The position numbers and the translations under genes were made by a program. Below are positions 1-64,000 of a stretch of 64,000 nucleotides of DNA, in pieces. Source of the DNA: Candidatus Omnitrophota bacterium (lineage in GTDB: Bacteria > Omnitrophota > Omnitrophia > Omnitrophales > Aquincolibacteriaceae); contig JAUYMS010000047.1 in assembly GCA_030698625.1 (NCBI GenBank), positions 12,210 through 76,209 of the forward strand. Reading direction: 5' to 3'. Below the pieces are notes generated by a model. That model saw only the letters and a program-made list of their open reading frames with translations. It was not told the origin of the DNA and ran no database searches. Position 1 is the stretch's first letter. Each line of letters starts with the position of its first letter.

Positions 1-1501
1 CATCTAATTTATTAGAACGCTTCACAGCCGCCGGTCCACCGGCGCGAGACTCGTCTTCAGTTGGGGGCGCGGCCGCTTCTCTGCCGTCGATAATTCTCAA
101 GCGCTGTACCAAAGCCGCCAAGATCCAGAAATAGCCGGCCACTTCAAGATGATCCAGCCGTGAACCGAACATATTACTCATAAGAAGTCCGAACAAACCG
201 CCTAAATACCCTAACGCCACAGCCTTTGAAAATGGGTCCTTTGTGCGCGCGTACAACGAATACGCCATCCATATAGTGACTAATACAATCAGCAGGAAAT
301 TGAGCAGCGCCGGAATCCCCATTTCTGCGGCGATAATAATGTAGGAATTATGTGCGTCAATCGGGCGATTCTGTTCCCAGTAAGGTGAAATCCGGTAATA
401 AAAAAGTCCGTATCCGACACCCAGCATCGGGTACTCCGCGATCATTTTGACGGCCCCCTTCCAGACCTCTACGCGCGTCTTCGAACTCGTTTCCAACGAA
501 CCCTCCAACTCCTCGGCCGTTTCTATATAGCTCACATCTTTGTTGATCGTCTGCATCATGCGGTATCGAATACCCGCCGGCAAAATAATCGGGTTCAGAA
601 CTGCCAGGCCCGTGAGCCCCAGCAATACTATAAATAGAAACTTACTCCGAAACCAGGCGGCCGCATAAAGCCCAAGCGCAAAGGCCAGATAGCCCCCGCG
701 CGAAAACGTGACCATGATGCCGCGAAATTGGATCAGGAACGGCACCAGCAAAAGCCAGTACTTCGGCCGGTGCATATTCATCAGGAAGAACCCGAACGGC
801 AGGAACATGTAGTAGCAGAAAAACGCTGCCAGCGAATTCGAGTGCTCGGCAATACCGCCTACGCGCGATTTTTCAAGGGTCGATACTTCTCCGATCTCAA
901 TGTAATCGTAAATCGCCATAAGCCCCACAAGCGTGGTCACTATAATCATGATGCCGATAATATTACGTATCGTCTTTTTATCTTTAACCGTATTCAGCAC
1001 CAAGAAGTACAGGATCAACGGAGTAATCCACCGCTTATATTGGGTCAGAACATCCCAGTAATTAGCAGAACTATGCGTTACGCCGCGATAAACCGCCACT
1101 AACCCAAAGACCATAAACATAAAAATCAGGCCGTTCAGCGGACTGCTCAACCAGGGCGGCTCTCCTTCCGCATACTTGCCGGAAATCCATGCCACGATAA
1201 TAAAGATCATCAAGACGTTCGTCATATTGAGCGACTGGGCCGCGCCGCTGAAATCCCCGACCAAGATGCGGCTAAAAGGCAGGTACGCCACAAGCACATA
1301 CGTAATCACATGAGGCTTTGAAATGCCCTGCACGATCAATATGATGCCACCGATCAGCCCGGCACTGATCAAGACATAACTGGGCAGACTAACTTCCTTG
1401 AGCACGATATACGCAAAAATCGTTGCAATGATCCCCATCAAGAAATAAGTCTTGATGTTCTCTTTATCCGGAAAAATCTGAAGTGGTGCCGTTGTCGCCA
1501 T
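1..1501 (-). CDS. O-antigen ligase/polymerase family membrane protein (Wzy_C-type), truncated at the C-terminus by the window edge
   Basis: Manual translation of the reverse strand from the ATG at 1501 (MATTAPLQIFPDKEN...) stays open to position 1. The protein is polytopic and hydrophobic, with Wzy_C-like segments ...GGIAEHSNSLAAFF... and ...AHNSYIIIAAEMGIPALL... Its ATG overlaps the TAA of the upstream gene (TAATG). Confidence 0.65.
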   Translation of the reverse strand, partial: MATTAPLQIFPDKENIKTYFLMGIIATIFAYIVLKEVSLPSYVLISAGLIGGIILIVQGISKPHVITYVLVAYLPFSRILVGDFSGAAQSLNMTNVLMIFIIVAWISGKYAEGEPPWLSSPLNGLIFMFMVFGLVAVYRGVTHSSANYWDVLTQYKRWITPLILYFLVLNTVKDKKTIRNIIGIMIIVTTLVGLMAIYDYIEIGEVSTLEKSRVGGIAEHSNSLAAFFCYYMFLPFGFFLMNMHRPKYWLLLVPFLIQFRGIMVTFSRGGYLAFALGLYAAAWFRSKFLFIVLLGLTGLAVLNPIILPAGIRYRMMQTINKDVSYIETAEELEGSLETSSKTRVEVWKGAVKMIAEYPMLGVGYGLFYYRISPYWEQNRPIDAHNSYIIIAAEMGIPALLNFLLIVLVTIWMAYSLYARTKDPFSKAVALGYLGGLFGLLMSNMFGSRLDHLEVAGYFWILAALVQRLRIIDGREAAAPPTEDESRAGGPAAVKRSNKLD

Positions 1502-2664
1502 TAAGCCCACTCCCTTTCACGCAAGTATTTGTAAATTTCGCGCGCGGCAAAGGCATGGCCGCGGGCGTTCCAGTGGCCGTCATGCTTAAAGCAAAACTTC
1601 TTGGTTCCACCGGATTCTTCAAAAAATGCGTCGAATGAATTAAAATACAACGCACCCGCATCACCGGCCGCTCTTTCAATAACGGTTGTTTTACCCGGGC
1701 GACGCCCCTCACCCGCCGTAGTCTCATAAACCATGAAATGCGCGCCTATTGATTCAGAATATTCCCGCATTTCCGTAATGAGCCGAGACGTAATGCTCAC
1801 CTCTTGGGCCTCGACGGCCGCGGGAACCGATGCTCGCCCTGTCCGATTAGCCACACCCATCGCGAGCCTCTGACGTATCCAAGAGAAGAATCGTGACTTT
1901 ACCAGCAAGCGCTTAACGAAGCTTCTGAGAGAAACCGCTTTATCCTCTAGCGGCCCCTGAAAGGCGCCGGTGTAGAATGCCTGTGCCTCGGGCGTCGCTA
2001 AGACCCACTCCGAATCCGGCGACACATCAGGCACCGGCACACCTTGCAAGACCAGCTCCCCCGTTTCTTCAGCCAAAAAGTAAGGTTTAGCCTTGCGGCC
2101 CCTTTGATGGATTGTAATGTTCTCAAGTGGGTCATTGAGAACCGCGACATAAATGATTACGTCAGGCGCATAGCGATACCCTTCCGTCATGAGGTAAAGA
2201 AGACTTTGATCCCCACCATAAGCCCGCGTACCAGCGTTGATAACCTCATATTTCCCTTGATTGGCCAGAAGCGCTTCAAGCTGCGTGTCGATAAGCGACT
2301 GCTTGTCAACTTCATAACCAACGGTCACGGAATCGCCTAGCAAAAGAATCCTTTTTGTCCCGGGCGCCTTGGCATAATCGTATTCCTCGTCTCGCAATCC
2401 GTGCGAGTTGATGTTAATGACATTGCGATATTTGTTCCGTTTGCTCGCAAAAAAACCGGTTGTGTTTGCACGTTTACGCCAACCGAGTAATGGGTCGGCT
2501 TCATGCAACATGCTCACATTATCCTTTTCGGAGTAAAGCAGCTCCAGATAGCCATCGTAGGAATAGAAGCAAATTTCAATAAACACAAAACACGCCACAA
2601 GCGCGCCGATGGCGACCAGCAGATTAAAATACAATGGGTTTTGTTTTTGTTTTGTTACCGCCAT
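1501..2664 (-). CDS. SGNH/GDSL-family hydrolase with an N-terminal TM anchor (possible polysaccharide O-acetyl esterase/acetyltransferase-type)
   Basis: An N-terminal hydrophobic helix is followed by the block LLLGDSVTVGYEV (GDS motif) and GTRAYGGDQ. The gene sits inside the glycan locus. Confidence 0.55.
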   Translation of the reverse strand: MAVTKQKQNPLYFNLLVAIGALVACFVFIEICFYSYDGYLELLYSEKDNVSMLHEADPLLGWRKRANTTGFFASKRNKYRNVININSHGLRDEEYDYAKAPGTKRILLLGDSVTVGYEVDKQSLIDTQLEALLANQGKYEVINAGTRAYGGDQSLLYLMTEGYRYAPDVIIYVAVLNDPLENITIHQRGRKAKPYFLAEETGELVLQGVPVPDVSPDSEWVLATPEAQAFYTGAFQGPLEDKAVSLRSFVKRLLVKSRFFSWIRQRLAMGVANRTGRASVPAAVEAQEVSITSRLITEMREYSESIGAHFMVYETTAGEGRRPGKTTVIERAAGDAGALYFNSFDAFFEESGGTKKFCFKHDGHWNARGHAFAAREIYKYLREREWA

Positions 2665-3815
2665 TACCGCTCACTCCCTGCTAAACTATTGTATATACCT
2701 GCCACGGCAGCTGCGTTGCGTTCCATATCGAATTCTGTCTGCGCGATCCGCCGGCCTGCCTCCGCCAATTGTTCGCTTAACCGTGAATCCTGTGCCACTC
2801 GACTCAAGGCATCCGCCAATTCGGCGGCATCACCCGGTGCCGTGAGAATGCCCGTCACCCCATCCTTAATCATTTCGGAGACACCCCCGCCTCGGGCCGC
2901 AATCACAGGTTTCCCTGCCATCATGGCCTCTAAGATCACCAGGCCGAACGGCTCCGGCGTGACCGAGGCATGAACAACGATATCTGAGGCCTCATACACC
3001 GGGCTCATGTCTTCCTGCCAGTCGCAAAACTTCACCTTACCCGCCAAACCTAAAGACGCGGCCTTTTCCACCAACGCCCGGAGGTATCTCTGATCCGGCT
3101 CAGGGTCTTTACCCATCAACACACCGACAAGGTCCGGATTTGTAACCACCGCCTTGGCCAAAGCTTCAATGAATATCTCCTGCCCTTTCCACGGCACTAA
3201 TCGGCCCGCCATCAGAGCCACGACACTATCCTTATCGATTTGCCAGAGTTCGCGTTGGCGCCCGCGCAGTTGTGCTCGGTTACTTACCGTATCTTGCCAA
3301 ACCAGGCCATTACGAATCGTCATAACAGGGCGCTTCAACTGTTCCTCAAAATAAGCCGATCCGGCCTTTGAGATGCACGCAAATTCGTCCACGAAACGCG
3401 CAAGAAAGCTCTCGGAACGCGTCATCTTCCGCCAGCCGTGCAGATGACACAGCACCCGGCAGCCGGCCAGTTTCGCGGCAATTAGGAGCGGGATATGCGT
3501 CAGGATCTCGTTATTAAGATGCACCACGCGTATCTCCCGCATCCCGAGCAACACCGAGATCTTCCTGACCATGTTCAGAAGTTTGAAACCCGCCACCACC
3601 CGGCTGCCCCTCCACACAAATCGCCACCCAGGGCGATACCAAACATCATTACCCTCCGAACGCAGCTTTCCAATAAACGGACCGTCACCATAAGCCGCAA
3701 CGCTTACGTGAAACCCGCGCTCTTTTAGAAGCGGCACGAGGCTTGCAAGGTACTTCGCAGTCCCGCCGTAGCCCGTGCCCGATTCGGCTATTAATATTCG
3801 CGTCATAGTTTTCAT
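2664..3815 (-). CDS. Glycosyltransferase family 4 (GT-B, retaining)
   Basis: C-terminal EPFGLVILEAMMAGKPVIAARGGGVSEMIKDG matches the GT1/GT4 EX7E-type signature. Length 383 aa. Confidence 0.8.
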   Translation of the reverse strand: MKTMTRILIAESGTGYGGTAKYLASLVPLLKERGFHVSVAAYGDGPFIGKLRSEGNDVWYRPGWRFVWRGSRVVAGFKLLNMVRKISVLLGMREIRVVHLNNEILTHIPLLIAAKLAGCRVLCHLHGWRKMTRSESFLARFVDEFACISKAGSAYFEEQLKRPVMTIRNGLVWQDTVSNRAQLRGRQRELWQIDKDSVVALMAGRLVPWKGQEIFIEALAKAVVTNPDLVGVLMGKDPEPDQRYLRALVEKAASLGLAGKVKFCDWQEDMSPVYEASDIVVHASVTPEPFGLVILEAMMAGKPVIAARGGGVSEMIKDGVTGILTAPGDAAELADALSRVAQDSRLSEQLAEAGRRIAQTEFDMERNAAAVAGIYNSLAGSER

Positions 3816-3817
3816 TC

Positions 3818-5785
3818 TTACTTTATCACCGCCAGCGGAGCGGGCTTCGGCTTGTTGTAGTAGTGCCTGTTCTTCAAACCGACCATCCGCCTCACTTTAT
3901 TGATAGCGCGAGGCATGAAATAGGTGCTCTTCACCCTTGCCCGGTGCTCCCGCGCAAAAAACGCGCGCCTCATCACAGACTCTTCGTCCAAATTCCATTT
4001 CTCACACAACAGCTCGTGTGACTTTGACACCTTGTCGAGATCCCAGCGAAAGAGCATGTAGCCCCGATCCGCTCCGCGGAACTTAAAGATGCGTTCATAG
4101 TTGTAAGCAACAACCGATTTCGGCTCGAGCATAATACGAAACCCCGCTTCGGTGATGCGCAGCGAGTAATCCATGTGCTCGGCAATGTTCAGATCACGCA
4201 GCGGCCCCACCTTCTCCATTAACTTCTTAGAGAGAAGAACCGTATGCCACTCGAAGAAATCACTTGGCTTACGGTTTTGGTCCGGGTAGTCCTTAAGCTC
4301 CACGCCGGAGTAAGTGGGGATTGTATCCATGAGCCACTTGTCCCCGCGCTTCTCCTTATAGATCTTGCCCTCGGCGATATGGATCTTCCGGCTGGGGTCA
4401 CTCAGCTCCACCGTCAAATAGATGGGGTGAACACAATCCACCTTCTCTTCTTCAGCGCACGCGACGAGGTTTTCAAGCCACCCTTCCAGCACCTCGACAT
4501 CATTGTCGATAAAACAGGCGTACTTCGTATCGATCATGGGAATCGCCTGGTTCACGAACTGATGCGGGAACTGCCAGCGGTCCGAGTACACAATTTCGAC
4601 ATTGCTGTGCTTTCCGGCGATCTTCTCCAGCCCGGCAAGCCTGTCCTTCGGGCAATGCCCTTCCATAATGATCATCTTGAACGGGATCGTGGTCACATCG
4701 ATCATGCGCTGCACGACTTCCCCGAACGCATTAAAACTCTCCCGCGGCACGACGACCACGGTCACAATCGGCGCCTTCTTTTCTACAGACTTCATTTTAG
4801 ATTCCTCCTGAATTTTGTTTTGAGTAAACACGCACCAGTTCTTCCCGAAGCCAAAGGGAAGCCAGTGAATGAAAGTCTCTTTAACCATTGCGGCATAATG
4901 CCCGAGCCACATCTCTGAAGCAAAACGATTCGCCTCCGTCTCATGGATATTTAAATGGGCCCGATGAAACCGAATGAATGAAAACAACAGTCTCTTCCAC
5001 ACCCAAACCGGCGCAATCGTTACGCAGCGCTGCCTGCCGGCGGCCAATTCGTGCCCGAGGGTTATCCCCACATCGCGAAACCAACGTCTCATGTACTCTT
5101 TAGTAAGGCGATCCTTTTCTACTATGTGCATAACGAGCGAGGCGGGCTCATAATAAATGGCGCCGCTCTTCGCAAGGACGCGCTGATAAAACTCCCGGTC
5201 TTCTCCGCCAATCAGAGAGTCCCCGCGGCGGCCCAGATCCACATTGAAATCACCATAGAGCTCGAAGGCCTTCTTGCGAACCGCAAGAGCCGCAGTAACC
5301 AGATGCCTTCGGGGCGAGTCACACCGCATACGCGCCTGCCCGAAGTTTTGATTGATCAAGCACCCCCCCAGATCTTCCGAGTACCATTCGGGCACTTCGC
5401 AGCGCCATAACCGGTCAATCTTGCCGCCGACAACGTCTGCATCGGTCTCCTCAAAACAGCGCCGATACCCTGCCAGCCAGCCCTCCGTTACAATAACATC
5501 ATCATCCAGCGACACGACAATACTGCCCTCAGCCGCTCGAATACCCGCATTGCGCGCATGTGCGACGCCCTGCCGCGCTTCGAAAACATATCGTATCGCG
5601 GGCCCCGTCGCCTTTTGAAAGGACTCGACAACAACCCTTGTATGATCCTTCGAGTTGTTGTCGACGACCACAACGTCGCAGACCAGCTCATCAAAACCCG
5701 AGTCCGCTACGATAGAGGCCAGACATTCCCGCAGGCTCTCCGCACGGTTATAGGTGCATACCACAATGCTAAACTCTCGCTTCAT
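3818..5785 (-). CDS. Two-domain glycosyltransferase (GT2 + second GT2-like domain)
   Basis: The N-terminal domain reads FSIVVCTYNRAESL...VVVVDNNSKDHT...SLDDDV. A second domain reads APIVTVVVVPRESF...ACFIDNDVEV. Confidence 0.7.
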   Translation of the reverse strand: MKREFSIVVCTYNRAESLRECLASIVADSGFDELVCDVVVVDNNSKDHTRVVVESFQKATGPAIRYVFEARQGVAHARNAGIRAAEGSIVVSLDDDVIVTEGWLAGYRRCFEETDADVVGGKIDRLWRCEVPEWYSEDLGGCLINQNFGQARMRCDSPRRHLVTAALAVRKKAFELYGDFNVDLGRRGDSLIGGEDREFYQRVLAKSGAIYYEPASLVMHIVEKDRLTKEYMRRWFRDVGITLGHELAAGRQRCVTIAPVWVWKRLLFSFIRFHRAHLNIHETEANRFASEMWLGHYAAMVKETFIHWLPFGFGKNWCVFTQNKIQEESKMKSVEKKAPIVTVVVVPRESFNAFGEVVQRMIDVTTIPFKMIIMEGHCPKDRLAGLEKIAGKHSNVEIVYSDRWQFPHQFVNQAIPMIDTKYACFIDNDVEVLEGWLENLVACAEEEKVDCVHPIYLTVELSDPSRKIHIAEGKIYKEKRGDKWLMDTIPTYSGVELKDYPDQNRKPSDFFEWHTVLLSKKLMEKVGPLRDLNIAEHMDYSLRITEAGFRIMLEPKSVVAYNYERIFKFRGADRGYMLFRWDLDKVSKSHELLCEKWNLDEESVMRRAFFAREHRARVKSTYFMPRAINKVRRMVGLKNRHYYNKPKPAPLAVIK

Positions 5786-8036
5786 TGCCCCTCCCCACCC
5801 ATGAACTTTTGTCCAGACACAATTTGATCAGGAATTCGGGAAGAAACGAACCGGCATAATACCCGGCCACACGCGGCTGCCATCGTTTAAAACGGAGTGA
5901 AAGCTTCGCCAACGCACGGCTCTTCCGGAAGTGACCGGCTCTCAGATAGTGCCACGCTGCCATGCGCGAATTCTCCGCAATATGCGACTTCAACAGCCTC
6001 CTGCTGCGGCCCTTAACGTGACGATAATTGCGCGCCAGCGCAATCGCATCGTTCTCCCGCCTCGCATACGCCCGATCTTCCAAAGACCCCATAATGCTGT
6101 TCCCCTGGATCGTATACTCGAACAACGGCTTATCCACCAGCGCAAACAGAGTCTGTTGCGCCGATCGCAGCCAAAGGTCGTAGCCCTCACAGCCGTGCAA
6201 GTCAGAGGCATACCCCCCAACCCGCTCAAAAAGGTCCTTGCGCATCATCGCCGAAGACAATGTCACCACGTTCGCACGCAGCAGCACCGTGTCAATCGGC
6301 CCTCCCGACACATCGCTCAGCCCATAGCGTTCAGCGTCAATCCACTTCCGGAACTCAGGCACATTTCGCTGAAGAACCGTAGGCCGAAAGACCTGCCCGC
6401 CGCATACTGCTATGCCGTCCGTAAACACAACACCGACTTCAGGGTGTTCCTCGAGAACAGCGCCTTGCTCGGCCAGCTTCGCCGGCCGCCACGCATCATC
6501 ATCATCCAGAAACGCGATATACTCGCCCGCGGCTATACTTACGCCATGGTTACGCTTGACGGACACAAGGCACTTGAGCGGCAGGCGACAATATTTGATG
6601 CGGGGATCTCGCGCGGAAAGTTCCTGCACGTACTCTTTTGTCCCGTCATCCGAAAGATCATCGACAACAATCAACTCCCAATTCTTCACCGACTGTTTTT
6701 CAACGCTGGCAATCGCGCGCTTCAGGCTGCTCAACCTGTTAAGGGTCGGCATAATGACGCTGTACTTCGGCATGCCTTCGCTGCCCCCAGCGCCCGGCTC
6801 TTGCATGCCATCAAATGTATCCAGCACATTTTCCAGCACACGCTCCGCAATCCCCTGCGAATAATTCCCCTTCACCAGCGCAAAAGCCTTTTCGGCCATA
6901 TCCTGACGCCTGTTTTGATTCGTCAGTAAATCCACACAGCATGCCGCAAAGTCATCGGCGGCGTCCGCTAGCCTTATATCCACCTTATCGCTAACGGCGA
7001 TACCTTCCGCGCCAACCGTTGTTGACACAACCGGCCTTCCGTAAGCCATAGCTTCAAGAATCTTGATGCGGGTTCCGGCACCATTCAGCAAGGGAACGAC
7101 TGTTATGCTTGCCCGCTCATAATACGGCTGCGTGCTGGGCACAAACCCGACGATCTCGACCCCAGGCCTCTCGTTCAGCTTCAATAATCGGGCCGCAGGG
7201 TCTTTACCGATGACGGTAAATACGGCGCCCGGTACACGCTCACGAATGAGCGGAAATATCTTTTCACAAAAGAAAAAGACCGCTTCCTCATTATGAGGAA
7301 AACTAAGCAGGCCGCAAAAAAGGATCTCCGGTGAATTGCCGCCTGCCTTGGCGGCCGGACACGTAGCCGATGCAATCTCAATTGTGTTTGGTAGAACATA
7401 AGCTTTTGAAGCGTAGCCCCTCGACTCCAGATAGCGTGCGTCATCCGCTGAAGCCGCAAGCACCGCCCGACTCGCTTTCAGCTTCTTGTAATACGTTTTG
7501 AGAAAGTAAAGCTCCAGCCAATGACGAAATTTTCGATAACTGTACGGCATAGCACGCATGCGCCTTTGTTCCACATTGATTGCGATATCATCCACATCTA
7601 TGATTGTCCGGGGCAGCAATTGCCTCAGACTCTTATTCACGAACAAGTAATACGCCATAATCGGATACCGCACAAACACGGCGTCAACCCCTTCAGCGGC
7701 CGCTTCAACCAAAGCCTGTCTTAATTCATCAGAAATAAAGTCCTGCACATTCCACGGCTTCATCGCAAGCACATTCCACAGCCGCTCATAAAACGGCGCC
7801 GGCCTGCCGTGATATGATTCCGGCGGAAACTTGTTAGCAGAAATCACGACCACCTTATCGCAATACCGTTGCAACGCCTGGACATTGGCATGCACCTGAT
7901 CTTCCGCAAACTTGGATCGGCAAATCAGCGTGACCTTTCCCTTTTTGGCGAGACTCTTCAATATGGTCAACGACCGCATATTCCCGCCGCTATTCGGCGG
8001 ATAGGGCAAAGCATTGCATATGTAAAGAATTCTCAT
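5769..8036 (-). CDS. Bifunctional glycosyltransferase (N-terminal GT4 + C-terminal GT2)
   Basis: The N-terminal part is GT4-like: MRILYICNALPYPPNSGG ... VPLLNGAGTRIKILEAMAYGRPVVST. The C-terminal part is GT2-like: YSVIMPTLNRLSSL...LIVVDDLSDDGT...FLDDDDAW. Confidence 0.7.
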   Translation of the reverse strand: MRILYICNALPYPPNSGGNMRSLTILKSLAKKGKVTLICRSKFAEDQVHANVQALQRYCDKVVVISANKFPPESYHGRPAPFYERLWNVLAMKPWNVQDFISDELRQALVEAAAEGVDAVFVRYPIMAYYLFVNKSLRQLLPRTIIDVDDIAINVEQRRMRAMPYSYRKFRHWLELYFLKTYYKKLKASRAVLAASADDARYLESRGYASKAYVLPNTIEIASATCPAAKAGGNSPEILFCGLLSFPHNEEAVFFFCEKIFPLIRERVPGAVFTVIGKDPAARLLKLNERPGVEIVGFVPSTQPYYERASITVVPLLNGAGTRIKILEAMAYGRPVVSTTVGAEGIAVSDKVDIRLADAADDFAACCVDLLTNQNRRQDMAEKAFALVKGNYSQGIAERVLENVLDTFDGMQEPGAGGSEGMPKYSVIMPTLNRLSSLKRAIASVEKQSVKNWELIVVDDLSDDGTKEYVQELSARDPRIKYCRLPLKCLVSVKRNHGVSIAAGEYIAFLDDDDAWRPAKLAEQGAVLEEHPEVGVVFTDGIAVCGGQVFRPTVLQRNVPEFRKWIDAERYGLSDVSGGPIDTVLLRANVVTLSSAMMRKDLFERVGGYASDLHGCEGYDLWLRSAQQTLFALVDKPLFEYTIQGNSIMGSLEDRAYARRENDAIALARNYRHVKGRSRRLLKSHIAENSRMAAWHYLRAGHFRKSRALAKLSLRFKRWQPRVAGYYAGSFLPEFLIKLCLDKSSWVGRGNEARV

Positions 8037-9070
8037 GGGCTCGTCCTGCTTCCCTTCCTTTCCACTGGGCGTAAATTTGTGCGCTGGCCTAAGAAGCCGC
8101 GGACAGTATCCTCCAGCCTTGCTACGATTCGACCGGTCTGATGCCAGAAATAAAGCTCTGACTCCACGCCCTCTACCCTACGCCCCTTTAAATAATGTCG
8201 AACCACATTGCATGCTGTAATAAACCATTGCCTGTAATACCAAGGGGGCAGTTTTCTAGCCGCGGCAGGCTGTGACACATACTCCGATCGCCCGCCCTCA
8301 AACCGCCGCCGACGCATGTACGGAAGTCTCAGGCGCTCTGCAGCTACACGGTGATAAACCACTGATTCGGGCAGCCAGACGACCTTTTTCCCGAGCGACA
8401 AGATACGCCCTAACATTTCAGTTTCCTCTCCGCCTGCCAACTTGCTGCCCATGCGCCCTAAGTCAGTCCTGAAGAGCCCCACCTCCGCGAATAATTTACG
8501 ACGGAATGCCATATTTGCACCGTAGACAAAGTTCTCATGGCGGCCGGCGACGTCACGGATTAAGGGCAAATCGCCATGATCAAGTACCGCAAAAAGACCC
8601 TCACAATGGCGCTCCAACCGGGGGGCAGAAAGCCATGACGGTTTTTCTTCTTCCCAAAGCGGCAACACCTTACCACCCACGCAATCGGCCTCATGCGTAC
8701 TAAACCCCGCTACTGTTTTCGATACCCAGTCCATCTTCGGCATCACGTCATCATCCGTAAAAATTAGCAGCTCACCCATAGCGCTTTGAATGCCGGCGTT
8801 TCGCGCATAGCTAAGGCCCTGCCGCCCTTCAAATACGTATTGCATGGAAAAAGGCATATTCTTTTCTGCGCCTTCAAAGACCGCTTTCGTGCCGTCTGAG
8901 CTGTTGTTGTCGACGACAATTACGTCGAGGGCGTCGTTGTCGCCAACAATCTGCTCTGAGATTGCTTTTAAAGTAAACTGCAGGCTAGCAGCCCGGTTAT
9001 AAGTGCATATGATTACTGTTACCTTACGCATGCGACACCTCATCGGGCCACCCCACACCAGCCGGTTCAC
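8033..9070 (-). CDS. Glycosyltransferase family 2
   Basis: VTVIICTYNRAASL...DVIVVDNNSSDGT...FTDDDV is a typical GT2 DXD architecture. Confidence 0.8.
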   Translation of the reverse strand: MNRLVWGGPMRCRMRKVTVIICTYNRAASLQFTLKAISEQIVGDNDALDVIVVDNNSSDGTKAVFEGAEKNMPFSMQYVFEGRQGLSYARNAGIQSAMGELLIFTDDDVMPKMDWVSKTVAGFSTHEADCVGGKVLPLWEEEKPSWLSAPRLERHCEGLFAVLDHGDLPLIRDVAGRHENFVYGANMAFRRKLFAEVGLFRTDLGRMGSKLAGGEETEMLGRILSLGKKVVWLPESVVYHRVAAERLRLPYMRRRRFEGGRSEYVSQPAAARKLPPWYYRQWFITACNVVRHYLKGRRVEGVESELYFWHQTGRIVARLEDTVRGFLGQRTNLRPVERKGSRTSP

Positions 9071-10212
9071 TCATTTTTATTTGTAAGCCCTTTCGCAGAC
9101 ATACCATTACGAAGCTGACCCGTCTGCGACGCCAACAAGCCCTTAGCCATATCACGAGCCTCTTCAACCGTGTCGGCCCATAAGCTGATAGACGATTCAG
9201 TTCGCCACGTCTCGCGGAAATTCTTCAGCTTCCCATATTTATCACCAAGGCATACGTGCGGGATACTCATCAGCAAGCAGAGAATATGGCCATGCAATCT
9301 GTCCGTAATAACAACTTTCCCACGCGATAACATCGCGCAACCTCTGCGCAACCGCATACGCGCCATTCTTTCAGACTGGGTCGCATTAAGTCGCCACAAT
9401 CCCGCTAACCTGTTCGGCGCCCATGAAATGGCCCCACTTAAGAACTTAAGCGAAGTCTTCGTCGCAGATGGCGGCTCCGCGAGCCAATCCATGCACTCAA
9501 CCGTCACGCCGCCCATTGATGCCATCCTCACCCGATTACTTGCCTGCAGCATTCCACTTTCCAAGTCACTTCTACGCAGCCAAAGGGTGTCGCATGTATG
9601 CTGACCGAGCCTTTCCAAAGGGCCCAAAGCAAATGCCATATCAGGACACAGGATAACGCGCGCCCGAAATTCAGCCCGTGCAACGGCTGCGCTATGTCCA
9701 TCCCTTGCCAATATAATCACGTTCTCATGTCTATTAATTATTCTACGCGCGCGAGCAAGACTTTTATCGCTATTGAACTGGATCGACTGCGGCATCTGTA
9801 TAATCCGCCTGTCCGGGAAATCACTGATAATCCTTTCGCGAAACGCTTGATGCATCGGCCATAAGTCACCAAAATTACCCCCGCCATGGATTAACACATC
9901 CCCTTCAGGCAAGCACTTTTCAAGCACTGGCTTCGAATAGGATACTAAATCGCACACGTACGCCACTTTAACCCTACTCTGCAGGGCACTTTTCTCGCCC
10001 ATCCAAATTGCGCTATCTCCGCAGTTACTGTGCCCAGGAAAATCCACCAAGGCAACTTCCGTCGACAGCCTAAGCCGCCCAAGGCCGTCGCAAATCGCCG
10101 CGCCAAGCCGGCCCATCATGCAAACACCGGACGATCGCATAGCTGTCGATTCCGCAGCGACATCGCTAACCAGCCCTTTCATTTCCACATTGCCTATATC
10201 GCTCGTCATCAT
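9067..10212 (-). CDS. Polysaccharide pyruvyl transferase family protein (CsaB/WcaK-like)
   Basis: HGGGNFGDLW and surrounding blocks resemble the PS_pyruv_trans family. Size (~380 aa) and context fit. Confidence 0.55.
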   Translation of the reverse strand: MMTSDIGNVEMKGLVSDVAAESTAMRSSGVCMMGRLGAAICDGLGRLRLSTEVALVDFPGHSNCGDSAIWMGEKSALQSRVKVAYVCDLVSYSKPVLEKCLPEGDVLIHGGGNFGDLWPMHQAFRERIISDFPDRRIIQMPQSIQFNSDKSLARARRIINRHENVIILARDGHSAAVARAEFRARVILCPDMAFALGPLERLGQHTCDTLWLRRSDLESGMLQASNRVRMASMGGVTVECMDWLAEPPSATKTSLKFLSGAISWAPNRLAGLWRLNATQSERMARMRLRRGCAMLSRGKVVITDRLHGHILCLLMSIPHVCLGDKYGKLKNFRETWRTESSISLWADTVEEARDMAKGLLASQTGQLRNGMSAKGLTNKNE

Positions 10213-10315
10213 CTACGCAAAACAACCTTCCGTTTGATGAATTGCACGGCTCGTCGTGGCCAACCCCAGATGCCCCGCGCATACAGGCCAGCCAAACAAT
10301 CCTCTAGCGCCTCAA

Positions 10316-11005
10316 TCAACACACCATCTCGCGCCAATCGCACCGTTGTTGCAAGGCATTAATGTTTGCTACCGCCGTACGTGCGGCAAATAAGATGATG
10401 TTCTGACAATAGTAGCTCTCTATGTTCTCGTCGTGCCATATTTGCTTTCGCACATAATCACTCGCTATATAACCGGCACGACGAAAGCGCTCAACCCAAT
10501 AGTCCTGCCACTGCTCATTAACATGCAACACACCGCCTTGGTTCGGGACAGCGGCCGAAAAAGCAATAACATCGGCGTGCTTCACTAATGACTTTACAAA
10601 TAAATCCGCCGCATCCGGCGGCAAATGTTCCGCTACCTCAAACGACCACGCTAGATCGAAGTGTCTCCCAAGATCAAAACCACTTTTCAGATCGCATGCC
10701 AGAAAACACTCTGACGAAATATCTAGACTGCCTTTTTCTACCCAGTCGCCATCGATCCCCATAATTTCGTTAACGCCACACTGCTTCGCCGCCGCAAGCC
10801 ACAAACCTGTGCCGCAACCCACATCCAGAACAGACTTAGGCCTGATGAGCGCTACCAGCAAGGGAACGATCTTTGCAGCTGCACGCAAACGGTTCTCATG
10901 GGCATCGCCATAAAATGCCTTGGAATACAATTTTCGCTCAACGCACGAATCATTGCGTGTGTTCATCGCGTGAATCCTCCCTTTCTTAATGCGACGTTGC
11001 ATCAT
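10316..11005 (-). CDS. Class I SAM-dependent methyltransferase
   Basis: Motif I is VLDVGCGTGLWL and motif II-like is DLAWSFEVAEHL. Confidence 0.7.
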   Translation of the reverse strand: MMQRRIKKGRIHAMNTRNDSCVERKLYSKAFYGDAHENRLRAAAKIVPLLVALIRPKSVLDVGCGTGLWLAAAKQCGVNEIMGIDGDWVEKGSLDISSECFLACDLKSGFDLGRHFDLAWSFEVAEHLPPDAADLFVKSLVKHADVIAFSAAVPNQGGVLHVNEQWQDYWVERFRRAGYIASDYVRKQIWHDENIESYYCQNIILFAARTAVANINALQQRCDWREMVC

Positions 11006-12027
11006 CGATTGGCTTGGAAGTCACACCACTTAGCTGCTGAAATATCCCATTCCGGGATATCATCGGCCATAAAGTGCTTTAACTCCGTCAGGTCCGGTGA
11101 CACTGCTGACATTACGCGCACGTAATTCGCGGCGGAATAGCGAATTTCCCCGAATACCTTTCGAGTCCGCTGTTTGCCTTCATTGTAGACCTTAAAATTG
11201 CCCCCATCGTATTGCCGTGACTCGACACCCAGAAATTCAAACACATTCTTGAGAGTCGCGGGCACGTTCTTAACAAAGCGTTCAAAGACGATCACTTTAA
11301 AGCTTGCCTTTGGGAAGAAGCGCAGATAATGATTCAGTTGCGCAAAGTAGCGACTTAACTCAACGTATGCTCCAGGGTTCTCTGCAAGCTCCTCGTTGAA
11401 TGGCCGCTGCGTTAAGGCTACCGGTCTCCCACCGTTAAATGGCTGCTTCGCCACCGCTGCGTGATGGCGGTACTGAGCCACGATGCGTGCCAGCGGATTT
11501 CGTACCAGATAGATAAATTTCATGTCGGGACACAGCTTGCTAAGCCGCGCCGGAACTTCGCTGCCCATATAAGGGGCTTTTGTATAGAATGTTGATGACT
11601 CTCCAAACATTTTTTCACCGTGGTAGCCATTTAGCAAGGTACGCAGTAATTGGTCGTTGGACAGCCCCATCTTAATCTGATTCGCCGACATTGAAGAAAC
11701 GATCGGTATCTCGTTTGAATAGTCCAGAAAGAGGCCCGGCTCCTTAAGGTTTGGTGTATAGATGTCATCATGGCGTCCTAAGTAGTAATGCAGACTTGAT
11801 GTTCCGGACTTCATTGCGCCGATAATCAGAAAATTCGGCAGCACTGTCCGCAGCCGCAGTTGCTTAAGCTCAAGACACCGGCCGCGCCCCAAGTATATTC
11901 TTGAGGGTGAAAGGAACGGATTGCGGTGGTAACGAGCACTCTTGTTAGCAAAAGAGGCTGCGGAGCATTGCACAAGATTGACCTTTGGTGTTGTCCAGAA
12001 TGCATCATCTCTATTTCTAGTAGCCAT
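11002..12027 (-). CDS. Sulfotransferase-domain protein (PAPS-dependent)
   Basis: The 5'-PSB-like motif is PNFLIIGAMKSGTSSL. The 3'-PB-like motif is YLVRNPLARIVAQY. Confidence 0.7.
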   Translation of the reverse strand: MATRNRDDAFWTTPKVNLVQCSAASFANKSARYHRNPFLSPSRIYLGRGRCLELKQLRLRTVLPNFLIIGAMKSGTSSLHYYLGRHDDIYTPNLKEPGLFLDYSNEIPIVSSMSANQIKMGLSNDQLLRTLLNGYHGEKMFGESSTFYTKAPYMGSEVPARLSKLCPDMKFIYLVRNPLARIVAQYRHHAAVAKQPFNGGRPVALTQRPFNEELAENPGAYVELSRYFAQLNHYLRFFPKASFKVIVFERFVKNVPATLKNVFEFLGVESRQYDGGNFKVYNEGKQRTRKVFGEIRYSAANYVRVMSAVSPDLTELKHFMADDIPEWDISAAKWCDFQANR

Positions 12028-12033
12028 AATTGG

Positions 12034-13506
12034 TCACACTCCCACCGCACCGAACAATAAGCGCTTTACTTCATTGCTCGCCGTTCTGTCTATGCATTGA
12101 AACACCGTAACATGCGCCACAACCGCTGTGATTCCATAGGCAACAAGATGCGCGAAGCTGTCGAGCGACACGGAAGCCGATACGCCGACGTCCCGCAAAA
12201 GAAGCCGCATCACTATTATGGTTGTGCTCAAGGCTGCAGCCGCAAGAAACGATGGCAACAGCTGCGCCAGAAACTCGCACCATTGAAACGCTACGATCCG
12301 CCGAATGCGCGTCAAATAAAGCGGAACCATGACAGCGTGCATGATTAACAATGTCATCGCTGCGCCCGTGACACCAAATTTCAACGTCATTCCGATAAGC
12401 ACGGGAACTTTAATGACTAGATGAATCAGGCCGAGCTGATAACTATATTGTGGATTCCCGCTTCCCTGGAAGATCGAACCCGACGCAGCGATCATGGGCG
12501 ACAATATCTGTACCAACCCCATAACCTGAATCAGCGGAACAATAGGCAGCCATTTTTCACCATACAAGGCCAATGTAATCTCATGCGCAAGTAAGATGAC
12601 AACAAGGCTGAACGGTATCGTAAAAATCGAGGCGAGTTTGACTGTTTTCATGTAAGCCCGTTTCAGGGCGGCCGGATCGTCCTGGATCGCCGAATAGGCC
12701 GGAAACATTACGCGCGATATCAGCTGCGCAAAGTGAGTATTTACGAAATTAGTCATGTTGCGGGCAAGTGCGAAATAGCCGAGGAGTGTGGCACCCAGCA
12801 TTTTACCGACAACGATAATTCCGATCTGGCTGTTGATGAACCAGATGACATTCAGGCCCACCAGAAACTTGCCAAAGTGAAAGAGCTCCTTCGCGAGCTT
12901 CGGGTCGAACTGAAACTTCAGCCGGTAGCCGGACAACCACCAATTCATGGAAGTCATAACTATCTGTTTGGCGATGTACGCCACAACGAGGCTCCACACC
13001 GTGGGGCTAATCATCACGAGGGCTATCGCACAAAGCGAATTTGTGATCGAACTGACCAGCTCAGTGACCGCGGTTACCTTAAAGCGCATGTTCTTGACGA
13101 GCAATGACAGCGGAACTTTGCCGAGGCAGCTCATGATGAAGACCACCCCAAGCGCCCGCACGATCGATCCGACTTCGGGGTTATTGAAGAACTTCCCTGC
13201 CAGCGGGGCTGCAATGAAGCAAATTGCGAACATCGTGATGCCCATCGCCTGCAGCATGAAAAAGGCTGTGTGCTGCATGGCTTCGGGCGCGTCTCTTTTC
13301 TGGACGAGGCCGGCATCGAGGCCCATCGACTGGAACACGGCAAGACCGTCGATGGCGACGAATGCCATCGCGAAGATACCGAAGACCGACGGCTCGAGAA
13401 TGCGCGCCAGCACGGCAAAGGTCGCCACCGAGATGACCTTCTGGGCGACCTTGTTGATGACCTGCCACTTCACGCCTGATACTGTTTTTTCTTTTAGTGT
13501 TTTCAT
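12034..13506 (-). CDS. wzx: Wzx-type oligosaccharide flippase (MOP/polysaccharide biosynthesis protein family)
   Basis: 490 aa, about 12-14 predicted TM segments. The N-terminus (KWQVINKVAQKVISVATFAVLARIL) is typical of Wzx/PST proteins. Confidence 0.7.
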   Translation of the reverse strand: MKTLKEKTVSGVKWQVINKVAQKVISVATFAVLARILEPSVFGIFAMAFVAIDGLAVFQSMGLDAGLVQKRDAPEAMQHTAFFMLQAMGITMFAICFIAAPLAGKFFNNPEVGSIVRALGVVFIMSCLGKVPLSLLVKNMRFKVTAVTELVSSITNSLCAIALVMISPTVWSLVVAYIAKQIVMTSMNWWLSGYRLKFQFDPKLAKELFHFGKFLVGLNVIWFINSQIGIIVVGKMLGATLLGYFALARNMTNFVNTHFAQLISRVMFPAYSAIQDDPAALKRAYMKTVKLASIFTIPFSLVVILLAHEITLALYGEKWLPIVPLIQVMGLVQILSPMIAASGSIFQGSGNPQYSYQLGLIHLVIKVPVLIGMTLKFGVTGAAMTLLIMHAVMVPLYLTRIRRIVAFQWCEFLAQLLPSFLAAAALSTTIIVMRLLLRDVGVSASVSLDSFAHLVAYGITAVVAHVTVFQCIDRTASNEVKRLLFGAVGV

Positions 13507-13878
13507 ATTTGTCGGGTTTTGAGATCCTTCGCTTCGCTCAGGATGACAGCGGTAAACCTTTTTAAAAGCTGGTACTTAATTAGATAGAACTTTCCCGCTT
13601 TTGGGAGTCATAAATTTTTTGGTACAAATGTGTTAAAGCATACCCGGTGAATCACTTACATTCAAACCGATACCGTTTGCGATCTAGCACCGGCAGTCAA
13701 GTCTATGTTTTCCTCCTCTTTTCTGTTTGATCTTATGCTATTGATAATTCGTGTCGCATAGCGTCCTGCTGCCGGACGACCCGATAGTCCTCCCGGTGAA
13801 GCGCCGGTTGAATCATCGATTCAAGCTCGCAGCCGCGATTACACTTTTTTCCAACGCGTCCCACGATACCGGGCATAA

Positions 13879-14568
13879 TTAGGCCTCCTTTCCCGGGGCC
13901 ACATGGCTCAAGCGCAACACATTGGCATGACTGGTAAGACCAACCATCAGCACGCCCACACCTACTAATTCCATCAATTCCTCGGCCATCAAACGCGATG
14001 CACGCCAGAACATCGGCGTATCTTCCGTAATAAGATTCGTTAACATCTCGACGCCCACAGCCCCCCCAAAAAATAGCAGCAAGCCGCTTAACGCACATAT
14101 CGCGCCCGAGCCGTTACTGTCAAAACTTCGTTTTAACTCGGGGAAAACCCACACAACAAAAGCCAAAATAAACGGGCCGAAGAGGACGGGCCACGATGTT
14201 CTGTGCAACGCATCAAGAAACCACGCCGGCATAAAGTTACGCTCGATCACTCCCGAGAAGTTCTCGTGAAACATCACAACCTCATCGCATGACATAAACG
14301 CCAGGGCGCCCGCGGTCAAGAACCACGCCTGCCCTATGTCCCTGCCTGCGGAATTCCCTGCGGTCACAAATGCCGCATGCGCCGCCATAAAAAACATCAC
14401 GCTTGAAACCCATGTGGGGATATTCCCCTCGCGCTGCAAATTGAATAATCTCTCAAGCTGCCAACTCCGCCCATCCAGGAGCAATGCCAGCAAGTGCATC
14501 CCCGCCAATATCAGAATGACTAACCCAACGAGTGCTAACGCACTAGACTGTTTCATTGACGCCTTCAT
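13879..14568 (-). CDS. Small polytopic membrane protein of unknown function (paralog family member 1 of 3)
   Basis: Hydrophobic throughout. Shares ...RD.R.AW... and C-terminal EELMELVGVGVLMVGLTSH blocks with the proteins at 23865..24671 and 29482..30126. Confidence 0.5.
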   Translation of the reverse strand: MKASMKQSSALALVGLVILILAGMHLLALLLDGRSWQLERLFNLQREGNIPTWVSSVMFFMAAHAAFVTAGNSAGRDIGQAWFLTAGALAFMSCDEVVMFHENFSGVIERNFMPAWFLDALHRTSWPVLFGPFILAFVVWVFPELKRSFDSNGSGAICALSGLLLFFGGAVGVEMLTNLITEDTPMFWRASRLMAEELMELVGVGVLMVGLTSHANVLRLSHVAPGKEA

Positions 14569-16276
14569 TTGCTACTGCGTTTCTTGCAACATGCGACAGT
14601 CGGCATACCAAAATGTCATTCGGCGACGCGCCCGCCGTTTCGAATGTCGCCGCGCTTCCGTTCTGTCCATACCATATCGCCTCGCGCAGAAGAAATATCC
14701 TCACCGCGGCCGGCACCGACATCGGATCGTCGAAGTCAATTCGCTTAAGAAGAAACCATAGGTCCCGGCCCTCATAGTGTGACCGGAGTTTTGCGATATC
14801 AGCCGGCGAGCTGAGCATTTCGACAAACTGTTTCCGGTTGTAAAGGGGCAGCACCCTTCCCGGCCGCGGCGCATCGCTTCCGCTCTGGATATGGTTCGCG
14901 CTAAAAATCGGCTCGCGGAATCCGTAAAAGCGGGCCTCTTTGGAATGAGAGACGACCACCGGATTACCCGCGGCGATTCTGCCGCCGAATAGTTCATGCG
15001 CCCGGCCCCAGGCCGGCCTCACCTCGCGGCGCACATAATCGACGGACGTCAGGGCCCACGGATGCGCCGTCGGAACAAGCACGGCAATGCCCAGGCAGGC
15101 CAGGGAGCCGCTTATGGCAAAACGCCGCACGCGGCCGCGCGATGCCCACGCCTGCTTCATGCATTTCGCCACCGTGGCCGCCGTTGCCGCGATCGCCGGG
15201 GCCAGAGCAATATAAAAAAATGTCAGGTCGAACAAGATATACCGTTCCTCTTTTCGCAGAAAGACGAAGGTCTTCAGAAGAAACGGAACAGCAAAAAGAC
15301 ACACAACAAAAGCTCCGCGACGGCCGTATTTCCAGCACGCGTAGACGGCCGCCAACGGATAGAGCGTAAAGAGAACCGGATAGAGGTCTTCCATGGTCCA
15401 CTTGTAAAACAACACCCGGCTGACCGCCCACGAATGCAAAGGGACAGAGAAGGCCTCGGCGGCCATCTTCGTAATAATTCCGGGCTTGAGGACCGCCCCG
15501 ATGACCGCCAGCGCAAGGGTCACGATAAGAATTGCCGAATACTTCGAACTGAAGGGGCCCAGCTTCTCTTCACCGCGAGCCGCCAGGAACATCAGCGCGA
15601 TATACGCAAAGAATGCCGGCACAAAAAAGATAACCAGTTTATGCAATACCAATGAGATACAGAATATTGCGACTGCGCCGAACGCGAGCCCTGTCTGCTT
15701 TAGCCGGCTGCCGGCATATCCCCCCTCAAACAGCCGGAAAGCGAGATACGCGAAGACCGTATACAAAAGCTGAACGAGGGTGTACATGCGGCACTCCCGC
15801 GACATTTTGACACAGAGCGGCGCAAAGGCGATAAGAAGCGCTGCGGCGATCGCGGCCCCGGTTCCAAACCATCGGCGGGTCATCCAGAAGCCAAAGACGA
15901 TGACAGCAACGCCGAAGACAACGGCCGGCATTCTGGCCGCGGTCTCACTGACACCAAAAGTCCTGAACATTCCTGCGATAAGATAGGTGAAAGGCAATGC
16001 CCGCGTATACTCGTAGCCCCCGGGCAGAGTCGGTGAGCCTGTCTCGATCAGCGACTTTGCCGCAAAGACATGGTAAAGCTCGTCGGACCAGAAATTGCTG
16101 ACGCCCAGCTGGTACATGCGCACGCACAGTCCAGCGGCCAAGATAAGCGCCAAAGTCAACCAAACGAGTACACGCCCCCTACTTTTACTTACAGCCGGTT
16201 GTGCAGGGATGTCCAGCACATTGCGCGGCCCGCCGCGGCGGTCGATCCCTCTTTCCAATAGTGCTGAATGGCTCAT
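14543..16276 (-). CDS. GT-C fold glycosyltransferase (family 39/83, ArnT/PMT-like; polyprenyl-phosphate-sugar dependent)
   Basis: N-terminal FWSDELYHVFAAKSL (DE motif loop) followed by more than 10 TM helices. Length 577 aa. Confidence 0.6.
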   Translation of the reverse strand: MSHSALLERGIDRRGGPRNVLDIPAQPAVSKSRGRVLVWLTLALILAAGLCVRMYQLGVSNFWSDELYHVFAAKSLIETGSPTLPGGYEYTRALPFTYLIAGMFRTFGVSETAARMPAVVFGVAVIVFGFWMTRRWFGTGAAIAAALLIAFAPLCVKMSRECRMYTLVQLLYTVFAYLAFRLFEGGYAGSRLKQTGLAFGAVAIFCISLVLHKLVIFFVPAFFAYIALMFLAARGEEKLGPFSSKYSAILIVTLALAVIGAVLKPGIITKMAAEAFSVPLHSWAVSRVLFYKWTMEDLYPVLFTLYPLAAVYACWKYGRRGAFVVCLFAVPFLLKTFVFLRKEERYILFDLTFFYIALAPAIAATAATVAKCMKQAWASRGRVRRFAISGSLACLGIAVLVPTAHPWALTSVDYVRREVRPAWGRAHELFGGRIAAGNPVVVSHSKEARFYGFREPIFSANHIQSGSDAPRPGRVLPLYNRKQFVEMLSSPADIAKLRSHYEGRDLWFLLKRIDFDDPMSVPAAVRIFLLREAIWYGQNGSAATFETAGASPNDILVCRLSHVARNAVANEGVNETV

Positions 16277-16351
16277 GAGTCCTGCACTTCCTTTTCCGCG
16301 ACCGCAAGCAGCGACAAACCGGCCCGCATGGGTACATGTTTTTCCAAGGCT

Positions 16352-17098
16352 TCAACGGTCATTTCTGCCCTTCCTCACCACGAAGGCCTGGCCATGAACC
16401 TCGTATTCAAACAATGGTTCAAACGACAAGCTCGGAATTTCCGATAAAAATTGTTTCAATGCGCTTCGCTGCCCGGCTCCTGACTCCTCGCTAAAAGCCC
16501 GCCAATCGTCAAACAGGACAATTGACCCGCCCTCCAAATAAGGCGCAAGCCAGCGCATTGACTCAATCGTGGACGTGTGCAAGTCGCAGTCCAAAAGTGC
16601 TACAGCCACCCTCTTAAACGGGTACTTTTCCCGCAGTTCCTCGGTAAGAGAGTCTTCATAGAAGCCTTCGATCAAATGGGTGCGAGTCCAATCGACCCCA
16701 TTCTTTTCCAGAAATCGGGTGACTTGCTTCCGGGAGCAGGAAAACTGACCCTTGAAAAAGATTCCGTCACCTATTACTTTGTCTATGTCTTCAAGCTCGG
16801 GCAGCCCCTTGAACGAATCGAAGGCATAAAAGTTGGGCCCCTCAAGACCCAACTCACCGCACACCTTTTGTGCCCACCAATACGTATATCCTTTAAATAT
16901 GCCGAACTCGTAATAGTCGCCGATATCCCTGCCACGCTTTTCCGCCGCGTAGCGCAGTGCTCTGCTCACACCGGCCGGCGCTCCGGGGTTTCCCGGCTTG
17001 AAGGACCGATTGATCGCGTGATAGGCCTTGGATCCCAATGCATACAACGGCGGGTATCGGGCGACAACCTTCTCTACCATTTTCTTAAGAGACCGCAT
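16352..17098 (-). CDS. TylF/MycF-family O-methyltransferase
   Basis: YYEFGIFKGYTYWW (E-x-G-x-x-x-G SAM motif) and LLDCDLHTST (DxDxY metal motif) are characteristic of the macrocin O-methyltransferase family. Confidence 0.65.
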   Translation of the reverse strand: MRSLKKMVEKVVARYPPLYALGSKAYHAINRSFKPGNPGAPAGVSRALRYAAEKRGRDIGDYYEFGIFKGYTYWWAQKVCGELGLEGPNFYAFDSFKGLPELEDIDKVIGDGIFFKGQFSCSRKQVTRFLEKNGVDWTRTHLIEGFYEDSLTEELREKYPFKRVAVALLDCDLHTSTIESMRWLAPYLEGGSIVLFDDWRAFSEESGAGQRSALKQFLSEIPSLSFEPLFEYEVHGQAFVVRKGRNDR

Positions 17099-18062
17099 AG
17101 CTGCGCCTCACCTTGAGATTCAATCCACTTTTCAGATACATGAACACCCCCGGCAAATTGCCTATGCCAATGAGCAGCCTCATTAGAAGGGCAACGGCAA
17201 ATATCGCCGGCGCGGCCGCCCCCGCGATATTGAGAAAATAAACCAACGCGCCCTCCCGCACCCCCCAACCCGCGATCGAAATCGGGAGCATGCTCACCAA
17301 CAACGCCGGAGGAACTAAAATCGCGCAGTCGGCAAAACTTAAACTCATCGAAGTGCTCTTAGCCAAACTCCATACAATCAGAACCCGCATCAACTGGTTC
17401 ATTAGGGCCAGAGCAAACACGACTCCGAGAATACGGCCGTGCTCCTTGTAATCACACAGCGCCGAATAGGCCTCCCGAATCAATTTTATTCCCGGAAAAG
17501 CATTAAAGCGATTCAGGATTTTGTCGGCCAAATTCTGCAGTCCCGGCACTATGAGAAAAGCCACCATCGCCGCCACGGCAAAAGCCGGCGCGGCCATAAC
17601 AATCAGGACTTCATTGCGGCCCCACACGATTGCGGCCCATAGCGCGCCGACAAAAGCCGCAACCATCATGGACACCGCCCCGGTGATCCGGTCCATCGCG
17701 ACTGAGGAGACGGCTTCTGCATGCCGTCCGCTCGAAGCGCCCAAGCTATACATTCGAACAGCATCTCCACCCGCGGTCGCCGGCAAAAAGGATCCCAGAA
17801 AATTACTGACCCACACGCTCCACAATAAATGCCTGTAACCCACTTTTTCGCCTTTTGCCTCAATCAGCAACTGCCACTTATACGCGGTCAGAAAACGGAT
17901 CATAAGCACAGGAACCAGCCCGAGAGCAAAGATATCCCAACGGCAATCGGCAAAGACGCGGCCAATTTCGCTCCACTCGACTTTAGCGCTAAGCCAGAAA
18001 AGTATGGCGGCGCTAATAAAAGCGCGAACGATTGTTCCGCGAAGATTCCGTTTCTCGCTCAC
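17085..18062 (-). CDS. Flippase-like / LPG-synthase-TM (UPF0104) family membrane protein
   Basis: 325 aa, about 8 TM helices. The N-terminal LRGTIVRAFISAAILFWL...W pattern is typical of this family, which is often adjacent to glycosyltransferases. Confidence 0.5.
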   Translation of the reverse strand: MSEKRNLRGTIVRAFISAAILFWLSAKVEWSEIGRVFADCRWDIFALGLVPVLMIRFLTAYKWQLLIEAKGEKVGYRHLLWSVWVSNFLGSFLPATAGGDAVRMYSLGASSGRHAEAVSSVAMDRITGAVSMMVAAFVGALWAAIVWGRNEVLIVMAAPAFAVAAMVAFLIVPGLQNLADKILNRFNAFPGIKLIREAYSALCDYKEHGRILGVVFALALMNQLMRVLIVWSLAKSTSMSLSFADCAILVPPALLVSMLPISIAGWGVREGALVYFLNIAGAAAPAIFAVALLMRLLIGIGNLPGVFMYLKSGLNLKVRRSYAVS

Positions 18063-19246
18063 GTTACGACCTCGTCAAAAATAGATCCATCCGGGACAAG
18101 CACCTCATAGACGGCTCCAAGGGCGCCGGCATCATCTTCGTCTTCGGACGTTACATACGCTCTTGCTCTCGCACCCAGTGCCGCGGCAAGCTCTTTGTCG
18201 AGAGTCAGCCGGGCCAACGCATCCGCGAGTGCTTTCGTATCGCCGTCCTTTACGAGAAGGCCCGCATCACGCAATATCTGTCTTGTGCTCGTCGTGTCAA
18301 AACCCGCGACCGGCAGACCGCAAGCCATATAGGCATACAACTTACCGTTACCTTCGCTGCTTTCATGTTTGGGGCTCACCGCTACGTCCGCCGCATTCAA
18401 GTACGCCGGCAGATCTTCAAACCTCACTTGTCCGGTGAAGGTCACGTTCGCCGTCAAACCCATATCTTGGGCCTTGCTGCGATAATGCTGAACATTCGGA
18501 TAGCCTATAATCAGCGTGTGAAATGCATGTTTTTCACGGAGGATCCTCAAGGCCTCAAGCAAGGCATCGATTCCCTGGTACTCATTAAGGAGTCCGGCGT
18601 ACACAATCACAGGCATCTTCTCCGGGATTCCGTATCGCATTCTTATATGAAGGCCGTTTACTCCGGGGCGAAAATGCTCCGTATCCACACTGTCCACAGT
18701 ATGGGCAACAGGCACCGAACCGGTGTGCGGCTCTTCACTCAAGCGCTCCGCGCTATTCGCGGTGCTTGTAACAATCGCGTCCACGCGCATTTCAATGAAT
18801 TCCTCCAACCACGAGAAAAGACGGTAAAGCAGACCCCCGGCTCTCGCAAACTTGTGCGCCGCAATCTCGCCGGAAAGACTCCCTTGATAATCGAGTACCA
18901 ACGGAATCCGTTTGGACCCTCGAGCCAAGTAGGCAACGCAGGCGCCTTCATGCAAATGGGCATGAATCACATCGGGATTCCACGTTCTTATCCACTTCCG
19001 CGTCAGGGCCGTTAACATGACATCGATGTATATCTTGTGCCATGACGGGCCGGCCGCGAGCTTCCTATACCACGGCACCGGCCAGGTCCTGACCGTTTCG
19101 ACACCGTCAATATCCCGCCCAAGCGGGTAGGTGCATAAGACCACTTCATGCCCCTGCTCCCTAAGTGCAATGGCGGATCGATAGACGCGCACATGGCAGC
19201 CGCGGTCTGAAAAAAAAGGTGTCGGCACCACCATTAAGACCTTCAT
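18059..19246 (-). CDS. Glycosyltransferase family 4
   Basis: The N-terminal MKVLMVVPTPFF...GGCHVRVY GT4 N-domain and the C-terminal EGNGKLYAYMACGLPVAGFD signature. Confidence 0.75.
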   Translation of the reverse strand: MKVLMVVPTPFFSDRGCHVRVYRSAIALREQGHEVVLCTYPLGRDIDGVETVRTWPVPWYRKLAAGPSWHKIYIDVMLTALTRKWIRTWNPDVIHAHLHEGACVAYLARGSKRIPLVLDYQGSLSGEIAAHKFARAGGLLYRLFSWLEEFIEMRVDAIVTSTANSAERLSEEPHTGSVPVAHTVDSVDTEHFRPGVNGLHIRMRYGIPEKMPVIVYAGLLNEYQGIDALLEALRILREKHAFHTLIIGYPNVQHYRSKAQDMGLTANVTFTGQVRFEDLPAYLNAADVAVSPKHESSEGNGKLYAYMACGLPVAGFDTTSTRQILRDAGLLVKDGDTKALADALARLTLDKELAAALGARARAYVTSEDEDDAGALGAVYEVLVPDGSIFDEVVT

Positions 19247-20253
19247 GCCGTCACCATTTCACGCGTCTCGCTCTTCAGTGAACCTTCCGCGCGATAGGAC
19301 GTTGCTGTCTTGCTCAAGCCCTCGGCCAAACTAACTCGCGGTGCATACCCCAATCTGTCACGCGCCTTACTGATGTCGAATGCCCGGTTGTGAGTAAAAA
19401 AATCAACGCGGCGCTTATAAAGCGGCGGCCTCAATCCGAGCGGCAAGCACACCGCCTCGCACAAGGCTGCGGCGGCATAGAACGGCCACACGGGCAGATG
19501 CAGCCGCGGCACGCGAACGCCGAGGATGTGAGCAATTTTTCCGGCAAGGTCATTGAGAGTCACGTAGTTTTCATCTCCGAAAAAGAAGGCTTCGCCCGCT
19601 GCCCGGTCACTTTCAGCGCATTGGATCAACCCCTCAACCAAATCCGTCACATACACCATATGGTAGTAAGTCTTCCCGCTCCCGATCATGACAAAATATC
19701 CGCGCTGAATACTGCCGAAGAGCTTCACAAACCTCTCTTCCCCGGGCCCGTAAATCGCTGCCGGGCGGGCGATGCTCATCGCCAGGCCGCGCTCGGCAGA
19801 GGCTTTCCAGACTCTTCCTTCCGCCAATAACTTGGTTCGCTGATACTCATCGCCGGGATTGAACGGCGAGTCCTCATTGCCCGGTATTTCAGCGACCGCC
19901 CCGTGCACTCCCATCGTGCTGCAATGCACCAGCCGCTTCACGCCATGATTGAGACACGCGTCGATAATATTCTGCGTACCCTCGACATTAACGTTCCAGT
20001 AATCCTCTTTCGTCGCAGACTGGTCACGATAGAGCGCGGCGAGGTGAAAGACTTTCTCGCAACCGCCGACTGCCCTGTCCACCAGAGCGGCGTCGCGGAT
20101 GTCGCCCACCTCAAGCTCCACTCCCTTCGCGATGAGTTTGGTCACACCGCTCTTTCTGCGCACAAGCGCCCTGACCCGGTGCCCGCGCTCAACGAGGGCA
20201 TCAACGAGATATCCTCCCGTAAATCCTGTGGCGCCGGTTACGAGTATCTTCAT
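19243..20253 (-). CDS. NAD-dependent epimerase/dehydratase (extended SDR)
   Basis: MKILVTGATGFTGGYLV Rossmann motif. I place the start at the ATG at 20253, which overlaps the TGA of the upstream gene (ATGA). The ORF-track start at 20373 is probably an over-extension. Confidence 0.8.
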   Translation of the reverse strand: MKILVTGATGFTGGYLVDALVERGHRVRALVRRKSGVTKLIAKGVELEVGDIRDAALVDRAVGGCEKVFHLAALYRDQSATKEDYWNVNVEGTQNIIDACLNHGVKRLVHCSTMGVHGAVAEIPGNEDSPFNPGDEYQRTKLLAEGRVWKASAERGLAMSIARPAAIYGPGEERFVKLFGSIQRGYFVMIGSGKTYYHMVYVTDLVEGLIQCAESDRAAGEAFFFGDENYVTLNDLAGKIAHILGVRVPRLHLPVWPFYAAAALCEAVCLPLGLRPPLYKRRVDFFTHNRAFDISKARDRLGYAPRVSLAEGLSKTATSYRAEGSLKSETREMVTA

Positions 20254-21965
20254 GCTCCCACGCCCTCCATGATCTTTTCCGCCGCCGGGACCTGCTCCGG
20301 AATCATGATTCCCCGCTTCTCGTAAAGAGCTTTCACTTCGTTGACCTCTCGGCGCTTCCTCTCTGAATCCCACAGCAACTCATCACCCATGACCTCGGCG
20401 CAAACCTGAAGCGCATCGTCACTTGGGTATCCCATCGTGCCCAGGCCCGTCCGCCGAAAGACCACGTCGGCCAGCTTTACGGCCATTTCGTCTCTGACTG
20501 CGTAGACAATGTCGGCCTTCGTCACACTTTTTGAGCCCGGAATAGCCTCGCCCCACGCATAGTCATGCGCGATCAGGTGCAAAACTTCCATATACAGGCT
20601 GCCGTGGCGTTCGATAAGACGCTCGATCTGATCGCGGCTCATACCCCACGCCCGTCTGGCCCTCTCCGACTCCAAATATTCATCGATATTCTGGATATCT
20701 GCTCCGATGAGCGGTGTCACCGCGCTGCGAGACGCGGACACTTTCATGCCGATTTTTCCGAACACGCGGTCAATCACCTTTTCGACGACTGCCCGGGCCG
20801 TCGTGTATTTGACCCCGACAACGCTCAGAAGGCCCTCGATGTTGTCTGTCTTCTTGTGGTCCCAAATCTGATCATTGCGATCCACCTCACCCTTAGAACA
20901 ATCGCTGCGTGAATTGCTCGCCGGCAGCAAGCCTGTATTGGCATACGAGATATCCGAGCGCTGTAAATTCAACGTCGGGTATGCGGCTTTTAAATCCGCC
21001 AGGAACCGGTCCAGGTCTTCTGCGCTCACCTCGCGGCGCTCCGGCCTGTCGCTATATTTTGAATAGTCCGTCCCGACGATGCTTCCGGTTCTGTGGGTCG
21101 TCGCAAAGTAGTATCGTTTGCCGGTTCTTTCCGGGGCGGTGCTCGGCGCCGCCAGCGCAAAGCCCGGCGTCAATCGGCGGTTGAATACGAGATTCACGGC
21201 TTGCGCATATTTGACGCGGGGACGCCGCGTGATGTACCCCAAGCTTATCAGCAGATCCTGGACCCACGGCCCTGTCGAATTAAGCACACACCGCGCGCGT
21301 ACCTTTAATTTTTTGCCCGTGATTTGATCATGGGCCTCGACACCAGTCACGCGCCGGTTGTCCATTATCAAATTAGTCGCTTCAACATAATTGACGGCTA
21401 CGGCACCCCAAAACACGGCTGTCTTGATAAACGCTAACGTGAGGCGCTCCGGTTCTATAATTTCACCGTCATACCATACGGCCGCACCCGTCTGCCCTTC
21501 TGAAACCGCGCCAACGGTTTGTGAGTACTCGCCGTTTGTCATAAAGCGATTTGACGGAATCTTTCGGCTATCGGCTTCAATACCCGCGTTCCGCTTGCGG
21601 CCCATGCGATTATGCAGTTTCAGAGCCGTCTTCACACCCGCCCTGCCTCTAAGTCCCTTGCCGAAAACGGGCATGACACATTTCAACGGCTTCACCAGAT
21701 GCGGGGCTATCCGCATCCACACCGATCTTTCTTTGATTGATGAACGAACCCGGCGCAGGTCACCGTGCTGAAAGTATCTGAGTCCGCCGTGAATGATGCG
21801 CTGTGACTCTGCGCTCATTTCGCCGCCGAAGTCTGCCTTATCAATCAATGCCACAGATAGACCTCTCGACGTAGCTTCCCATGCCGCAACCGCGCCGTAG
21901 ATTCCGCCGCCTACGATTAATAGGTCATATTCCTTTGTTGTCAGATCAGATACCGTTCGTTTCAT
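20250..21965 (-). CDS. FAD-dependent oxidoreductase, GlpD/GlpA (glycerol-3-phosphate dehydrogenase)-like
   Basis: DLLIVGGGIYGAVAAWE...RIIHGGLRYFQHGDLRRV closely parallels the N-terminus of GlpD. Length 571 aa. Confidence 0.65.
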   Translation of the reverse strand: MKRTVSDLTTKEYDLLIVGGGIYGAVAAWEATSRGLSVALIDKADFGGEMSAESQRIIHGGLRYFQHGDLRRVRSSIKERSVWMRIAPHLVKPLKCVMPVFGKGLRGRAGVKTALKLHNRMGRKRNAGIEADSRKIPSNRFMTNGEYSQTVGAVSEGQTGAAVWYDGEIIEPERLTLAFIKTAVFWGAVAVNYVEATNLIMDNRRVTGVEAHDQITGKKLKVRARCVLNSTGPWVQDLLISLGYITRRPRVKYAQAVNLVFNRRLTPGFALAAPSTAPERTGKRYYFATTHRTGSIVGTDYSKYSDRPERREVSAEDLDRFLADLKAAYPTLNLQRSDISYANTGLLPASNSRSDCSKGEVDRNDQIWDHKKTDNIEGLLSVVGVKYTTARAVVEKVIDRVFGKIGMKVSASRSAVTPLIGADIQNIDEYLESERARRAWGMSRDQIERLIERHGSLYMEVLHLIAHDYAWGEAIPGSKSVTKADIVYAVRDEMAVKLADVVFRRTGLGTMGYPSDDALQVCAEVMGDELLWDSERKRREVNEVKALYEKRGIMIPEQVPAAEKIMEGVGA

Positions 21966-22930
21966 TACTGTCCAATGACCTCCTCAATGCCAACGTCCTC
22001 AAAATCCCTGGTCCGTGAGTAGACAATCATTTCACCGATCAAGCCGATCGAGATAAACTGCACGCCCATAACAATCAAAAGAATGGCGAGCAGCATAATC
22101 GGCCGGTCTGCCATGCCCTCTCCGAATGCGAACCGCTCAAACACCAAGCCGACATTCATGGCAACTCCTACACCTGCCGAAAATAGCCCGACGCCTCCGA
22201 AGAATCTGAGCGGTTTTTCGTTGAAGCGCGTAATAAAAAGGAGATTGAGAATATCGAGCACCCTTCTCACATACGAAGCCGGCCCATACACCGTCACGCC
22301 CTGCGGTCTCTCCCGCCGCGAGAGCGGTATGCCCGTAACGCGAAAGCCCTTTCGCTCCGCCAGCACGGGCAGGAAACGGAAAAAGTCGCCATAAAGAGGC
22401 ACCGCATTCAATATGGAGCGCCGAAAGATTTTGAGGGTTGAGTTCAGATCGTGAACTTCGCTGCCCGTTAACTTTCGAGTGCACCAGTTAAACAGCTCAG
22501 ACTGCCACTGATTGACCTTCGGCTGACCGCGCCAGCTGCGCACCCCGTTAACAAAGTCATAACCTTCACGCATGCGCGCGATCAGTTGGCGTATGTCGTC
22601 TGCCCTGAACTGGCCGCCCGCTTCCACGATCATGACCCAGCGCCCCCGCATCGCGCCCCGCGCAGTATTCATAGAACTTGCCTTTTCGGCCTTCGGCATG
22701 AGCCTGACCACCCTGGCTTCCACTTCCGGATCCAAATCGATCTCATCACTGGGTTTCGCCAGCACCAGGAATTCATACGACAACCCTGACTCGGCCGCCA
22801 CATGATCCAGATCACGCCACAGATTCCGCAGCACACGCGGCCCGTTGGTTAAGATAATGCAAATCGTCAGGTCGATCGTCTCTGAAAACTGCTCTGACAA
22901 TGTGCCTAGCCCTCTCTCTTTAACCTGCAT
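21965..22930 (-). CDS. Polyprenyl-phosphate glycosyltransferase (GT2, DPM1/ArnC/GtrB-like) with C-terminal TM helices
   Basis: The GT2 catalytic domain is followed by two C-terminal TM helices (FFGGVGLFSAGVGVAMNV...LLAILLIVMGVQFISIGLIGE). Confidence 0.65.
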   Translation of the reverse strand: MQVKERGLGTLSEQFSETIDLTICIILTNGPRVLRNLWRDLDHVAAESGLSYEFLVLAKPSDEIDLDPEVEARVVRLMPKAEKASSMNTARGAMRGRWVMIVEAGGQFRADDIRQLIARMREGYDFVNGVRSWRGQPKVNQWQSELFNWCTRKLTGSEVHDLNSTLKIFRRSILNAVPLYGDFFRFLPVLAERKGFRVTGIPLSRRERPQGVTVYGPASYVRRVLDILNLLFITRFNEKPLRFFGGVGLFSAGVGVAMNVGLVFERFAFGEGMADRPIMLLAILLIVMGVQFISIGLIGEMIVYSRTRDFEDVGIEEVIGQ

Positions 22931-23810
22931 AATTTCGCTCCCGGGAAAAGTGAAATAGCCACTCCGCCATTAGCCCGCAGCTCACCAGCGTAAAAGCCCC
23001 AAAGGCGTAAAGAAACGAAGCGCCGTAATAGGTCATGCCGCCTTGCAGTGCGGTTAAGACCGCAAAAAACATGAAGGGCGCGGCGGCGAGGAAAAAATAG
23101 ATCCGCGGTTCTTCACGAAACCGCGCAAAAAGCGCCAAGGCGATGAGGTCAAGAAACACTTTGAAAGTGCGCGAGAGTCCGTACTTCGAGTTTCCGCGCA
23201 CTCGGGGCCGATGGTTCACTTCGATCTCTGCGATGCGGAAGCCCTTGAGCGACAAAAGGAAAGGGATGAAGCGATGTCTTTCTGAATAAAGCGAAATACT
23301 GCCGAGCGCACTCGCCCGATAAAGCTTCAGAGAGCAACCGGAGTCATGCAATGAGAGACCGGTGATCAAAGCTAAAATCCAGTTTGCAATACGCGACGGC
23401 AGCGTTCGCGTCAGGCTATTATCTTTACGATTCTTGCGCCAGCCGCTGACCACGTCATAGCCTTCCTGCGCCTTCGAAATCAGTTTCGGCAAATCGGCCG
23501 GATCATTCTGCCCGTCGCCGTCCATGGTAAGGATCCAATCGCCCTGCGCCTGTTTAATGCCCGCTGCCAGCGCACGGGTTTGCCCGAAATTGGTCCTTAA
23601 ACGGACGAGTTTTAGCTCCGGAGAGTGCTTTTGCAGGGATTCGAGTTCCTGCCAGGTGCGGTCCTTCGACCCGTCGTCGACGGCTATGATTTCAAACGGT
23701 ACGCCGTGGCTCCGAAGTTCTCCCAGCGAAGTCTGGATAACAGGGCGTGCGTTCTCTGCCTCATTATAGAAAGGAATGACTTGTGATATGAAATGGATTG
23801 AGTTCTTCAC
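22920..23810 (-). CDS. Polyprenyl-phosphate glycosyltransferase (GT2, DPM1/ArnC/GtrB-like), tandem paralog
   Basis: VIPFYNEAEN...IIAVDDGSKDRT...TMDGDGQNDP plus C-terminal TM helices. Confidence 0.7.
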   Translation of the reverse strand: MKNSIHFISQVIPFYNEAENARPVIQTSLGELRSHGVPFEIIAVDDGSKDRTWQELESLQKHSPELKLVRLRTNFGQTRALAAGIKQAQGDWILTMDGDGQNDPADLPKLISKAQEGYDVVSGWRKNRKDNSLTRTLPSRIANWILALITGLSLHDSGCSLKLYRASALGSISLYSERHRFIPFLLSLKGFRIAEIEVNHRPRVRGNSKYGLSRTFKVFLDLIALALFARFREEPRIYFFLAAAPFMFFAVLTALQGGMTYYGASFLYAFGAFTLVSCGLMAEWLFHFSRERNYAG

Positions 23811-23864
23811 GGTTACCCGAGAGGATTCGTATCATCCTCTTCCTTTCATCGCCAGATGATGGCT

Positions 23865-24671
23865 TTATTTGCTGATTTTTTCTTGTTTTTTCGAGGGCAC
23901 AGGCTCGTCTTCTTCAGCGCCCTCGCCGATAAGCCTGAGTGCCAACCGCGCGGACGATTCCGGCACCGGCATCCCGAAGGACTCTTGCACCGTTAACAAT
24001 CGAACCGCCAACCGAAAAAGCTGCCGCTCATGGATCGCAAAACCCGTTAATATCGCGGCAGCTCCAATCATCTGTAATGTTTCAAGGGTAACAACCATGT
24101 ATCCCAGGCCGACTTCGACTAATTCTAATTCCTGGTAGAGATGCAGGAACGTACGCACCAGCGAACAGCCGAAGAGAAGGACAAAACCCGGAAGGGCGAG
24201 TGTTCTGCCTTCGCGTGTATCATCAAAGGCATCGCTCATGGGCAGCATCAGGAGAAGAATAATGCCCGTCTTAAAAAGCGCGAGAGGAACTGAAAATGTT
24301 CCGACCGCATAATCGAAGGAAGTCAAGACCAGGAAAATTGCCGTAATCGACCAGGCACGAGTGTCACGCACCCGTGTTGCCAGTCTTGCCATTCGGCAGC
24401 TTACCACACTGGAAATCACCAAGAGAGCAGCGATAAACCAAGCCGCGCCTGAGCCCCCGCCGTAAATCCCTGAGGCCCATTCGGCAACTTTACTTCCGCC
24501 ATCACCGACCCAAACATAAGCACCGGCGGCCACAATGACCGACCCGACGATTCCAAGAGCCGCAAAGATCGGACTCAACGGCAAAAATTCTCCTACCGCA
24601 TCAAGCATTAAACTTTTGGATTCCCGTTTTTTCACGAGCTTTGGTTCCTTTCTTAGGGATTGGTGTGCCAA
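23865..24671 (-). CDS. Small polytopic membrane protein of unknown function (paralog family member 2 of 3)
   Basis: AAWFIAALLVISSVVSCRMARLATRVRDTRAW and LETLQMIGAAAILTGFAIH match the blocks in members 1 and 3. Confidence 0.5.
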   Translation of the reverse strand: MAHQSLRKEPKLVKKRESKSLMLDAVGEFLPLSPIFAALGIVGSVIVAAGAYVWVGDGGSKVAEWASGIYGGGSGAAWFIAALLVISSVVSCRMARLATRVRDTRAWSITAIFLVLTSFDYAVGTFSVPLALFKTGIILLLMLPMSDAFDDTREGRTLALPGFVLLFGCSLVRTFLHLYQELELVEVGLGYMVVTLETLQMIGAAAILTGFAIHERQLFRLAVRLLTVQESFGMPVPESSARLALRLIGEGAEEDEPVPSKKQEKISK

Positions 24672-24675
24672 TCCC

Positions 24676-25692
24676 TTACTTGGCGTTAAGCTGCTCTTCC
24701 GACTCGACTTCTGCTGCTTGTTTCTCTTTCAAAACCTTCTTAGTCCACCAGCTGTTCAATTTGTTTTCCATGCCTTCAAATCCCCAGCCGGCCTTTTTAA
24801 AATGCATCTTGGTCTGATGCTTCATGCCCGTTTTCATTCCTGCCGTGTAGTGATCGTAATAGCTCTGATAGTAGCGATAATCCCCGGAATGCATCTCCAC
24901 ATTCGTGAGGATATAGCCCAGCACCTTCGCTCCCGATTGCTTAAACAGCTGGTTCGCGTGGGAAATTACCGTCTTCGGGGTCCGGCCGACCTGAATGATA
25001 AAGACCACCCCGTCGACGTACTTCGCCATGATGCCGGGGTCGGAAACCGACATGATCGGAGGCGCATCGATGATGACATAATCAAAGTGCGCCCTAAGTT
25101 CTGCGATGAGCATCTTGAAGTTGTCTGACGACACAAGGGCCGCCGGACTCTTCATGATGTCGCCGCGAGGCATGACCGCAAGGTTCGCCCTCGAGTTCTT
25201 CACGAAGACTTCTTTTGGGTTCAGGCTCTCCGTAAGAAGATTCGAGAGTCCTCGGAGTTTTCTTCCGAACCCGAAATACTCCGCAATCTTACCGCGCCTG
25301 AGGTCCGCATCGATCAGGGCGACCTTCACGTTCGGGTCCTCGGACAGGCACATGGCGAGGTTCGTGGCAGTGACACTCTTCCCCTCACTGTGGATCGAGC
25401 TCGATACCAGGATCACCTGAGTCGCATCTTTCTGGATGCGGTTGATGAGACTCGTACGCGTCATGCGGTACTGTTCCGAAATAATGGATTCCGGAAAGTG
25501 ATAAGTCACGAGCCGCTGATCGGGCTTTGTGTTCTTCATCACTTTGATGCCGGCATCCCACGACGGGCGTTTCTCGGTAATCTCGTTAGGCAATTGAAAG
25601 GTCGGCACCTTGCCGCGTGAGCGTTTCGGAGAATCATCGGCCTCCTGGCGCTTGTCTTGGATCTTCTGTAATGCCTCAGTGAACTTGCTCAT
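24676..25692 (-). CDS. BY-family protein tyrosine autokinase (polysaccharide co-polymerase kinase subunit)
   Basis: Walker A is SSSIHSEGKSVTATNLA, Walker A' is VALIDADLRRG, Walker B is DYVIIDAPP, and the C-terminal Tyr cluster is YRYYQSYYDHY. I prefer the start at MSKFTE (25692); the ORF-track start is 25746. Confidence 0.75.
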   Translation of the reverse strand: MSKFTEALQKIQDKRQEADDSPKRSRGKVPTFQLPNEITEKRPSWDAGIKVMKNTKPDQRLVTYHFPESIISEQYRMTRTSLINRIQKDATQVILVSSSIHSEGKSVTATNLAMCLSEDPNVKVALIDADLRRGKIAEYFGFGRKLRGLSNLLTESLNPKEVFVKNSRANLAVMPRGDIMKSPAALVSSDNFKMLIAELRAHFDYVIIDAPPIMSVSDPGIMAKYVDGVVFIIQVGRTPKTVISHANQLFKQSGAKVLGYILTNVEMHSGDYRYYQSYYDHYTAGMKTGMKHQTKMHFKKAGWGFEGMENKLNSWWTKKVLKEKQAAEVESEEQLNAK

Positions 25693-26518
25693 ATGCGTCT
25701 TCTCCTTGAAATCGAATTTCATATATAGCTTCATCAATAATTTCACGGTTTATCGACTCTGATTCCCGCACAAATCCGGTTAAAAGCGCGTGGTCGCACA
25801 GCACATTGATCATGCGCGGAATTCCCTGCGAGTACTCAAAAATGCGCCCGCATACATCTTCATCAAAGAGGACACTCAGATCGCGGCCGTTCGCGTTCGC
25901 ACGGTTCAGGCGATGCTGGATATACTTTTTCGTCTCTTCAAAACTGAGCGGCGTGATGTGGTAGTGTATCGCCACGCGCTGGCGCAGCTGCTCCAGGTTG
26001 ACCGCTTCAAGCTTGCGGCGAAGTTCCGGCTGGCCGATCAAAACGATCTGGATCAGCTTCTCTTTTTCGGTCTCGAGATTGGAAAGCATTCGCACCTCTT
26101 CCAAACAGGCCGGACTCAGGTTCTGGGCTTCGTCGATGATGAGCACCACGTTGTGACCTTCGAGGACCTGCTGCACCAAATATTTGTTCAGCTGGATAAG
26201 GAGCCTGTCTTTGGAACCGTCCCTGTAGGCGACCCCAAGGTCCTCCAGAATCATGGTGATAATCCCCTTCGGGCTTAAGTGTGTATTTGTGATCACGGCG
26301 GTCTTAATCTTCCCACTCAAATTACGCAGGAGCGTGCGCGTGACCGTGGTCTTGCCGCACCCGATCGGCCCCGTCACCACAACAAATCCTTTACGCTGTT
26401 TGATCGCATAGGTCAGCGCATCAAGCGCAGACTGATGCTGCTCCGACGGATAGAAGAAATCCGAATCCGGCGTAATGGTGAAGGGATTTTCTTTAAAACC
26501 ATAGAATCGCTTATACAC
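25676..26518 (-). CDS. ExeA/GspA-like AAA ATPase (PEP-CTERM-type EPS locus ATPase)
   Basis: Walker A is VVTGPIGCGKTT, followed by IIDEAQNL. Length 280 aa. Placement beside the Wzz/BY-kinase/Wza genes is characteristic. Confidence 0.7.
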   Translation of the reverse strand: MYKRFYGFKENPFTITPDSDFFYPSEQHQSALDALTYAIKQRKGFVVVTGPIGCGKTTVTRTLLRNLSGKIKTAVITNTHLSPKGIITMILEDLGVAYRDGSKDRLLIQLNKYLVQQVLEGHNVVLIIDEAQNLSPACLEEVRMLSNLETEKEKLIQIVLIGQPELRRKLEAVNLEQLRQRVAIHYHITPLSFEETKKYIQHRLNRANANGRDLSVLFDEDVCGRIFEYSQGIPRMINVLCDHALLTGFVRESESINREIIDEAIYEIRFQGEDAYEQVH

Positions 26519-27725
26519 TGAGTTCGGCCCTCATCCTTTCGCCCAGGAGCAGTTCTTCCGGCTTAATCGTCGCAATCGCGCCGAATATCGGAAGCTCCAG
26601 CAGCTGCCTGGCCTCTTCCACGGTTCGTATTGAATTATTAGACATTTCGATCAAGAAAACGAGTCCGGCGCCGAGACCGAAGCCCAGAACCAAACCCATA
26701 ATTACGATAAGCGGCTTATTCGGCTTATAAGGCTCGAGCGGCAAACGGGCCGGCTCCAACACCTTGAAACGCATCCCCTTGTCGGCATCTTCCAGGGTTT
26801 GCGAGAGTTTCGCCGTTTCGAGACGTTCCAACAGCCGCTGATAAATCCCCGCGTTCACACTGTAGTCGCGATGAAGCTTAGCAAGCTGCTGCTCCTGCAA
26901 GGGAACACTCGAGATGAGTCTTGCATAATCTTCGGGAGTGATTTCTACGCCCAGATCGCGCATTTGATCCATCTGTTCATTACGGCGCAATTCCAGCCTC
27001 TTGATCAGACTGCGCGTCTCGATAACCCGGGGATGCTTCTCGGTGTTATCCACCAGCAGATTGTTGAGCTGAATCTTTAGGTCCACTAACTGCTGGTTCA
27101 TTCCGGTCGCAACCGGCAGTGTGTAATTATAGATTTCTCTGAATTCACGCAGAGTCGTTTCGGATGCCTCGAGCTTTGCGCGATATTCCTCGAGCTGATT
27201 TTCGATAAACTGAATTGCGCTATTGGTCTCCATATTGGTCGAAGTGATACTTCCTTCAACCACGATGTCGGAGAGCGTCTGAACGACTTCCTGCACCTTC
27301 TTCGGGATCTGCCCTTCAAAGGTCAGAAGGACCAGGTCGCCGCCTCTCAAATTGATCGATATCTTATCCCTAAGATTCTTGATTAACTTCTCATAAGCAA
27401 TCGGATTGTTTGCATTGACATCCAATTTCATCTTCTCTGCGAGCAATGTCAGGCGGGGCCACGACATCAGCTGATCCCTCAGGGTGCGCAGGCGCTCGCG
27501 TGAGGCCGGCGTGATGGCTAGGCCTGCGATCAAGGGATTCAGGATTTGTTCGGTCTCAATTAAGAGCACTGTCTGTGCCCGGTAGACCTTCGGCATTGCT
27601 ATCGCAATCGAGGCAGCAATGACCATCGCGGCAAGAGTGGTGATAAGAAGCACGAACTTGTGCCGCATCATCATATAGTAGTATTCGCGTATCCTAAATC
27701 CTTGTGTCATATTTTCTATGGCCAT
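26511..27725 (-). CDS. wzz: Polysaccharide co-polymerase / chain-length determinant (Wzz-like, PCP-2b periplasmic subunit)
   Basis: An N-terminal TM (FVLLITTLAAMVIAASIAIA), a long coiled-coil periplasmic region, and a C-terminal TM (LIVIMGLVLGFGLGAGLVFLIEM). Confidence 0.7.
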   Translation of the reverse strand: MAIENMTQGFRIREYYYMMMRHKFVLLITTLAAMVIAASIAIAMPKVYRAQTVLLIETEQILNPLIAGLAITPASRERLRTLRDQLMSWPRLTLLAEKMKLDVNANNPIAYEKLIKNLRDKISINLRGGDLVLLTFEGQIPKKVQEVVQTLSDIVVEGSITSTNMETNSAIQFIENQLEEYRAKLEASETTLREFREIYNYTLPVATGMNQQLVDLKIQLNNLLVDNTEKHPRVIETRSLIKRLELRRNEQMDQMRDLGVEITPEDYARLISSVPLQEQQLAKLHRDYSVNAGIYQRLLERLETAKLSQTLEDADKGMRFKVLEPARLPLEPYKPNKPLIVIMGLVLGFGLGAGLVFLIEMSNNSIRTVEEARQLLELPIFGAIATIKPEELLLGERMRAELSV

Positions 27726-27909
27726 GAGTTCTAAATTCCTCCGAAAGAGTATTTTTTAAGGCTCGATAACATCCCAGATATTGAGAATCACCCGTACCAC
27801 TAGGCGGCCGCCCATCACAATCAAGGGCCAAAAAAACATCGTGTGCCCCAATGCCCTATTGCTGATTTTTAGCCATCTGTGCTTCTGCATTAAAGACCGG
27901 CCTTTTATT

Positions 27910-28920
27910 TTAGTTATTATTATTACCGGCATTGCGGAAGTAGCCGCCTTCGCTCGCCGCATTTCCCCAGCCTAGCTCATAGACTGAGGCCGCTTGAAAT
28001 AGCGGGCCCGTAATGCGCGAGAACGCGTTGACAAACTTGTCGAAATAGCGCTGTTTCACGAGAATGGTGTCGCCCGGCTCCAAGAAGAAGTCCTCGGCCG
28101 AGTCACCTTTCTCGAGGAGTTTCGAGAGGTCAATTTTTTTCTCCGACGCATTCCCGCTATCGGTAAATTCCGACGGACGAATTACGTAAACCCGCTTCAG
28201 CGAGCCGTCTGCGCGGATGAGCCCTGCAGCCACCACGGCTTCTTTAACCGTGATATTGTCGCCTTTCATCGCGTATTTACCGGGACGGCTGACATACCCA
28301 AATACATAGACAGCCTTGCTGCGGTATTCTGAGATCATGACGGCTACTTCGGGATAACGGACATACTCGCGAAGCCGCTCTACCAATTCGGCTTTTAGCT
28401 GTTCCTTGGTCTTGCCGACTGCCTTCACGTCACCTACGAAGTTGTACTGCACATTGCCCTCCGGATCGATAACGAACCGCCCGGAGAAGTCAGGCTGATT
28501 TCTGACGATGATGGTGACAACGTCGTCTATGCCCAGCGTATAATCGGATCCTTCACCAATGATTTCGATGTATGGAGAATAATGCGAATAGGGAGAAACC
28601 TCGGAGGCGAAGTAAGGATCCTGGCCTTGCTGCGGCGCTCCCGCCTGCCCCATTCCGGGAGATCCCGCATACTGAACGGGAGCCGGGCCCTGAGAGTAAG
28701 GTGAGGTCATAAAGCTAGCATAGGGAGAAAATTGCGTTTCATAATTCGTGCCGTATTGCACTTGCACGGCAGAGGTCTGCCCCGGCTGTGCATTTGATGG
28801 CCCCATATCCTGGCTATTTCCCTGATAGGACAAGGGCGGGGCAAAAGCCTTGGGCGTAAATACGCAGATCGCCAGTGCGATCAAAAGGGCTTGTTTGGTT
28901 AAATGATGATATTTAGTCAT
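27910..28920 (-). CDS. wza: Polysaccharide export protein (Wza-like, Poly_export + SLBB) with N-terminal Q/P/Y/S-rich low-complexity region
   Basis: A signal peptide, then LGIDDVVTIIVRNQPDFSG...YNFVGDVKAVGKTKEQL...VYVFGYVSRPGKY (PES + SLBB pattern). Confidence 0.7.
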   Translation of the reverse strand: MTKYHHLTKQALLIALAICVFTPKAFAPPLSYQGNSQDMGPSNAQPGQTSAVQVQYGTNYETQFSPYASFMTSPYSQGPAPVQYAGSPGMGQAGAPQQGQDPYFASEVSPYSHYSPYIEIIGEGSDYTLGIDDVVTIIVRNQPDFSGRFVIDPEGNVQYNFVGDVKAVGKTKEQLKAELVERLREYVRYPEVAVMISEYRSKAVYVFGYVSRPGKYAMKGDNITVKEAVVAAGLIRADGSLKRVYVIRPSEFTDSGNASEKKIDLSKLLEKGDSAEDFFLEPGDTILVKQRYFDKFVNAFSRITGPLFQAASVYELGWGNAASEGGYFRNAGNNNN

Positions 28921-28961
28921 TACGTTAGTAACCTCGCTTGAATTATTTTTTTAAATCTCTT

Positions 28962-29162
28962 TTAAATCTCATAGACCGACTCGACGACACGCTTGATCGC
29001 CGCAAAATCATCTTCCATGTACACGCGCCAGCCTTTCCAATCGCGCTTGGGCTTCCGGATTTTCCCGGCCTTTTCCCAGCGCACGATGGTTTTAGGGGTA
29101 ACGCCAACTTTTTCCGCTACTTCCGTGATTGTGAGTCTTCCGTTCAACACTGGACCTCCCAA
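28962..29162 (-). CDS. Small helix-turn-helix DNA-binding protein (MerR/excisionase HTH_17 family)
   Basis: LTITEVAEKVGVTPKTIVRWEKAGKI. The true start is probably the internal GTG/TTG downstream of GGGAGG, which gives about 61 aa. Confidence 0.6.
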   Translation of the reverse strand: MGGPVLNGRLTITEVAEKVGVTPKTIVRWEKAGKIRKPKRDWKGWRVYMEDDFAAIKRVVESVYEI

Positions 29163-29481
29163 GTTATAAAAAGTTGAAACTTAAGTATATAGACTTTCCC
29201 ACTATGTCCGGGAAGGTCCTGGTAATTACACGAATCGTGCCAACTTTCCGTGAGGAGCAGTTATAGACTCACCTGGGGGGAATATTAGCGGGATGCTATC
29301 GATTGCGTGTTAGGGAAATCGGACTTAACGAACTTCGTGTACGTTGCAAGAATGACCATATGTCTATTTCTTTGAACGTAAACATTTGGATTGGCCTTTA
29401 ATACGATTGTCTGTAAGGACTTAAGGGTGCGTCGATTTATATGAACGCTATGTGGTACACGTTCATCTTTATTTTAGACGC

Positions 29482-30126
29482 TTAAGCGAGAACCGGGTCG
29501 ACCCAGATGACCTTGTTATCTATGAGGGCTTTGATTCTATCGGGCATCAGACGTCCATTCACACGTCGCATCTGTGAATTGGTCGCCTTCTCTTGATCGA
29601 GAAGAAGCAGAAACAGGACAACGGCTCCCATCATCTTCAGAGGCTCGAATACAGGCATCAGCACCGAGGTCATCCCCATGAGACTGCCGCCGATCATCAT
29701 AAGGAGCGCAACCATCAGGACCTGACGATTTCTGGGCATATCCCACAGAGCCCTATAAAGTCGAACCATGGTCACGGCAGCAAAACACGCGGCAATGCCC
29801 ATGACGATCACATGAGTCTGGGATGCGATTTCGATAAAAGACACGGCCAGCATGAGCATAACCAGCATACCCCATGAACGCTTGTCCGTGGCTCGAGTTG
29901 CCATATTTCTCATACTGTTGGCGACGACACTGCTTAGAATTGCCAGCACAGCGGCAAACCACCTTACGGCTGAGCCCTCCCAATATATGTCAAGCGTGGA
30001 ATTCTGTCCTGCGGTTGAACTTAAATGAGCATATACGGCGCCACCGGCAATAATGCCTCCGATAACCGATAGTGACGTAATCATCGCCTTGTGGGGTAGA
30101 TATTCTGCAATTGATTTTCTGTCCAT
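29482..30126 (-). CDS. Small polytopic membrane protein of unknown function (paralog family member 3 of 3)
   Basis: VRWFAAVLAILSSVVANSMRNMATRATDKRSW aligns block-for-block with member 2. Confidence 0.5.
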   Translation of the reverse strand: MDRKSIAEYLPHKAMITSLSVIGGIIAGGAVYAHLSSTAGQNSTLDIYWEGSAVRWFAAVLAILSSVVANSMRNMATRATDKRSWGMLVMLMLAVSFIEIASQTHVIVMGIAACFAAVTMVRLYRALWDMPRNRQVLMVALLMMIGGSLMGMTSVLMPVFEPLKMMGAVVLFLLLLDQEKATNSQMRRVNGRLMPDRIKALIDNKVIWVDPVLA

Positions 30127-30278
30127 AACAGCCTCCTTTTATTGCTTTAATCGCCCCCCTTTAAAAAAGCGATAAGGCGCTTAAAGGTTACCCGATGATG
30201 TCTCAAACTTCAAGAATGGGAGTCAAAATAGGTAGACAAAATTGTTCTATCTTGGAAGGCGATGATGTTAGAAGGGCT

Positions 30279-30779
30279 CTATCTGCTATATCTCTTGGTG
30301 CGAGGCATCATGTCTGTCTTCAGGCGGTCAATACGGTCAAAGAAGAGGACGCCATTGAGGTGATCTAGCTCATGCTGGATACAAATGGCCTCTATGCCTG
30401 CGGACTCCTTTTCATGCATAAACCCCTCCACATCAAGCCAGCGCACCCGGATTCGGTTGTAGCGGTTTAGGTTTCCCGTATAGTCGGGAACGCTCATGCA
30501 GCCCTCTCGACTGGGGCAAGGCTCCTGCTTGTCCAAGATAATGGGATTAATCAGGACCAGGCAAACCGCGTCCGCTACTCGGGGTGACACATCCACGATT
30601 GCGATCTGACGGGGAATGCCGACTTGGGGGGCGGCAATACCAATACCATGAGGCTGGCTGCGCATGGTCTTTTCCATCGCATGCACGATCGTACTGAGCT
30701 TTGCATCAAAGAAGCGCACGGGTTTTGCATGCTGCCGCAAAACCGAATCTGGGAATATGCGAATGGATAATGCCGGCAT
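30279..30779 (-). CDS. def: Peptide deformylase
   Basis: GIGIAAPQVG, EGCMS and QHELDHLNG are the three deformylase motifs. Confidence 0.9.
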   Translation of the reverse strand: MPALSIRIFPDSVLRQHAKPVRFFDAKLSTIVHAMEKTMRSQPHGIGIAAPQVGIPRQIAIVDVSPRVADAVCLVLINPIILDKQEPCPSREGCMSVPDYTGNLNRYNRIRVRWLDVEGFMHEKESAGIEAICIQHELDHLNGVLFFDRIDRLKTDMMPRTKRYSR

Positions 30780-30788
30780 GAGTAAGAT

Positions 30789-31337
30789 TTAAAACTCGAA
30801 GCGCTCGACGGCCTTCAGCTCAACAGCTGTTTTGAGCTTCGTGGCCAGGTTAACCGAGATGCGCTTAATCTTCGCTGGGGCAAAATTACGCGGAATATCC
30901 ACTTCAAGGAGCATGGCGTACAAGGTCTTTGAGCCCTTTCCCAGAATCTTGGAATTTAGGTCTGTAATATTGAGACCGTGGCGAGCAAGTATCTGACTCG
31001 TCGTATACACGATGCCCGTCTTATCCCGGGCAACGATGCTCAGAATATGCGGCACGGTTCCCTTTCCGTGCTTCTCGCCCCGTTTTAGCTCGTGGTGAAT
31101 CTCATTAAACCGAACCTGGACTCCGGTCTTTTTCTGCCAAGCCTTGAGCTTCCCTTGGACGGAGTCGTTCTTTCGGGCGCTTGGGATCGCGACAATCAAC
31201 ATCATCGCAAACTCACCTTCGAGTATTGTCATGCTGATGTCTTCTAAATTCAGACGCTCCTTGTAAAGGATTCCTGTTACTCCGGCGATAATTCCCGGCT
31301 GATCTTTGCCGATCACTGTGATTATGGCGTGTTTCAT
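30789..31337 (-). CDS. Tandem ACT-domain protein (GcvR/UPF0237-like)
   Basis: Two ACT-like units: ITVIGKDQPGIIAGVTGIL and LSIVARDKTGIVYTTSQIL. Confidence 0.6.
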   Translation of the reverse strand: MKHAIITVIGKDQPGIIAGVTGILYKERLNLEDISMTILEGEFAMMLIVAIPSARKNDSVQGKLKAWQKKTGVQVRFNEIHHELKRGEKHGKGTVPHILSIVARDKTGIVYTTSQILARHGLNITDLNSKILGKGSKTLYAMLLEVDIPRNFAPAKIKRISVNLATKLKTAVELKAVERFEF

Positions 31338-32743
31338 CGCGCTTCTCCACTCGGTTCACCCAGCAGCTCGGCAAGTTTTCCGAGCCCCACCTGAACCAGT
31401 TCTTGGCCCCGCTCCTGAAATAGCTGGCGAGACAGATAATTAAGATCCGGCTGTACCGTAGCATTCGGAAGCAGACCCCGATAGACAAAGGGCAGGACAA
31501 TCCTTCCCTGCTGATTTTTCACAACAGCCAGCTCTTTGACCTTCTTAAGCAGAAATTGACTAAGGTACTCCAGCATCACGAGCTTCGCACGAAAATCGAC
31601 ATCCTGCTGCAGCAAGCCGGCGCTTCCGTCGGCTTCCATCATATAGTGCTCGTGCTTAACTTGAAGACCCGTGAGGAAAGCACGGCTCTGAAGGATCTGA
31701 AAATTAGCCTTTAGGAGTTCAAACGGGGTGTCCTCGCCCTGCATGACCGGGGTGAGCTCTTCAGGCACGCGCTCTAGGAGAATCTGCCCCAATCCCGGGA
31801 TCGGCGTCAATTGCGACAGCACGCGGCTTATAAAGTTAATATTCTTGAAAGCTCCGTTTCGCACGTCCACGGCCCCCTGCATAGCCAGCGTACGCTTCAG
31901 CATATCAGGGTGAGTTCCCTCAGCCGAACCTTCGAGCTTAGCCGTCAGAATACCCGTGAGATATTCACGATCCTTCATCTCTGCCGGAGTCACAGACTCC
32001 AGATCCAACTGATGAACGTTTAGGTTCCCCTTAAATTGAGGCTGCGAGGCAAGGTTCGAGATCTCCCCTTCCAAGACCACCTTATCGGGCCCATAAACCG
32101 CTTTAAACACAAGGATGCCGATCGCATGGTCGTAGACCCCATCTATATTCAGGTTTGGTTGCCTCGAACCAAACAAGCCCGCGCTTCCATTCATCCGCAA
32201 GGGGGCTCCAAAACTCTGCTGTCTCATCGTAAATTCAATATGATCCACTTGAATTACGAACGGCATTTGATAAGACTCGTCCTGATAGTGCAGTTTTCCC
32301 TCGTGAACACGCACTGATGAAATGAAGACGACCCAGGCACTCGATAGCCCCGGCTCCGCCCCGGGCTGCTTTGGCTGCCAATTCCACTGACCCGTTCGAG
32401 ACTTCCGGATATAGATTTCGGGCCGATGCAGTTCAAAAAAGGGAATCGAGACCTCCTTGTTGAGCAACCCCCGCAGGTTAAATCCCGCAGTAGCACTTCC
32501 GGTCTTTAACAGGATTTCATCTGACTTGGGATCACGCAGTTCTACGCCGCTGATCTCAAACTGCATGTCAATCCCCCACCGCACCGAGATATATCCCAAT
32601 TGAGCCTTGGCTCCCACAGCATCGCCGATTGTCTGCTCAATAGAGGGTTTTAAATCATTGGGGTCGAATTGCAACAGCAGTACGGCACCAGCGCCTATAG
32701 CGACAACGACCATAACCAGCACGACAACTAAAATTATTTTCAT
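31334..32743 (-). CDS. AsmA-family outer-membrane assembly protein
   Basis: An N-terminal TM followed by LLLQFDPNDLKPSIEQTIGDAVGAKAQLGYISVRW, which is typical of the AsmA N-terminal domain. Confidence 0.65.
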   Translation of the reverse strand: MKIILVVVLVMVVVAIGAGAVLLLQFDPNDLKPSIEQTIGDAVGAKAQLGYISVRWGIDMQFEISGVELRDPKSDEILLKTGSATAGFNLRGLLNKEVSIPFFELHRPEIYIRKSRTGQWNWQPKQPGAEPGLSSAWVVFISSVRVHEGKLHYQDESYQMPFVIQVDHIEFTMRQQSFGAPLRMNGSAGLFGSRQPNLNIDGVYDHAIGILVFKAVYGPDKVVLEGEISNLASQPQFKGNLNVHQLDLESVTPAEMKDREYLTGILTAKLEGSAEGTHPDMLKRTLAMQGAVDVRNGAFKNINFISRVLSQLTPIPGLGQILLERVPEELTPVMQGEDTPFELLKANFQILQSRAFLTGLQVKHEHYMMEADGSAGLLQQDVDFRAKLVMLEYLSQFLLKKVKELAVVKNQQGRIVLPFVYRGLLPNATVQPDLNYLSRQLFQERGQELVQVGLGKLAELLGEPSGEAR

Positions 32744-33225
32744 ACGTCTTCAGCCCAAACCTCTTCGTACGACCAGATGCCGTCGGCACGGTTCTTCGCC
32801 TCCTCCTGCACCTTCAGGAATTCGTTTCTCTTTTCAAACACATATCGTCTCGGGACGCGCGCCGCCCCAATAGACAATAACCACTCATTAATCATCATCC
32901 GTGTTGTCTTATACTTTCCCCCGGGTTCAAAAGGGAAATTAATCTCATTGGCATCGATATATAAATACACCGGCGTGGCGGCAAAACTATCCGTTTCACT
33001 AAGTTCATCGTCACGCTTTACCGTAACATCTTTTCCCGCTAGCAGAGCCGGCAGCATACGAATCGTCTCCGGACTCAGCTGCACACCCGCAAGCATAACC
33101 GACTCATCGGTCCCAAGCACAAGAATGCCCTCTTCAGAAACGCGTACAACTTGCTCCGCTAGAGCATATCCGTTGGGAATGAGATTGAAACTGAGGAGAA
33201 CAAGAAGAAGCTGGGTAGAGCGCAA
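32740..33225 (-). CDS. Secreted SNase-like (thermonuclease-fold) protein, probably catalytically degenerate
   Basis: A signal peptide, an SNase-like layout and the C-terminal AKNRADGIWS motif. The canonical D-D-T/IDAPE catalytic positions are substituted (VQLSPE). Confidence 0.3.
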   Translation of the reverse strand: MRSTQLLLVLLSFNLIPNGYALAEQVVRVSEEGILVLGTDESVMLAGVQLSPETIRMLPALLAGKDVTVKRDDELSETDSFAATPVYLYIDANEINFPFEPGGKYKTTRMMINEWLLSIGAARVPRRYVFEKRNEFLKVQEEAKNRADGIWSYEEVWAEDV

Positions 33226-33226
33226 C

Positions 33227-33637
33227 TCAGGATGTGATTGGTTCTTTTGGAAACGGTTGATATCGGATCATTTCGCCACGCGCGTATATAAGCCCTTCGG
33301 GGAACTCGCCGTTGCTCGGCTCCGGCCAGTACTGCACATTGACCACTCGGTGCGCCCCATAGCGTTTTTTGGCTGTTGACGCCAATTTATCACGAAGGGC
33401 CTTTTTGTACAAGTCCGCCCGGGACGGGGTATTTGCCAGGTTGAAGGTCATAAGCTTTATCCCCGACCACATGCCGGCCTCCGGCGCAAGCAACACTGCG
33501 TTTTCACTAACCTCAAGTTCTCCAAGGGAAATAAAGGCGATATCCGAATCCTTCTCGGTGGCGCGCACCTTTTCCACGCTTGAACACCCGGTTATAAAAG
33601 ACACGCTTATAGCAGCTAGTATGACCCAGTATCTCAC
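33227..33637 (-). CDS. Lipoprotein of unknown function
   Basis: The signal peptide carries a lipobox (FITGC). Confidence 0.5.
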   Translation of the reverse strand: MRYWVILAAISVSFITGCSSVEKVRATEKDSDIAFISLGELEVSENAVLLAPEAGMWSGIKLMTFNLANTPSRADLYKKALRDKLASTAKKRYGAHRVVNVQYWPEPSNGEFPEGLIYARGEMIRYQPFPKEPITS

Positions 33638-33719
33638 CTTTATAACATCGGGCTCTTGACGGAATTCTTTAGCATAATTGGAGTTACGTTCGCATGGTAA
33701 AGAAATAGCATAATATAGC

Positions 33720-33748
33720 TTGCAAAGGGACTTCTTATGCTATATTAT
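33720..33748 (+). promoter_or_regulatory. Putative sigma-70 promoter for the FecR-domain gene
   Basis: TTGCAA-N17-TATTAT lies about 40 nt upstream of the start, in an AT-rich divergent intergenic region. Confidence 0.35.
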
Positions 33749-33788
33749 TATCTATGAGTGACTGAGTCTGCGATATATTGAGCTTTTA

Positions 33789-34829
33789 TTGATGGTGAAA
33801 AAAGTGAAACTAAGCAGAATCGTGACTCAGACAATTTTAATACTGATCTTGAACCTCGGAGCTGGCGTTGCACCTCCGGCGCCTCTCGCGATATCGCCCC
33901 CATCAGCCCAAGATCAGGCTAAATCCCTCATAGATCACAAAGCCCAAATATTGACACTCCAGGGCAAAGTCACCGTACTTCGTACTGGTAAAGATCAGTG
34001 GCGAGCGCTGACTTCACAGGACATTATCTATGAAGGGGATCAAATCAAAACAGGGCCGGGTGCCCATCTGGAATTATACTTTGACGACTATTATCTGAAT
34101 ATCGCGCGAGTCGGCCCAAACAGTTTGGTGCATTTCCGCGCCATCGAACCCACCGACATATTAATTTACGATGGGGAGCTCTTCAACTCTTTGGATGCAC
34201 TGCCGCCAGGTTCCACCTACGAAGTGGCAACTCCCACATCCGTCGTAGGCGTTCGAGGAACTCAGTTTCTCCGCCGGCACAATGCCGCCACCGGCGTGTC
34301 TAGCACCTATGTCATTGAAGGCGTCGTGCAACATCTTATCATCGACCGCGTCGGCAAGCTCTTAGACGTCCAACAGATTCACGCTGAACAGTTCATGCGC
34401 GTAAGTCAAACCGCCGTCGACCAAAATTTAATTCCCGAACCCCAAACCATTCCGAAAACAGCATTCAAAGCGGTGCAAAACCAATTCACACAATCACGAT
34501 CTGAGATGACGCGGTTTTCTGGGCAAGAAAATCACTACACTGACGGCAAAGAGCGTTATCACAAAATGATTGCAAGTAAATCCGCTCAAAAAATGATGGC
34601 GCGTGAATTTGACATTGCCGATGACCGAGCTGTCTTCACCGGAGAATCCCAGGACTTCGTCCTCCCTGAACCTGTCGAGCGCTTGGAAATAAGCACAGAA
34701 GTTGCAGAGGCTATCGAGCAGTCAATCGTTGAACACGACTTTGCCCAGCGCGGCCCAACAGTTGACAGATTAACAGCACCAGCGATGGGTGCATCTCTTC
34801 TGAGGAAGGACTCGGACGACGATAAATAA
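33789..34829 (+). CDS. FecR-domain protein (periplasmic sensor/anti-sigma-like beta-sandwich), secreted
   Basis: Signal peptide, then LTLQGKVTVLRTGKDQWRALTSQDIIYEGDQIKTGPGAHLELYFDD, the FecR-domain pattern. This is the only plus-strand gene. Confidence 0.6.
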   Translation: MMVKKVKLSRIVTQTILILILNLGAGVAPPAPLAISPPSAQDQAKSLIDHKAQILTLQGKVTVLRTGKDQWRALTSQDIIYEGDQIKTGPGAHLELYFDDYYLNIARVGPNSLVHFRAIEPTDILIYDGELFNSLDALPPGSTYEVATPTSVVGVRGTQFLRRHNAATGVSSTYVIEGVVQHLIIDRVGKLLDVQQIHAEQFMRVSQTAVDQNLIPEPQTIPKTAFKAVQNQFTQSRSEMTRFSGQENHYTDGKERYHKMIASKSAQKMMAREFDIADDRAVFTGESQDFVLPEPVERLEISTEVAEAIEQSIVEHDFAQRGPTVDRLTAPAMGASLLRKDSDDDK

Positions 34830-36158
34830 TCACCGTAACGTTAGCTGTGAGCGGGCCCACGTCATCGCTTCTTCTCGAGTCTTTATCTTCCCTTCCAACT
34901 GCAGTTCATAGGCCTCTTCGAGCAGCGGTTTCATCTTAGGGCCCGGCTTCATGCCGAGTTCTTTGAGGTCATTGCCGTTCAGGACGGGTTCCGGCTTCAG
35001 TTCTTCTGCTGCATACTCAAGCATTTTTTCTTTAAGAAAAATGTAATTATCTAAAATGCCGTGACACGCCCTGCAGTCGATCTTATGCAGCTCCAACTCT
35101 TCGCTGAAAGTGGGCCTCGAGACAAAGCGCTTCAGCTTGCCCTCTCGCATCTTCTGCACATCCCCAAATTTCATATGGTTCGCAACGGCCTCGGCCACGT
35201 CTGCTATTTCCCGATTTGAAAAACGCAGTCGCCGCATGATCTCCTCAGTCATGCGCGCGCCGATCGGAGCGTGCTCATAAAAGCAGATCCGCCCGTTCCG
35301 AACCGCATAAGTCCTGGGTTTCGCAATATCGTGGAAAAGGGCACCGAAAGCGAGCGCTATCGAGTCATTGCCCTCAAGTTGTTCGAGGAGCATCCGGGTG
35401 TGCACGAACACATCCCCTTCCGGATGATATTCGGGAGGCTGCTGGACGCCCTTCATGGCCTCTATTTCCGGAAGAATCTCTTTCATGAGGCCGGAGTCGG
35501 AAAGAAGCCTATAGCCCTTGGCGGCGCCGGATCTTGTAAACGTCTTAATCAATTCGTCGCGAATGCGCTCCGCACTCACAGCATGAATTTCTTTGGCCTG
35601 CTTGCAGATCGCTTGCCACGTTTGGCCTTCGATCTCGAAGTTCAGATTCGCGGCAAATCGCACAGCTCTAAGCAACCTCAATTTGTCTTCAGCAAACCGC
35701 TTAGCCGGCTCCCCGATCGCCCGAATGCGCTTCGCGGCGATATCGGCTTCACCACCGACGTAATCGATGACCTTTTTCCCGAAGGGATCGTAGAAGAGCC
35801 CGTTGACCGTAAAATCCCGCCGATGGGCATCTTCTTCCGGTCCGGTAAATTTTACATTGCTCGGATGACGCCCGTCCTGGTAGCCGTCCTCCGTCCGAAA
35901 CGTGGCTACTTCAAAATGCTTCGCGTCATCCTGAACCACGATAATGACGCCAAACTGTTTTCCGACAGCTACGGTTTTGGGGAAAAGGGCCTCGACTTCA
36001 GCCGGCGCGGCGGATGTCGCAATGTCAAAATCCTGCGGCTCCTTCTTCATCAGAAAATCTCGGACGCAGCCACCCGCGAAATAGGCCTTATGGCCGGCAG
36101 ATTTTAAACGCTCCGCAATCGTATATGCGATCGTGCCTGTGCCGCGCGATAAATCCAT
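34830..36158 (-). CDS. cca: CCA tRNA nucleotidyltransferase (class II, with HD domain)
   Basis: YFAGGCVRDFLM...DFDIATSA head domain and an HD region (LFHDIAKP). Confidence 0.85.
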   Translation of the reverse strand: MDLSRGTGTIAYTIAERLKSAGHKAYFAGGCVRDFLMKKEPQDFDIATSAAPAEVEALFPKTVAVGKQFGVIIVVQDDAKHFEVATFRTEDGYQDGRHPSNVKFTGPEEDAHRRDFTVNGLFYDPFGKKVIDYVGGEADIAAKRIRAIGEPAKRFAEDKLRLLRAVRFAANLNFEIEGQTWQAICKQAKEIHAVSAERIRDELIKTFTRSGAAKGYRLLSDSGLMKEILPEIEAMKGVQQPPEYHPEGDVFVHTRMLLEQLEGNDSIALAFGALFHDIAKPRTYAVRNGRICFYEHAPIGARMTEEIMRRLRFSNREIADVAEAVANHMKFGDVQKMREGKLKRFVSRPTFSEELELHKIDCRACHGILDNYIFLKEKMLEYAAEELKPEPVLNGNDLKELGMKPGPKMKPLLEEAYELQLEGKIKTREEAMTWARSQLTLR

Positions 36159-36160
36159 AA

Positions 36161-36475
36161 TTAACCGAAAAAGTCCCGGGCCTTCTTTTTGCCGACAACC
36201 TTGTGGTAGTCGCCGTAATCAATAAAAGTCAGATCGGGCCGCTGTTCCTGAGCTCTCTTCACGATCCTGAATCGCTCTCCTTCGTGCTGGTCCGCCCGTC
36301 TGCTGCTCAGATACTTGAACTGCACTCCGCACTCCGGACAGGCATGGGCGTCAAAGGAAATGCCCAGCGCCCGGCAAGCGCTGCAATCTGCTTTCAAGTC
36401 GCCCATAATCAGCAGATGCTTCTCGACATCCGTAATATCAAATTCCTTATAGATGCGTAAGTAAGACTTGCTCAT
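36161..36475 (-). CDS. Small zinc-ribbon protein (two CxxC pairs)
   Basis: CSAC ... CPEC, 104 aa. Overlaps the downstream-transcribed partner by 4 nt. Confidence 0.4.
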   Translation of the reverse strand: MSKSYLRIYKEFDITDVEKHLLIMGDLKADCSACRALGISFDAHACPECGVQFKYLSSRRADQHEGERFRIVKRAQEQRPDLTFIDYGDYHKVVGKKKARDFFG

Positions 36476-36942
36476 AGCCTGTAGACCTCGTCGTTTTCGC
36501 GAACCCGCGATTTGACCCCCAGCCCCACTTCTTCACCCTTCATGCCGCGGTCAACCGGTATTCGATTAATTTGGAGCGACCGTACTTTCATTTTAAGATC
36601 GGTCGTGGATCCCTTTATGTGAATTTTATCACCGTTACTCAGCGCTTCTTTATCGAGCTTGATGGCACACGCGCGAGCCCCGGTATAATAATGCGTCACG
36701 TAGCCGACAAGGATCTGCTTACTTTTTACCGCCTTCTTCTTTTTGCCAGTTTTTCTTTTTTTGACGGTTTTCAGAGGCTTACGCTGCGGCTTTTTCTTGC
36801 GGACTACCTTCTTCTTAGCAGCGGTTTTCTTTTTTTTGAGCTTTTTCGGCTTTTCATAACTCGGACTGCTAGCCTTCTTGATAACATTCAGCATTTTTTT
36901 AAACCAATTCGCCATACGGTTACTTTGCTTCTCCTTTGACAA
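36472..36942 (-). CDS. Lysine-rich (histone H1-like tail) protein with a small C-terminal beta-barrel-like domain
   Basis: Residues ~30-75 are more than 50% K/R. The C-terminal ILVGYVTHYYTGARACAIKLD...IHIKG resembles EF-Tu domain-2-like barrels. Confidence 0.4.
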   Translation of the reverse strand: MSKEKQSNRMANWFKKMLNVIKKASSPSYEKPKKLKKKKTAAKKKVVRKKKPQRKPLKTVKKRKTGKKKKAVKSKQILVGYVTHYYTGARACAIKLDKEALSNGDKIHIKGSTTDLKMKVRSLQINRIPVDRGMKGEEVGLGVKSRVRENDEVYRL

Positions 36943-37660
36943 GCGGCACGAAGCGCACCGGCAATACCTCCTGTGTAATCAATCGCCCGCCTCGTTTTAC
37001 TCCGACGATCAGATTTTGAGACTTCTCGCCGACAGGCAGAATCATCCGGCCGCCGTCTTTCAACTGGTCCACCAAGGCCTCCGGCACATGCGCCGCGGCA
37101 GCCGTCACCATGATCTTATCAAAGGGAGCAAACTCGGGCCACCCCTTCCAGCCATCCCCGAGTTTGCAGCTGATGTTTCTATAATCCATCTGCCCCAGCC
37201 GCTCCTTGGCCTGTTGATAAAGCGGTTCCACGATCTCAATCGTGTAAACTTCGGCCGCCAGCCTCGCCAAAACAGCCGCCTGATACCCCGACCCCGTCCC
37301 AATCTCGAGGACCCGGTCATCCGGCGCAATTTCAAGAGCTTCCGTCATAAAAGCCACTATATACGGCTGCGAAATAGTCTGATCATGTCCGATCTCGAGA
37401 GGGCCGTCCTCATACGCTTTCAATTGTAAGTGCAGGGGCACAAAGAGATGGCGCGGTATGTCCCGCATGACCTTCAAAAGCCGCGGATCATGGATTCCGC
37501 GCGCCTCGATTTGCCTCTTCACCATGCCTTCCCGCATTCGGTCAAACCTCTCCTTGTTTGCGCTGAGATAGCTTTCGAAATCAGTTCCACGCGCCGCTTG
37601 TCCCGCGCACAATAAAACCGTCAGCATGCCTGTGAGAACAATCAATGTATTCCGCTTCAT
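36920..37660 (-). CDS. pcm: Protein-L-isoaspartate O-methyltransferase
   Basis: VLEIGTGSGYQAAVLA. I prefer the start at MKRNTL (37660), which carries a signal-like N-terminus; the ORF-track start at 37921 would overlap rmuC. Confidence 0.85.
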   Translation of the reverse strand: MKRNTLIVLTGMLTVLLCAGQAARGTDFESYLSANKERFDRMREGMVKRQIEARGIHDPRLLKVMRDIPRHLFVPLHLQLKAYEDGPLEIGHDQTISQPYIVAFMTEALEIAPDDRVLEIGTGSGYQAAVLARLAAEVYTIEIVEPLYQQAKERLGQMDYRNISCKLGDGWKGWPEFAPFDKIMVTAAAAHVPEALVDQLKDGGRMILPVGEKSQNLIVGVKRGGRLITQEVLPVRFVPLVKGEAK

Positions 37661-37661
37661 G

Positions 37662-38717
37662 CTACTCCTGATTTTCGGCAATGAGGGGTCTTTCCTGATG
37701 GGATTCAATCGCGGTAAGTTTATCCTGAAGCTTCTCAAACTGGCGGCGCGTACGGTCGAAGGCGGTTTGCGCATTCCCCACATGGGATCCCACTTTTTCA
37801 AATTCCGTAAAGCACTTCTTGAAGTCAGTTTCAAGCTGTCCGAGGCTTTGCAATATGACTTGCGCGGAGCGCTCAATTCGAAGTCCCCGCAAGCCGTGCA
37901 CGATCGCCTGAAGGTAGGCATAAAAGCTGTTCGGTGAAACGGGGATAACGCGCCGCTTCATGGCATATTCGACGAGACCGTCCGTCTGCGCCTCGTCCTT
38001 AATGATCGTCTCATAATAAACATTCTCGGCGGGAATATACATGAGCGCGAAATCAAAGGTACCCTCCTCGGGGAGAATATATTTATCCGAGATAGCGTCG
38101 ACATGCTTCTTTACATCCTGGACGAATCCCTTCTTTGCGCTTTTCTGACCGGCTTCATCCTGGGCCTGCTGAATCCGTTTGAAGTTTTCAAGAGGGAATT
38201 TTGCATCGACGGGGATAATCCCCTGGCCGAGCTTGATCACCGCATCGACCTGCGTGCCGTTTCTAAAACTGTACTGCAGTGAAAAGTGATCTTCGGGAAG
38301 GATTTGCCGTAAGAGTTCTCCGAGCAGAAACTCCCCGAACCCGCCCCGCAATTTGGGCGCCCTCAGGATATCCTGCAGAGACGCTATGTCCTTTCCTATG
38401 GCCATCATGGCATGGGTTGCTTCCTGAAGCTGTCCCATGCGGTTTTCCAGCTTGCCCACGGCGTCGCGATAGCCATGGTGGGTCTCACGCATCAGCTCTG
38501 TATTCTGCCGGAGTTGTTCATTGATCTGGCGTGTTACCTCGACTCCCTGATCCTTCAGAACAGACTTGAGATCAATCATCTGCTGCTGCATATCAAGGAT
38601 AATCTGGGTATGCATATCCTGTTTCGGCCGGCTGGAATTCTGACGCAGCACGATAACGGCCAGAGCGGCAACTCCCATTAAGGCACACAGGGCTAGGACG
38701 CCCAGTAGGATGGTCAT
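37662..38717 (-). CDS. rmuC: DNA recombination protein RmuC
   Basis: An N-terminal TM, a coiled coil, and the RmuC C-terminal domain (FDFALMYIPAENVYYE). Confidence 0.8.
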   Translation of the reverse strand: MTILLGVLALCALMGVAALAVIVLRQNSSRPKQDMHTQIILDMQQQMIDLKSVLKDQGVEVTRQINEQLRQNTELMRETHHGYRDAVGKLENRMGQLQEATHAMMAIGKDIASLQDILRAPKLRGGFGEFLLGELLRQILPEDHFSLQYSFRNGTQVDAVIKLGQGIIPVDAKFPLENFKRIQQAQDEAGQKSAKKGFVQDVKKHVDAISDKYILPEEGTFDFALMYIPAENVYYETIIKDEAQTDGLVEYAMKRRVIPVSPNSFYAYLQAIVHGLRGLRIERSAQVILQSLGQLETDFKKCFTEFEKVGSHVGNAQTAFDRTRRQFEKLQDKLTAIESHQERPLIAENQE

Positions 38718-38757
38718 GGCGTATTATACCATGAGGGGTCAAGTTGAGACTTCACCC

Positions 38758-40254
38758 CTATTTTACGAAGGTGATGTTGACCTCTTCAATGTGCATGCCC
38801 GGTTGTGAAAAAATGAAGATGTGACTGCGGCTCGTCTGCTCAACCCGCTGAATCGCCTTCTTTTCCTGATTGAGCAGCCGATCGGCAACATCCGGATGAA
38901 CATAGGCGTTGATCGTACGCCCTCGGGTGTGCCCGATGGACTTTCGCAATTCTTTAACCGCCTGGATCGCCATCGAGGTCGGCGACTTGACGATCCCCTT
39001 CCCGTCACAATAAGTACAGGTCCGGTGGACAGCGCTCTCCAGCGAAGGTTTGATTCGCTGCCGCGTCATCTCAACAATTCCCAATTCCGATATATTCAAG
39101 ATATTGGTTTTAGCGCGATCCGGAGAAACCGCCTCGCGGAAGGCGCGCGACAGCCTCCTGCGATGCTCATGGATTTCCATATCAATGAAGTCAATGATGA
39201 TGATCCCGCCGATATCGCGAAGCCGCAGCTGGCGCGCAATTTCCCAGGCCGCCTCCATATTTGTTTTAAAAACCGTGTCTTCGAGGTGTTTCGTCCCGGT
39301 GAATTTACCCGTATTGACATCGATGGAGACCAACCCCTCGGTCTGCTCAATAACGATATGCCCCCCGGACTTCAGATAGACATTTTTCTGAAATGTGCGA
39401 TCGATTTCTTTCTCGACATTGTATTTGTCGAACAAGCTCAGATTGCCGCGGTAATGCTCCAAGACGACCTTTTCACCCGGGGTGTACAACTGCAGGAATC
39501 GCTTTACCTTGCTTAGGAGATCGCGATTGTCGACTATAATTCGGTCGGTCTCTTCCGTCAGATGATCCCGAATCACCCGCTCCACCAAATCGAGTTCTTG
39601 ATGGATCATCGTGGGCGCTTTGCGGCGGTCAATGGAGGCGTGAACATTCCGCCACAGACGCGTCAGATATCGCATGTCGCGCATAAATTCCTTTTCACCG
39701 CGGCCGCTGGCTGCCGTCCTAACGATGAAGCCAACGCCCTTCGGCGTCTCCATCTTGCGGAATATCTGGCGGATACGGTCGCGCTCCTTCTTATCGTCAA
39801 TTCGGCGGGACACACCGACTTTCGACTCTCCCGGCATCATGACTAAATAACGTGCAGGTATCGAAAAATGAGTGGTGAGACGGGGGCCTTTGTTGCGAAT
39901 GGCATCCTTAACAACCTGAACGATAATTTCCTGGCCGATTGACAGGATCTTGTCGATCGGCTTTTGGCGCTCGCGCCGTTCATCCTTGCGCGTCTGCTCA
40001 TCAAAATCTGCATCCAGATCCATCGGCGCCCTGACTGCGTCGGCGACATACAAAAAACCATCCTTCTTCGTTCCGAGATCCACAAATGCGGCTCCGATAC
40101 CCGGAATCACGGTCTTTACCCGGCCCTTGTAAATGTTCCCGAACATGCTCTGTTCGGTCTTTCTTTCCATGTAAAGCTCTTCGAGCCGGCCATCTTCGAG
40201 AATAGCGACACGTTTCTCGTTGGTTTCGAGGCTGATTAAAATCTCGCGTTTCAT
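38758..40254 (-). CDS. rng: Ribonuclease G (RNase E/G family)
   Basis: S1 domain GNIYKGRVKTVIPGIGAAFVDLG. Size 498 aa, with conserved DNase I-like and Zn-link regions. Confidence 0.85.
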   Translation of the reverse strand: MKREILISLETNEKRVAILEDGRLEELYMERKTEQSMFGNIYKGRVKTVIPGIGAAFVDLGTKKDGFLYVADAVRAPMDLDADFDEQTRKDERRERQKPIDKILSIGQEIIVQVVKDAIRNKGPRLTTHFSIPARYLVMMPGESKVGVSRRIDDKKERDRIRQIFRKMETPKGVGFIVRTAASGRGEKEFMRDMRYLTRLWRNVHASIDRRKAPTMIHQELDLVERVIRDHLTEETDRIIVDNRDLLSKVKRFLQLYTPGEKVVLEHYRGNLSLFDKYNVEKEIDRTFQKNVYLKSGGHIVIEQTEGLVSIDVNTGKFTGTKHLEDTVFKTNMEAAWEIARQLRLRDIGGIIIIDFIDMEIHEHRRRLSRAFREAVSPDRAKTNILNISELGIVEMTRQRIKPSLESAVHRTCTYCDGKGIVKSPTSMAIQAVKELRKSIGHTRGRTINAYVHPDVADRLLNQEKKAIQRVEQTSRSHIFIFSQPGMHIEEVNITFVK

Positions 40255-40399
40255 GATGTGCTCCTTCTAGATCCTAGAGGAGACAAGGAACAACCTTGAG
40301 GAGGTAGCAAATCTACGTGGTATGCGTATCAATGTCTAACCATTCCTCAAAAGTCGCATGTGCTTTGTCTCAGCGCTTTGAGGATGGATCCGGAAGGTA

Positions 40400-41971
40400 T
40401 TACGTAACCGCGGAACTTCCCATCGTTAGGTCATCCTGTTTCATGCCTACCGGGCTTCCGTCATCTTCTTCAAGTTGATCCCAGGAGTTATCTCCAGCTG
40501 TTGCACTGCTTTGATTGCTGGCGGTCTTGGCCTTTGCGTAAATCTTTTCGGCCATTGCTCCCGTCGGTTGTCCTTCCGTATCCACCATAGTTACTGTTAT
40601 AAAAAATAAGGTTTCTTTTTGTTCATTACTAGTCTCATCCTGGCGCTTTGAGCGAAAGAGTTTGCCGACAAGCGGCAGATCGCCGAAGAACGGGATCTTG
40701 GCCTCTGCGTATTGGGCCTTATCCGTTCTGAGTCCGCCGATCGCGATCGTTTGTCCGCTCTTAATGAGCACCTGAGTCTTTGCTTCAGTGATATTAAAAC
40801 GGGGTGCACTAAAATCCCCAAAATTCAACAAGGCAGCCTCTGAGCTAACCTCGGGCTTCAGATCAACTAATATCTCCTCCGCCGAGTTTATGTGCGGTGT
40901 CACGGTCAGCACAACGCCAACCTTGCGATAGTCAATATCGGTAATTTCAAGACTGCCCGTCGTTTCGTTGCGCTCAAAATTGGGAATCGGCACTTCGGTT
41001 CCGACCTGAACGGTTGCTTCCTGATGGTTAAGTACAGTAATCCTCGGATTCGACCGTATCTTCGTGTTACTCTTCGTCTCTAAAAACTGCATAATCGCTG
41101 ACATGCTTGAGAAATTCAGCGTCCCAAAACTGAAGGCCTGCCCGGCCGTCGCCTGCACGGGGTTCGTAGGAAATGCGCGATTATCGCTAGAGAGGCCTGT
41201 TGTACTGCCCGCGATATTGATCGGAAGAAACTGCCGTATGAAGTGCCCCAGCTCTTCGTCATTCTTTGTTGTGCTCGTAAAAAACGGAAAAGTCGTCGGC
41301 CTTGATGAACCTGTAAGCGCGCCCAGGTTATTGTTCGCACCGCCGGTGTTCCATTGAATACCGATATCCTCAGCCTCGCTAACTGACGTCTCGATTATTT
41401 TTGAATCGATGTAGGCTTGCGGCGTTTGCTGGTCGAGCCTTTTAATGATGACCCCTATCTGATACACGTTCGTAGGAATATCAGTCACAATCACTATATT
41501 GGTTCGCTTGGAAGTCCGGATGTCGCCGCGTTCGGTGAGCATCCGCTTAATTGCATCCTCAACTTCCGCGGCGGGAATATAGTTTAATATGAAGGTCTGA
41601 GTGATGACCGGTTCTTGCTCCATCCGGTCGCGCGTTGTAACGCGTATGATATTTCCGTCTCTCTCATACACATAGTTATAGGTGCGTAAAACCACTTGAA
41701 GCGCCTTCTCCCAGGGTACATCTTCTAAGCGAATCGTCACGGTCCCCAATACTTCAGGACCGGCAACGATATTGACCCCGCTTTTCAGGCTCATAACGCG
41801 CAACACGGTCTTGATGTCGGCATCCTTGAAATCGAGGCTGACTATACCGCTGTCTTCGGGAGCAACTTCAGGAGCAACTCCGGGGACAGCCCCAGGGGTC
41901 AGGGCGTATCCGCTTGGGACGCCCGTAATGAGGAATGCGGCTAGAATTAGATAGCTGGCTTTTCTCTTCAT
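40400..41971 (-). CDS. pilQ: Type IV pilus secretin PilQ
   Basis: A C-terminal secretin domain (VLIKSGQTIAIGGLRTD...IPFFGDLPLVGKLF). I prefer the start at MKRKASY, which has a signal peptide. Confidence 0.8.
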   Translation of the reverse strand: MKRKASYLILAAFLITGVPSGYALTPGAVPGVAPEVAPEDSGIVSLDFKDADIKTVLRVMSLKSGVNIVAGPEVLGTVTIRLEDVPWEKALQVVLRTYNYVYERDGNIIRVTTRDRMEQEPVITQTFILNYIPAAEVEDAIKRMLTERGDIRTSKRTNIVIVTDIPTNVYQIGVIIKRLDQQTPQAYIDSKIIETSVSEAEDIGIQWNTGGANNNLGALTGSSRPTTFPFFTSTTKNDEELGHFIRQFLPINIAGSTTGLSSDNRAFPTNPVQATAGQAFSFGTLNFSSMSAIMQFLETKSNTKIRSNPRITVLNHQEATVQVGTEVPIPNFERNETTGSLEITDIDYRKVGVVLTVTPHINSAEEILVDLKPEVSSEAALLNFGDFSAPRFNITEAKTQVLIKSGQTIAIGGLRTDKAQYAEAKIPFFGDLPLVGKLFRSKRQDETSNEQKETLFFITVTMVDTEGQPTGAMAEKIYAKAKTASNQSSATAGDNSWDQLEEDDGSPVGMKQDDLTMGSSAVT

Positions 41972-42002
41972 AATTTGTGTAACTTGTTCTATATACGGCC
42001 CT

Positions 42003-42377
42003 CTACCTGTTTTCTTGACCTGCATTTTCGGGCGCAATTTCCTCTCTGAGCCAAAGGGTCTTCTCCTCATCCTCTGAGAAGAGAATTATCCGATCGGTGT
42101 AAATGTGTAATAGGGTCGCCCCGTGAATTTCTTCGCCCGGCCGATACAACTCGCCGTCAATCAGCGCCACCGATCCCCCTTCGGGGTCGTAGATAATGCC
42201 CTCAATGACGAAGGTGCTCTGCACTTTCGGGACACCGCCCTGAAGCAGGCCCTCAGGCCCGATAAGCGCCACCATGGGGTCTCGACGCGAGCCGGTATCA
42301 TAAGCGATTTCCCCGGCATAGGCCATGGAAAAACACATAATGCTATACAAAGCTATAAATGCGGCCGGTCGTCTCAT
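42003..42377 (-). CDS. pilP: PilP-like pilus assembly protein
   Basis: A signal peptide and the beta-sandwich pattern ...GGSVALIDGELYRPGEEIHG... Confidence 0.5.
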   Translation of the reverse strand: MRRPAAFIALYSIMCFSMAYAGEIAYDTGSRRDPMVALIGPEGLLQGGVPKVQSTFVIEGIIYDPEGGSVALIDGELYRPGEEIHGATLLHIYTDRIILFSEDEEKTLWLREEIAPENAGQENR

Positions 42378-43051
42378 TTCTTTTTCGCCTTTTTACGACT
42401 CTTTTTCTTATCTTTGGGATTCGCGGCCTGTTTCAACGCCTGGTAAACCTCTTTGCCCGGCTGATAAGTTACTGCGGCAAGAGTGATAGTCGCCAGATGG
42501 CTCTCTGGATTTCCCTCCCGAGGGCTGACCTCAAAGAGCTCAATACGCAACATCTTCGGGTTTGACTCAATCCGGCTCACGAATTCACCCAGTGCGTGAT
42601 AGCCCCCCTCGACCGTCAGGTTGATATACTCGGCCTTATACTGAAGGTGGAATGGAGGGGGGAAATCCGGGGTGTCTCGGTGAGGCCTTGAGGCAATTAT
42701 TTGAACCCCGCTTTCCTCGGCAAGTTTTGAGATCGTGCCTAGGAGAAGCGAAATTTCGTCCGACCGATAAAGTCTGCCGGCAATGTCTGCAATGAAGTCG
42801 GCGTAATTCTTCTTATCCTGAATCCACTGGGGCCGCTTTCTTTTAAGCGACTCGACCCGCACGATCTGTGATTTCGTGTCTTTAAGCTCCTGGAGAAGTT
42901 CGGGCCTTCTCATCCAAGCGGGCCAAGCGAATACGATCAAGAAGAGGGCTATGCCCGCGGCCACAATGCCGATCTTCATCCACATCTCTCGGTCGACCGT
43001 CTTCAGATACGAGACGACATCCTGGCCTGTCCACTCAGTAATCGGTTTCAC
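42374..43051 (-). CDS. pilO: Type IV pilus assembly protein PilO
   Basis: Single TM plus a PilO periplasmic domain. Confidence 0.65.
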   Translation of the reverse strand: MKPITEWTGQDVVSYLKTVDREMWMKIGIVAAGIALFLIVFAWPAWMRRPELLQELKDTKSQIVRVESLKRKRPQWIQDKKNYADFIADIAGRLYRSDEISLLLGTISKLAEESGVQIIASRPHRDTPDFPPPFHLQYKAEYINLTVEGGYHALGEFVSRIESNPKMLRIELFEVSPREGNPESHLATITLAAVTYQPGKEVYQALKQAANPKDKKKSRKKAKKK

Positions 43052-43626
43052 GAAGCCTCCGGAACGATAAACTCAAAAACGGCAACAAAATGTGTTACTT
43101 GAACGCTATACTGTATCTGTCGCGAAGTCGTCAGACTAAGCTTCGCATCCGCAATTTCCGTCTTTAGATTGTGGAGGTAATCTTCGATCTGCTCGATGCT
43201 TGTTTTTTCTTTCGTAGATAAGCAGAGCCCCGTAATAACAATGGAATTGCCCTCGGCATCGTTGCGCCGCTTCACCTGCGTTAACCACGCTGAGGACGGC
43301 AGGTATTGACTCGCCCACTCAAGCATATTCGTCAGCGGGCGCTCAGTGGTAACCGTCGTTTCCAAAAACTGTTTTTCCTTGCTCAACACTTTTTCGACTT
43401 CGGCCTCGAGATCATTCAAGACAACGGCCTGCGGCTCTACGACCTTCCACGAAGCACTCGCTTCTTTCAATTTGCCGCGAGCCGACAGATAGCCGAAAAA
43501 GAAGTACGTCGTTAATATCACAAATAGAACGCCGAGACCGATCGCGAGTTTCAACCACGGGACAGGCTCCTTGGTCCGGGTTTTGACGACTCGCAATTCT
43601 TCCGGCAAGAGATTGATCGTTATCAT
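43048..43626 (-). CDS. pilN: Type IV pilus assembly protein PilN
   Basis: MITINLLPEE is the PilN N-terminal motif; it is followed by a TM. The start overlaps the pilM stop by ATGA. Confidence 0.7.
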   Translation of the reverse strand: MITINLLPEELRVVKTRTKEPVPWLKLAIGLGVLFVILTTYFFFGYLSARGKLKEASASWKVVEPQAVVLNDLEAEVEKVLSKEKQFLETTVTTERPLTNMLEWASQYLPSSAWLTQVKRRNDAEGNSIVITGLCLSTKEKTSIEQIEDYLHNLKTEIADAKLSLTTSRQIQYSVQVTHFVAVFEFIVPEAS

Positions 43627-44711
43627 TCGGATCTCAGACAAAGCCCCAGACAAACCGGGAGCAATTTCGCGTAACTCACGAGGAGGTTGCGGTCGACGCC
43701 GGCATCGACATCCACCTTATTTAGGATATCCATCGTCTGGACCGGAATCCCGAGCGACTCGCTCAGGATGGGGCTGATGAGACTGGTATCCCCGGCGCCC
43801 CCGCCGATAAACAGCTTTGTCACCGGTATGGCTTGCGGTACCTGGCCTAAATAGTAGTCCAAAGAAACCTTGAGATCTGTCGCAAGACTCGTGTAACTTT
43901 CCTTGAGAGCCTCTTCAGCCTCTACGCTCGGCATGCTGGATGCTGCCATAAGTTTGTCCGCATCCTCAGAATTAAGACCCAGCTTGCGGCGAAACCGTTT
44001 GGAGACATCCAGATCGCCGAATGAGATATCCCGAATAAATCGAGGTTTGCCGGCGCGTAGAACGCAGAGACTCGAGGAATCATTTCCCAAATCCAAATAA
44101 GCTATGGATCGGGCGGCATCTTCCGGATGAAAATATTCCAAGGCATTCACTGAAGCCAGGATATCGCAGTCAACGATATCCGGCTCGAGTCCGGCATCGT
44201 TAAACAATTTCATCTGCACATAGACTTCCTCTTTCTTCACCGCGATGAGGAGGATGTTCATCTCCTCGCCCTTTTCAGTTGTCACGCTATCCTCAAGGAC
44301 GTGGTAATCGATCACAACCTCGCTCATCTTAAACGGAATATAACTTTCGGCTTCGAAACTGAGCGCGCTCTTCAATTCGTCCGGGGCCATCTTCGGGAAT
44401 TGAATGAAGCGGACAATGACCCCCTGCCCTTTAAGCGATATTCTGATTTTTTGAGTCTCCAATCCGGCGAAGGCATGGCCGGCTTTAATAATGTCGGAGA
44501 TTTTTGCGTGCTCGGCCGGTCGAGGCTCAACACCCAGGCCTTTGATGCGAAGCTTCCCTGCGGTGGTTTCGGCAGTGAGCAGGACAATGTTAGAAGCACC
44601 CAGGTGACAGGCCATGGAGACCACGGGCCTCGCAGGTCCTGCGGGCTTTCGGCGGAGGATCTTTTCCAGGATAAAGCCTTGTATTTGTTCTACAGGTAAT
44701 GTAAGGCTCAT
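43623..44711 (-). CDS. pilM: Type IV pilus assembly protein PilM (actin-like ATPase fold)
   Basis: PilM/FtsA-like fold. The start is set at MSLTLPV (44711); the ORF-track start at 44900 would overlap the pilin gene. Confidence 0.8.
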   Translation of the reverse strand: MSLTLPVEQIQGFILEKILRRKPAGPARPVVSMACHLGASNIVLLTAETTAGKLRIKGLGVEPRPAEHAKISDIIKAGHAFAGLETQKIRISLKGQGVIVRFIQFPKMAPDELKSALSFEAESYIPFKMSEVVIDYHVLEDSVTTEKGEEMNILLIAVKKEEVYVQMKLFNDAGLEPDIVDCDILASVNALEYFHPEDAARSIAYLDLGNDSSSLCVLRAGKPRFIRDISFGDLDVSKRFRRKLGLNSEDADKLMAASSMPSVEAEEALKESYTSLATDLKVSLDYYLGQVPQAIPVTKLFIGGGAGDTSLISPILSESLGIPVQTMDILNKVDVDAGVDRNLLVSYAKLLPVCLGLCLRSE

Positions 44712-44732
44712 GATTTTAAATATCGGCGTTTT

Positions 44733-44776
44733 GTGGAAAAAAGAAACCCACCCCGCTTTAGAGCGAGGTGGGTTTC
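44733..44776 (-). terminator. Rho-independent terminator downstream of the pilin gene
   Basis: A perfect 11-bp stem AGAAACCCACC/GGTGGGTTTCT with a 14-nt loop, followed on the minus transcript by a UUUUUU tract. Confidence 0.7.
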
Positions 44777-44802
44777 TGAACACATATGCACTTGACGAAA
44801 CG

Positions 44803-45279
44803 TTACGCGATTGGTGTTCCGTCAGCACAACCGTCTGCATCGCCAGTCGGAGGATCTTCCCCTTCGACCGAACCGACAACAACACCACTCTGATCCACAC
44901 AGTACGTGTTTACAGCTGAGTTGTCATCAAACGGTTCTGCGAATGCCGAATAACTGTTGGGAGTATCTTCACCCCCGCCAGTATAAGTCACGGTAAAACC
45001 ATGCTTCTGATCCTCCGTCCATGACGAATCCAAATAGGACGGATCAGCATCAATTAATGCATCTAAATCTTCGGCATACTCGGGAGGATTCTGCGCAGCC
45101 CGAAAACTCTCGTTGGCTGAGCTGAATGCTCTCAGATCCGTCTTAACCGCACCTTCATTTGCGTTAATTCTGGCGCGAAGAAGATTCGGAATCGCAATCG
45201 CCGCTAACAGACCAATAATAGCTACGACAATCATGATTTCTACTAAGGTGAAACCTTTCTGATTTAGTTTACGATACAT
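44803..45279 (-). CDS. pilA: Type IVa major pilin (prepilin N-terminal cleavage/methylation domain)
   Basis: KGFTLVEIMIVVAIIGLLAAIAIPN; a C-terminal Cys pair (D-region); an AGGAGG RBS upstream. Confidence 0.85.
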   Translation of the reverse strand: MYRKLNQKGFTLVEIMIVVAIIGLLAAIAIPNLLRARINANEGAVKTDLRAFSSANESFRAAQNPPEYAEDLDALIDADPSYLDSSWTEDQKHGFTVTYTGGGEDTPNSYSAFAEPFDDNSAVNTYCVDQSGVVVGSVEGEDPPTGDADGCADGTPIA

Positions 45280-45324
45280 ATCTACACCTCCTAGGGTATT
45301 TTATTAATCGTACTTGTTAGTATT

Positions 45325-45354
45325 ATACCTGTATAAATCCCATTAACGCAAATT
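45325..45354 (-). promoter_or_regulatory. Putative sigma-70 promoter for the pilin gene
   Basis: On the minus strand: TTGCGT-N18-TATAAT about 55 nt upstream of the ATG. Confidence 0.35.
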
Positions 45355-45497
45355 CTTACAAAACTAATATTCATGTTATTCCTATACTTACTTTAGGGCT
45401 AAAACAATCTCCTTTACCCTTATCCCATAGTGATTTGGCCGCCCTAGAGGTGGTCCCAAGGCCCTGAGAGCCGTGCAAAAATAATTCGCTCCCGGCC

Positions 45498-46727
45498 CTA
45501 CTTAATGTGCTGCGTGAGGGTCAAAATAGGCAGGAACATAGCGATCACGATACCCCCGATGACCACGCCCAGAAACAGGATAATCAGCGGCTCTATCAGG
45601 GAGGTTAGCCCGCTGACCGCCGCATCTACCTGAGCCTCATAAAAGTCGGCAATCTTCATAAGCATCTCTTCGAGCTCCCCCGTCTCCTCGCCGACGGCGA
45701 TCATACGCACCACCATGGTCGGGAAGGCCTCGTGCTTACCCAGCTGTTTCGAGATGCTTTCCCCCTTCTTGACCGACTCTGTCAGGGAAAGAATGATCTT
45801 TTCGATCTTCCTATTCCCCGCTGTTTTGGACACAATTTCGAGCGCCGAAAGAATCGGGACCCCGCTGCGTACCAGGGTCGCCAGCGTCCTGGCAAATTTA
45901 CTGACAGCAACTTTCTGGAAAAGTTGCCCGAAGATGGGCATTTTCAGCTTAAAGCCATCCCATGCCAGCCGGCCGGGCGGAGTACGAATCACCTGCATAA
46001 ACAGGAAAATAAACCCGCCTATGCCTCCGAGCACAAGAACCCAATTCGCCGCCAAGTAATTACTGAAGTCGATGAGGATGCGGGTCGGCGCGGGCAAAGG
46101 GGCGCCAAGGCCGTCAAAAATTTCGCCGAATTTCGGAATAACGAATGTCATCATACCGAACGTAATAAGGAAGGCGATCGCGGTCACCGAAATCGGGTAC
46201 GTCAAAGCTGATTTCACCTTTTTCTGAAGCACGCTGGTCTTTTCCAGGTAATTGGCAACACGGTCGAGGATCTCTTCGAGGCTGCCGCTGGTTTCACCGG
46301 CGCGGACCATATTGATGTAGAGTTGCGAAAATACCTTGTCATGCCTGCCCATCGCCTCAGAAAAGCTCTTACCCCCGGTGACGTCCTGGTGCATGGCGCG
46401 AAGAATTGTCTTGAAGGAATCCTTATCAACCTGGTCGGCGAGAATGTCGAGGGCCTGGATGAGCGGGATACCGGCTTCCACGAGCGTGGCCATCTGGCGC
46501 GAGAAGACGACAAGATCATCAAGCTTAACTTTACCCCGCTTGCCGGGCTTAGCGCTGCTGCCGCGCCCGACACTGAAGGCCTTGGTATCCTTCAACTCCT
46601 GAATCTTTACAACGATATAACCCTGAGAGCGCAGAGAAGACACAAGCGTCGCCACATCCGGCGCTTCCTGCACTCCGGTTTGATCCTTACCCTTGGAATC
46701 CTTAACCCGATATTCGAACGCTGCCAT
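45498..46727 (-). CDS. pilC: Type IV pilus platform protein PilC (GspF family)
   Basis: Two GspF repeats and three TM segments. Confidence 0.85.
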   Translation of the reverse strand: MAAFEYRVKDSKGKDQTGVQEAPDVATLVSSLRSQGYIVVKIQELKDTKAFSVGRGSSAKPGKRGKVKLDDLVVFSRQMATLVEAGIPLIQALDILADQVDKDSFKTILRAMHQDVTGGKSFSEAMGRHDKVFSQLYINMVRAGETSGSLEEILDRVANYLEKTSVLQKKVKSALTYPISVTAIAFLITFGMMTFVIPKFGEIFDGLGAPLPAPTRILIDFSNYLAANWVLVLGGIGGFIFLFMQVIRTPPGRLAWDGFKLKMPIFGQLFQKVAVSKFARTLATLVRSGVPILSALEIVSKTAGNRKIEKIILSLTESVKKGESISKQLGKHEAFPTMVVRMIAVGEETGELEEMLMKIADFYEAQVDAAVSGLTSLIEPLIILFLGVVIGGIVIAMFLPILTLTQHIK

Positions 46728-46740
46728 TACCCGTTTTCTC

Positions 46741-48450
46741 CTAGTCGCTGCTGACCCTGAGCACTTCTTCCAAAGTAGTGCATCCGGCCTTGAACCTGCC
46801 TAAAGCGTACTCGTAAAGCGTCTCCATACCTTTTTCGACCGCAGCCCGGTGGATCTGATCACTTGAAAGCTTTTCGATAATCATTTCGCGTATCTGATTA
46901 TCGACTTCCATGAGCTCAATCACGGCCATGCGCCCGTAATATCCCGTGTGGTTACATTTCACACAGCCCTTTCCTTTATAGGGCGTAAACCCTTTCATAT
47001 CCTCAGCCGTTAAATTGCATCGCCGTAACACTTCCGCGGGAACTTCATGCGGGGCTTTACAATACTGGCACACCCGCCGCACAAGACGTTGAGCCGCAAC
47101 GCAAATGACCGATGAAGCGATCAAGAACGGCTCCACCCCCATGTCGATAAGACGCGTGACCGCGCCGGCGGCGCTGTTCGTATGAAGAGTGCTGAACACA
47201 AGATGCCCGGTCAACGCCGCCTTGACCGCAATATCGGCCGTTTCCGAATCGCGGATTTCACCGACGAGGACGATATCGGGACTCTGACGCAGAAGAGCAC
47301 GTAGGCCGCTTGCGAATGTCAAACCGATCTGAGCATGGGTCTGAGTCTGAGTTATCCCTTCCACCTGGTACTCCACGGGGTCTTCAATCGTCATGATATT
47401 TCTATCAATCGTATTGAGTGTATTCAATATGGTATAGAGAGTCGTCGACTTTCCGCTGCCGGTCGGACCCGTAACCAGAATCATGCCGTAGGGGTGCTTC
47501 ACGGCCCGAGCCAAAATATTGGTGGGCCCTTCGGTCAAACCAAGTTTGTCCAATCCGGACTTCATGCTTGCTCTGTCAAGAACACGCATCACGATCTTTT
47601 CCCCAAAATAGATAGGAAGCATTGAGACACGGAAATCGATTTCGCGGTTTAGAAGTTTCACACGGAAGCGTCCGTCTTGAGGAACACGCTTCTCCGTGAT
47701 ATCCAATTGCGACATGATCTTGATTCTCGCGACCACCGCACTGTACATATCGCGAGCATGACTGAAGGCGTCTTTGAGCGCCCCGTCGATACGATAACGG
47801 ATGCGGAATTCTTTTTCGTAGGGTTCAAAGTGAATGTCGGAGGCTCTCATCCGGATCGCTTCTTCGATGATAAGATTCACCATTCGAATGACGGGCGCAT
47901 CGTCCAAGCTATGCTTCTTGGTGTCGTCATCCCCTTCTTTGGCACCCCTATCAGCGACGACTTCCAGGTCGTCCTCACCGATGCCCTCGATAATCTCATG
48001 AAGACTGCCGCCCTGTGAGTAGTAGTGCTCGACAGCGGCGCTGATCGCTTTCGGCGTCGCTAGGATCAAACTGATATCACAGTTCGTCAGACCGCGAAGA
48101 TCGTCCTGAAGCATTAGATCCAGAGGCCGGCTCGTTGCTACGGTAAGGAGATTCTTGATGCGCGACACGGGCATGGCGCGGTACCTGTCTGCCAGTTTCT
48201 TAGGGATAAGATCAAGGGTATCCTTGGGAATACGATATGCCGAGAGATTGAACATAGGTATTTCCAAATGGTCACTCAGAAAATGAGTCATGTCTTCTTC
48301 GTCGATGAGCCCCTTTTCAACAACAAGCTCAAAGACATCTTTTTTGTCTTTCTTTGCCAACTTCAAGACATTCTGAAATTCCTTGGCGTCGACCTTGCCG
48401 CTATCGATCAACATCTCAGCGAGTTGTGTCTTTGATATTTGCGAAATCAT
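46741..48450 (-). CDS. pilB: PilB/GspE-family secretion ATPase (copy 1, adjacent to pilC)
   Basis: Walker A is LVTGPTGSGKSTTLY; Asp box; His box; a tetracysteine CQYC...CVKC. Has an N-terminal T2SSE_N-like domain. Confidence 0.85.
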   Translation of the reverse strand: MISQISKTQLAEMLIDSGKVDAKEFQNVLKLAKKDKKDVFELVVEKGLIDEEDMTHFLSDHLEIPMFNLSAYRIPKDTLDLIPKKLADRYRAMPVSRIKNLLTVATSRPLDLMLQDDLRGLTNCDISLILATPKAISAAVEHYYSQGGSLHEIIEGIGEDDLEVVADRGAKEGDDDTKKHSLDDAPVIRMVNLIIEEAIRMRASDIHFEPYEKEFRIRYRIDGALKDAFSHARDMYSAVVARIKIMSQLDITEKRVPQDGRFRVKLLNREIDFRVSMLPIYFGEKIVMRVLDRASMKSGLDKLGLTEGPTNILARAVKHPYGMILVTGPTGSGKSTTLYTILNTLNTIDRNIMTIEDPVEYQVEGITQTQTHAQIGLTFASGLRALLRQSPDIVLVGEIRDSETADIAVKAALTGHLVFSTLHTNSAAGAVTRLIDMGVEPFLIASSVICVAAQRLVRRVCQYCKAPHEVPAEVLRRCNLTAEDMKGFTPYKGKGCVKCNHTGYYGRMAVIELMEVDNQIREMIIEKLSSDQIHRAAVEKGMETLYEYALGRFKAGCTTLEEVLRVSSD

Positions 48451-50204
48451 GCCGCTTTCTTCTCCTCGCTCTTCTGGTCATTTGTCGACACGCGGTAGAT
48501 TTCCTCCACAGTTGTCTCACCTTCCAGCGCTTTGGCCACGGCGCTTTGCCTCAGAGTCGTCATTCCTTGCCGAACAGCGATCGCCTTCAAGTCATCTGAA
48601 GAGGCGCCTTGCATGATCCCCGCCATGACGGTAGGCGTCATTTCCATAATCTCGGTAATCACCCGCCGGCCCTGATACCCCGACTGGCGGCAGCGCACAC
48701 ATCCCTTAGCCTTATAAAACTGATGTGTTTTAGCGGGATCCAGCCCAAGATCTTTGACGAGGTCAGCTTCTGCTTCATAGGTATAGCGACACCTCTGGCA
48801 TATGCGCCTCACCAAGCGTTGGGCGGATACCATAATCACCGTCGACGCGATCAAGAAGGGCTCAAGCCCCATGTTGACCATACGGGTAATCGAACTCGGC
48901 GCGTCATTGGTGTGCAGTGTACTCAGCACCAGATGACCGGTCATGGCAGCCTTAACGGCAATGTCCAAAGTGTCCGTGTCACGAATTTCGCCGATCAGCA
49001 CGATATCGGGGTCCTGGCGCAGAATCGAGCGCAGTGCCGCGGGAAAGGTTAGTCCGATCGCCTCTTTCACATTCACCTGATTGATCCCGTGCACTTGATA
49101 TTCCACGGGTTCTTCCACCGTCGTGATGTTGACTTCCGGTTTATCCAGAAATTTCAACACAGAGTACAGCGTCGTGCTCTTTCCGCTACCCGTCGGGCCC
49201 GTCACCAGAATCATGCCGTGCGGTTTGCGCGAGCAATCCTTAATGATCTGCTGTTCCCGGTCACTGAAACCTAGCTTGGTTATGTCGTGACCCTGATTCG
49301 AGGTGTCCAGGATACGCAAACACACCTTTTCCCCGAAACTCGACGGCAAGATACTCACGCGCAAATCGACACTTCGCTTTTCTACCCGCACTTTAATGCG
49401 GCCGTCCTGCGGCACCCGATGTTCGGCGATATTGAGATCGCTCATGATCTTCACACGCGAAACAATGGCCGGCCCCATTCCGACAGGCGCTTTTATGAGC
49501 TCTTCGAGCATCCCGTCTACACGCACCCTCACTCTGACAAAGTTTTCCCATGGCTCGATGAAAATATCGCTCGCTTTCCTCTTGATGCCCTCAAGCAAGA
49601 CCATATTCACAATCTTGATGGTCGGCGACTCATGGGCCACCTTCGCCAGTTCCGCTTCCTCCGCGGCGGATTCCCCCGGATCTTCCATATCAATCATCTT
49701 GACCAAATCGTCGAGTTCTCCCCCGCGATCTTCGGTCTCGATATCCGGTGCATCGGTTTTCTTAAGGCTATAGTACTTTTCGATAAGCTTTCTCAGCGTG
49801 GCATAGCCGGCCACGCAGGCGCGAATCCGCAGGCCGGTAATAGCGTGGATCTCATCGATGGCTGCGAGGTTGGTCGGGTTGGCAAAAGCTACGGTCAGTG
49901 TCTTCTCATGCTGGCTGATCGCGAGAGCCGTGTATTTCTCCGCGACCTCCTTCGGGAAGCTGGCAATAACTGCATCGTCAATGATAAAGACGGTGGGATT
50001 CGTGAGGGTGTACCCAAACTCTTTGCTCAAGACACGGGCAAGTTTTTTCTCGTCAAACTTGCCCTTCTCAAAAACGGCATCGATGAGCGATTTCTTACCG
50101 TGTTCGGCTTCCATGAGCGCTTCGTGGAGGTCTTCGGCGCTCATGACCTTCTCGCCGATCAGCGCTTTCTGCAAATCACCGTAATAGGAATCTTTAGAAC
50201 CCAC
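48447..50204 (-). CDS. PilB/GspE-family secretion ATPase (copy 2, tandem paralog)
   Basis: Walker A is LVTGPTGSGKSTTLY and the tetracysteine is CQRC...CVRC. Overlaps copy 1 by ATGA. Confidence 0.85.
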   Translation of the reverse strand: MGSKDSYYGDLQKALIGEKVMSAEDLHEALMEAEHGKKSLIDAVFEKGKFDEKKLARVLSKEFGYTLTNPTVFIIDDAVIASFPKEVAEKYTALAISQHEKTLTVAFANPTNLAAIDEIHAITGLRIRACVAGYATLRKLIEKYYSLKKTDAPDIETEDRGGELDDLVKMIDMEDPGESAAEEAELAKVAHESPTIKIVNMVLLEGIKRKASDIFIEPWENFVRVRVRVDGMLEELIKAPVGMGPAIVSRVKIMSDLNIAEHRVPQDGRIKVRVEKRSVDLRVSILPSSFGEKVCLRILDTSNQGHDITKLGFSDREQQIIKDCSRKPHGMILVTGPTGSGKSTTLYSVLKFLDKPEVNITTVEEPVEYQVHGINQVNVKEAIGLTFPAALRSILRQDPDIVLIGEIRDTDTLDIAVKAAMTGHLVLSTLHTNDAPSSITRMVNMGLEPFLIASTVIMVSAQRLVRRICQRCRYTYEAEADLVKDLGLDPAKTHQFYKAKGCVRCRQSGYQGRRVITEIMEMTPTVMAGIMQGASSDDLKAIAVRQGMTTLRQSAVAKALEGETTVEEIYRVSTNDQKSEEKKAA

Positions 50205-50208
50205 AACT

Positions 50209-50688
50209 TCAACCCGCTTTTTTTAGTTTCTTCGTTTTTGATTGAGATGCGTTAGCAAGATCTATGAGTTCTAGAATTTCTCCGCTCGTCGACATAAATA
50301 CCTGCGGCTTCTTTTTCGTTTCCTGACGCGCCCGCTCAACACCCGGACAATGCAACGGATCTGAAACCGCTAAATAGATTCGCTGCTCGTCAACATCGAA
50401 GGCCACCATGGCGTGCTCCCGGCAAAAATCGGCATCGAATAGACGGACGGCGTCCATGTTAATCGAGTAATTTTGTAGGGCGATGAACGGAACCTTGAGC
50501 TGCTTACCAAGGGCTCCGATCAATTGTTCCTCCGAAATATGGCCCTGCTGCAGGAGAATGCGGCCGAGCAGACCGCCTTCCCCCTCCTGAACGAGGAGAG
50601 CTTCCTGGATATTCTCGTTCGTAAGCAGACCATCCTCGAGAAGGATCTCGCCCAAGCGTTTGCTTGAACTTTCCCCCATAATAAACAA
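50209..50688 (-). CDS. Stand-alone MshEN/T2SSE_N domain protein (predicted c-di-GMP receptor)
   Basis: Two tandem 24-aa motifs: RLGEILLEDGLLTNENIQEALLVQ and LLGRILLQQGHISEEQLIGALGKQ. Both fit RLGxxLLxxGLLxxxxLxxxLxxQ. Confidence 0.7.
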   Translation of the reverse strand: MFIMGESSSKRLGEILLEDGLLTNENIQEALLVQEGEGGLLGRILLQQGHISEEQLIGALGKQLKVPFIALQNYSINMDAVRLFDADFCREHAMVAFDVDEQRIYLAVSDPLHCPGVERARQETKKKPQVFMSTSGEILELIDLANASQSKTKKLKKAG

Positions 50689-50838
50689 GTATAGCCAGAG
50701 AGATTTGCATTTACAAGTTATGCCGTGACTCTTATTTAATTGAATTGTTATATATTGATATCAGATGATACTGTAACCATAAATATGTTAAAAAACATTA
50801 CTAACAATAATTTCAAACCAATCAGCAGGAGAGCCAGA

Positions 50839-51525
50839 CTACAGGTAGGTTCTGAGGGGGCATTTCTCGCAGTGAGCGACTCGCGCTTTACAGTAGTCTT
50901 TGGCCACATTCACAATCTGTGCATGGTAGTCATTAAAAAGCGGCACGCTCTTAGGGAGGGCAGCTACGAAAAGCGACTGCCACTCGTGATAATCCGCCTC
51001 TAATTTGTGCAGGTGATGCCGGGAAAATACGCGCTTGGTATAGGTGTCAATCACGAAATGAGCCTTCCCGGCCGCATAGAGGAGAATAGAATCCGCTGTC
51101 TCCGGACCAATGCCGTTCACAGCAAGAAGCTCTTCCCGCAATTTGCTGCCGTTAACCGCAAACATCCGGTTCAGGCTTCCTTTATACCGAAGAAACAGAT
51201 AGTCAATGAAACACTTCAAACGCTTTGCCTTAACATTAAAGTAGCCGGCAGGACGAATCAAACGTGCGAGCGACGAATGGGTCATCTCCTTTAGCGCGCA
51301 CGGGCTTAACTTTTTGGCAGTCTTCAGATTGGCAATCGCTTTTTCGACATTCGTCCACGCCGTATTTTGCGTGAGGATGGCACCCACGATGACTTCAAAT
51401 GAGGTTTCCCCGGGCCACCAGTTTTGGTGGCCGTTAATGCGGCGCATCGTGCGGTACACACGCGCAAGGTCACGCGGCTTAAGTGCCCTTTTAGCCGGAG
51501 AGCGGAAATGTTTCAAGCGGCTCAT
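50839..51525 (-). CDS. Endonuclease III-related HhH-GPD domain protein
   Basis: LLAVNGIGPETADSILLYA HhH-GPD motif and a C-terminal Cys cluster. Start preferred at MSRLKHF. Confidence 0.6.
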   Translation of the reverse strand: MSRLKHFRSPAKRALKPRDLARVYRTMRRINGHQNWWPGETSFEVIVGAILTQNTAWTNVEKAIANLKTAKKLSPCALKEMTHSSLARLIRPAGYFNVKAKRLKCFIDYLFLRYKGSLNRMFAVNGSKLREELLAVNGIGPETADSILLYAAGKAHFVIDTYTKRVFSRHHLHKLEADYHEWQSLFVAALPKSVPLFNDYHAQIVNVAKDYCKARVAHCEKCPLRTYL

Positions 51526-52060
51526 AGCGGGGGCCCCCGGGGGCGGGAAGGCTCTGGTATAAAATAATTTTATCGATGATACGCGTTTCGGTCGGCTGCA
51601 TCTCAACGGCGTCCAAGCTTCCGACCGCGCTTTCTCCTTTGCGCGTTCGGCCCACAGTCACATGCGGACGAAACGGCCGTTCTTCCACAGGGAAACCCCT
51701 GAGCTTTAACGAATGTTCGAGACTCTGCTGCATAGTCAGTAAATCATCGAGTTTGCCGCCGAGGCCAATCCAGGTAATGCGCGGCTGCTGCTGATTCGGA
51801 AAGTAGCCCACCTCCCGCAGGTTGACCGCAATCGGCGCGCATTTTTCAGCCAGGGGCCCGGCAACATCTTTGATCACCGCGACATCATCACGGGAAGTAC
51901 GGCCGAAGAAATGAAGTGTCACATGTGTGTTTTCCGCGCGCACCCAATTAATGCCGTCAACCCGGCTGCTGATAAACTCGAGGAAAAATTTGATTTCTCT
52001 CGGGAAGGATTCTGCAATCGGCAGGGCCAGGAACGTACGCAGGTTCTCTTCAGGCATCAC
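51491..52060 (-). CDS. thpR: RNA 2',3'-cyclic phosphodiesterase (2H family, ThpR/LigT)
   Basis: Two H-x-T/S-x motifs: HVTLHF and HVTVGR. Confidence 0.8.
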   Translation of the reverse strand: MMPEENLRTFLALPIAESFPREIKFFLEFISSRVDGINWVRAENTHVTLHFFGRTSRDDVAVIKDVAGPLAEKCAPIAVNLREVGYFPNQQQPRITWIGLGGKLDDLLTMQQSLEHSLKLRGFPVEERPFRPHVTVGRTRKGESAVGSLDAVEMQPTETRIIDKIILYQSLPAPGGPRYEPLETFPLSG

Positions 52061-53291
52061 GTCTCAATTGACGCCACAAGTACTCCAATGCCTTCATGGA
52101 CGCCTTCTGCTGAACCTGATGACGGTCGCCCCAAAACTCATGCTGCCACACCCGCGAGCGCTTTCCGTTCGCAAGAGCGATATAAACAAGTCCCACCGGC
52201 TTCTTTCGCGTACCGCCGTCGGGACCCGCGACACCGGTGATCGCAATGCCATAGGTTGTTTTGAGTTTTCGGCGAACGCCTTCGGCCATCTGTAAAGCAA
52301 CGTCATCGGAAACCGCGCCGTACCTCCGCAAGTCGGCCGGAGACACGCCGAGGAGGTCCTCTTTGACGGCATTGGTATAGGAGACAATACTCCCCTTGAA
52401 GTACTTGCTCGCGCCCGAGACTTTCGTGATCTCAGAAGACAGCAGTCCCCCGCTGCAGCTTTCCGCCGCCGAAAGTGTCTTTCTGCTTTTTGTTAAAAGC
52501 TTTCCGACTGCCTCCGGAAACTTGATGTCTTCATAGGCGTAGACAGAACTCCCCAACCGCCGCCTCACCATCGCCTTCAAACGAGCCACCGTTGCCCGCC
52601 TCGGTGCATAAATCCGTATCGAAACTTCCCCGACATGCGGATAGATTCCAAACTCGAACTTTTCGCGGAAAAAACCCTTCCCCAACTTCTGCATGATTTC
52701 CGGTTCCGAGATGCCCACAAACTTTGCCACGAACGGGACCTTGGGTTTCACCCGCCGGAAGTGCCTGAGCGCGAGCGGCTTAACGCGGTGCGCGAACATC
52801 TTCTCCAACTCACGCGGCACTCCGGGCAAAACCACAATCATCCGGCTGCCGCACACGATATAAAAACCGAGAGCAATGCCGTGGCGATTCACGAGCGGCA
52901 CCGCATTATCGGGAAAAAGAGCCTCACGCCTTACCAGTTCCGGTACAACCTTATGACGCTTGGCGTAGTACTTCGTAATTTGGTTGTATTGAGTTTTGGA
53001 GAGGACGAGGGGTACCTGAAAAAACTCGGCGACACCGTCTCGCGTGACATCGTCAGGCGTGGGCCCCAACCCCCCCGACATAATGACAAGATCAGAGCGC
53101 GAAATCGCAGTGGCAATGCGCTCGCAAATCTCTTCAACCTCATCCGGACAGCTCCCCTGGGCCTTCACATCAAAGCCCAGTTCGGTGAGTTCCCGCCCCA
53201 GGAATTTGGCGTTGCTGTTCAGGACGCTCCCTTTCAACAGCTCATCGCCTATCGTAATGAGCTCTGCGGTGTGTCTCCCCGGAACCTTCAT
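52050..53291 (-). CDS. cinA: CinA-family protein (MoCF-like N-domain + nicotinamide-nucleotide amidohydrolase C-domain)
   Basis: N-terminal ITIGDELLKGSVLNSNAKFLG and C-terminal AESCSGGLLSSEIT. Confidence 0.85.
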   Translation of the reverse strand: MKVPGRHTAELITIGDELLKGSVLNSNAKFLGRELTELGFDVKAQGSCPDEVEEICERIATAISRSDLVIMSGGLGPTPDDVTRDGVAEFFQVPLVLSKTQYNQITKYYAKRHKVVPELVRREALFPDNAVPLVNRHGIALGFYIVCGSRMIVVLPGVPRELEKMFAHRVKPLALRHFRRVKPKVPFVAKFVGISEPEIMQKLGKGFFREKFEFGIYPHVGEVSIRIYAPRRATVARLKAMVRRRLGSSVYAYEDIKFPEAVGKLLTKSRKTLSAAESCSGGLLSSEITKVSGASKYFKGSIVSYTNAVKEDLLGVSPADLRRYGAVSDDVALQMAEGVRRKLKTTYGIAITGVAGPDGGTRKKPVGLVYIALANGKRSRVWQHEFWGDRHQVQQKASMKALEYLWRQLRRDA

Positions 53292-54307
53292 GCGAACACC
53301 CACCACATAATCAGCCAAGCATAAAAGCCCGCAACCAGATCATCGCAAAGAATGCCCCAATACCCCGGTAGTCTTTCCGCGCGCCGCGCAGGAAAGGGTT
53401 TCCAGATATCGAAAAGGCGAAAGAGCAGAAATCCGGTAAGCAACGACAAAGGCGAAAGCGGGATGAGCAGAAAAGTCACGAACATTCCTGCGCCTTCATC
53501 GACGGTGACAAAAGACGGGTCCTTATTTTGACTCAAATCCAGGCGCGAGACCGCCCAATAACCGGCCCAAGCGATTGCCGCGCCCGTCAGGATATAGAGC
53601 CACACGCTGTGGGCGGTCAAGAGAATGAGAGGGATAACAAAGAGACTGCCCCACGTGCCGGGAGCGATGGGTAACAAACCCACGCCCATCGCAGAAGTGA
53701 ACTTTGCAAATGACGGGCTTTGCAAGATTTCGCGATTAGCCGCAAAAACAGAGTAGCCCGAAACGAGGGTGAGTATTAGGGTGATAATCAAAGTTCCGAA
53801 CATGGTCCACCGGAGACTTTCTGTGATGAGTTCCGAGAGGCCGAGGTCTAAAGCCACCACATACGCTATCGCGAAAGCAAGCACCACGACCTGAAAAGTC
53901 AGCTTAACCTTGCCGAGCATCTCGGCGCCTACCGCCTTCTTATCAATCAGCCACCCAATACGGCAAAACGTAACAATCAACTCCCGCGCAAAAATCGGGA
54001 CAAGCCAATACCCCGAATACAGGCCGCGCAAGCTGAAAGCCGCAAGCGTGGTCAGAATAAGCACCTTATCGGCAATGGGATCCATAATCCTGCCGAAATC
54101 GCTCTCGAGGGAAAGTTTGCGGGCGAGATAACCGTCGAAGTAGTCGGTCACTGCGGCCACCGTAAAAATAATCGCTGCCCAGATATGGGCCGTCAGTGAA
54201 TTACTGAGGATAAGGAACGGCAGACTGAGGCTCAGAAGAATGCGCAGGTAGCAGAGAATATTCGGGGGTTGTAACAGCTCGCGTCTACCGCTCGCCCAAG
54301 AGGTCAT
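53288..54307 (-). CDS. pgsA: Fusion: CDP-diacylglycerol--glycerol-3-phosphate 3-phosphatidyltransferase (PgsA) + phosphatidylglycerophosphatase A (PgpA)
   Basis: CDP-alcohol phosphatidyltransferase motif DYFDGYLARKLSLESDFGRIMDPIADK. C-terminal PgpA motifs LPIAPGTWGSL and VDEGAGM. Confidence 0.7.
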   Translation of the reverse strand: MTSWASGRRELLQPPNILCYLRILLSLSLPFLILSNSLTAHIWAAIIFTVAAVTDYFDGYLARKLSLESDFGRIMDPIADKVLILTTLAAFSLRGLYSGYWLVPIFARELIVTFCRIGWLIDKKAVGAEMLGKVKLTFQVVVLAFAIAYVVALDLGLSELITESLRWTMFGTLIITLILTLVSGYSVFAANREILQSPSFAKFTSAMGVGLLPIAPGTWGSLFVIPLILLTAHSVWLYILTGAAIAWAGYWAVSRLDLSQNKDPSFVTVDEGAGMFVTFLLIPLSPLSLLTGFLLFRLFDIWKPFPARRAERLPGYWGILCDDLVAGFYAWLIMWWVFA

Positions 54308-55619
54308 ATTCCCTGCACCCTGTGATGCGAACCGGATAAAACTCTCCGATTCGGAGTTCCTGCTTCGGGCTGCGCACAATCACATTACCGTCTACTTCGG
54401 GTGCATCCATCTCTGAACGGCCGATCCACTGCTGGGAATCTTTTTCGTCCCGCTCTTCAACCAAGACTTTGAGAGTTTTTCCGACCATGCGCTCGTTGTT
54501 TTCAAGCGAGACGCTTTGCTGCAGCCGCATGGCTCGATCCAAGCGGTCTTGTTTAACGTCTTCGTTGATCTGATCGCCGAGCTTCGCGGCCGCTGATCCC
54601 TCTTCCTGCGAATACGTGAATATACCGAGACGTTCAAACTTCATCTCTGCCATGAATGCCATGAGCTCCTCAAAATCTTCTTCCGTCTCACCGGGGTATC
54701 CCACAATAAAGGTCGTGCGAATTGCCAAATTCGGAACCGTCTCGCGAAACTGCCGGAGCAGATCCACGGTCCGCCGCTTTGTGATGCCGCGATTCATGGC
54801 AGTGAGCATGCGGTCGCTGGCGTGTTGCAGCGGCATGTCCAGATACTTGCAAACCCGGTCGAGATCGCGCATGGCTATCATCAGATCCTTGTTAAGGCAT
54901 GAGGGATACGCATAGAGTACGCGAATCCACTCCAGCTCGGATATGCCGTTAAGCTCATGGAGGAGCCTCGGCAGAAGATATTCGCCGCCGTGATCTCGTC
55001 CGAAGTAGGACGTATCCTGCCCCGTGAGGACGAGTTCTTTGGCGCCGCTCCTTGCCAAGCCCTGAGCCTCGAGCACGACGTCCTCGATGGTTCGGGAACG
55101 ATGTTTGCCGCGAAAAGACGGGATCACACAGAAGGCGCAAGTATGATCGCAACCTTCTGATATTTTCAAATACCGGTAATGCGCGGGGGTCAACGCGATG
55201 CGGTTCTCGCCCGAGGTCGTCAGATAACCGGGCCTGCCGATCTCGAAAACCTTCTTGCCGGCAGCAACCTCGTCCACGATCTCGGCGATCTTTTGATACT
55301 CCCCCGACCCCACGAACGCGTCCACCTCTTTGAGGTCTTTTTGCAATTCGCGCGGAAAACGCTGCACGAGGCAGCCCATGACGATGACCGCTCGGATCTG
55401 TTTCTGTTTCTTGAGTTCAATCAACTCCAGAATGCGGTCGACTGACTCCTGCTGAGCCTCTTGAATGAATGCGCAGGTATTGAGCAACGCAATATCACAA
55501 TCCGTGACCGAATCCACGATCTCATACCGGGATGCGGGAAGCTTGCCGAGAATGACTTCACTATCAACCAGGGTTTTGGGACAGCCGAGTGAAAGCATCC
55601 CGATCTTTACATGAGTCAT
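54285..55619 (-). CDS. rimO: Ribosomal protein S12 methylthiotransferase RimO
   Basis: An MTTase N-domain, radical-SAM CDHTCAFC, and a TRAM domain. Start preferred at MTHVKIG (55619). Confidence 0.85.
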   Translation of the reverse strand: MTHVKIGMLSLGCPKTLVDSEVILGKLPASRYEIVDSVTDCDIALLNTCAFIQEAQQESVDRILELIELKKQKQIRAVIVMGCLVQRFPRELQKDLKEVDAFVGSGEYQKIAEIVDEVAAGKKVFEIGRPGYLTTSGENRIALTPAHYRYLKISEGCDHTCAFCVIPSFRGKHRSRTIEDVVLEAQGLARSGAKELVLTGQDTSYFGRDHGGEYLLPRLLHELNGISELEWIRVLYAYPSCLNKDLMIAMRDLDRVCKYLDMPLQHASDRMLTAMNRGITKRRTVDLLRQFRETVPNLAIRTTFIVGYPGETEEDFEELMAFMAEMKFERLGIFTYSQEEGSAAAKLGDQINEDVKQDRLDRAMRLQQSVSLENNERMVGKTLKVLVEERDEKDSQQWIGRSEMDAPEVDGNVIVRSPKQELRIGEFYPVRITGCREYDLLGER

Positions 55620-55659
55620 TGATGTGGGGTTTGTGGTTTTCATGGGAAAATTGGCTCGT

Positions 55660-55668
55660 ATTATAGCA
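55660..55668 (-). promoter_or_regulatory. Possible extended -10 promoter (TGCTATAAT) for rimO
   Basis: Located in the 61-bp gap between the giant ORF stop and the rimO start. No good -35 element. Confidence 0.3.
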
Positions 55669-55680
55669 TATTTAGCGGGA

Positions 55681-58600
55681 TTATGCCGCAGCGGCGGCGA
55701 ATTCGGCGAAGCGCTCGGCATCCAGCATAGCCGAGAGGAAGGCGTCCAGGCCTATAAGGGCCGCTGCGTCGCGAGCATAAAAGCGATCATCTGCGCCCTG
55801 GAGGAGGAATCGAGCTGCTTCATCAACCTCGGTGGCATTCAACAGAAGCGCCGAAAAGGCCCCCGCCACAAAAGAACCCAGGTGGCGGCGGATCTGAGTC
55901 GCGTCTATCGGCAACGCCTCACCGCTCGGGAGGCGGTTAGTCACCACACTCACATGGGGCGGTATCTGCGACTCAAGCCCCCCCTCAAAAGAGGCGGTTG
56001 CGGCGAAAGCCACCTGGCGCCCTGAGAGCAGGGCCGCACCCAATCGCTCGAAATCGGTACGCCCGGTGAGGCGTATCCGCGGTCGCAGGCTTCTTAGCTC
56101 GGAGCGAAATCCTGCCAACTTTTCATCCAGAATACGCGCAAACAGCCTGCGAAAGTCTCGAATATTATCTCCATCGACAAGAACGACAACCCCGTGCTCA
56201 CCCGATTCGTTTCGGATAAGCGATCCGATCACTGCGTCCACATAGATTTCCATTTCGTCCGCGGTAAAATCCTGCGGTACCACCGACACAACTGTAAGCG
56301 GAAGATCGCTGTGTCGAATCGCATCACTCACGAGGACTTCGTTCGGGCTCAAGGCGCGGACTACCGCGGCTGGTAATATTTCTGCGACAATCGCACTGCG
56401 AACCTCCGGGCCGACATTCAAACCGGCAAGATTCTGCAGAAATCTGGCGACACTCGCACGCGTCTCAAATCTCACTTCGACACTTTTGTTCGCTTCGTTC
56501 TGCTCACGCAATTCCGATCTCTGAAACGCGAAGTGAACCTCCGCCCCGTCTCTGGCCCTCTCCTGTTGGACATGGTCTCGCAGGGCCTGCTCCGAGGCGG
56601 CCGTATCTCCGCGCCTCCCGGCAATGGCGCGCAAGGACTCCTGCGTTTCCGAACTGAGGAGCAGTCGCGAAAAGGCCGTCCGAAGCGACTCGGCGTCACT
56701 AGGCCCCGACGCCAAAAAGCGTTTGAGCGTGACTTCAAAAATGGCCTCACCGCCATTTTCACCTCGCGCAAAGAGCCCGAAGGCCGCGAGCACCTCTCCG
56801 TCCCCATGGCTCAAATTCCAGTCCCGTGAAAACTGAAAACGATGCCGCTCGCCAGCGCTGAGGCGGCTTTCCAACGCGCCGACCAATCCGGTTAAGAAAT
56901 CGTCAAAAGCAGCAAGGACAGCGAATTTCCCGCCGTTGACCTGAGTCACCTTGGCAAGTTGCCGCGCCACATCCGCCGCTTCTGCCCCTCTATCAGAATC
57001 CTTCAATTCCCGCTTGAAATCCCTAAGAGATTTGCCGTCCCTGACCGGAATTCCGATGATTAGCTCCTCCGCCAGGGCCTCATTGCCGGATTGTCCGTAC
57101 TTTGAAAAATCCACGGCTGAGGGATTCGCGCGCTCACCTGTGAGCATTAGAAGGTCGGATTCGACTTCATCTGCAAAGACATCCTTCCCCAGGTTCGCCT
57201 CCACGTATTGCTGAGCGGTTAGTTCCAGAGACGGGAGTGCTTTCTTGCCGCCGATCTCCAGATCGCCCCGGGCATAAAGTGTCGCAACCGCGTGATACAC
57301 ATTGTAGGCCGCAATCCGCGCGAAAGAACTGCGGTCCTTAGCCGCAAAGTTTTCGGCATAGACGGCTTCGCGAAGCCGGGGATCCGCATCAAATGTCTGC
57401 TTCACCCAAGCCGGCGTATTCCCGAAGAACAGTTCCACTTTCTCGTCAAAGATACTGCGCCGATTTCCGTTCTCATCCGGCGTTTTCACGTGAAGCATCA
57501 GCGCCGCAAAGAGTTTCGCGTCACTCCCGTACGCCTCCCACCGCTCGGCGGCAATAGCTTCAGCCCTGCCGCTGTTGATATGATCCGCATCACTGAGGAC
57601 CTGTGGATCATTAAGCGGAAGCTCCGCACTCGACTGAAAGAACCTGGGGCTACCTAATAATCGCTCATAAGTTGGCAACAGCCCCGGCGCGTTGAAGTCA
57701 CCGCGGCGGTAAGCATCCGCTGCGGCACTCAAGGTCCCTACAGCCACCTCCACCCTGTGTTCTTCCGGATAGAGAAGTGCCGTACGGGCCTCCGTCGGTT
57801 CTGTCCCCGCCACGAAATCATAATTGATTCCGTTCGCACGCACCCACTCCACGAAAACGGTTTCCGGAACATAGGCAAACAATTCACGCTTTCCCGGATC
57901 TTGGATATACAGTCTATTGATCGTTACGCGGGAAATACCATACTCGCCCTGCCTAACGTTCAGGGCGCCGTAACTCGCAAGATCTACCTGCGGGTCGTGA
58001 ATCGCAACATTTAGGGGAGCGCCATCCGCATCCACAAAGATAATTTCGACTTCCTCCGGACTCACGGCACCCACGTATTTCATGAGATTGTAGCGAATAC
58101 TGCGGTCTTCCAAATCGGCACGGCGTCGGCCTTCAGGGGTGTTCTCAACGTATTTGATGCGCTCGATCAACGTCCCCTTGTATTTGTTCTTAGGATCCTC
58201 ATATACCTTAAACGACAGAACACGCGGGACAACACGTCCAACGGGATCCCGCTCGGCAAGAATATGAAGTTCGTACACCTTTCCATTAATTCCCGTGCGG
58301 ACAGTCACTTCATCGGTGTCTTCATAGATCGTGTAATTCCCGACCCCAAAGAACCCGGAACTCTTGGTCTCATCCATCAATCCCTGGCTTTCCAACCAAT
58401 CATGAATCTGGGAAGCCGGCGTCGACGGATCCTCGAGCATCCGAACGATCTCTGCCGTCACCTCATTCAACCGGTCTTCCTCCAACTTACCGACGAGGGC
58501 TTTGATGATTTTCCGGGCGATGTCCTCAGCCGGCCCGCCCCGGTCAACCAGAGTTTGGATGAATTCCAGCGGTGACTTCGTGGTTGCCTGCGGCGGAATA

Positions 58601-61600
58601 AATTTCTTGATCAAAATTTCAGGCTCCATCCCGTGAGCATCTTCAGTGGTGGTTTTGTGGAGGAGCTTTCCGTCTGAGGTCCGCCGGTGAAGAAAACTGC
58701 GCACCCTCACCTGCCGCTTCCCCCCGAATCGCTTGAATTCCACCTCCGGGTCGACGTCGGGATTTCTCGTAATATCACGCGCGTTCTGAATGATCTCGCG
58801 TAACATAACCATACCGGGCTGGCGTTGTCTTTCAATGGTGGTAATGACCTCGTCGCGGTAAGCCGGATGCGAGGAGCTCTTCCACGCGTTCCACAGCGCT
58901 ATCGTGACCCTCTGACGGGGGAATTTCTCCAGACCGGAACGCGTCTGAAGAATATCCACCAATTCACTCAATCCGTAATCTTCCTCGCCGCTCAAATCAG
59001 GGACCCGGTCTACCCAGCCCTGAACATCATCCCTCAATCTGCCGTCGCTAAAATTGATCCCCAAATCGATCGCGCCCTGTTTATCGCTTAAAGCGACCGC
59101 TCCGGTCGCAAAGTTCGCCAGAACAGTTGCCGGCTCCGTTTCATTGCGAAAGGCATTTAGAAACGCGGCTGCGACGCGCGGCGCATTGAAGGTGCCCGTT
59201 CTGTCCTGCTCCCCAAGTATATTCACGAGCACGTCAAGACCCAGGTCGTCGCGATTCACCCAAGCTTCAAAAGCAGCCGATACGCCCGCCCGGACCTTGG
59301 CGTCGTTCAGATCGTAGCCAAATGCGATAGCGCCTTGCTCATCACGAAGCGCCACACGCCCCAACACATAGGGTGCGAGGGATCGTTTGAAGGACCGGAT
59401 CATTCCGCTTTGAATATCGGGGCGCCCGTTCACATAAACATTTCTTTCCCGCAGATTTTCAGCCGCATCCACCAGCCACGCCAATTCAAAATCATTTCGT
59501 CCGAGCCAAGTGCTGACATCCCCTTCCGCCAAATCACCTTCGAGGACAAGGTCGTCATCCTGAGCCAAGTTGTGCTCAGCCTCTTCTTTAAGCACTTCCT
59601 TGCCGGCAAGGTACTCCGCCCAAGTCCTGCCGGGAAACGGGAAGATGCTGTCAACATTGGGTTGTTTCGGGTCATTAAAACGCCACAGCTCCAGCAGGCG
59701 AGATCCGTATCCTTCCGGGCTTTCTACCAGGTAGGCATAAAGCTCGTTGGTTGTGTTGAGGTTTCCATTCCTCCGCAGATCATCGGCCACCAGTCCAAAA
59801 AGCCGCTCCAGAAAATCGTCCGCATTCTCAAAGGGCCTCGTCCCTTTGTCGTGGAAAAACGCCAGATACGGACCGCTGCGAGTTAGAACCGCATTAGCGA
59901 GCGTAAAAACCGGGGTTAATTGCGCGAGCAGCTTGAGATCCTGCGCAAGTTCCAGGACTTCCTCACCCGCCTTACGCGTCGCGGGACTGAGCGACGCTTG
60001 CGGGCCGAGATAGAGATACAAGGGCGAAAAGGTTGTCGGCGCTTCAACGATATGCTTGTCGCGCTTCTCGTCCGTCGGCTTGGCAATTTCGTAAGACGCG
60101 CTCTTGCCGGCTTCCGCAAACTTCTCGGCAACGCTGCCCTCAACCTTGGCTCCAATCCGAACACTCGCCGCGTCTTTAAGACCGGCCGCATTCATCTGCG
60201 GTAATGTGTTTTCATCCACCTTGTATCGGAATTCTCCCACTCCGTTTGCGGCTTCGTTGCCCGCTGCCGGCCGCCACATGCGGAACAGAGCGCCCAACAC
60301 CGCGAGCTCGGCATCGTCCCCCTGACTCTGATGGTATTGGTAAAGATGCCGGAGCAAAGATTGATTGTCGTAGTTGAGCACATGATTCAAGTAGTAGAAG
60401 TCGACCGCGGCGCCATTGGCGCGAATCGCTTTGAGGTTCCCCTTATAGAGATTCCAGGCAAGCCCGTTGATGATCTTTCTGGATTTCGACTTTTTCGGGG
60501 CGCCCAGGGAGTCCAGCAGCTTTTTGATCCTTTTCAAGTTTCTGCGATAACCGAAAAACGCGGCAATCCCCTGCCCGACATGAAGGAATGCCCGCACCAC
60601 GAACATGATCAGCCCGCCTATCAGCGTAAACAGAACGAAGCGGATCGGAGCAACCACCAAAACGCCAAAGACAATCCCGATGCGGTTAGCAATAAACCTC
60701 GGTCGCGTATACGGATTCTCTGCGAGATTTGCCTCCCAGCTGAACCGGAACCACGTCGACGGGTTTTCGCCCTTGGCGTCGGAATCCCGGCCGTAAACGT
60801 CCACTTGCCCCTTATTACCGCTCAACCACGCATCCACGGCCGCAGCTTCGGCAACGTCGCCGGAATCAGGGACACCGATCAGGGCCTCAAAATACGTGCT
60901 TCTCTCCGCATTCAACCAACCATTCTCATCAGGAACGATCTCAACAATCGCGAACTGGAAGCCCAAGTAACCCGCGACGATGCCGCGCAGTAATGCCGCT
61001 GCTCGCGGCGTAGCGCGAATCAACCGGCCGCGCCCCGCAATATCGCCGGCCGCCTGTGCCCAGCTCGCATGTCCTTCCCTGCGCGCGAGATCATCTTTTC
61101 CGTCCGCAGCGTTAACCTCGAGGATTATGTGCCTTCGCGTAAAATCATCGAGCACGCGTAATTTCTCGGCAGGCGACGCATCGCGATAAGCGTCCAGTTC
61201 GCTGCCAAAAAATTGCGCCAGCCCGGCGCGCTCGTTTTCAGGCAATGGACTCCCTGCAATGTGGACCCCAACGTCGCTCGGCGCATAATTCCAGAGGTGA
61301 TAGCTGATTTCGACAAGATCGCCCTTATTAATGCCTTTCCCGACCACCACATGACTGTTTTCGACTTTGGATTCGATGGGAACCCTGATCTCGTTGCCGT
61401 CTCGTTGCACCGCATAACCGTCCTTGTCAGTCTTGATCAAAGTTACGCTGACCCCGCCATGCGCATCATCATCGGCGATAGTCCCACGCGGAATATGGTA
61501 CAGAGCAATACGGGGGGTTAGAATGTAGTCCCTAAAAACCACGTTGACAGGCTTTGACGAAGACCGTTTTATTTCCTCTGATAATCTGCTTTTCGGGGGA

Positions 61601-64000
61601 ACCCCCTGCCAGTGCCAATTCCCGTCTTCATCCAGGTTGCTGTAGACCGCACGAATTAAGGACTCGGTTTTAGGCAAATCGGCAACACTTCCGTACGCTG
61701 GGTAAGTCGAAGAAATTTCTGCCGCGTCACGCGGACCGCTCGTGATCGTCTTCGGCAGGCTCTTCCGGAGCGGTGAGCTATGCCCCGGACCATTTTCTAG
61801 AAGTCTGCGCGCCGCCGCGTCGTCGCGATTCAGCTTTGCCCGCGAGAACCAACCGGCCACGCGTACCATCCACGACCAAATAGCTGAAGCAATGCCCGTC
61901 ACAAATTCATAGAGCCCAACAAAAATCGACCCGTAAAATGCCAGGGCCTCCCAGGCCAGATGCAATGCATAGCGGATGCGGCCGTTAAGATTCTCCTTCA
62001 AGTTTTTGTCCCCTTCAAAGAGAAACCATTGCACCCGGGAATTACCGCCGGGCGCAGTCTGAGAACCGTAACGAATCACACCGTTGTCCTCCGTCGCAAA
62101 ATCATTTGCCTCATCCACGAGGGTCTGGTCCTGGCTCCCGTAGGGCACGCCGATTAACGCCTCGTGATGCACTTGGTTATATGCATTGAGCTCACCCTTC
62201 TCTCCGGTTTCCGTACTGGCGACCAGGGCAACGTGCAGCCCGAGATAGCCGGCAAGAAGGGCGCGAATCAGTGCTACACCGCTTTCATCGGCACGCACAT
62301 GGCCGTGGCGGCTGATGATGTATTCGATCTTTCTCGCCCACGAAACTTGGTCAGCCGAAAACTTCAACAAGTCGCGCCTATTTTCTGACGCGTTATCGAT
62401 AATCACGTATCGCGATGTGAACTCATTGATAAAGCGCAATTTTTCGGCCGGCGTCGCATCGCGATAAGCGTCGAGGCCCAAGCGCTGTCCAAAATAGTCT
62501 TTCATGGCTTCAGCTTCATTTGCAGGAATGCCGAGCGTCGGTAAATTCAGCTCGACCTGATCTTCGCTGTATCGCCACACTTCATAGCGAATAAAAACCG
62601 TCTGCCCGACTAGTTCGGCAGGCAGCGTTACCTTTCCGTTCTGTACGCCGACCCATGCAACCCATTCCCCTTTATGATCTCCGCTATCGGTGGTAATCTG
62701 CTTGAATATTTCGACCTGGTCCGGGTAATAACCTTCCTTTCCGTCGGCTTTTTTCTTTTTGCCGCCTATTTCGCCCCGGGCATAGGTATACAGCTCGATC
62801 CCGCGCGTGGCGGGAATTCCTTCAATCACGAATTGATGACGGTTTTCCGCGGGAGGCCCGACCCGCGGAAAGACTAGCGCCGTGCTCGGGACTTTCTGCC
62901 ATACTCCTATTTGGTTAAGCGACGCGTAGTAACCGCGAATAACGCGCTCACCTTTTGGGTGATTCGAAATACTGCCGTAAAGTCCGAAGATCCCCTTTGA
63001 CCTGTCGTGTTCGTTCTTGTCCGCACTCACATGAAGCGTCGGCAGCGCTTGCTCAAGAGGCGGAGCGTGGGGTGATTGCGTTGTGCCGCGCCGTTTCTTA
63101 TTGTCCGCTTCGTTGTATTCCTTTCTGCCTGCCCTGAATTTGAACAGTGAAACAATAAATGCAATGAGTCCGATTATCCCAAAGAGACCCGTAAAAAAGT
63201 ACGCGGCCACCACGTCACCGGTATCAAGCGGTGATGTCTGCACGCGAAGGGGCGCCGTCGTTTCGATGGACTTCCAGTACTTATTGCCCGTACCGTCCCA
63301 ATCCCCGAACGCCGCCAGCTTCGCATGGCCATCCTTATTGGCATCAAAGTGTCCCTCCGCATCCGGAGACACAACCGCCTGGTAGGCGATGGGAATGCCC
63401 GCACGCTGCAGGAATACTCCGGCGGCCGCACATGAAGAATTACATATAAACAAGGCATCTCCTTCTTCGGCGCCGGTATAAGCCTTATTCCGCTCGATGG
63501 CGGCAGCAATAGCCTTGGCCACCGGCATGTAGCCATCCAAGCTAAATGCCCCCTGCCGTGGAGTCGCCGTGAGGTCATAGGCCGCGTGATCGGCAAGCCA
63601 CTGCAGAGTAATCTCCAGGGCCCTTTGGTCCGTGGCCCCTCTGAGCTGCCGAGCAAGATCCGGGAAGTACTTGTCGACAGCGGCATTTTGCACTCGGATA
63701 TTTTCGGGATCATTTTCAGCCAGATCGATGACGATGTCCGTCGGATCGTAAAAATTCGATTCCGTTTCGATTCGGATATGCCCCTTATGACTTAGAGTGA
63801 TCTCATCACCATTACGGGCCCAGTCTTGGCCCTCAACAAGCTCGGTGCCCCGTTCCTGCCCCGTGCTATCGGATTCGAATACGCGGACTCCTGTGATAAT
63901 GCCGGAGTGCGGGTTGTAAAGCGGAAAGGTTTGTCCGTCACGAACTTTCCCGAAAAATTCCGCTTGTATCGGTTCGGAGTTCAGCCGCGAAGCACCGGCT
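55681..64000 (-). CDS. Giant multi-module membrane-associated protein of unknown function (more than 2,770 aa; 5' end lies beyond the window)
   Basis: The frame is open with no stop from 55,681 to the window end. The ORF-track start at 63,693 is only the first GTG after the window edge. At least 3 TM helices, each ending a tandem ~425-aa module. Hsp90/sacsin/MORC-like GHKL motifs lie at ~58.3-58.8 kb. Confidence 0.75.
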   Translation of the reverse strand, partial: AGASRLNSEPIQAEFFGKVRDGQTFPLYNPHSGIITGVRVFESDSTGQERGTELVEGQDWARNGDEITLSHKGHIRIETESNFYDPTDIVIDLAENDPENIRVQNAAVDKYFPDLARQLRGATDQRALEITLQWLADHAAYDLTATPRQGAFSLDGYMPVAKAIAAAIERNKAYTGAEEGDALFICNSSCAAAGVFLQRAGIPIAYQAVVSPDAEGHFDANKDGHAKLAAFGDWDGTGNKYWKSIETTAPLRVQTSPLDTGDVVAAYFFTGLFGIIGLIAFIVSLFKFRAGRKEYNEADNKKRRGTTQSPHAPPLEQALPTLHVSADKNEHDRSKGIFGLYGSISNHPKGERVIRGYYASLNQIGVWQKVPSTALVFPRVGPPAENRHQFVIEGIPATRGIELYTYARGEIGGKKKKADGKEGYYPDQVEIFKQITTDSGDHKGEWVAWVGVQNGKVTLPAELVGQTVFIRYEVWRYSEDQVELNLPTLGIPANEAEAMKDYFGQRLGLDAYRDATPAEKLRFINEFTSRYVIIDNASENRRDLLKFSADQVSWARKIEYIISRHGHVRADESGVALIRALLAGYLGLHVALVASTETGEKGELNAYNQVHHEALIGVPYGSQDQTLVDEANDFATEDNGVIRYGSQTAPGGNSRVQWFLFEGDKNLKENLNGRIRYALHLAWEALAFYGSIFVGLYEFVTGIASAIWSWMVRVAGWFSRAKLNRDDAAARRLLENGPGHSSPLRKSLPKTITSGPRDAAEISSTYPAYGSVADLPKTESLIRAVYSNLDEDGNWHWQGVPPKSRLSEEIKRSSSKPVNVVFRDYILTPRIALYHIPRGTIADDDAHGGVSVTLIKTDKDGYAVQRDGNEIRVPIESKVENSHVVVGKGINKGDLVEISYHLWNYAPSDVGVHIAGSPLPENERAGLAQFFGSELDAYRDASPAEKLRVLDDFTRRHIILEVNAADGKDDLARREGHASWAQAAGDIAGRGRLIRATPRAAALLRGIVAGYLGFQFAIVEIVPDENGWLNAERSTYFEALIGVPDSGDVAEAAAVDAWLSGNKGQVDVYGRDSDAKGENPSTWFRFSWEANLAENPYTRPRFIANRIGIVFGVLVVAPIRFVLFTLIGGLIMFVVRAFLHVGQGIAAFFGYRRNLKRIKKLLDSLGAPKKSKSRKIINGLAWNLYKGNLKAIRANGAAVDFYYLNHVLNYDNQSLLRHLYQYHQSQGDDAELAVLGALFRMWRPAAGNEAANGVGEFRYKVDENTLPQMNAAGLKDAASVRIGAKVEGSVAEKFAEAGKSASYEIAKPTDEKRDKHIVEAPTTFSPLYLYLGPQASLSPATRKAGEEVLELAQDLKLLAQLTPVFTLANAVLTRSGPYLAFFHDKGTRPFENADDFLERLFGLVADDLRRNGNLNTTNELYAYLVESPEGYGSRLLELWRFNDPKQPNVDSIFPFPGRTWAEYLAGKEVLKEEAEHNLAQDDDLVLEGDLAEGDVSTWLGRNDFELAWLVDAAENLRERNVYVNGRPDIQSGMIRSFKRSLAPYVLGRVALRDEQGAIAFGYDLNDAKVRAGVSAAFEAWVNRDDLGLDVLVNILGEQDRTGTFNAPRVAAAFLNAFRNETEPATVLANFATGAVALSDKQGAIDLGINFSDGRLRDDVQGWVDRVPDLSGEEDYGLSELVDILQTRSGLEKFPRQRVTIALWNAWKSSSHPAYRDEVITTIERQRQPGMVMLREIIQNARDITRNPDVDPEVEFKRFGGKRQVRVRSFLHRRTSDGKLLHKTTTEDAHGMEPEILIKKFIPPQATTKSPLEFIQTLVDRGGPAEDIARKIIKALVGKLEEDRLNEVTAEIVRMLEDPSTPASQIHDWLESQGLMDETKSSGFFGVGNYTIYEDTDEVTVRTGINGKVYELHILAERDPVGRVVPRVLSFKVYEDPKNKYKGTLIERIKYVENTPEGRRRADLEDRSIRYNLMKYVGAVSPEEVEIIFVDADGAPLNVAIHDPQVDLASYGALNVRQGEYGISRVTINRLYIQDPGKRELFAYVPETVFVEWVRANGINYDFVAGTEPTEARTALLYPEEHRVEVAVGTLSAAADAYRRGDFNAPGLLPTYERLLGSPRFFQSSAELPLNDPQVLSDADHINSGRAEAIAAERWEAYGSDAKLFAALMLHVKTPDENGNRRSIFDEKVELFFGNTPAWVKQTFDADPRLREAVYAENFAAKDRSSFARIAAYNVYHAVATLYARGDLEIGGKKALPSLELTAQQYVEANLGKDVFADEVESDLLMLTGERANPSAVDFSKYGQSGNEALAEELIIGIPVRDGKSLRDFKRELKDSDRGAEAADVARQLAKVTQVNGGKFAVLAAFDDFLTGLVGALESRLSAGERHRFQFSRDWNLSHGDGEVLAAFGLFARGENGGEAIFEVTLKRFLASGPSDAESLRTAFSRLLLSSETQESLRAIAGRRGDTAASEQALRDHVQQERARDGAEVHFAFQRSELREQNEANKSVEVRFETRASVARFLQNLAGLNVGPEVRSAIVAEILPAAVVRALSPNEVLVSDAIRHSDLPLTVVSVVPQDFTADEMEIYVDAVIGSLIRNESGEHGVVVLVDGDNIRDFRRLFARILDEKLAGFRSELRSLRPRIRLTGRTDFERLGAALLSGRQVAFAATASFEGGLESQIPPHVSVVTNRLPSGEALPIDATQIRRHLGSFVAGAFSALLLNATEVDEAARFLLQGADDRFYARDAAALIGLDAFLSAMLDAERFAEFAAAAA
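60480..62900 (-). repeat. Intragenic tandem duplication (period 1,278 bp) inside the giant ORF
   Basis: The 15-mer atcgcgataagcgtc occurs at 61180..61194 and again at 62458..62472, with about 40 nt of flanking near-identity. Protein blocks LDAYRDATPAEKLRF and LDAYRDASPAEKLRV; each copy ends in a TM helix. Confidence 0.8.

Follow-up and report, generated by a model that had tools for sequence, protein, structure and literature searches.

Two ways in which c-di-GMP acts on type IV pili are currently understood: in cis, through an MshEN domain that is part of the motor protein, and in trans, through the unrelated FimX and PilZ proteins. Could an MshEN domain also do this work as a protein of its own? 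This question is raised by a locus within a 64,000-nucleotide stretch of DNA from an Omnitrophota bacterium (the window), in which a short reading frame lies directly upstream of two genes for PilB-like ATPases. Judging from its sequence, we consider it fairly probable that the product of this frame, a genuine MshEN protein, senses c-di-GMP for the adjoining pilus machine and acts in trans on the motor. The features of the locus are collected in Table 1.

Table 1 Features of the MshEN-pilus locus, with positions in the window
Feature	Position	Strand	Remarks
Promoter-like TTGTAA-17-TATACT	50688..50716	-	in 150-nt AT-rich spacer 5' of the MshEN gene
Stand-alone MshEN gene	50209..50679	-	156 aa from the likely start ATG 50679
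c-di-GMP motif I RLGEILLEDGLLTNENIQEALLVQ	50587..50658	-	10/11 constrained positions
Linker EGEGG, motif I to motif II	50572..50586	-	five residues
c-di-GMP motif II LLGRILLQQGHISEEQLIGALGKQ	50500..50571	-	10/11 positions, extended consensus
MshEN_C (T2SSE_N1-like) alpha/beta subdomain, then C-terminal helix and Lys-rich tail	50248..50496	-	Pfam MshEN residues 65-147
Spacer, MshEN gene to pilB1	50205..50208	-	4 nt; different reading frames
PilB1, PilB-like extension ATPase, 585 aa	48447..50204	-	degenerate N-terminal MshEN, motif region about 50046..50177
PilB2, second PilB-like ATPase, 569 aa	46741..48450	-	degenerate N-terminal MshEN, motif region about 48268..48426
PilC platform protein	45498..46727	-	Pfam T2SSF 225.6 bits
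Type IV pilin	44803..45279	-	Pfam N_methyl motif
Strong hairpin, 16-bp stem and T-run	44742..44777	-	directly 3' of the pilin gene
pilM	43623-44681	-	Pfam PilM_2
pilN-like	43048-43653	-	position and size only
pilO	42374-43051	-	Pfam PilO
pilP-like	42003-42377	-	position and size only
pilQ secretin	40400-42070	-	Pfam Secretin/STN/Secretin_N

The reading frame is present on the reverse strand at 50209..50688, where a mechanical search lets it open with TTG 50688. Its likely start codon is ATG 50679, which we prefer because it aligns with the M-x5-K/R-R-L-G pattern of homologues. In the NCBI record the protein opens one residue too late, with the Leu of RLG, and this has a practical consequence: the motif arginine is lost from the deposited protein, which is labelled 'hypothetical'. 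Translation ends at TGA 50211..50209 and pilB1 begins at GTG 50204, which bears out the original prediction of a separate gene 4 nt upstream of two PilB-like ATPases. The stop codon and a change of frame separate the two genes, and the 156-aa protein has no Pfam match to T2SSE; neither Pfam nor NCBIfam detects a PilZ or a degenerate GGDEF-EAL domain in it. The promoter-like element upstream is a weak consensus match, and such sites do not exceed the shuffled expectation in this region.

What does this gene encode? Its product is a complete MshEN domain. Pfam MshEN (PF05157) matches residues 65–147 with 50.8 bits (cutoff 23.1). NCBIfam NF053729, a 53-residue motif model named 'cyclic di-GMP-binding domain, MshE-related' with a curated cutoff of 38, matches residues 11–63 over model positions 1–53 with 52.8 bits, and the HMMER check proposed at the outset thus supports the assignment. 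The spacing of 24+5+24 residues adds up to 53, the exact MshEN layout (PMC5013675), with motif I aligning to residues 9–32 of VcMshE. A match to the consensus at every constrained position had been claimed, which goes too far: the two motifs together agree at 19/22 positions with the 2016 consensus and at 20/22 with the extended one, (R/K/L)LGxx(L/V/I)(L/V/I)xxG(L/V/I)(L/V/I)xxxxLxxxLxxQ in two copies 5 residues apart (PMC11731258). Position 17 of motif I is Ile instead of the consensus Leu, while motif II (residues 40–63) starts with Leu rather than Arg and carries His at position 11. All four Gly and both Gln of the motifs are present. Motif I sits where it had been placed (~50,587..50,658), and motif II lies 3 nt away from its predicted position (~50,497..50,568). 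Outside the motifs, the GG preceding motif II is conserved to at least 90% among 76 stand-alone sequences, and the Asp of an 'SDP' in MshEN_C corresponds to D108 of VcMshE.

[quoted passage not shown] Because of this Leu, binding of c-di-GMP by the MshEN protein would probably be tight. A perfect consensus is, however, no guarantee of binding, as the neighboring GSPII-A domain illustrates: even with its consensus restored it fails to bind c-di-GMP, because of its N-cap and inter-subdomain contacts.

Structural comparison also supports the MshEN identity. A phmmer search with the protein matches 5HTL (MshE) and the GSPII domains of PilF. In an AlphaFold model (AF2; pLDDT 85.5, pTM 0.73) the protein is predicted to form an N-terminal four-helix bundle and a C-terminal alpha/beta subdomain, as in MshEN receptors, with strands at residues 91–96, 100–105 and 124–129 and a helix at 132–154. 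The top Foldseek matches of this model are the c-di-GMP-bound structures 5HTL and 8PDK (TM 0.69–0.77; for 5HTL, E = 1e-10 and TM 0.69/0.76). The complex of the Xanthomonas PilB N-domain with PilZ (7LKO) is also a good match, and 2BH1 and 4PHT are weak ones.

The two downstream genes overlap by 4 nt, and their products belong to separate orthologous groups. PilB1 reaches 438.5 bits for T2SSE and 59.7 bits for MshEN in Pfam and 632.8 bits for TIGR02538; the respective values for PilB2 are 465.6, 72 and 649.7 bits. Both stay just under the TIGR02538 equivalog cutoff (675.65), both score higher with the PilB model than with the TfpB model, and Walker A, Walker B, His box and tetra-Cys motifs are found in each. 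The TIGR02538 alignment covers model positions 2–563 in both proteins; since it begins at position 2, PilB1 is complete by itself. The N-domains of PilB1 and PilB2 agree with the consensus at 11/22 and 12/22 motif positions and score 14.7 and 20.4 bits with NF053729, below its cutoff, so the ATPases do lack the c-di-GMP motif residues, as had been proposed. The description of the locus as a 'split MshE' holds for the separate, conserved MshEN gene but is otherwise inexact, because both ATPases retain a degenerate N-domain of MshEN fold. By its sequence, the stand-alone protein appears to be an extra, ligand-competent MshEN copy, and the layout resembles a split (MshEN)2-ATPase.

The genes follow each other in the order MshEN gene, pilB1, pilB2, pilC, pilin and pilMNOPQ. 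The MshEN gene is probably translationally coupled with pilB1/pilB2, and the three would be co-transcribed. Is there a local source of the ligand? A motif search through all large ORFs of the 64-kb window found no credible diguanylate cyclase or phosphodiesterase, and GG[DE]EF occurs in none of the ORFs of 87 related loci; in one neighboring protein annotated as HAMP-GGDEF (locus L001) the active site reads DNDEF. Nothing in the local sequence therefore argues for a cyclase. For the phylum, a preprint (10.1101/2023.11.21.568195) reports both GGDEF domains and PilZ genes from Omnitrophota. A search of 40000..56000 with Rfam for RNA elements near the operon, a c-di-GMP riboswitch among them, gave no match at E <= 0.1.

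How widespread is this arrangement? The family was recovered by a pattern scan of genomes together with an exhaustive profile search; a word-indexed search gave only 7 matches. Within a sample of 80 species-level genomes or loci, almost all from Omnitrophota, a stand-alone orthologue is found in 72. In 61/80 it is followed directly by two PilB paralogues, as the genome survey suggested in the original prediction was meant to reveal, and 9 more loci end at a contig edge. Counting only the 63 stand-alone loci with a contig long enough downstream, the pilB1-pilB2 adjacency is present in 61, while in two (L037 and L070) the orthologue does not adjoin PilB genes. PilB1 takes all three frames relative to the small gene (27/20/18), with spacers ranging from -10 to +339 nt. 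Across the phylum the orthologues share 27–50% identity with the window protein, have a conserved C-terminus of their own and keep the ligand-pocket residues invariant or nearly so; at an equivalent E-value 76/76 pass NF053729, the best with 1.9e-33. A family and gene order that recur in dozens of species lie far beyond chance, and a layout conserved across Omnitrophota is real, probably a regulatory design, and not a sequencing error.

The distribution of the motif residues is complementary between the small protein and the ATPases, as counted over 76 stand-alone, 66 PilB1 and 61 PilB2 sequences. The stand-alone proteins have Gly at position 3 in 98% of motif I and 100% of motif II and Gln at position 24 in 100% of both, with only position 10 of motif I more variable (Gly in 50%). 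The same Gly is found in 0% (motif I) and 9% (motif II) of the PilB1 sequences and in neither motif of PilB2 (0%), and Gln at position 24 of motif II is down to 1% in PilB1 and 8% in PilB2. That the position-3 Gly matters is known from the variants G11L, for which binding was not detected, and G40I, which binds 72-fold more weakly (PMC5013675); a result on A41 also supports its importance (PMC12002112). In loci outside Omnitrophota that have no stand-alone gene, both glycines are kept in the PilB N-terminus itself. In other clades of Omnitrophota the PilB N-domains reach the NF053729 threshold in 36/66 PilB1 and 18/61 PilB2 sequences, and we call them degenerate because their glycines are replaced, not because of their HMM scores. 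Such domains could have kept some c-di-GMP binding, and the need for the small protein would then be smaller.

Fused relatives connect the small protein with its neighbor. (MshEN)2-T2SSE proteins are known, for example Cthe_1107 (PMC5013675 Supplementary Table 4), and two further ones, P0038 and P0064, combine a competent first domain with a degenerate domain next to the ATPase. Such proteins correspond to the stand-alone protein and PilB1 joined in one polypeptide, whereas in Omnitrophota the chain is divided after the first domain and a second ATPase comes in addition. The existence of such fusions implies that the small protein and the ATPase are functionally linked.

How could such a system work? 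In the mechanism that we propose, the MshEN protein would bind one c-di-GMP in its N-terminal four-helix bundle and, thus loaded, dock on the motor, PilB1/PilB2, or on the platform of the motor, PilM/PilC. There it may gate pilus extension in trans, as the outermost MshEN domain of (MshEN)2-ATPases would do in cis. The N-domains of PilB1 and PilB2, in turn, keep the MshEN fold with the glycines and glutamines of the ligand pocket replaced. If MshE, PilF and the PilB of Myxococcus xanthus are a guide, c-di-GMP likely promotes extension.

A different target for the c-di-GMP-bound protein would be an unlikely alternative. Rather than acting on PilB it could mimic the PilB N-domain at the PilM/PilC site and brake extension, or control PilT, and in this way set the balance between extension and retraction. 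A PilT-like ATPase of 353 aa is indeed encoded directly upstream in 29 loci, in the order pilT-mshEN-pilB1-pilB2, but no pilT adjoins the MshEN gene in the window's own clade. The C-terminal subdomain is of the T2SSE_N1 type, known as the binding partner of GspL in type II secretion; 2BH1 and 4PHT are among the weak fold matches, and PilB N-domains are thought to touch the stator or platform (PMC11656802). Against this, the c-di-GMP-binding MshEN domains of pilus ATPases that have been tested promote extension (PMC11656802), and the Rosetta-stone fusions tie the domain to the extension ATPase, not to PilT.

It is rather improbable that the protein is a structural or chaperone-like motor subunit, serving as a 'landing pad' in the manner of PilF GSPII-A or as a stabilizer in that of Xanthomonas PilZ, with the motif kept for folding. 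GSPII-A does set a precedent, its motif I being near-consensus without binding and restoration of the consensus insufficient; the good fold match to 7LKO and the negative cyclase searches in the window and in related loci fit this idea as well. Yet it is precisely the Gly and Gln contacting the ligand in the two motifs that are kept at 98–100%, and upkeep of the fold does not need them, since the sister PilB N-domains share the fold and have lost them. All 76 orthologues, moreover, pass the curated c-di-GMP-motif model.

Still less probable is that the protein buffers c-di-GMP generally, or serves as a receptor for some process other than pili, and that its gene stands in the operon by coincidence. 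The two orthologues away from pil genes would agree with this, as would the ATPase-less PA3740, listed without a stated link to a pil operon; it is at odds with the pilB1-pilB2 adjacency in nearly all informative loci, maintained among orthologues whose identity to the window protein is only about 30%. Finally, an artefact, by which a frameshift or assembly error at 50204..50211 would have cut an N-terminal fragment from a once-fused (MshEN)2-PilB, is extremely improbable: for all that fused proteins exist, the 4-nt gap joins different frames and the source is a metagenome-assembled genome, the split recurs in at least 61 independent species-level genomes with varied frames and spacers, both the C-terminus and the pocket of the small protein are conserved, and PilB1 fills the PilB model from position 2, so that a frameshift or pseudogene origin, a possibility raised in the original prediction, is effectively ruled out by the comparative data.

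How does the trans-acting MshEN protein compare with known systems? Vibrio cholerae MshE (5HTL) shares with it the fold, the two 24-residue motifs with their 5-residue linker, the ligand-contacting R/L, G, L and Q, and the link to an extension ATPase of type IV pili. There the domain is fused to the ATPase as its sole N-domain, whereas in Omnitrophota it forms a separate chain of 156 aa beside ATPases with degenerate copies. Thermus thermophilus PilF (GSPII-A/B/C; 8PDK, 9G1W, 6F8L) likewise has several MshEN-type domains per motor, some of which bind c-di-GMP and others not, but all in one chain with a single ATPase; in Omnitrophota the competent domain is detached and the ATPases are two paralogues. 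Two distinct extension-type ATPases in one pilus system are also known from Acinetobacter baylyi, PilB and TfpB, while PilB1 and PilB2 are encoded by adjacent, overlapping genes and both follow the PilB rather than the TfpB model.

ATPase-less MshEN receptors and trans-acting PilB regulators are already known. PA3740 of Pseudomonas aeruginosa is of the former kind; its c-di-GMP binding status has been determined experimentally and it affects swarming (PMC5013675). Comparing architecture only, the 156-aa protein combines MshEN_N with a T2SSE_N1-type part and no ATPase, as PA3740-like proteins do. Like PA3740, Cyanothece cce_1044 is of MshEN type without an ATPase; the T2SSE_N1 part is highly divergent in the former and missing from the latter, an (MshEN_N)2 protein, and neither is described as operonic with pilB. 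The regulators FimX and PilZ of Xanthomonas and Pseudomonas are separate proteins that dock on a non-binding PilB N-domain and so bring in c-di-GMP. The resemblance of the small protein to them is functional only: FimX is a degenerate GGDEF-EAL sensor with PilZ as adaptor, their folds are unrelated, and their genes lie outside the pilB operon. Apart from PA3740 and cce_1044, the open-access text of the 2016 MshEN paper describes no stand-alone MshEN cofactor of PilB, and neither does that of the 2024 PilB-cofactor review or the Omnitrophota papers.

A third, phylum-wide arrangement thus joins the two understood modes: an MshEN sensor as its own gene, next to two motors that have lost the key sensor residues. 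It offers a natural, separable system for asking what MshEN does to the PilB hexamer, easier to handle than the fused forms.

Omnitrophota have very small cells, and some members are reported to be predatory. Tentatively, they may possess a two-paralogue PilB1/PilB2 motor with the sensing domain detached as a freely exchangeable subunit, so that one high-affinity receptor could gate two motors, select one of them, or shift the ratio of extension to retraction. In any case a pilus-linked candidate receptor for c-di-GMP is added for this uncultured group with its reported predators. If true, our reading would reveal a modular 'plug-in sensor' design without a described precedent among the ATPases of type IV pili and type II secretion.

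At the domain level, the small protein encoded ahead of two PilB-like ATPases clearly belongs to the MshEN family, as the original prediction had proposed. The NCBIfam model NF053729, titled 'cyclic di-GMP-binding domain, MshE-related', is matched end to end by residues 11-63 (52.8 bits, cutoff 38), and residues 65-147 match Pfam MshEN with 50.8 bits (gathering score 23.1). Sequence searches against solved structures retrieved the three GSPII domains of T. thermophilus PilF, together with V. cholerae MshE (5HTL) and a number of PilB proteins. An AlphaFold model, for which five family members served as input (mean pLDDT 85.5, pTM 0.73), predicts that residues 9-61 form a four-helix bundle, with an alpha/beta subdomain and a helix at the C-terminus in addition. 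The top Foldseek ranks for this model are c-di-GMP-bound MshEN (5HTL, E = 1e-10, TM 0.69/0.76) and c-di-GMP-bound PilF GSPII-B (8PDK and its mutants), followed by the Xanthomonas PilB N-domain from its PilZ complex.

The two motifs, joined by the linker EGEGG, had been described as fitting the consensus at every constrained position. This is slightly overstated: on the extended consensus 20 of 22 positions fit. Motif I carries Ile at position 17, where the consensus has Leu, and motif II has His at position 11 and starts with Leu in place of Arg. The initial Leu is not a defect, because PilF GSPII-B, which shares the start LLGRIL, has a KD of 6 nM for c-di-GMP; its authors extended the consensus to (R/K/L)LG and suggested that a hydrophobic residue at the first motif position predicts high affinity (PMC11731258).

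Coordinates of the features discussed, in the window and in related loci of other genomes
Feature	Locus	Position	Strand	Remark
MshEN ORF	window	50209..50688	-	159 aa counted from TTG start
Favoured ATG start	window	50679	-	product 156 aa
Region of the public start	window	50655..50679	-	P0001, 148 aa
Motif I	window	50587..50658	-	RLGEILLEDGLLTNENIQEALLVQ
Motif II	window	50500..50571	-	LLGRILLQQGHISEEQLIGALGKQ
Lys-rich C-terminus	window	50212..50260	-	SKTKKLKKAG
Stop codon of MshEN ORF	window	50211..50209	-	TGA
PilB1	window	48447..50204	-	585 aa, full-length PilB-like; GTG start at 50204
PilB2	window	46741..48450	-	569 aa, full-length PilB-like
Hairpin	window	44742..44777	-	16-bp, GC-rich, then T-run; strong, terminator-like
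Giant ORF	window	55681..63999	-	at least 2772 aa, runs past window end; 2670 aa from first GTG
Same-strand gene run	window	1..28000	-	
Walker-A ORF in gene run	window	25676..26518		280 aa
HAMP-'GGDEF' protein	L001	5323..6744	+	DNDEF where GGDEF expected
PilB1 in two ORFs	L023	6461..8185	+	145 aa and 412 aa
Second MshEN gene	L072	10016..10474	+	directly after PilB2
Second MshEN gene	L082	10015..10473	+	directly after PilB2
Second MshEN gene	L084	10036..10527	+	directly after PilB2
MshEN gene away from PilB	L037	246..806	+	
MshEN gene away from PilB	L070	1710..2240	+	

Is the small gene truly separate? A scan with a family profile, each GTDB species being represented by one genome, gave 80 loci, nearly all from Omnitrophota MAGs, whose arrangements were counted in an ORF and phmmer survey. 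A stand-alone orthologue of about 146-200 aa is present in 72: it is followed directly by two PilB genes in 61, meets the contig end in nine and lies elsewhere, away from PilB, in two. At the other eight loci the motif is fused to the ATPase or to another protein. Relative to the small gene, PilB1 is spread over the three frames (27/20/18), the distance from stop to start ranges from -10 to +339 nt (median 11), and the order pilT-mshEN-pilB-pilB-pilC-pilins is seen in an independent metagenome lineage that is only 41% identical. The two are thus separate operon genes and no recurring sequencing error; the proposed independence of the gene stands, and a frameshift fragment is ruled out. A true break is exemplified by PilB1 of L023, where the MAG probably contains a frameshift or an assembly error; the conserved stand-alone gene presents a different picture. 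Some Omnitrophota (L072, L082, L084) have a small MshEN gene on both sides of the ATPase pair. At L037 and L070 the gene is followed by a convergent one of about 525 aa, with no PilB genes there; these may be paralogues that work in a different setting.

All homologues begin with M-x5-(K/R)-R-L-G, which points to the ATG as the real start. In the public contig record, a Candidatus Omnitrophota MAG, the 'hypothetical protein' P0001 has its start at the RLG Leu codon and lacks the first c-di-GMP motif residue. Upstream lies a 150-nt AT-rich spacer with a weak promoter-like site; 4 nt past the small gene, PilB1 starts in another reading frame. Since PilC, pilin, PilM, PilN-like, PilO, PilP-like and PilQ secretin genes follow the ATPases in this order, the small gene opens a complete cluster for a type IVa pilus. 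The hairpin directly after the pilin gene is a likely terminator or attenuator between pilA and pilMNOPQ. A (K/R)KAG or KKKD ending is common to the closest homologues and missing from the more distant clade; the Lys-rich tail may make a contact specific to the clade or lie near the membrane. The giant ORF, without any Pfam match, has the same orientation as the operon and is located about 5 kb upstream of it; Omnitrophota giant genes have been reported near secretion-like loci (preprint 10.1101/2023.11.21.568195). Judged from N-terminal sequences, the long gene run looks like a polysaccharide or glycosyltransferase cluster.

The two ATPase genes overlap by 4 nt. PilB1 and PilB2 score 438.5 and 465.6 bits with Pfam T2SSE, and 632.8 and 649.7 bits with TIGR02538 (model positions 2-563), just short of its equivalog cutoff of 675.65. 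Each also retains its own Pfam MshEN match (59.7 and 72 bits), so neither is an ATPase stripped of its N-domain and the term 'split MshE' is not quite apt. The predicted loss of the RLG, G and Q positions is borne out: 11 and 12 of 22 motif positions are kept in the four-helix-bundle regions, NF053729 gives 14.7 and 20.4 bits (cutoff 38), and the window's PilBs are degenerate by substitutions and HMM score alike. In other clades, 36 of 66 PilB1 and 18 of 61 PilB2 N-termini pass an NF053729-equivalent E-value cutoff, which all 76 stand-alone proteins pass; 'degenerate' there thus means specific substitutions, not HMM score.

Residue conservation in sequences aligned to the 53-residue motif (76 stand-alone proteins, 66 PilB1 and 61 PilB2 N-termini)
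Position	Stand-alone	PilB1	PilB2
Motif I Gly 3	98%	0% (Q, C, K or T)	0%
Motif I Gln 24	100%	50%	32%
Motif II Leu 1	94%	0%	0%
Motif II Gly 3	100%	9% (Ser 54%)	0%
Motif II Gln 24	100%	1%	8%

Such changes have known consequences. In MshEN, G11L abolishes detectable binding and G40I weakens it 72-fold (PMC5013675); single or double Gln-to-Glu changes in PilF lower binding or knock it out (PMC11731258), and in PilF GSPII-A an Ala at motif position 3 obstructs the pocket (PMC12002112). Eight loci lack a stand-alone gene, and their MAGs belong mainly to Bacillota, Actinomycetota, Hydrogenedentota and Planctomycetota; at most of these loci the PilB N-terminus itself bears both glycines. A competent motif is therefore present either in cis or in trans.

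The paralogues separate cleanly into two orthologous groups: across species, the nearest neighbour of a PilB1 is always a PilB1 (66/66) and that of a PilB2 always a PilB2 (61/61). Identity between the two within one genome is about 44%. The duplication is therefore older than the sampled radiation. Walker A and the Walker B catalytic Glu are kept in both. The TGH His box, almost always kept in PilB1, is unmatched in its canonical pattern in 42 of 60 full-length PilB2 orthologues (loci L022-L087); inspected exceptions have TGQ, the first His being replaced by Gln, and the window's clade keeps TGH. This may reflect specialised catalysis.

An exhaustive profile search places the domain in some 36,000 representative proteins. 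Of the 150 best, about 30 consist of this single domain (146-190 aa) and many others carry several MshEN domains; seven that were checked are (MshEN)2-T2SSE ATPases, two of which (P0038, P0064) pair a competent first domain with a degenerate one next to the ATPase. The small protein and PilB1 together look as if this architecture had been divided at the boundary after its first domain, a classic Rosetta-stone argument that they would act together.

The best reading, which we consider probable, is a c-di-GMP receptor giving input in trans to the pilus motors: produced together with both, the small protein would dock on a motor or its platform. Tests of fused systems (MshE, M. xanthus PilB, PilF) have shown that the bound ligand promotes pilus extension or behaviour that depends on pili (PMC11656802, PMC11731258), so activation is the more likely direction by analogy. 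A perfect motif is, to be sure, no proof of binding. The main rival, in our view unlikely, accepts binding and assigns another target, the protein being an N-domain mimic that competes for PilM/PilC or a control on PilT; a PilT-like ATPase is encoded directly upstream in 29 of the 80 loci. A non-binding, structural role is more doubtful still, because conservation falls on precisely the residues that sister domains of the same fold have lost freely. A buffer or unrelated role seems very improbable, and an artefactual ORF scarcely credible. As for the putative receptor's ligand, no cyclase or phosphodiesterase gene was found in the 64-kb window or the related-locus flanks, and only published work supports c-di-GMP use in Omnitrophota: giant proteins with GGDEF domains, then PilZ genes (preprint 10.1101/2023.11.21.568195), and a ComFB-CheR protein. 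The HAMP-'GGDEF' protein of L001, two genes upstream of pilT-mshEN-pilB-pilB, is probably inactive as a cyclase and might instead serve as a receptor or scaffold.

Parts of this arrangement have precedents. ATPase-less MshEN proteins were already listed in 2016, namely PA3740, whose binding was tested experimentally and which is linked to swarming, and cce_1044, an (MshEN_N)2 protein (PMC5013675). FimX/PilZ follows the logic proposed here, trans input of c-di-GMP to a PilB with a non-binding N-domain, and Acinetobacter PilB/TfpB are dual extension ATPases (PMC11656802). In the 2016 MshEN paper, the 2024 PilB cofactor review and open-access Omnitrophota papers, no description was found of the combination seen here: an MshEN-only protein in a pilB operon, phylum-wide conservation, and two PilB paralogues whose pocket is systematically lost. 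For the specialist this is not startling; it offers a clean, testable natural experiment on the effect of the MshEN domain on a pilus motor.

Follow-up and report, generated by a model that had tools for sequence, protein, structure and literature searches.

A giant gene at the end of the window

The last 8.3 kb of the window, i.e., of the whole 64,000-nucleotide stretch of Candidatus Omnitrophota DNA analysed here, hold the 3' part of one giant gene on the minus strand. Translation of 55,681-63,999 gave 2,772 sense codons followed by a stop, with zero internal stops and the frame open to the window edge, as the original prediction had it; no stop lies between the GTG at 63,693 and that edge either. 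The complete protein was found in the public record, where it is 4,711 aa long (NCBI MDP3921396.1, locus Q8R76_11390, from a Candidatus Omnitrophota MAG) and annotated as "hypothetical protein". The window translation matches its residues 1,940-4,711 at 100% identity, which is the C-terminal 59% (2,772 residues) of the protein. The contig index contains no copy of the exact full-length protein, and the sole other contig, reached via the rimO neighbour, belongs to an independent Logan assembly (SRR13727534); it is identical base for base over window positions 44,285-57,232 and also ends inside the giant gene.

Features within the window:

55681..64000, minus strand: 3' 8.3 kb of one gene (aa 1,940-4,711), stop codon at 55,681-55,683
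63220..63999, minus strand: module M2, aa 1,940-2,199 in the window (AF2 and Foldseek)
63,430-63,450, minus strand: Cys2125 of the M2 triad (FICNSSC)
63,316-63,333, minus strand: His2164 of the M2 triad (DGHAKL)
63,256-63,270, minus strand: Glu2185 of the M2 triad (SIETT)
63,142-63,213, minus strand: strong transmembrane (TM) helix after M2, aa 2,202-2,225 (Kyte-Doolittle (KD) 19-mer 2.46)
61924..63033, minus strand: module M3, aa 2,262-2,631, of the M2 fold family, without the catalytic Cys and His
61,864-61,947, minus strand: weak helix after M3, aa 2,624-2,651 (KD 1.48, two Glu)
60700..61749, minus strand: module M4, aa 2,690-3,039, of the M2 fold family, without the catalytic Cys and His
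60556..60699, minus strand: 48-residue hydrophobic stretch after M4, aa 3,040-3,087 (KD 2.57 and 1.73)
59380..60549, minus strand: conserved region, aa 3,090-3,479, common to eight close relatives
58855..59628, minus strand: three ~85-aa repeats, aa 3,397-3,654, abutting the ATPase on its N-terminal side; about one copy in close relatives
58132..58854, minus strand: GHKL (Bergerat-fold) ATPase domain, aa 3,655-3,895 (profile, fold, motifs)
58,774-58,806, minus strand: N-box, ExxxNxxD, E3674/N3678/D3681 (REIIQNARD, aa 3,673-3,681)
58,627-58,644, minus strand: G1 box, DxxGM variant with D3726, one residue shorter than DxGxG
58,360-58,593, minus strand: ~78-aa lid insertion, aa 3,742-3,819, missing in distant relatives
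58,330-58,359, minus strand: G2 box, GxxGxG (GFFGVG, aa 3,821-3,826)
58,153-58,182, minus strand: GT motif, G3881-T3882
57772..58131, minus strand: β-rich transducer-like second domain, aa 3,896-4,015 (AF2 secondary structure)
57,784-57,786, minus strand: conserved Arg4011 (Arg in 47/51 relatives)
57457..57771, minus strand: helical domain closing the conserved core, aa 4,016-4,120 (AF2, alignment)
57031..57456, minus strand: diverged repeat of the C-terminal part of the core, aa 4,121-4,262 (sequence comparison)
55684..57030, minus strand: C-terminal tail, aa 4,263-4,711, ending ...FAEFAAAAA; conserved in full in few clusters only

The expectation of a single gene encoding more than 2,770 aa was borne out: the frame is intact, with no sign of a frameshift or of several fused genes, and the domain order is kept in relatives with 31-35% identity to the C-terminal query. 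The giant protein is a real multi-pass membrane protein of an Omnitrophota bacterium, and it represents a new, unannotated family assembled from two known enzyme folds. Pfam, NCBIfam and PADLOC gave no usable match for the window protein, the full protein or sub-fragments; specifically, a Pfam scan of all 4,711 residues returned no family at E <= 1, and no PADLOC model matched the giant protein at this threshold. A single-sequence PDB search was empty for the whole window protein and gave only sub-threshold HtpG matches (E ~0.4-0.5) for sub-fragments. The earlier failure to assign a family thus still holds in curated libraries, and every named relative that we looked up is a "hypothetical protein". 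Known adhesins, toxins and RHS proteins were not matched in Pfam or NCBIfam, nor were PEP-CTERM, LPXTG or T9SS sorting signals, in agreement with the earlier reading of the C-terminus.

Transglutaminase-like modules

At least three tandem modules had been proposed, and profile comparison found four in the full protein (M1-M4), three of which (M2, M3 and M4) lie wholly or partly in the window; M1 is upstream and outside it, and M2 begins at aa 1,883, beyond the window edge. M3 and M4 share 29% identity over 411 aa (BLAST, E = 1.6e-42). The likeness of M2, the "N-terminal copy" of the original prediction, to M3 and M4 did not hold in direct BLAST, which found no significant similarity. This kinship, missed in the BLAST self-comparison, was recovered by chunked BLAST, with M1 as a bridge (M1 to M2, E = 7e-17; M1 to M3, E = 3e-6), and by profiles, all four modules matching one family profile at E <= 1e-78.

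Each module comprises a β-sandwich and a transglutaminase/papain-like core. Structure prediction of one module with AF2 gave a confident model of this fold (pLDDT 92.3, pTM 0.88), whose best Foldseek match is the periplasmic domain of Pseudomonas aeruginosa TgpA (E = 2.7e-7, TM 0.5-0.57 over the whole module), followed by weaker matches to TG2, FXIII, PeiP, TglA and a chain of the LapD-LapG complex (4U65_E). Pfam Transglut_core was not matched in the giant protein; among relatives it appeared in 9 of 24 (best E 2e-4), in each case below the gathering threshold. Judged by the predicted structure, the modules are TgpA-like transglutaminase/papain-fold domains.

The catalytic triad Cys-His-Glu is intact only in M2, which has the Cys-His-Asp/Glu order of the transglutaminase-like superfamily; M1, M3 and M4 lack both the Cys and the His. 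In the family alignment the Cys is conserved in 22/23 sequences, the His in 24/27 and the Glu/Asp in 25/26. Neither the fold of the modules nor the single intact triad had been recognised in the first reading of the sequence.

A GHKL ATPase at the C-terminal end

Downstream of the modules, the original prediction had pointed to motifs of the Hsp90/sacsin/MORC type. The N-box MLREIIQNARD lies exactly at 58,774-58,806 as described. EDAHGM was also correctly placed; it is not a degenerate G1 box as had been suggested but the DxxGM form that belongs to this family, and its Asp is present in 47/48 relatives. The G2 box SGFFGVGNYT is present as well, ending at 58,359 rather than near 58,366. That these motifs are not chance matches is evident from alignment columns with little or no variation among as many as 51 relatives: E3674 and N3678 in 48/48 and the N-box Asp in 44/50; D3726 in 47/48 and G3729 in 48/48, aligned to HtpG D-N-G-V-G-M in the profile match; G3821, G3824 and G3826 in 50/50, 49/50 and 50/50; and the Gly and Thr of the GT motif in 51/51 and 47/51. 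The family profile, searched against the PDB, matched HtpG (7.9e-14), Grp94 (3e-12), TRAP1 (1e-10) and Hsp82 (2e-10), the match to these Hsp90 structures being confined to the ATPase domain, which has the Bergerat α/β sandwich fold. The residues predicted to bind and hydrolyse ATP are all conserved in this C-terminal GHKL unit.

The HMMER comparison with Pfam HATPase_c_3 that had been proposed for these motifs gave no match above threshold for the giant protein, and neither did the SACS model. Pfam HSP90 (PF00183) was not matched by the giant protein or by 26 relatives, no match to the Hsp90 middle or C-terminal dimerisation domains was found with Pfam, and the signature of a sensor histidine kinase (HisKA/DHp with a kinase-type CA domain) is absent.

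Structural alignment to two-domain GHL structures extends over 240-270 residues, compared with ~150-161 for ATPase-only chains. The lid insertion and the domain orientation keep the TM-scores to the two-domain structures low (0.3-0.4). We are highly confident of the domain identities of the giant protein given above. For aa 3,090-3,654 and 4,121-4,711 (~1,150 residues), neither family profiles run on the PDB nor Pfam scans of individual members gave a credible fold. The N-terminal 1,939 aa, which the first reading could not see, hold M1 and a second, motif-permuted GHKL-like unit (N2, aa 657-1,156).

Hydrophobic helices and sidedness

A membrane anchor with a hydrophobic helix behind each of three modules had been proposed. 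All three helices lie where they were described, and the anchor is well supported by the helix after M2 (KD 2.46) and the helix after the third module in the window (60,595-60,681, KD 2.57), both strong. The middle one, after M3, is weak, and from its composition it may not cross the membrane. The stretch of aa 3,040-3,087 is by its sequence either one long predicted TM or a helical hairpin. M1 has no helix behind it. The C-flank of the helix after M2 is rich in K/R, and the flank behind aa 3,040-3,087 is strongly basic (YRRNLKRIKK...).

In relatives of simple architecture, the TM preceding the module carries its K/R in the N-flank (6-8 vs 0-2), and the TM following it in the C-flank (4-7 vs 2-5); the strong TMs of the 4,711-aa protein have the same pattern. 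By the positive-inside rule, these flank charges would put the module, like that of TgpA (PMC3507681), outside and would leave the ATPase inside. Because the helix after M3 is weak, M3 and M4 may lie on either side of the membrane, and the alternating or re-entrant arrangement first suggested is no more than a candidate.

Family and gene neighbourhood

Relatives were found by exhaustive HMMER search and fall into at least 54 clusters at 50% identity, with genome matches in Omnitrophota, Elusimicrobiota, Firestonebacteria and a few other MAGs, and with a concentration in the first two phyla. Please note that a word-indexed homologue search returned only the query itself for the whole protein and nothing, not even the query, for aa 3,600-4,010; with the family profile it returned one genuine Hsp90 only, and its negatives are uninformative here. 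The transglutaminase-like module occurs in one to four copies per member, bracketed by TM helices. One of the simpler members is the Elusimicrobia protein MBI5247274.1, which has 2,357 aa.

The giant gene had been placed next to rimO with a 61-bp gap. rimO is indeed there; with the start called in the public record (MKTTN..., 55,643) the gap measures 37 nt, and it becomes 61 nt only if a downstream Met is used, a version that is not on record. The adjacency recurs once (locus L026), probably by chance. We found no partner gene conserved between the window and five related loci, which points to a self-contained machine.

Comparison with known systems

Among the closest known counterparts of the ATPase are the Hsp90 family proteins (HtpG, TRAP1, Grp94, Hsp82), which have an N-terminal ATPase followed by a middle domain. 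The giant protein differs from them not only in the missing Pfam HSP90 match and C-terminal dimerisation domain but also in its G1 box, shorter by one residue, in the ~78-aa lid insertion of its lineage, and in the position of the ATPase, which stands at the C-terminal end of a protein with several membrane passes. To the GHL/MORC ATPases (GyrB/ParE 43K, Topo II, Topo VI-B, MutL, MORC2/3, SMCHD1) there is no significant sequence similarity, the likeness being structural (whole-model TM 0.3-0.4), and their DNA-binding, TOPRIM, CW and coiled-coil parts are absent. Hsp90, Topo II and MORC all match better than the sacsin repeat region (SR1, PDB 5V44); unlike sacsin, the giant protein is bacterial and membrane-bound and has no DnaJ, HEPN or UBL domain.

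TgpA is an inner-membrane protein whose transglutaminase-like domain is periplasmic and flanked by TM helices (PMC3507681). As in TgpA (PDB 6G49/6G4H), a β-sandwich precedes the transglutaminase-like domain of the module and TM helices stand on both sides; in contrast to TgpA, at 10-13% identity, the module is present four times, three of them degenerate, and is fused to ATPases. TgpA is further defined by an N-terminal multi-TM domain, DUF3488, and a C-terminal DUF4129; Pfam found neither in the giant protein, so what the two have in common is the fold of the periplasmic domain alone. In the LapD-LapG system, a nucleotide-dependent switch in the cytoplasm governs, across the inner membrane, a transglutaminase-like cysteine protease in the periplasm. 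We regard this as a functional analogy only, with homology limited to the papain-like core: LapD and LapG are two separate proteins, and their signal is c-di-GMP, not ATP hydrolysis.

The giant protein resembles the Omnitrophota giants of two preprints (West-Roberts et al. 2023, 10.1101/2023.11.21.568195, and a 2026 complete-genome preprint) in its phylum, its length, its poor annotation and its multiple TMs. Those giant multi-TM proteins are >10,000-30,000 aa long and carry SecA-DEAD, peptidase C39/S8 and carbohydrate-active domains; their domains are often visible only by structure prediction, with HATPase_c among the frequent ones. A word search of the two texts found transglutaminase in neither, and TgpA, GHKL and sacsin were not found in that of 2026. 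In contrast to these giants, the family described here is also found in Elusimicrobiota and others. In the literature, we found no description of TgpA-type transglutaminase-like modules and an Hsp90/MORC-type ATPase in one protein.

Possible function

We consider it fairly probable that the transglutaminase modules and the GHKL clamp belong to one membrane machine. That a cytoplasmic ATP-driven clamp would be linked through the membrane to a periplasmic cysteine transglutaminase/protease, and coupled to it, is a possibility that we put forward tentatively. In such a machine, ATP binding would close the lid and bring about dimerisation of the ATPase, whose partner would be a second chain or else the N-terminal GHKL-like unit of the same protein, while the conserved Arg of the second domain would sense the γ-phosphate. 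The movement would pass to the flanking TM helices, and the periplasmic module would thereby be switched on or off or repositioned. The predicted substrates are envelope or surface proteins or peptides, and the degenerate copies M1, M3 and M4 may serve as substrate-binding or scaffolding units. It is doubtful, in our view, that the family is a new kind of single-chain transmembrane GHKL machine, in which the two ATPase units (permuted N-terminal, canonical Hsp90-like C-terminal) sit on the same side of the membrane, flank the periplasmic TgpA-like module and mechanically gate this enzyme by an ATP-dependent intramolecular "dimerisation". Such a machine would be without precedent, both as a GHKL clamp that controls an envelope enzyme from inside out and as a Bergerat fold permuted in nature.

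Sidedness also bears on whether the protein stays in its producer. Most family members, the 4,711-aa protein included, begin with a textbook Sec signal peptide, and no TM stands ahead of the N-terminal GHKL-like unit, which contradicts the positive-inside topology; a hidden TM between the two was found in one member only (P0037). Some members consist of a signal peptide, N2 and GHKL with zero TMs. The protein, or its soluble relatives, might be an exported effector, which leaves via the signal peptide, acts on or in a host or prey where ATP is available, inserts its TM helices into the target membrane and attacks the prey envelope or proteins with its transglutaminase-like module. Omnitrophota giants have been tied to predation and cell-wall degradation (West-Roberts et al. 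2023), the family is found mostly in Omnitrophota and Elusimicrobiota, PeiP-type isopeptidases are among the fold matches, and a T2SS/type IV pilus cluster lies 4-11 kb from the giant gene. The flank charges of the internal TMs, however, fit insertion into the producer's own membrane by the positive-inside rule. A signal peptide is lacking in several relatives, the searches gave no match to a toxin, RHS protein, adhesin or secretion signal, and no secretion partner is kept beside the gene in the five other loci. On balance, export as an effector seems unlikely to us.

Another reading would be a membrane-tethered chaperone, i.e., an Hsp90-like folding or holdase unit for the biogenesis of the envelope or of giant proteins, with the modules as non-catalytic client-binding domains. 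The missing PF00183 and middle/C-terminal Hsp90 matches speak against this; no co-chaperone or DnaJ-like domain was found either, and the strong conservation of the triad in the retained module across the family argues for catalysis; we hold this role to be improbable.

A conflict or defence role of the MORC/paraMORC kind, in which the GHKL ATPase would sense invading nucleic acid or protein and trigger an effector peptidase, is very unlikely. Both GHKL paraMORCs and transglutaminase-like peptidases are known from bacterial conflict systems (PMC3710099), MORC2, MORC3 and SMCHD1 are among the structural matches, and one soluble relative is located among toxin-antitoxin genes; against this, PADLOC found nothing, no DNA-binding domain was detected, most loci have housekeeping neighbours with no R-M, nuclease or HEPN partners, and no known MORC system has a comparable membrane-embedded build with a TgpA-like periplasmic domain. 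That the giant frame is a mis-assembly or a frameshift fusion of several genes has a negligible chance: only one 100%-identical full-length record exists and it comes from a MAG, but the independent assembly is identical over the gene's 3' 1.55 kb, dozens of relatives of 2,000-5,800 aa in other phyla have the same domain order in a single frame, and the GC content (0.54-0.57 over the last 8 kb vs 0.49-0.56 elsewhere in the window) has no sharp break.

Few molecular clamps have been studied as well as the GHKL ATPases (Hsp90, gyrase B, MutL, MORC, histidine kinases). To our knowledge, every known one works on DNA, chromatin or client proteins, or in phosphotransfer, and does so within soluble compartments. 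If the clamp and the modules of our membrane machine are coupled as proposed, the GHKL repertoire would be widened to trans-envelope control, and a hypothesis would be offered for TgpA-like proteins, whose function is unknown although P. aeruginosa cannot do without them. The family is largely confined to uncultivated, ultra-small or host-dependent phyla (Omnitrophota, Elusimicrobiota, Firestonebacteria), where much of the unknown coding capacity is taken up by very long proteins that have no annotation. Its profile and the predictions at residue level give positions that can be tested: E3674, D3726 and R4011 for the ATPase, C2125, H2164 and E2185 for M2.

Reading frame and family membership

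The minus-strand frame at 55,681-63,999 translates into 2,772 sense codons followed by a single terminal stop. As the original prediction held, the frame is open throughout and the listed GTG at 63,693 is merely the first possible start past the window edge; the predicted motif and helix coordinates were all right to within a few bases. The full-length protein, here P0001, is NCBI MDP3921396.1 (Q8R76_11390, "hypothetical protein", 4,711 aa, from a Candidatus Omnitrophota MAG); its gene sits on a 119,864-bp contig, and the window codes for residues 1,940-4,711 (P0001 numbering is used below). An artefact is one rival explanation of this protein. SRR13727534 was also assembled independently (Logan), and that assembly matches window 44,285-57,232 exactly, a stretch that takes in the final 1.55 kb of the gene. 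Over the final 8 kb of the window (almost entirely intragenic) the GC content is 0.54-0.57, against 0.49-0.56 elsewhere in the window, which indicates no sharp composition break at the giant gene.

No match was found in Pfam, NCBIfam or PADLOC for the window part, the whole of P0001 or its sub-fragments, nor in the PDB sequence search at E <= 10 for the whole window protein. The putative GHKL stretch alone gave only sub-threshold PDB matches to HtpG (E ~0.4-0.5), with the N-box and G2 in the same order. A word-indexed homologue search lost even the self-match of a 411-aa fragment and missed the entire family, so its "no homologues" is no sign of an orphan. Exhaustive HMMER with aa 3,600-4,711 against 1.84 billion cluster representatives recovered 54 proteins at E <= 1e-3, of which 27 reach E <= 1e-10. 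Family proteins are nearly all 2,000-4,400 aa long, and the part common to the relatives is aa 3,655-4,120; each of the 10 looked up is unnamed or a "hypothetical protein". Scanning a single genome from each species gave 24 loci, in Omnitrophota, Elusimicrobiota, Firestonebacteria and unclassified MAGs, with single matches in an actinomycete, a deltaproteobacterial and a Woesearchaeota MAG; the match on the contig binned as a Woesearchaeota archaeon could reflect horizontal transfer or a binning error. One Elusimicrobia MAG carries a family ORF of 5,801 aa (locus L014, 1,274-18,679).

C-terminal GHKL ATPase

In A1, an alignment built from 26 core sequences, Q3664, R3673, E3674, Q3677, N3678, D3726, G3729, G3821, G3826, G3881 and R4011 are invariant. 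Across all aligned relatives, the catalytic Glu (48/48), the Mg-binding Asn (48/48) and the adenine-binding Asp (47/48) are kept, as are G3821 (50/50), G3826 (50/50) and G3824 (49/50) of G2, the Gly (51/51) and Thr (47/51) of the GT motif, and R4011 (47/51). The EDAHGM segment that the original prediction took for a degenerate G1 box is present, and the alignment of relatives shows DxxGM to be the family's own G1 form rather than a degenerate one.

Searched against the PDB, the A1 profile matched HtpG (7.9e-14), Grp94 (3e-12), TRAP1 (1e-10) and Hsp82 (2e-10), all of them Hsp90-family ATPase domains, in an alignment that spans the N-box, G1, the lid start, then G2 and "DEVxVRT". Its sole match in an index of 5.8 billion proteins was a bona fide Hsp90 (PF00183). 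Among the 26 members, sub-threshold Pfam matches were to HATPase_c_3 (5/26) and SACS (2/26). In a locally iterated profile, about 65 positions between the G1 and G2 boxes are absent from distant members, so the lid insertion of P0001 is lineage-specific.

The regions around the core matched no known fold: family profiles of the mid regions, repeats and tail (aa 3,090-3,654 and 4,121-4,711) gave no PDB or Pfam match.

Regions of P0001 around the ATPase core
aa 3,090-3,479: conserved region, kept in eight close relatives
aa 3,397-3,654 (window 58,855-59,628, minus strand): three diverged ~85-aa repeats directly upstream of the ATPase domain; about one copy in the closest relatives
aa 4,121-4,262: repeat of the core's end
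aa 4,263-4,711: tail, conserved over its full length in few clusters only

Tandem transglutaminase-like modules

M3 and M4, two of the tandem modules, share 29% identity over 411 aa (E = 1.6e-42), and chunked self-comparison identified a fourth copy outside the window, M1 (aa ~1,395-1,750), which bridges M2 and M3. One profile matches M1-M4, plus one or two copies in each of 22 other family members, with the consensus ICNT...Y.GLP..YV...GHA...W...E(T)T in the C-terminal half. Within P0001, Cys2125, His2164 and Glu2185 are kept solely in M2, the Cys and His being gone from M1, M3 and M4; two-copy relatives likewise have one intact and one degenerate copy.

Pfam Transglut_core is sub-threshold in 9/24 modules (best 2e-4), and the top PDB sequence match of the module profile is 4XZ7 (E = 0.0097), over the Cys...His...Asp stretch. 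The AlphaFold2 model of M2 (pLDDT 92.3, pTM 0.88) has its best whole-length PDB match in the periplasmic domain of P. aeruginosa TgpA (6G4H/6G49, E = 2.7e-7, TM 0.5-0.57), followed by the putative protease 3KD4, TglA, transglutaminase 2, PeiP, transglutaminase 3 and factor XIII; a chain from a LapD-LapG complex ranks lower. As modeled, the module joins a β-sandwich to a papain/transglutaminase-like core and is of the TgpA type. TgpA itself is essential, sits in the inner membrane and has its transglutaminase domain in the periplasm (PMC3507681).

N-terminal domains

Upstream of the window, P0001 starts with a signal-peptide-like segment (aa 1-34), followed by N1 (~540 aa), which has just faint Tiki/ChaN and DUF5682 similarity, and then by N2 (~460 aa; aa 657-1,156), a second GHKL-like unit, which is present in 31 relatives. 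In N2 the GHKL motifs run in the order N-box, G2 (GrFGxG), GT, G1 (DxGxGM); the same permuted order is seen in the C-terminal core of a single relative, P0054 (aa 628-1,024). Should the fold be confirmed, N2 would represent a natural permutation of the Bergerat fold. In P0001, Gly681 replaces the N-box Glu, which is kept in 26/30 relatives, and one G2 glycine is missing; because of these losses, its N2 is probably hydrolysis-dead.

Topology and proposed mechanism

In relatives of simple architecture, the TM that separates N2 from the module is flanked by 6-8 K/R on its N-terminal side vs 0-2 on its C-terminal side, and the TM that follows the module by 4-7 K/R on its C-terminal side vs 2-5 on its N-terminal side. 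P0001 shows the same flank-charge pattern at its strong TMs (63,142-63,213 and 60,556-60,699). The positive-inside rule would thus make N2 and the C-terminal ATPase cytoplasmic and the intact module periplasmic, an arrangement that fits both TgpA and the ATP requirement of the ATPases. Most members open with a textbook signal peptide, a further TM before N2 being seen in P0037 alone, and a few have a signal peptide and zero TM. With such signal peptides the ATPase-like N2 would lie outside the cell, whereas the positive-inside rule, applied to the next TM, would keep it inside, and this conflict is family-wide. The helix after M3 is weak in P0001 (KD 1.48) and aa 3,040-3,087 could form a single TM or a hairpin, so M3 and M4 may be separated by the membrane or may both be on its inner side.

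The domain identities are well supported, and both folds are already known. From the known behaviour of GHKL clamps and TgpA/LapG-type enzymes, we propose that ATP would make the cytoplasmic ATPase close on a second chain or on N2, and that this movement would pass via the flanking helices to the periplasmic cysteine transglutaminase/protease; the degenerate module copies may be binding or scaffold units. Rival explanations are an exported effector, a membrane-tethered chaperone and a MORC-like defence system. Neither the curated libraries searched nor the literature found contain the family, its Hsp90-like ATPase with the divergent DxxGM form of G1 and the lid insertion, the fusion to TgpA-like modules or the second, seemingly permuted ATPase unit.

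Gene neighbourhood

rimO lies directly downstream, as originally predicted, with a gap of 37 nt by the public gene call in place of the 61 nt first given.

Neighbours of the giant gene
54,285-55,643 (minus strand): rimO
then downstream: pgsA/pgpA-like gene, cinA, ligT, endonuclease III-like gene
~44,300-51,600 (minus strand), a few kb downstream: type IV pilus/T2SS-like cluster (MshEN-domain protein, two T2SSE ATPases, T2SSF, N-methyl pilin, PilM)

A rimO/MiaB-like radical-SAM gene is also found in an Elusimicrobia relative (L026, 18,053-19,363), one gene away and convergent; it is absent at four other loci checked, and the adjacency is therefore probably coincidence. At five related loci the neighbours are unrelated housekeeping genes, and the giant gene seems to be a stand-alone one. 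Beside the gene of the closest relative, P0003, lies another giant gene of >3,080 aa (L027, 26,164-32,159) with methyltransferase and PPDK_N-like matches, a typical example of the giant multi-domain proteins described in Omnitrophota.

P0001 ends in ...FAEFAAAAA (window 55,684-55,710), and -AA, -SA or -QAA ends occur in at least 15 of the 54 family proteins; they resemble ssrA-type or Tsp-type C-terminal recognition motifs and could be a degradation or processing signal.
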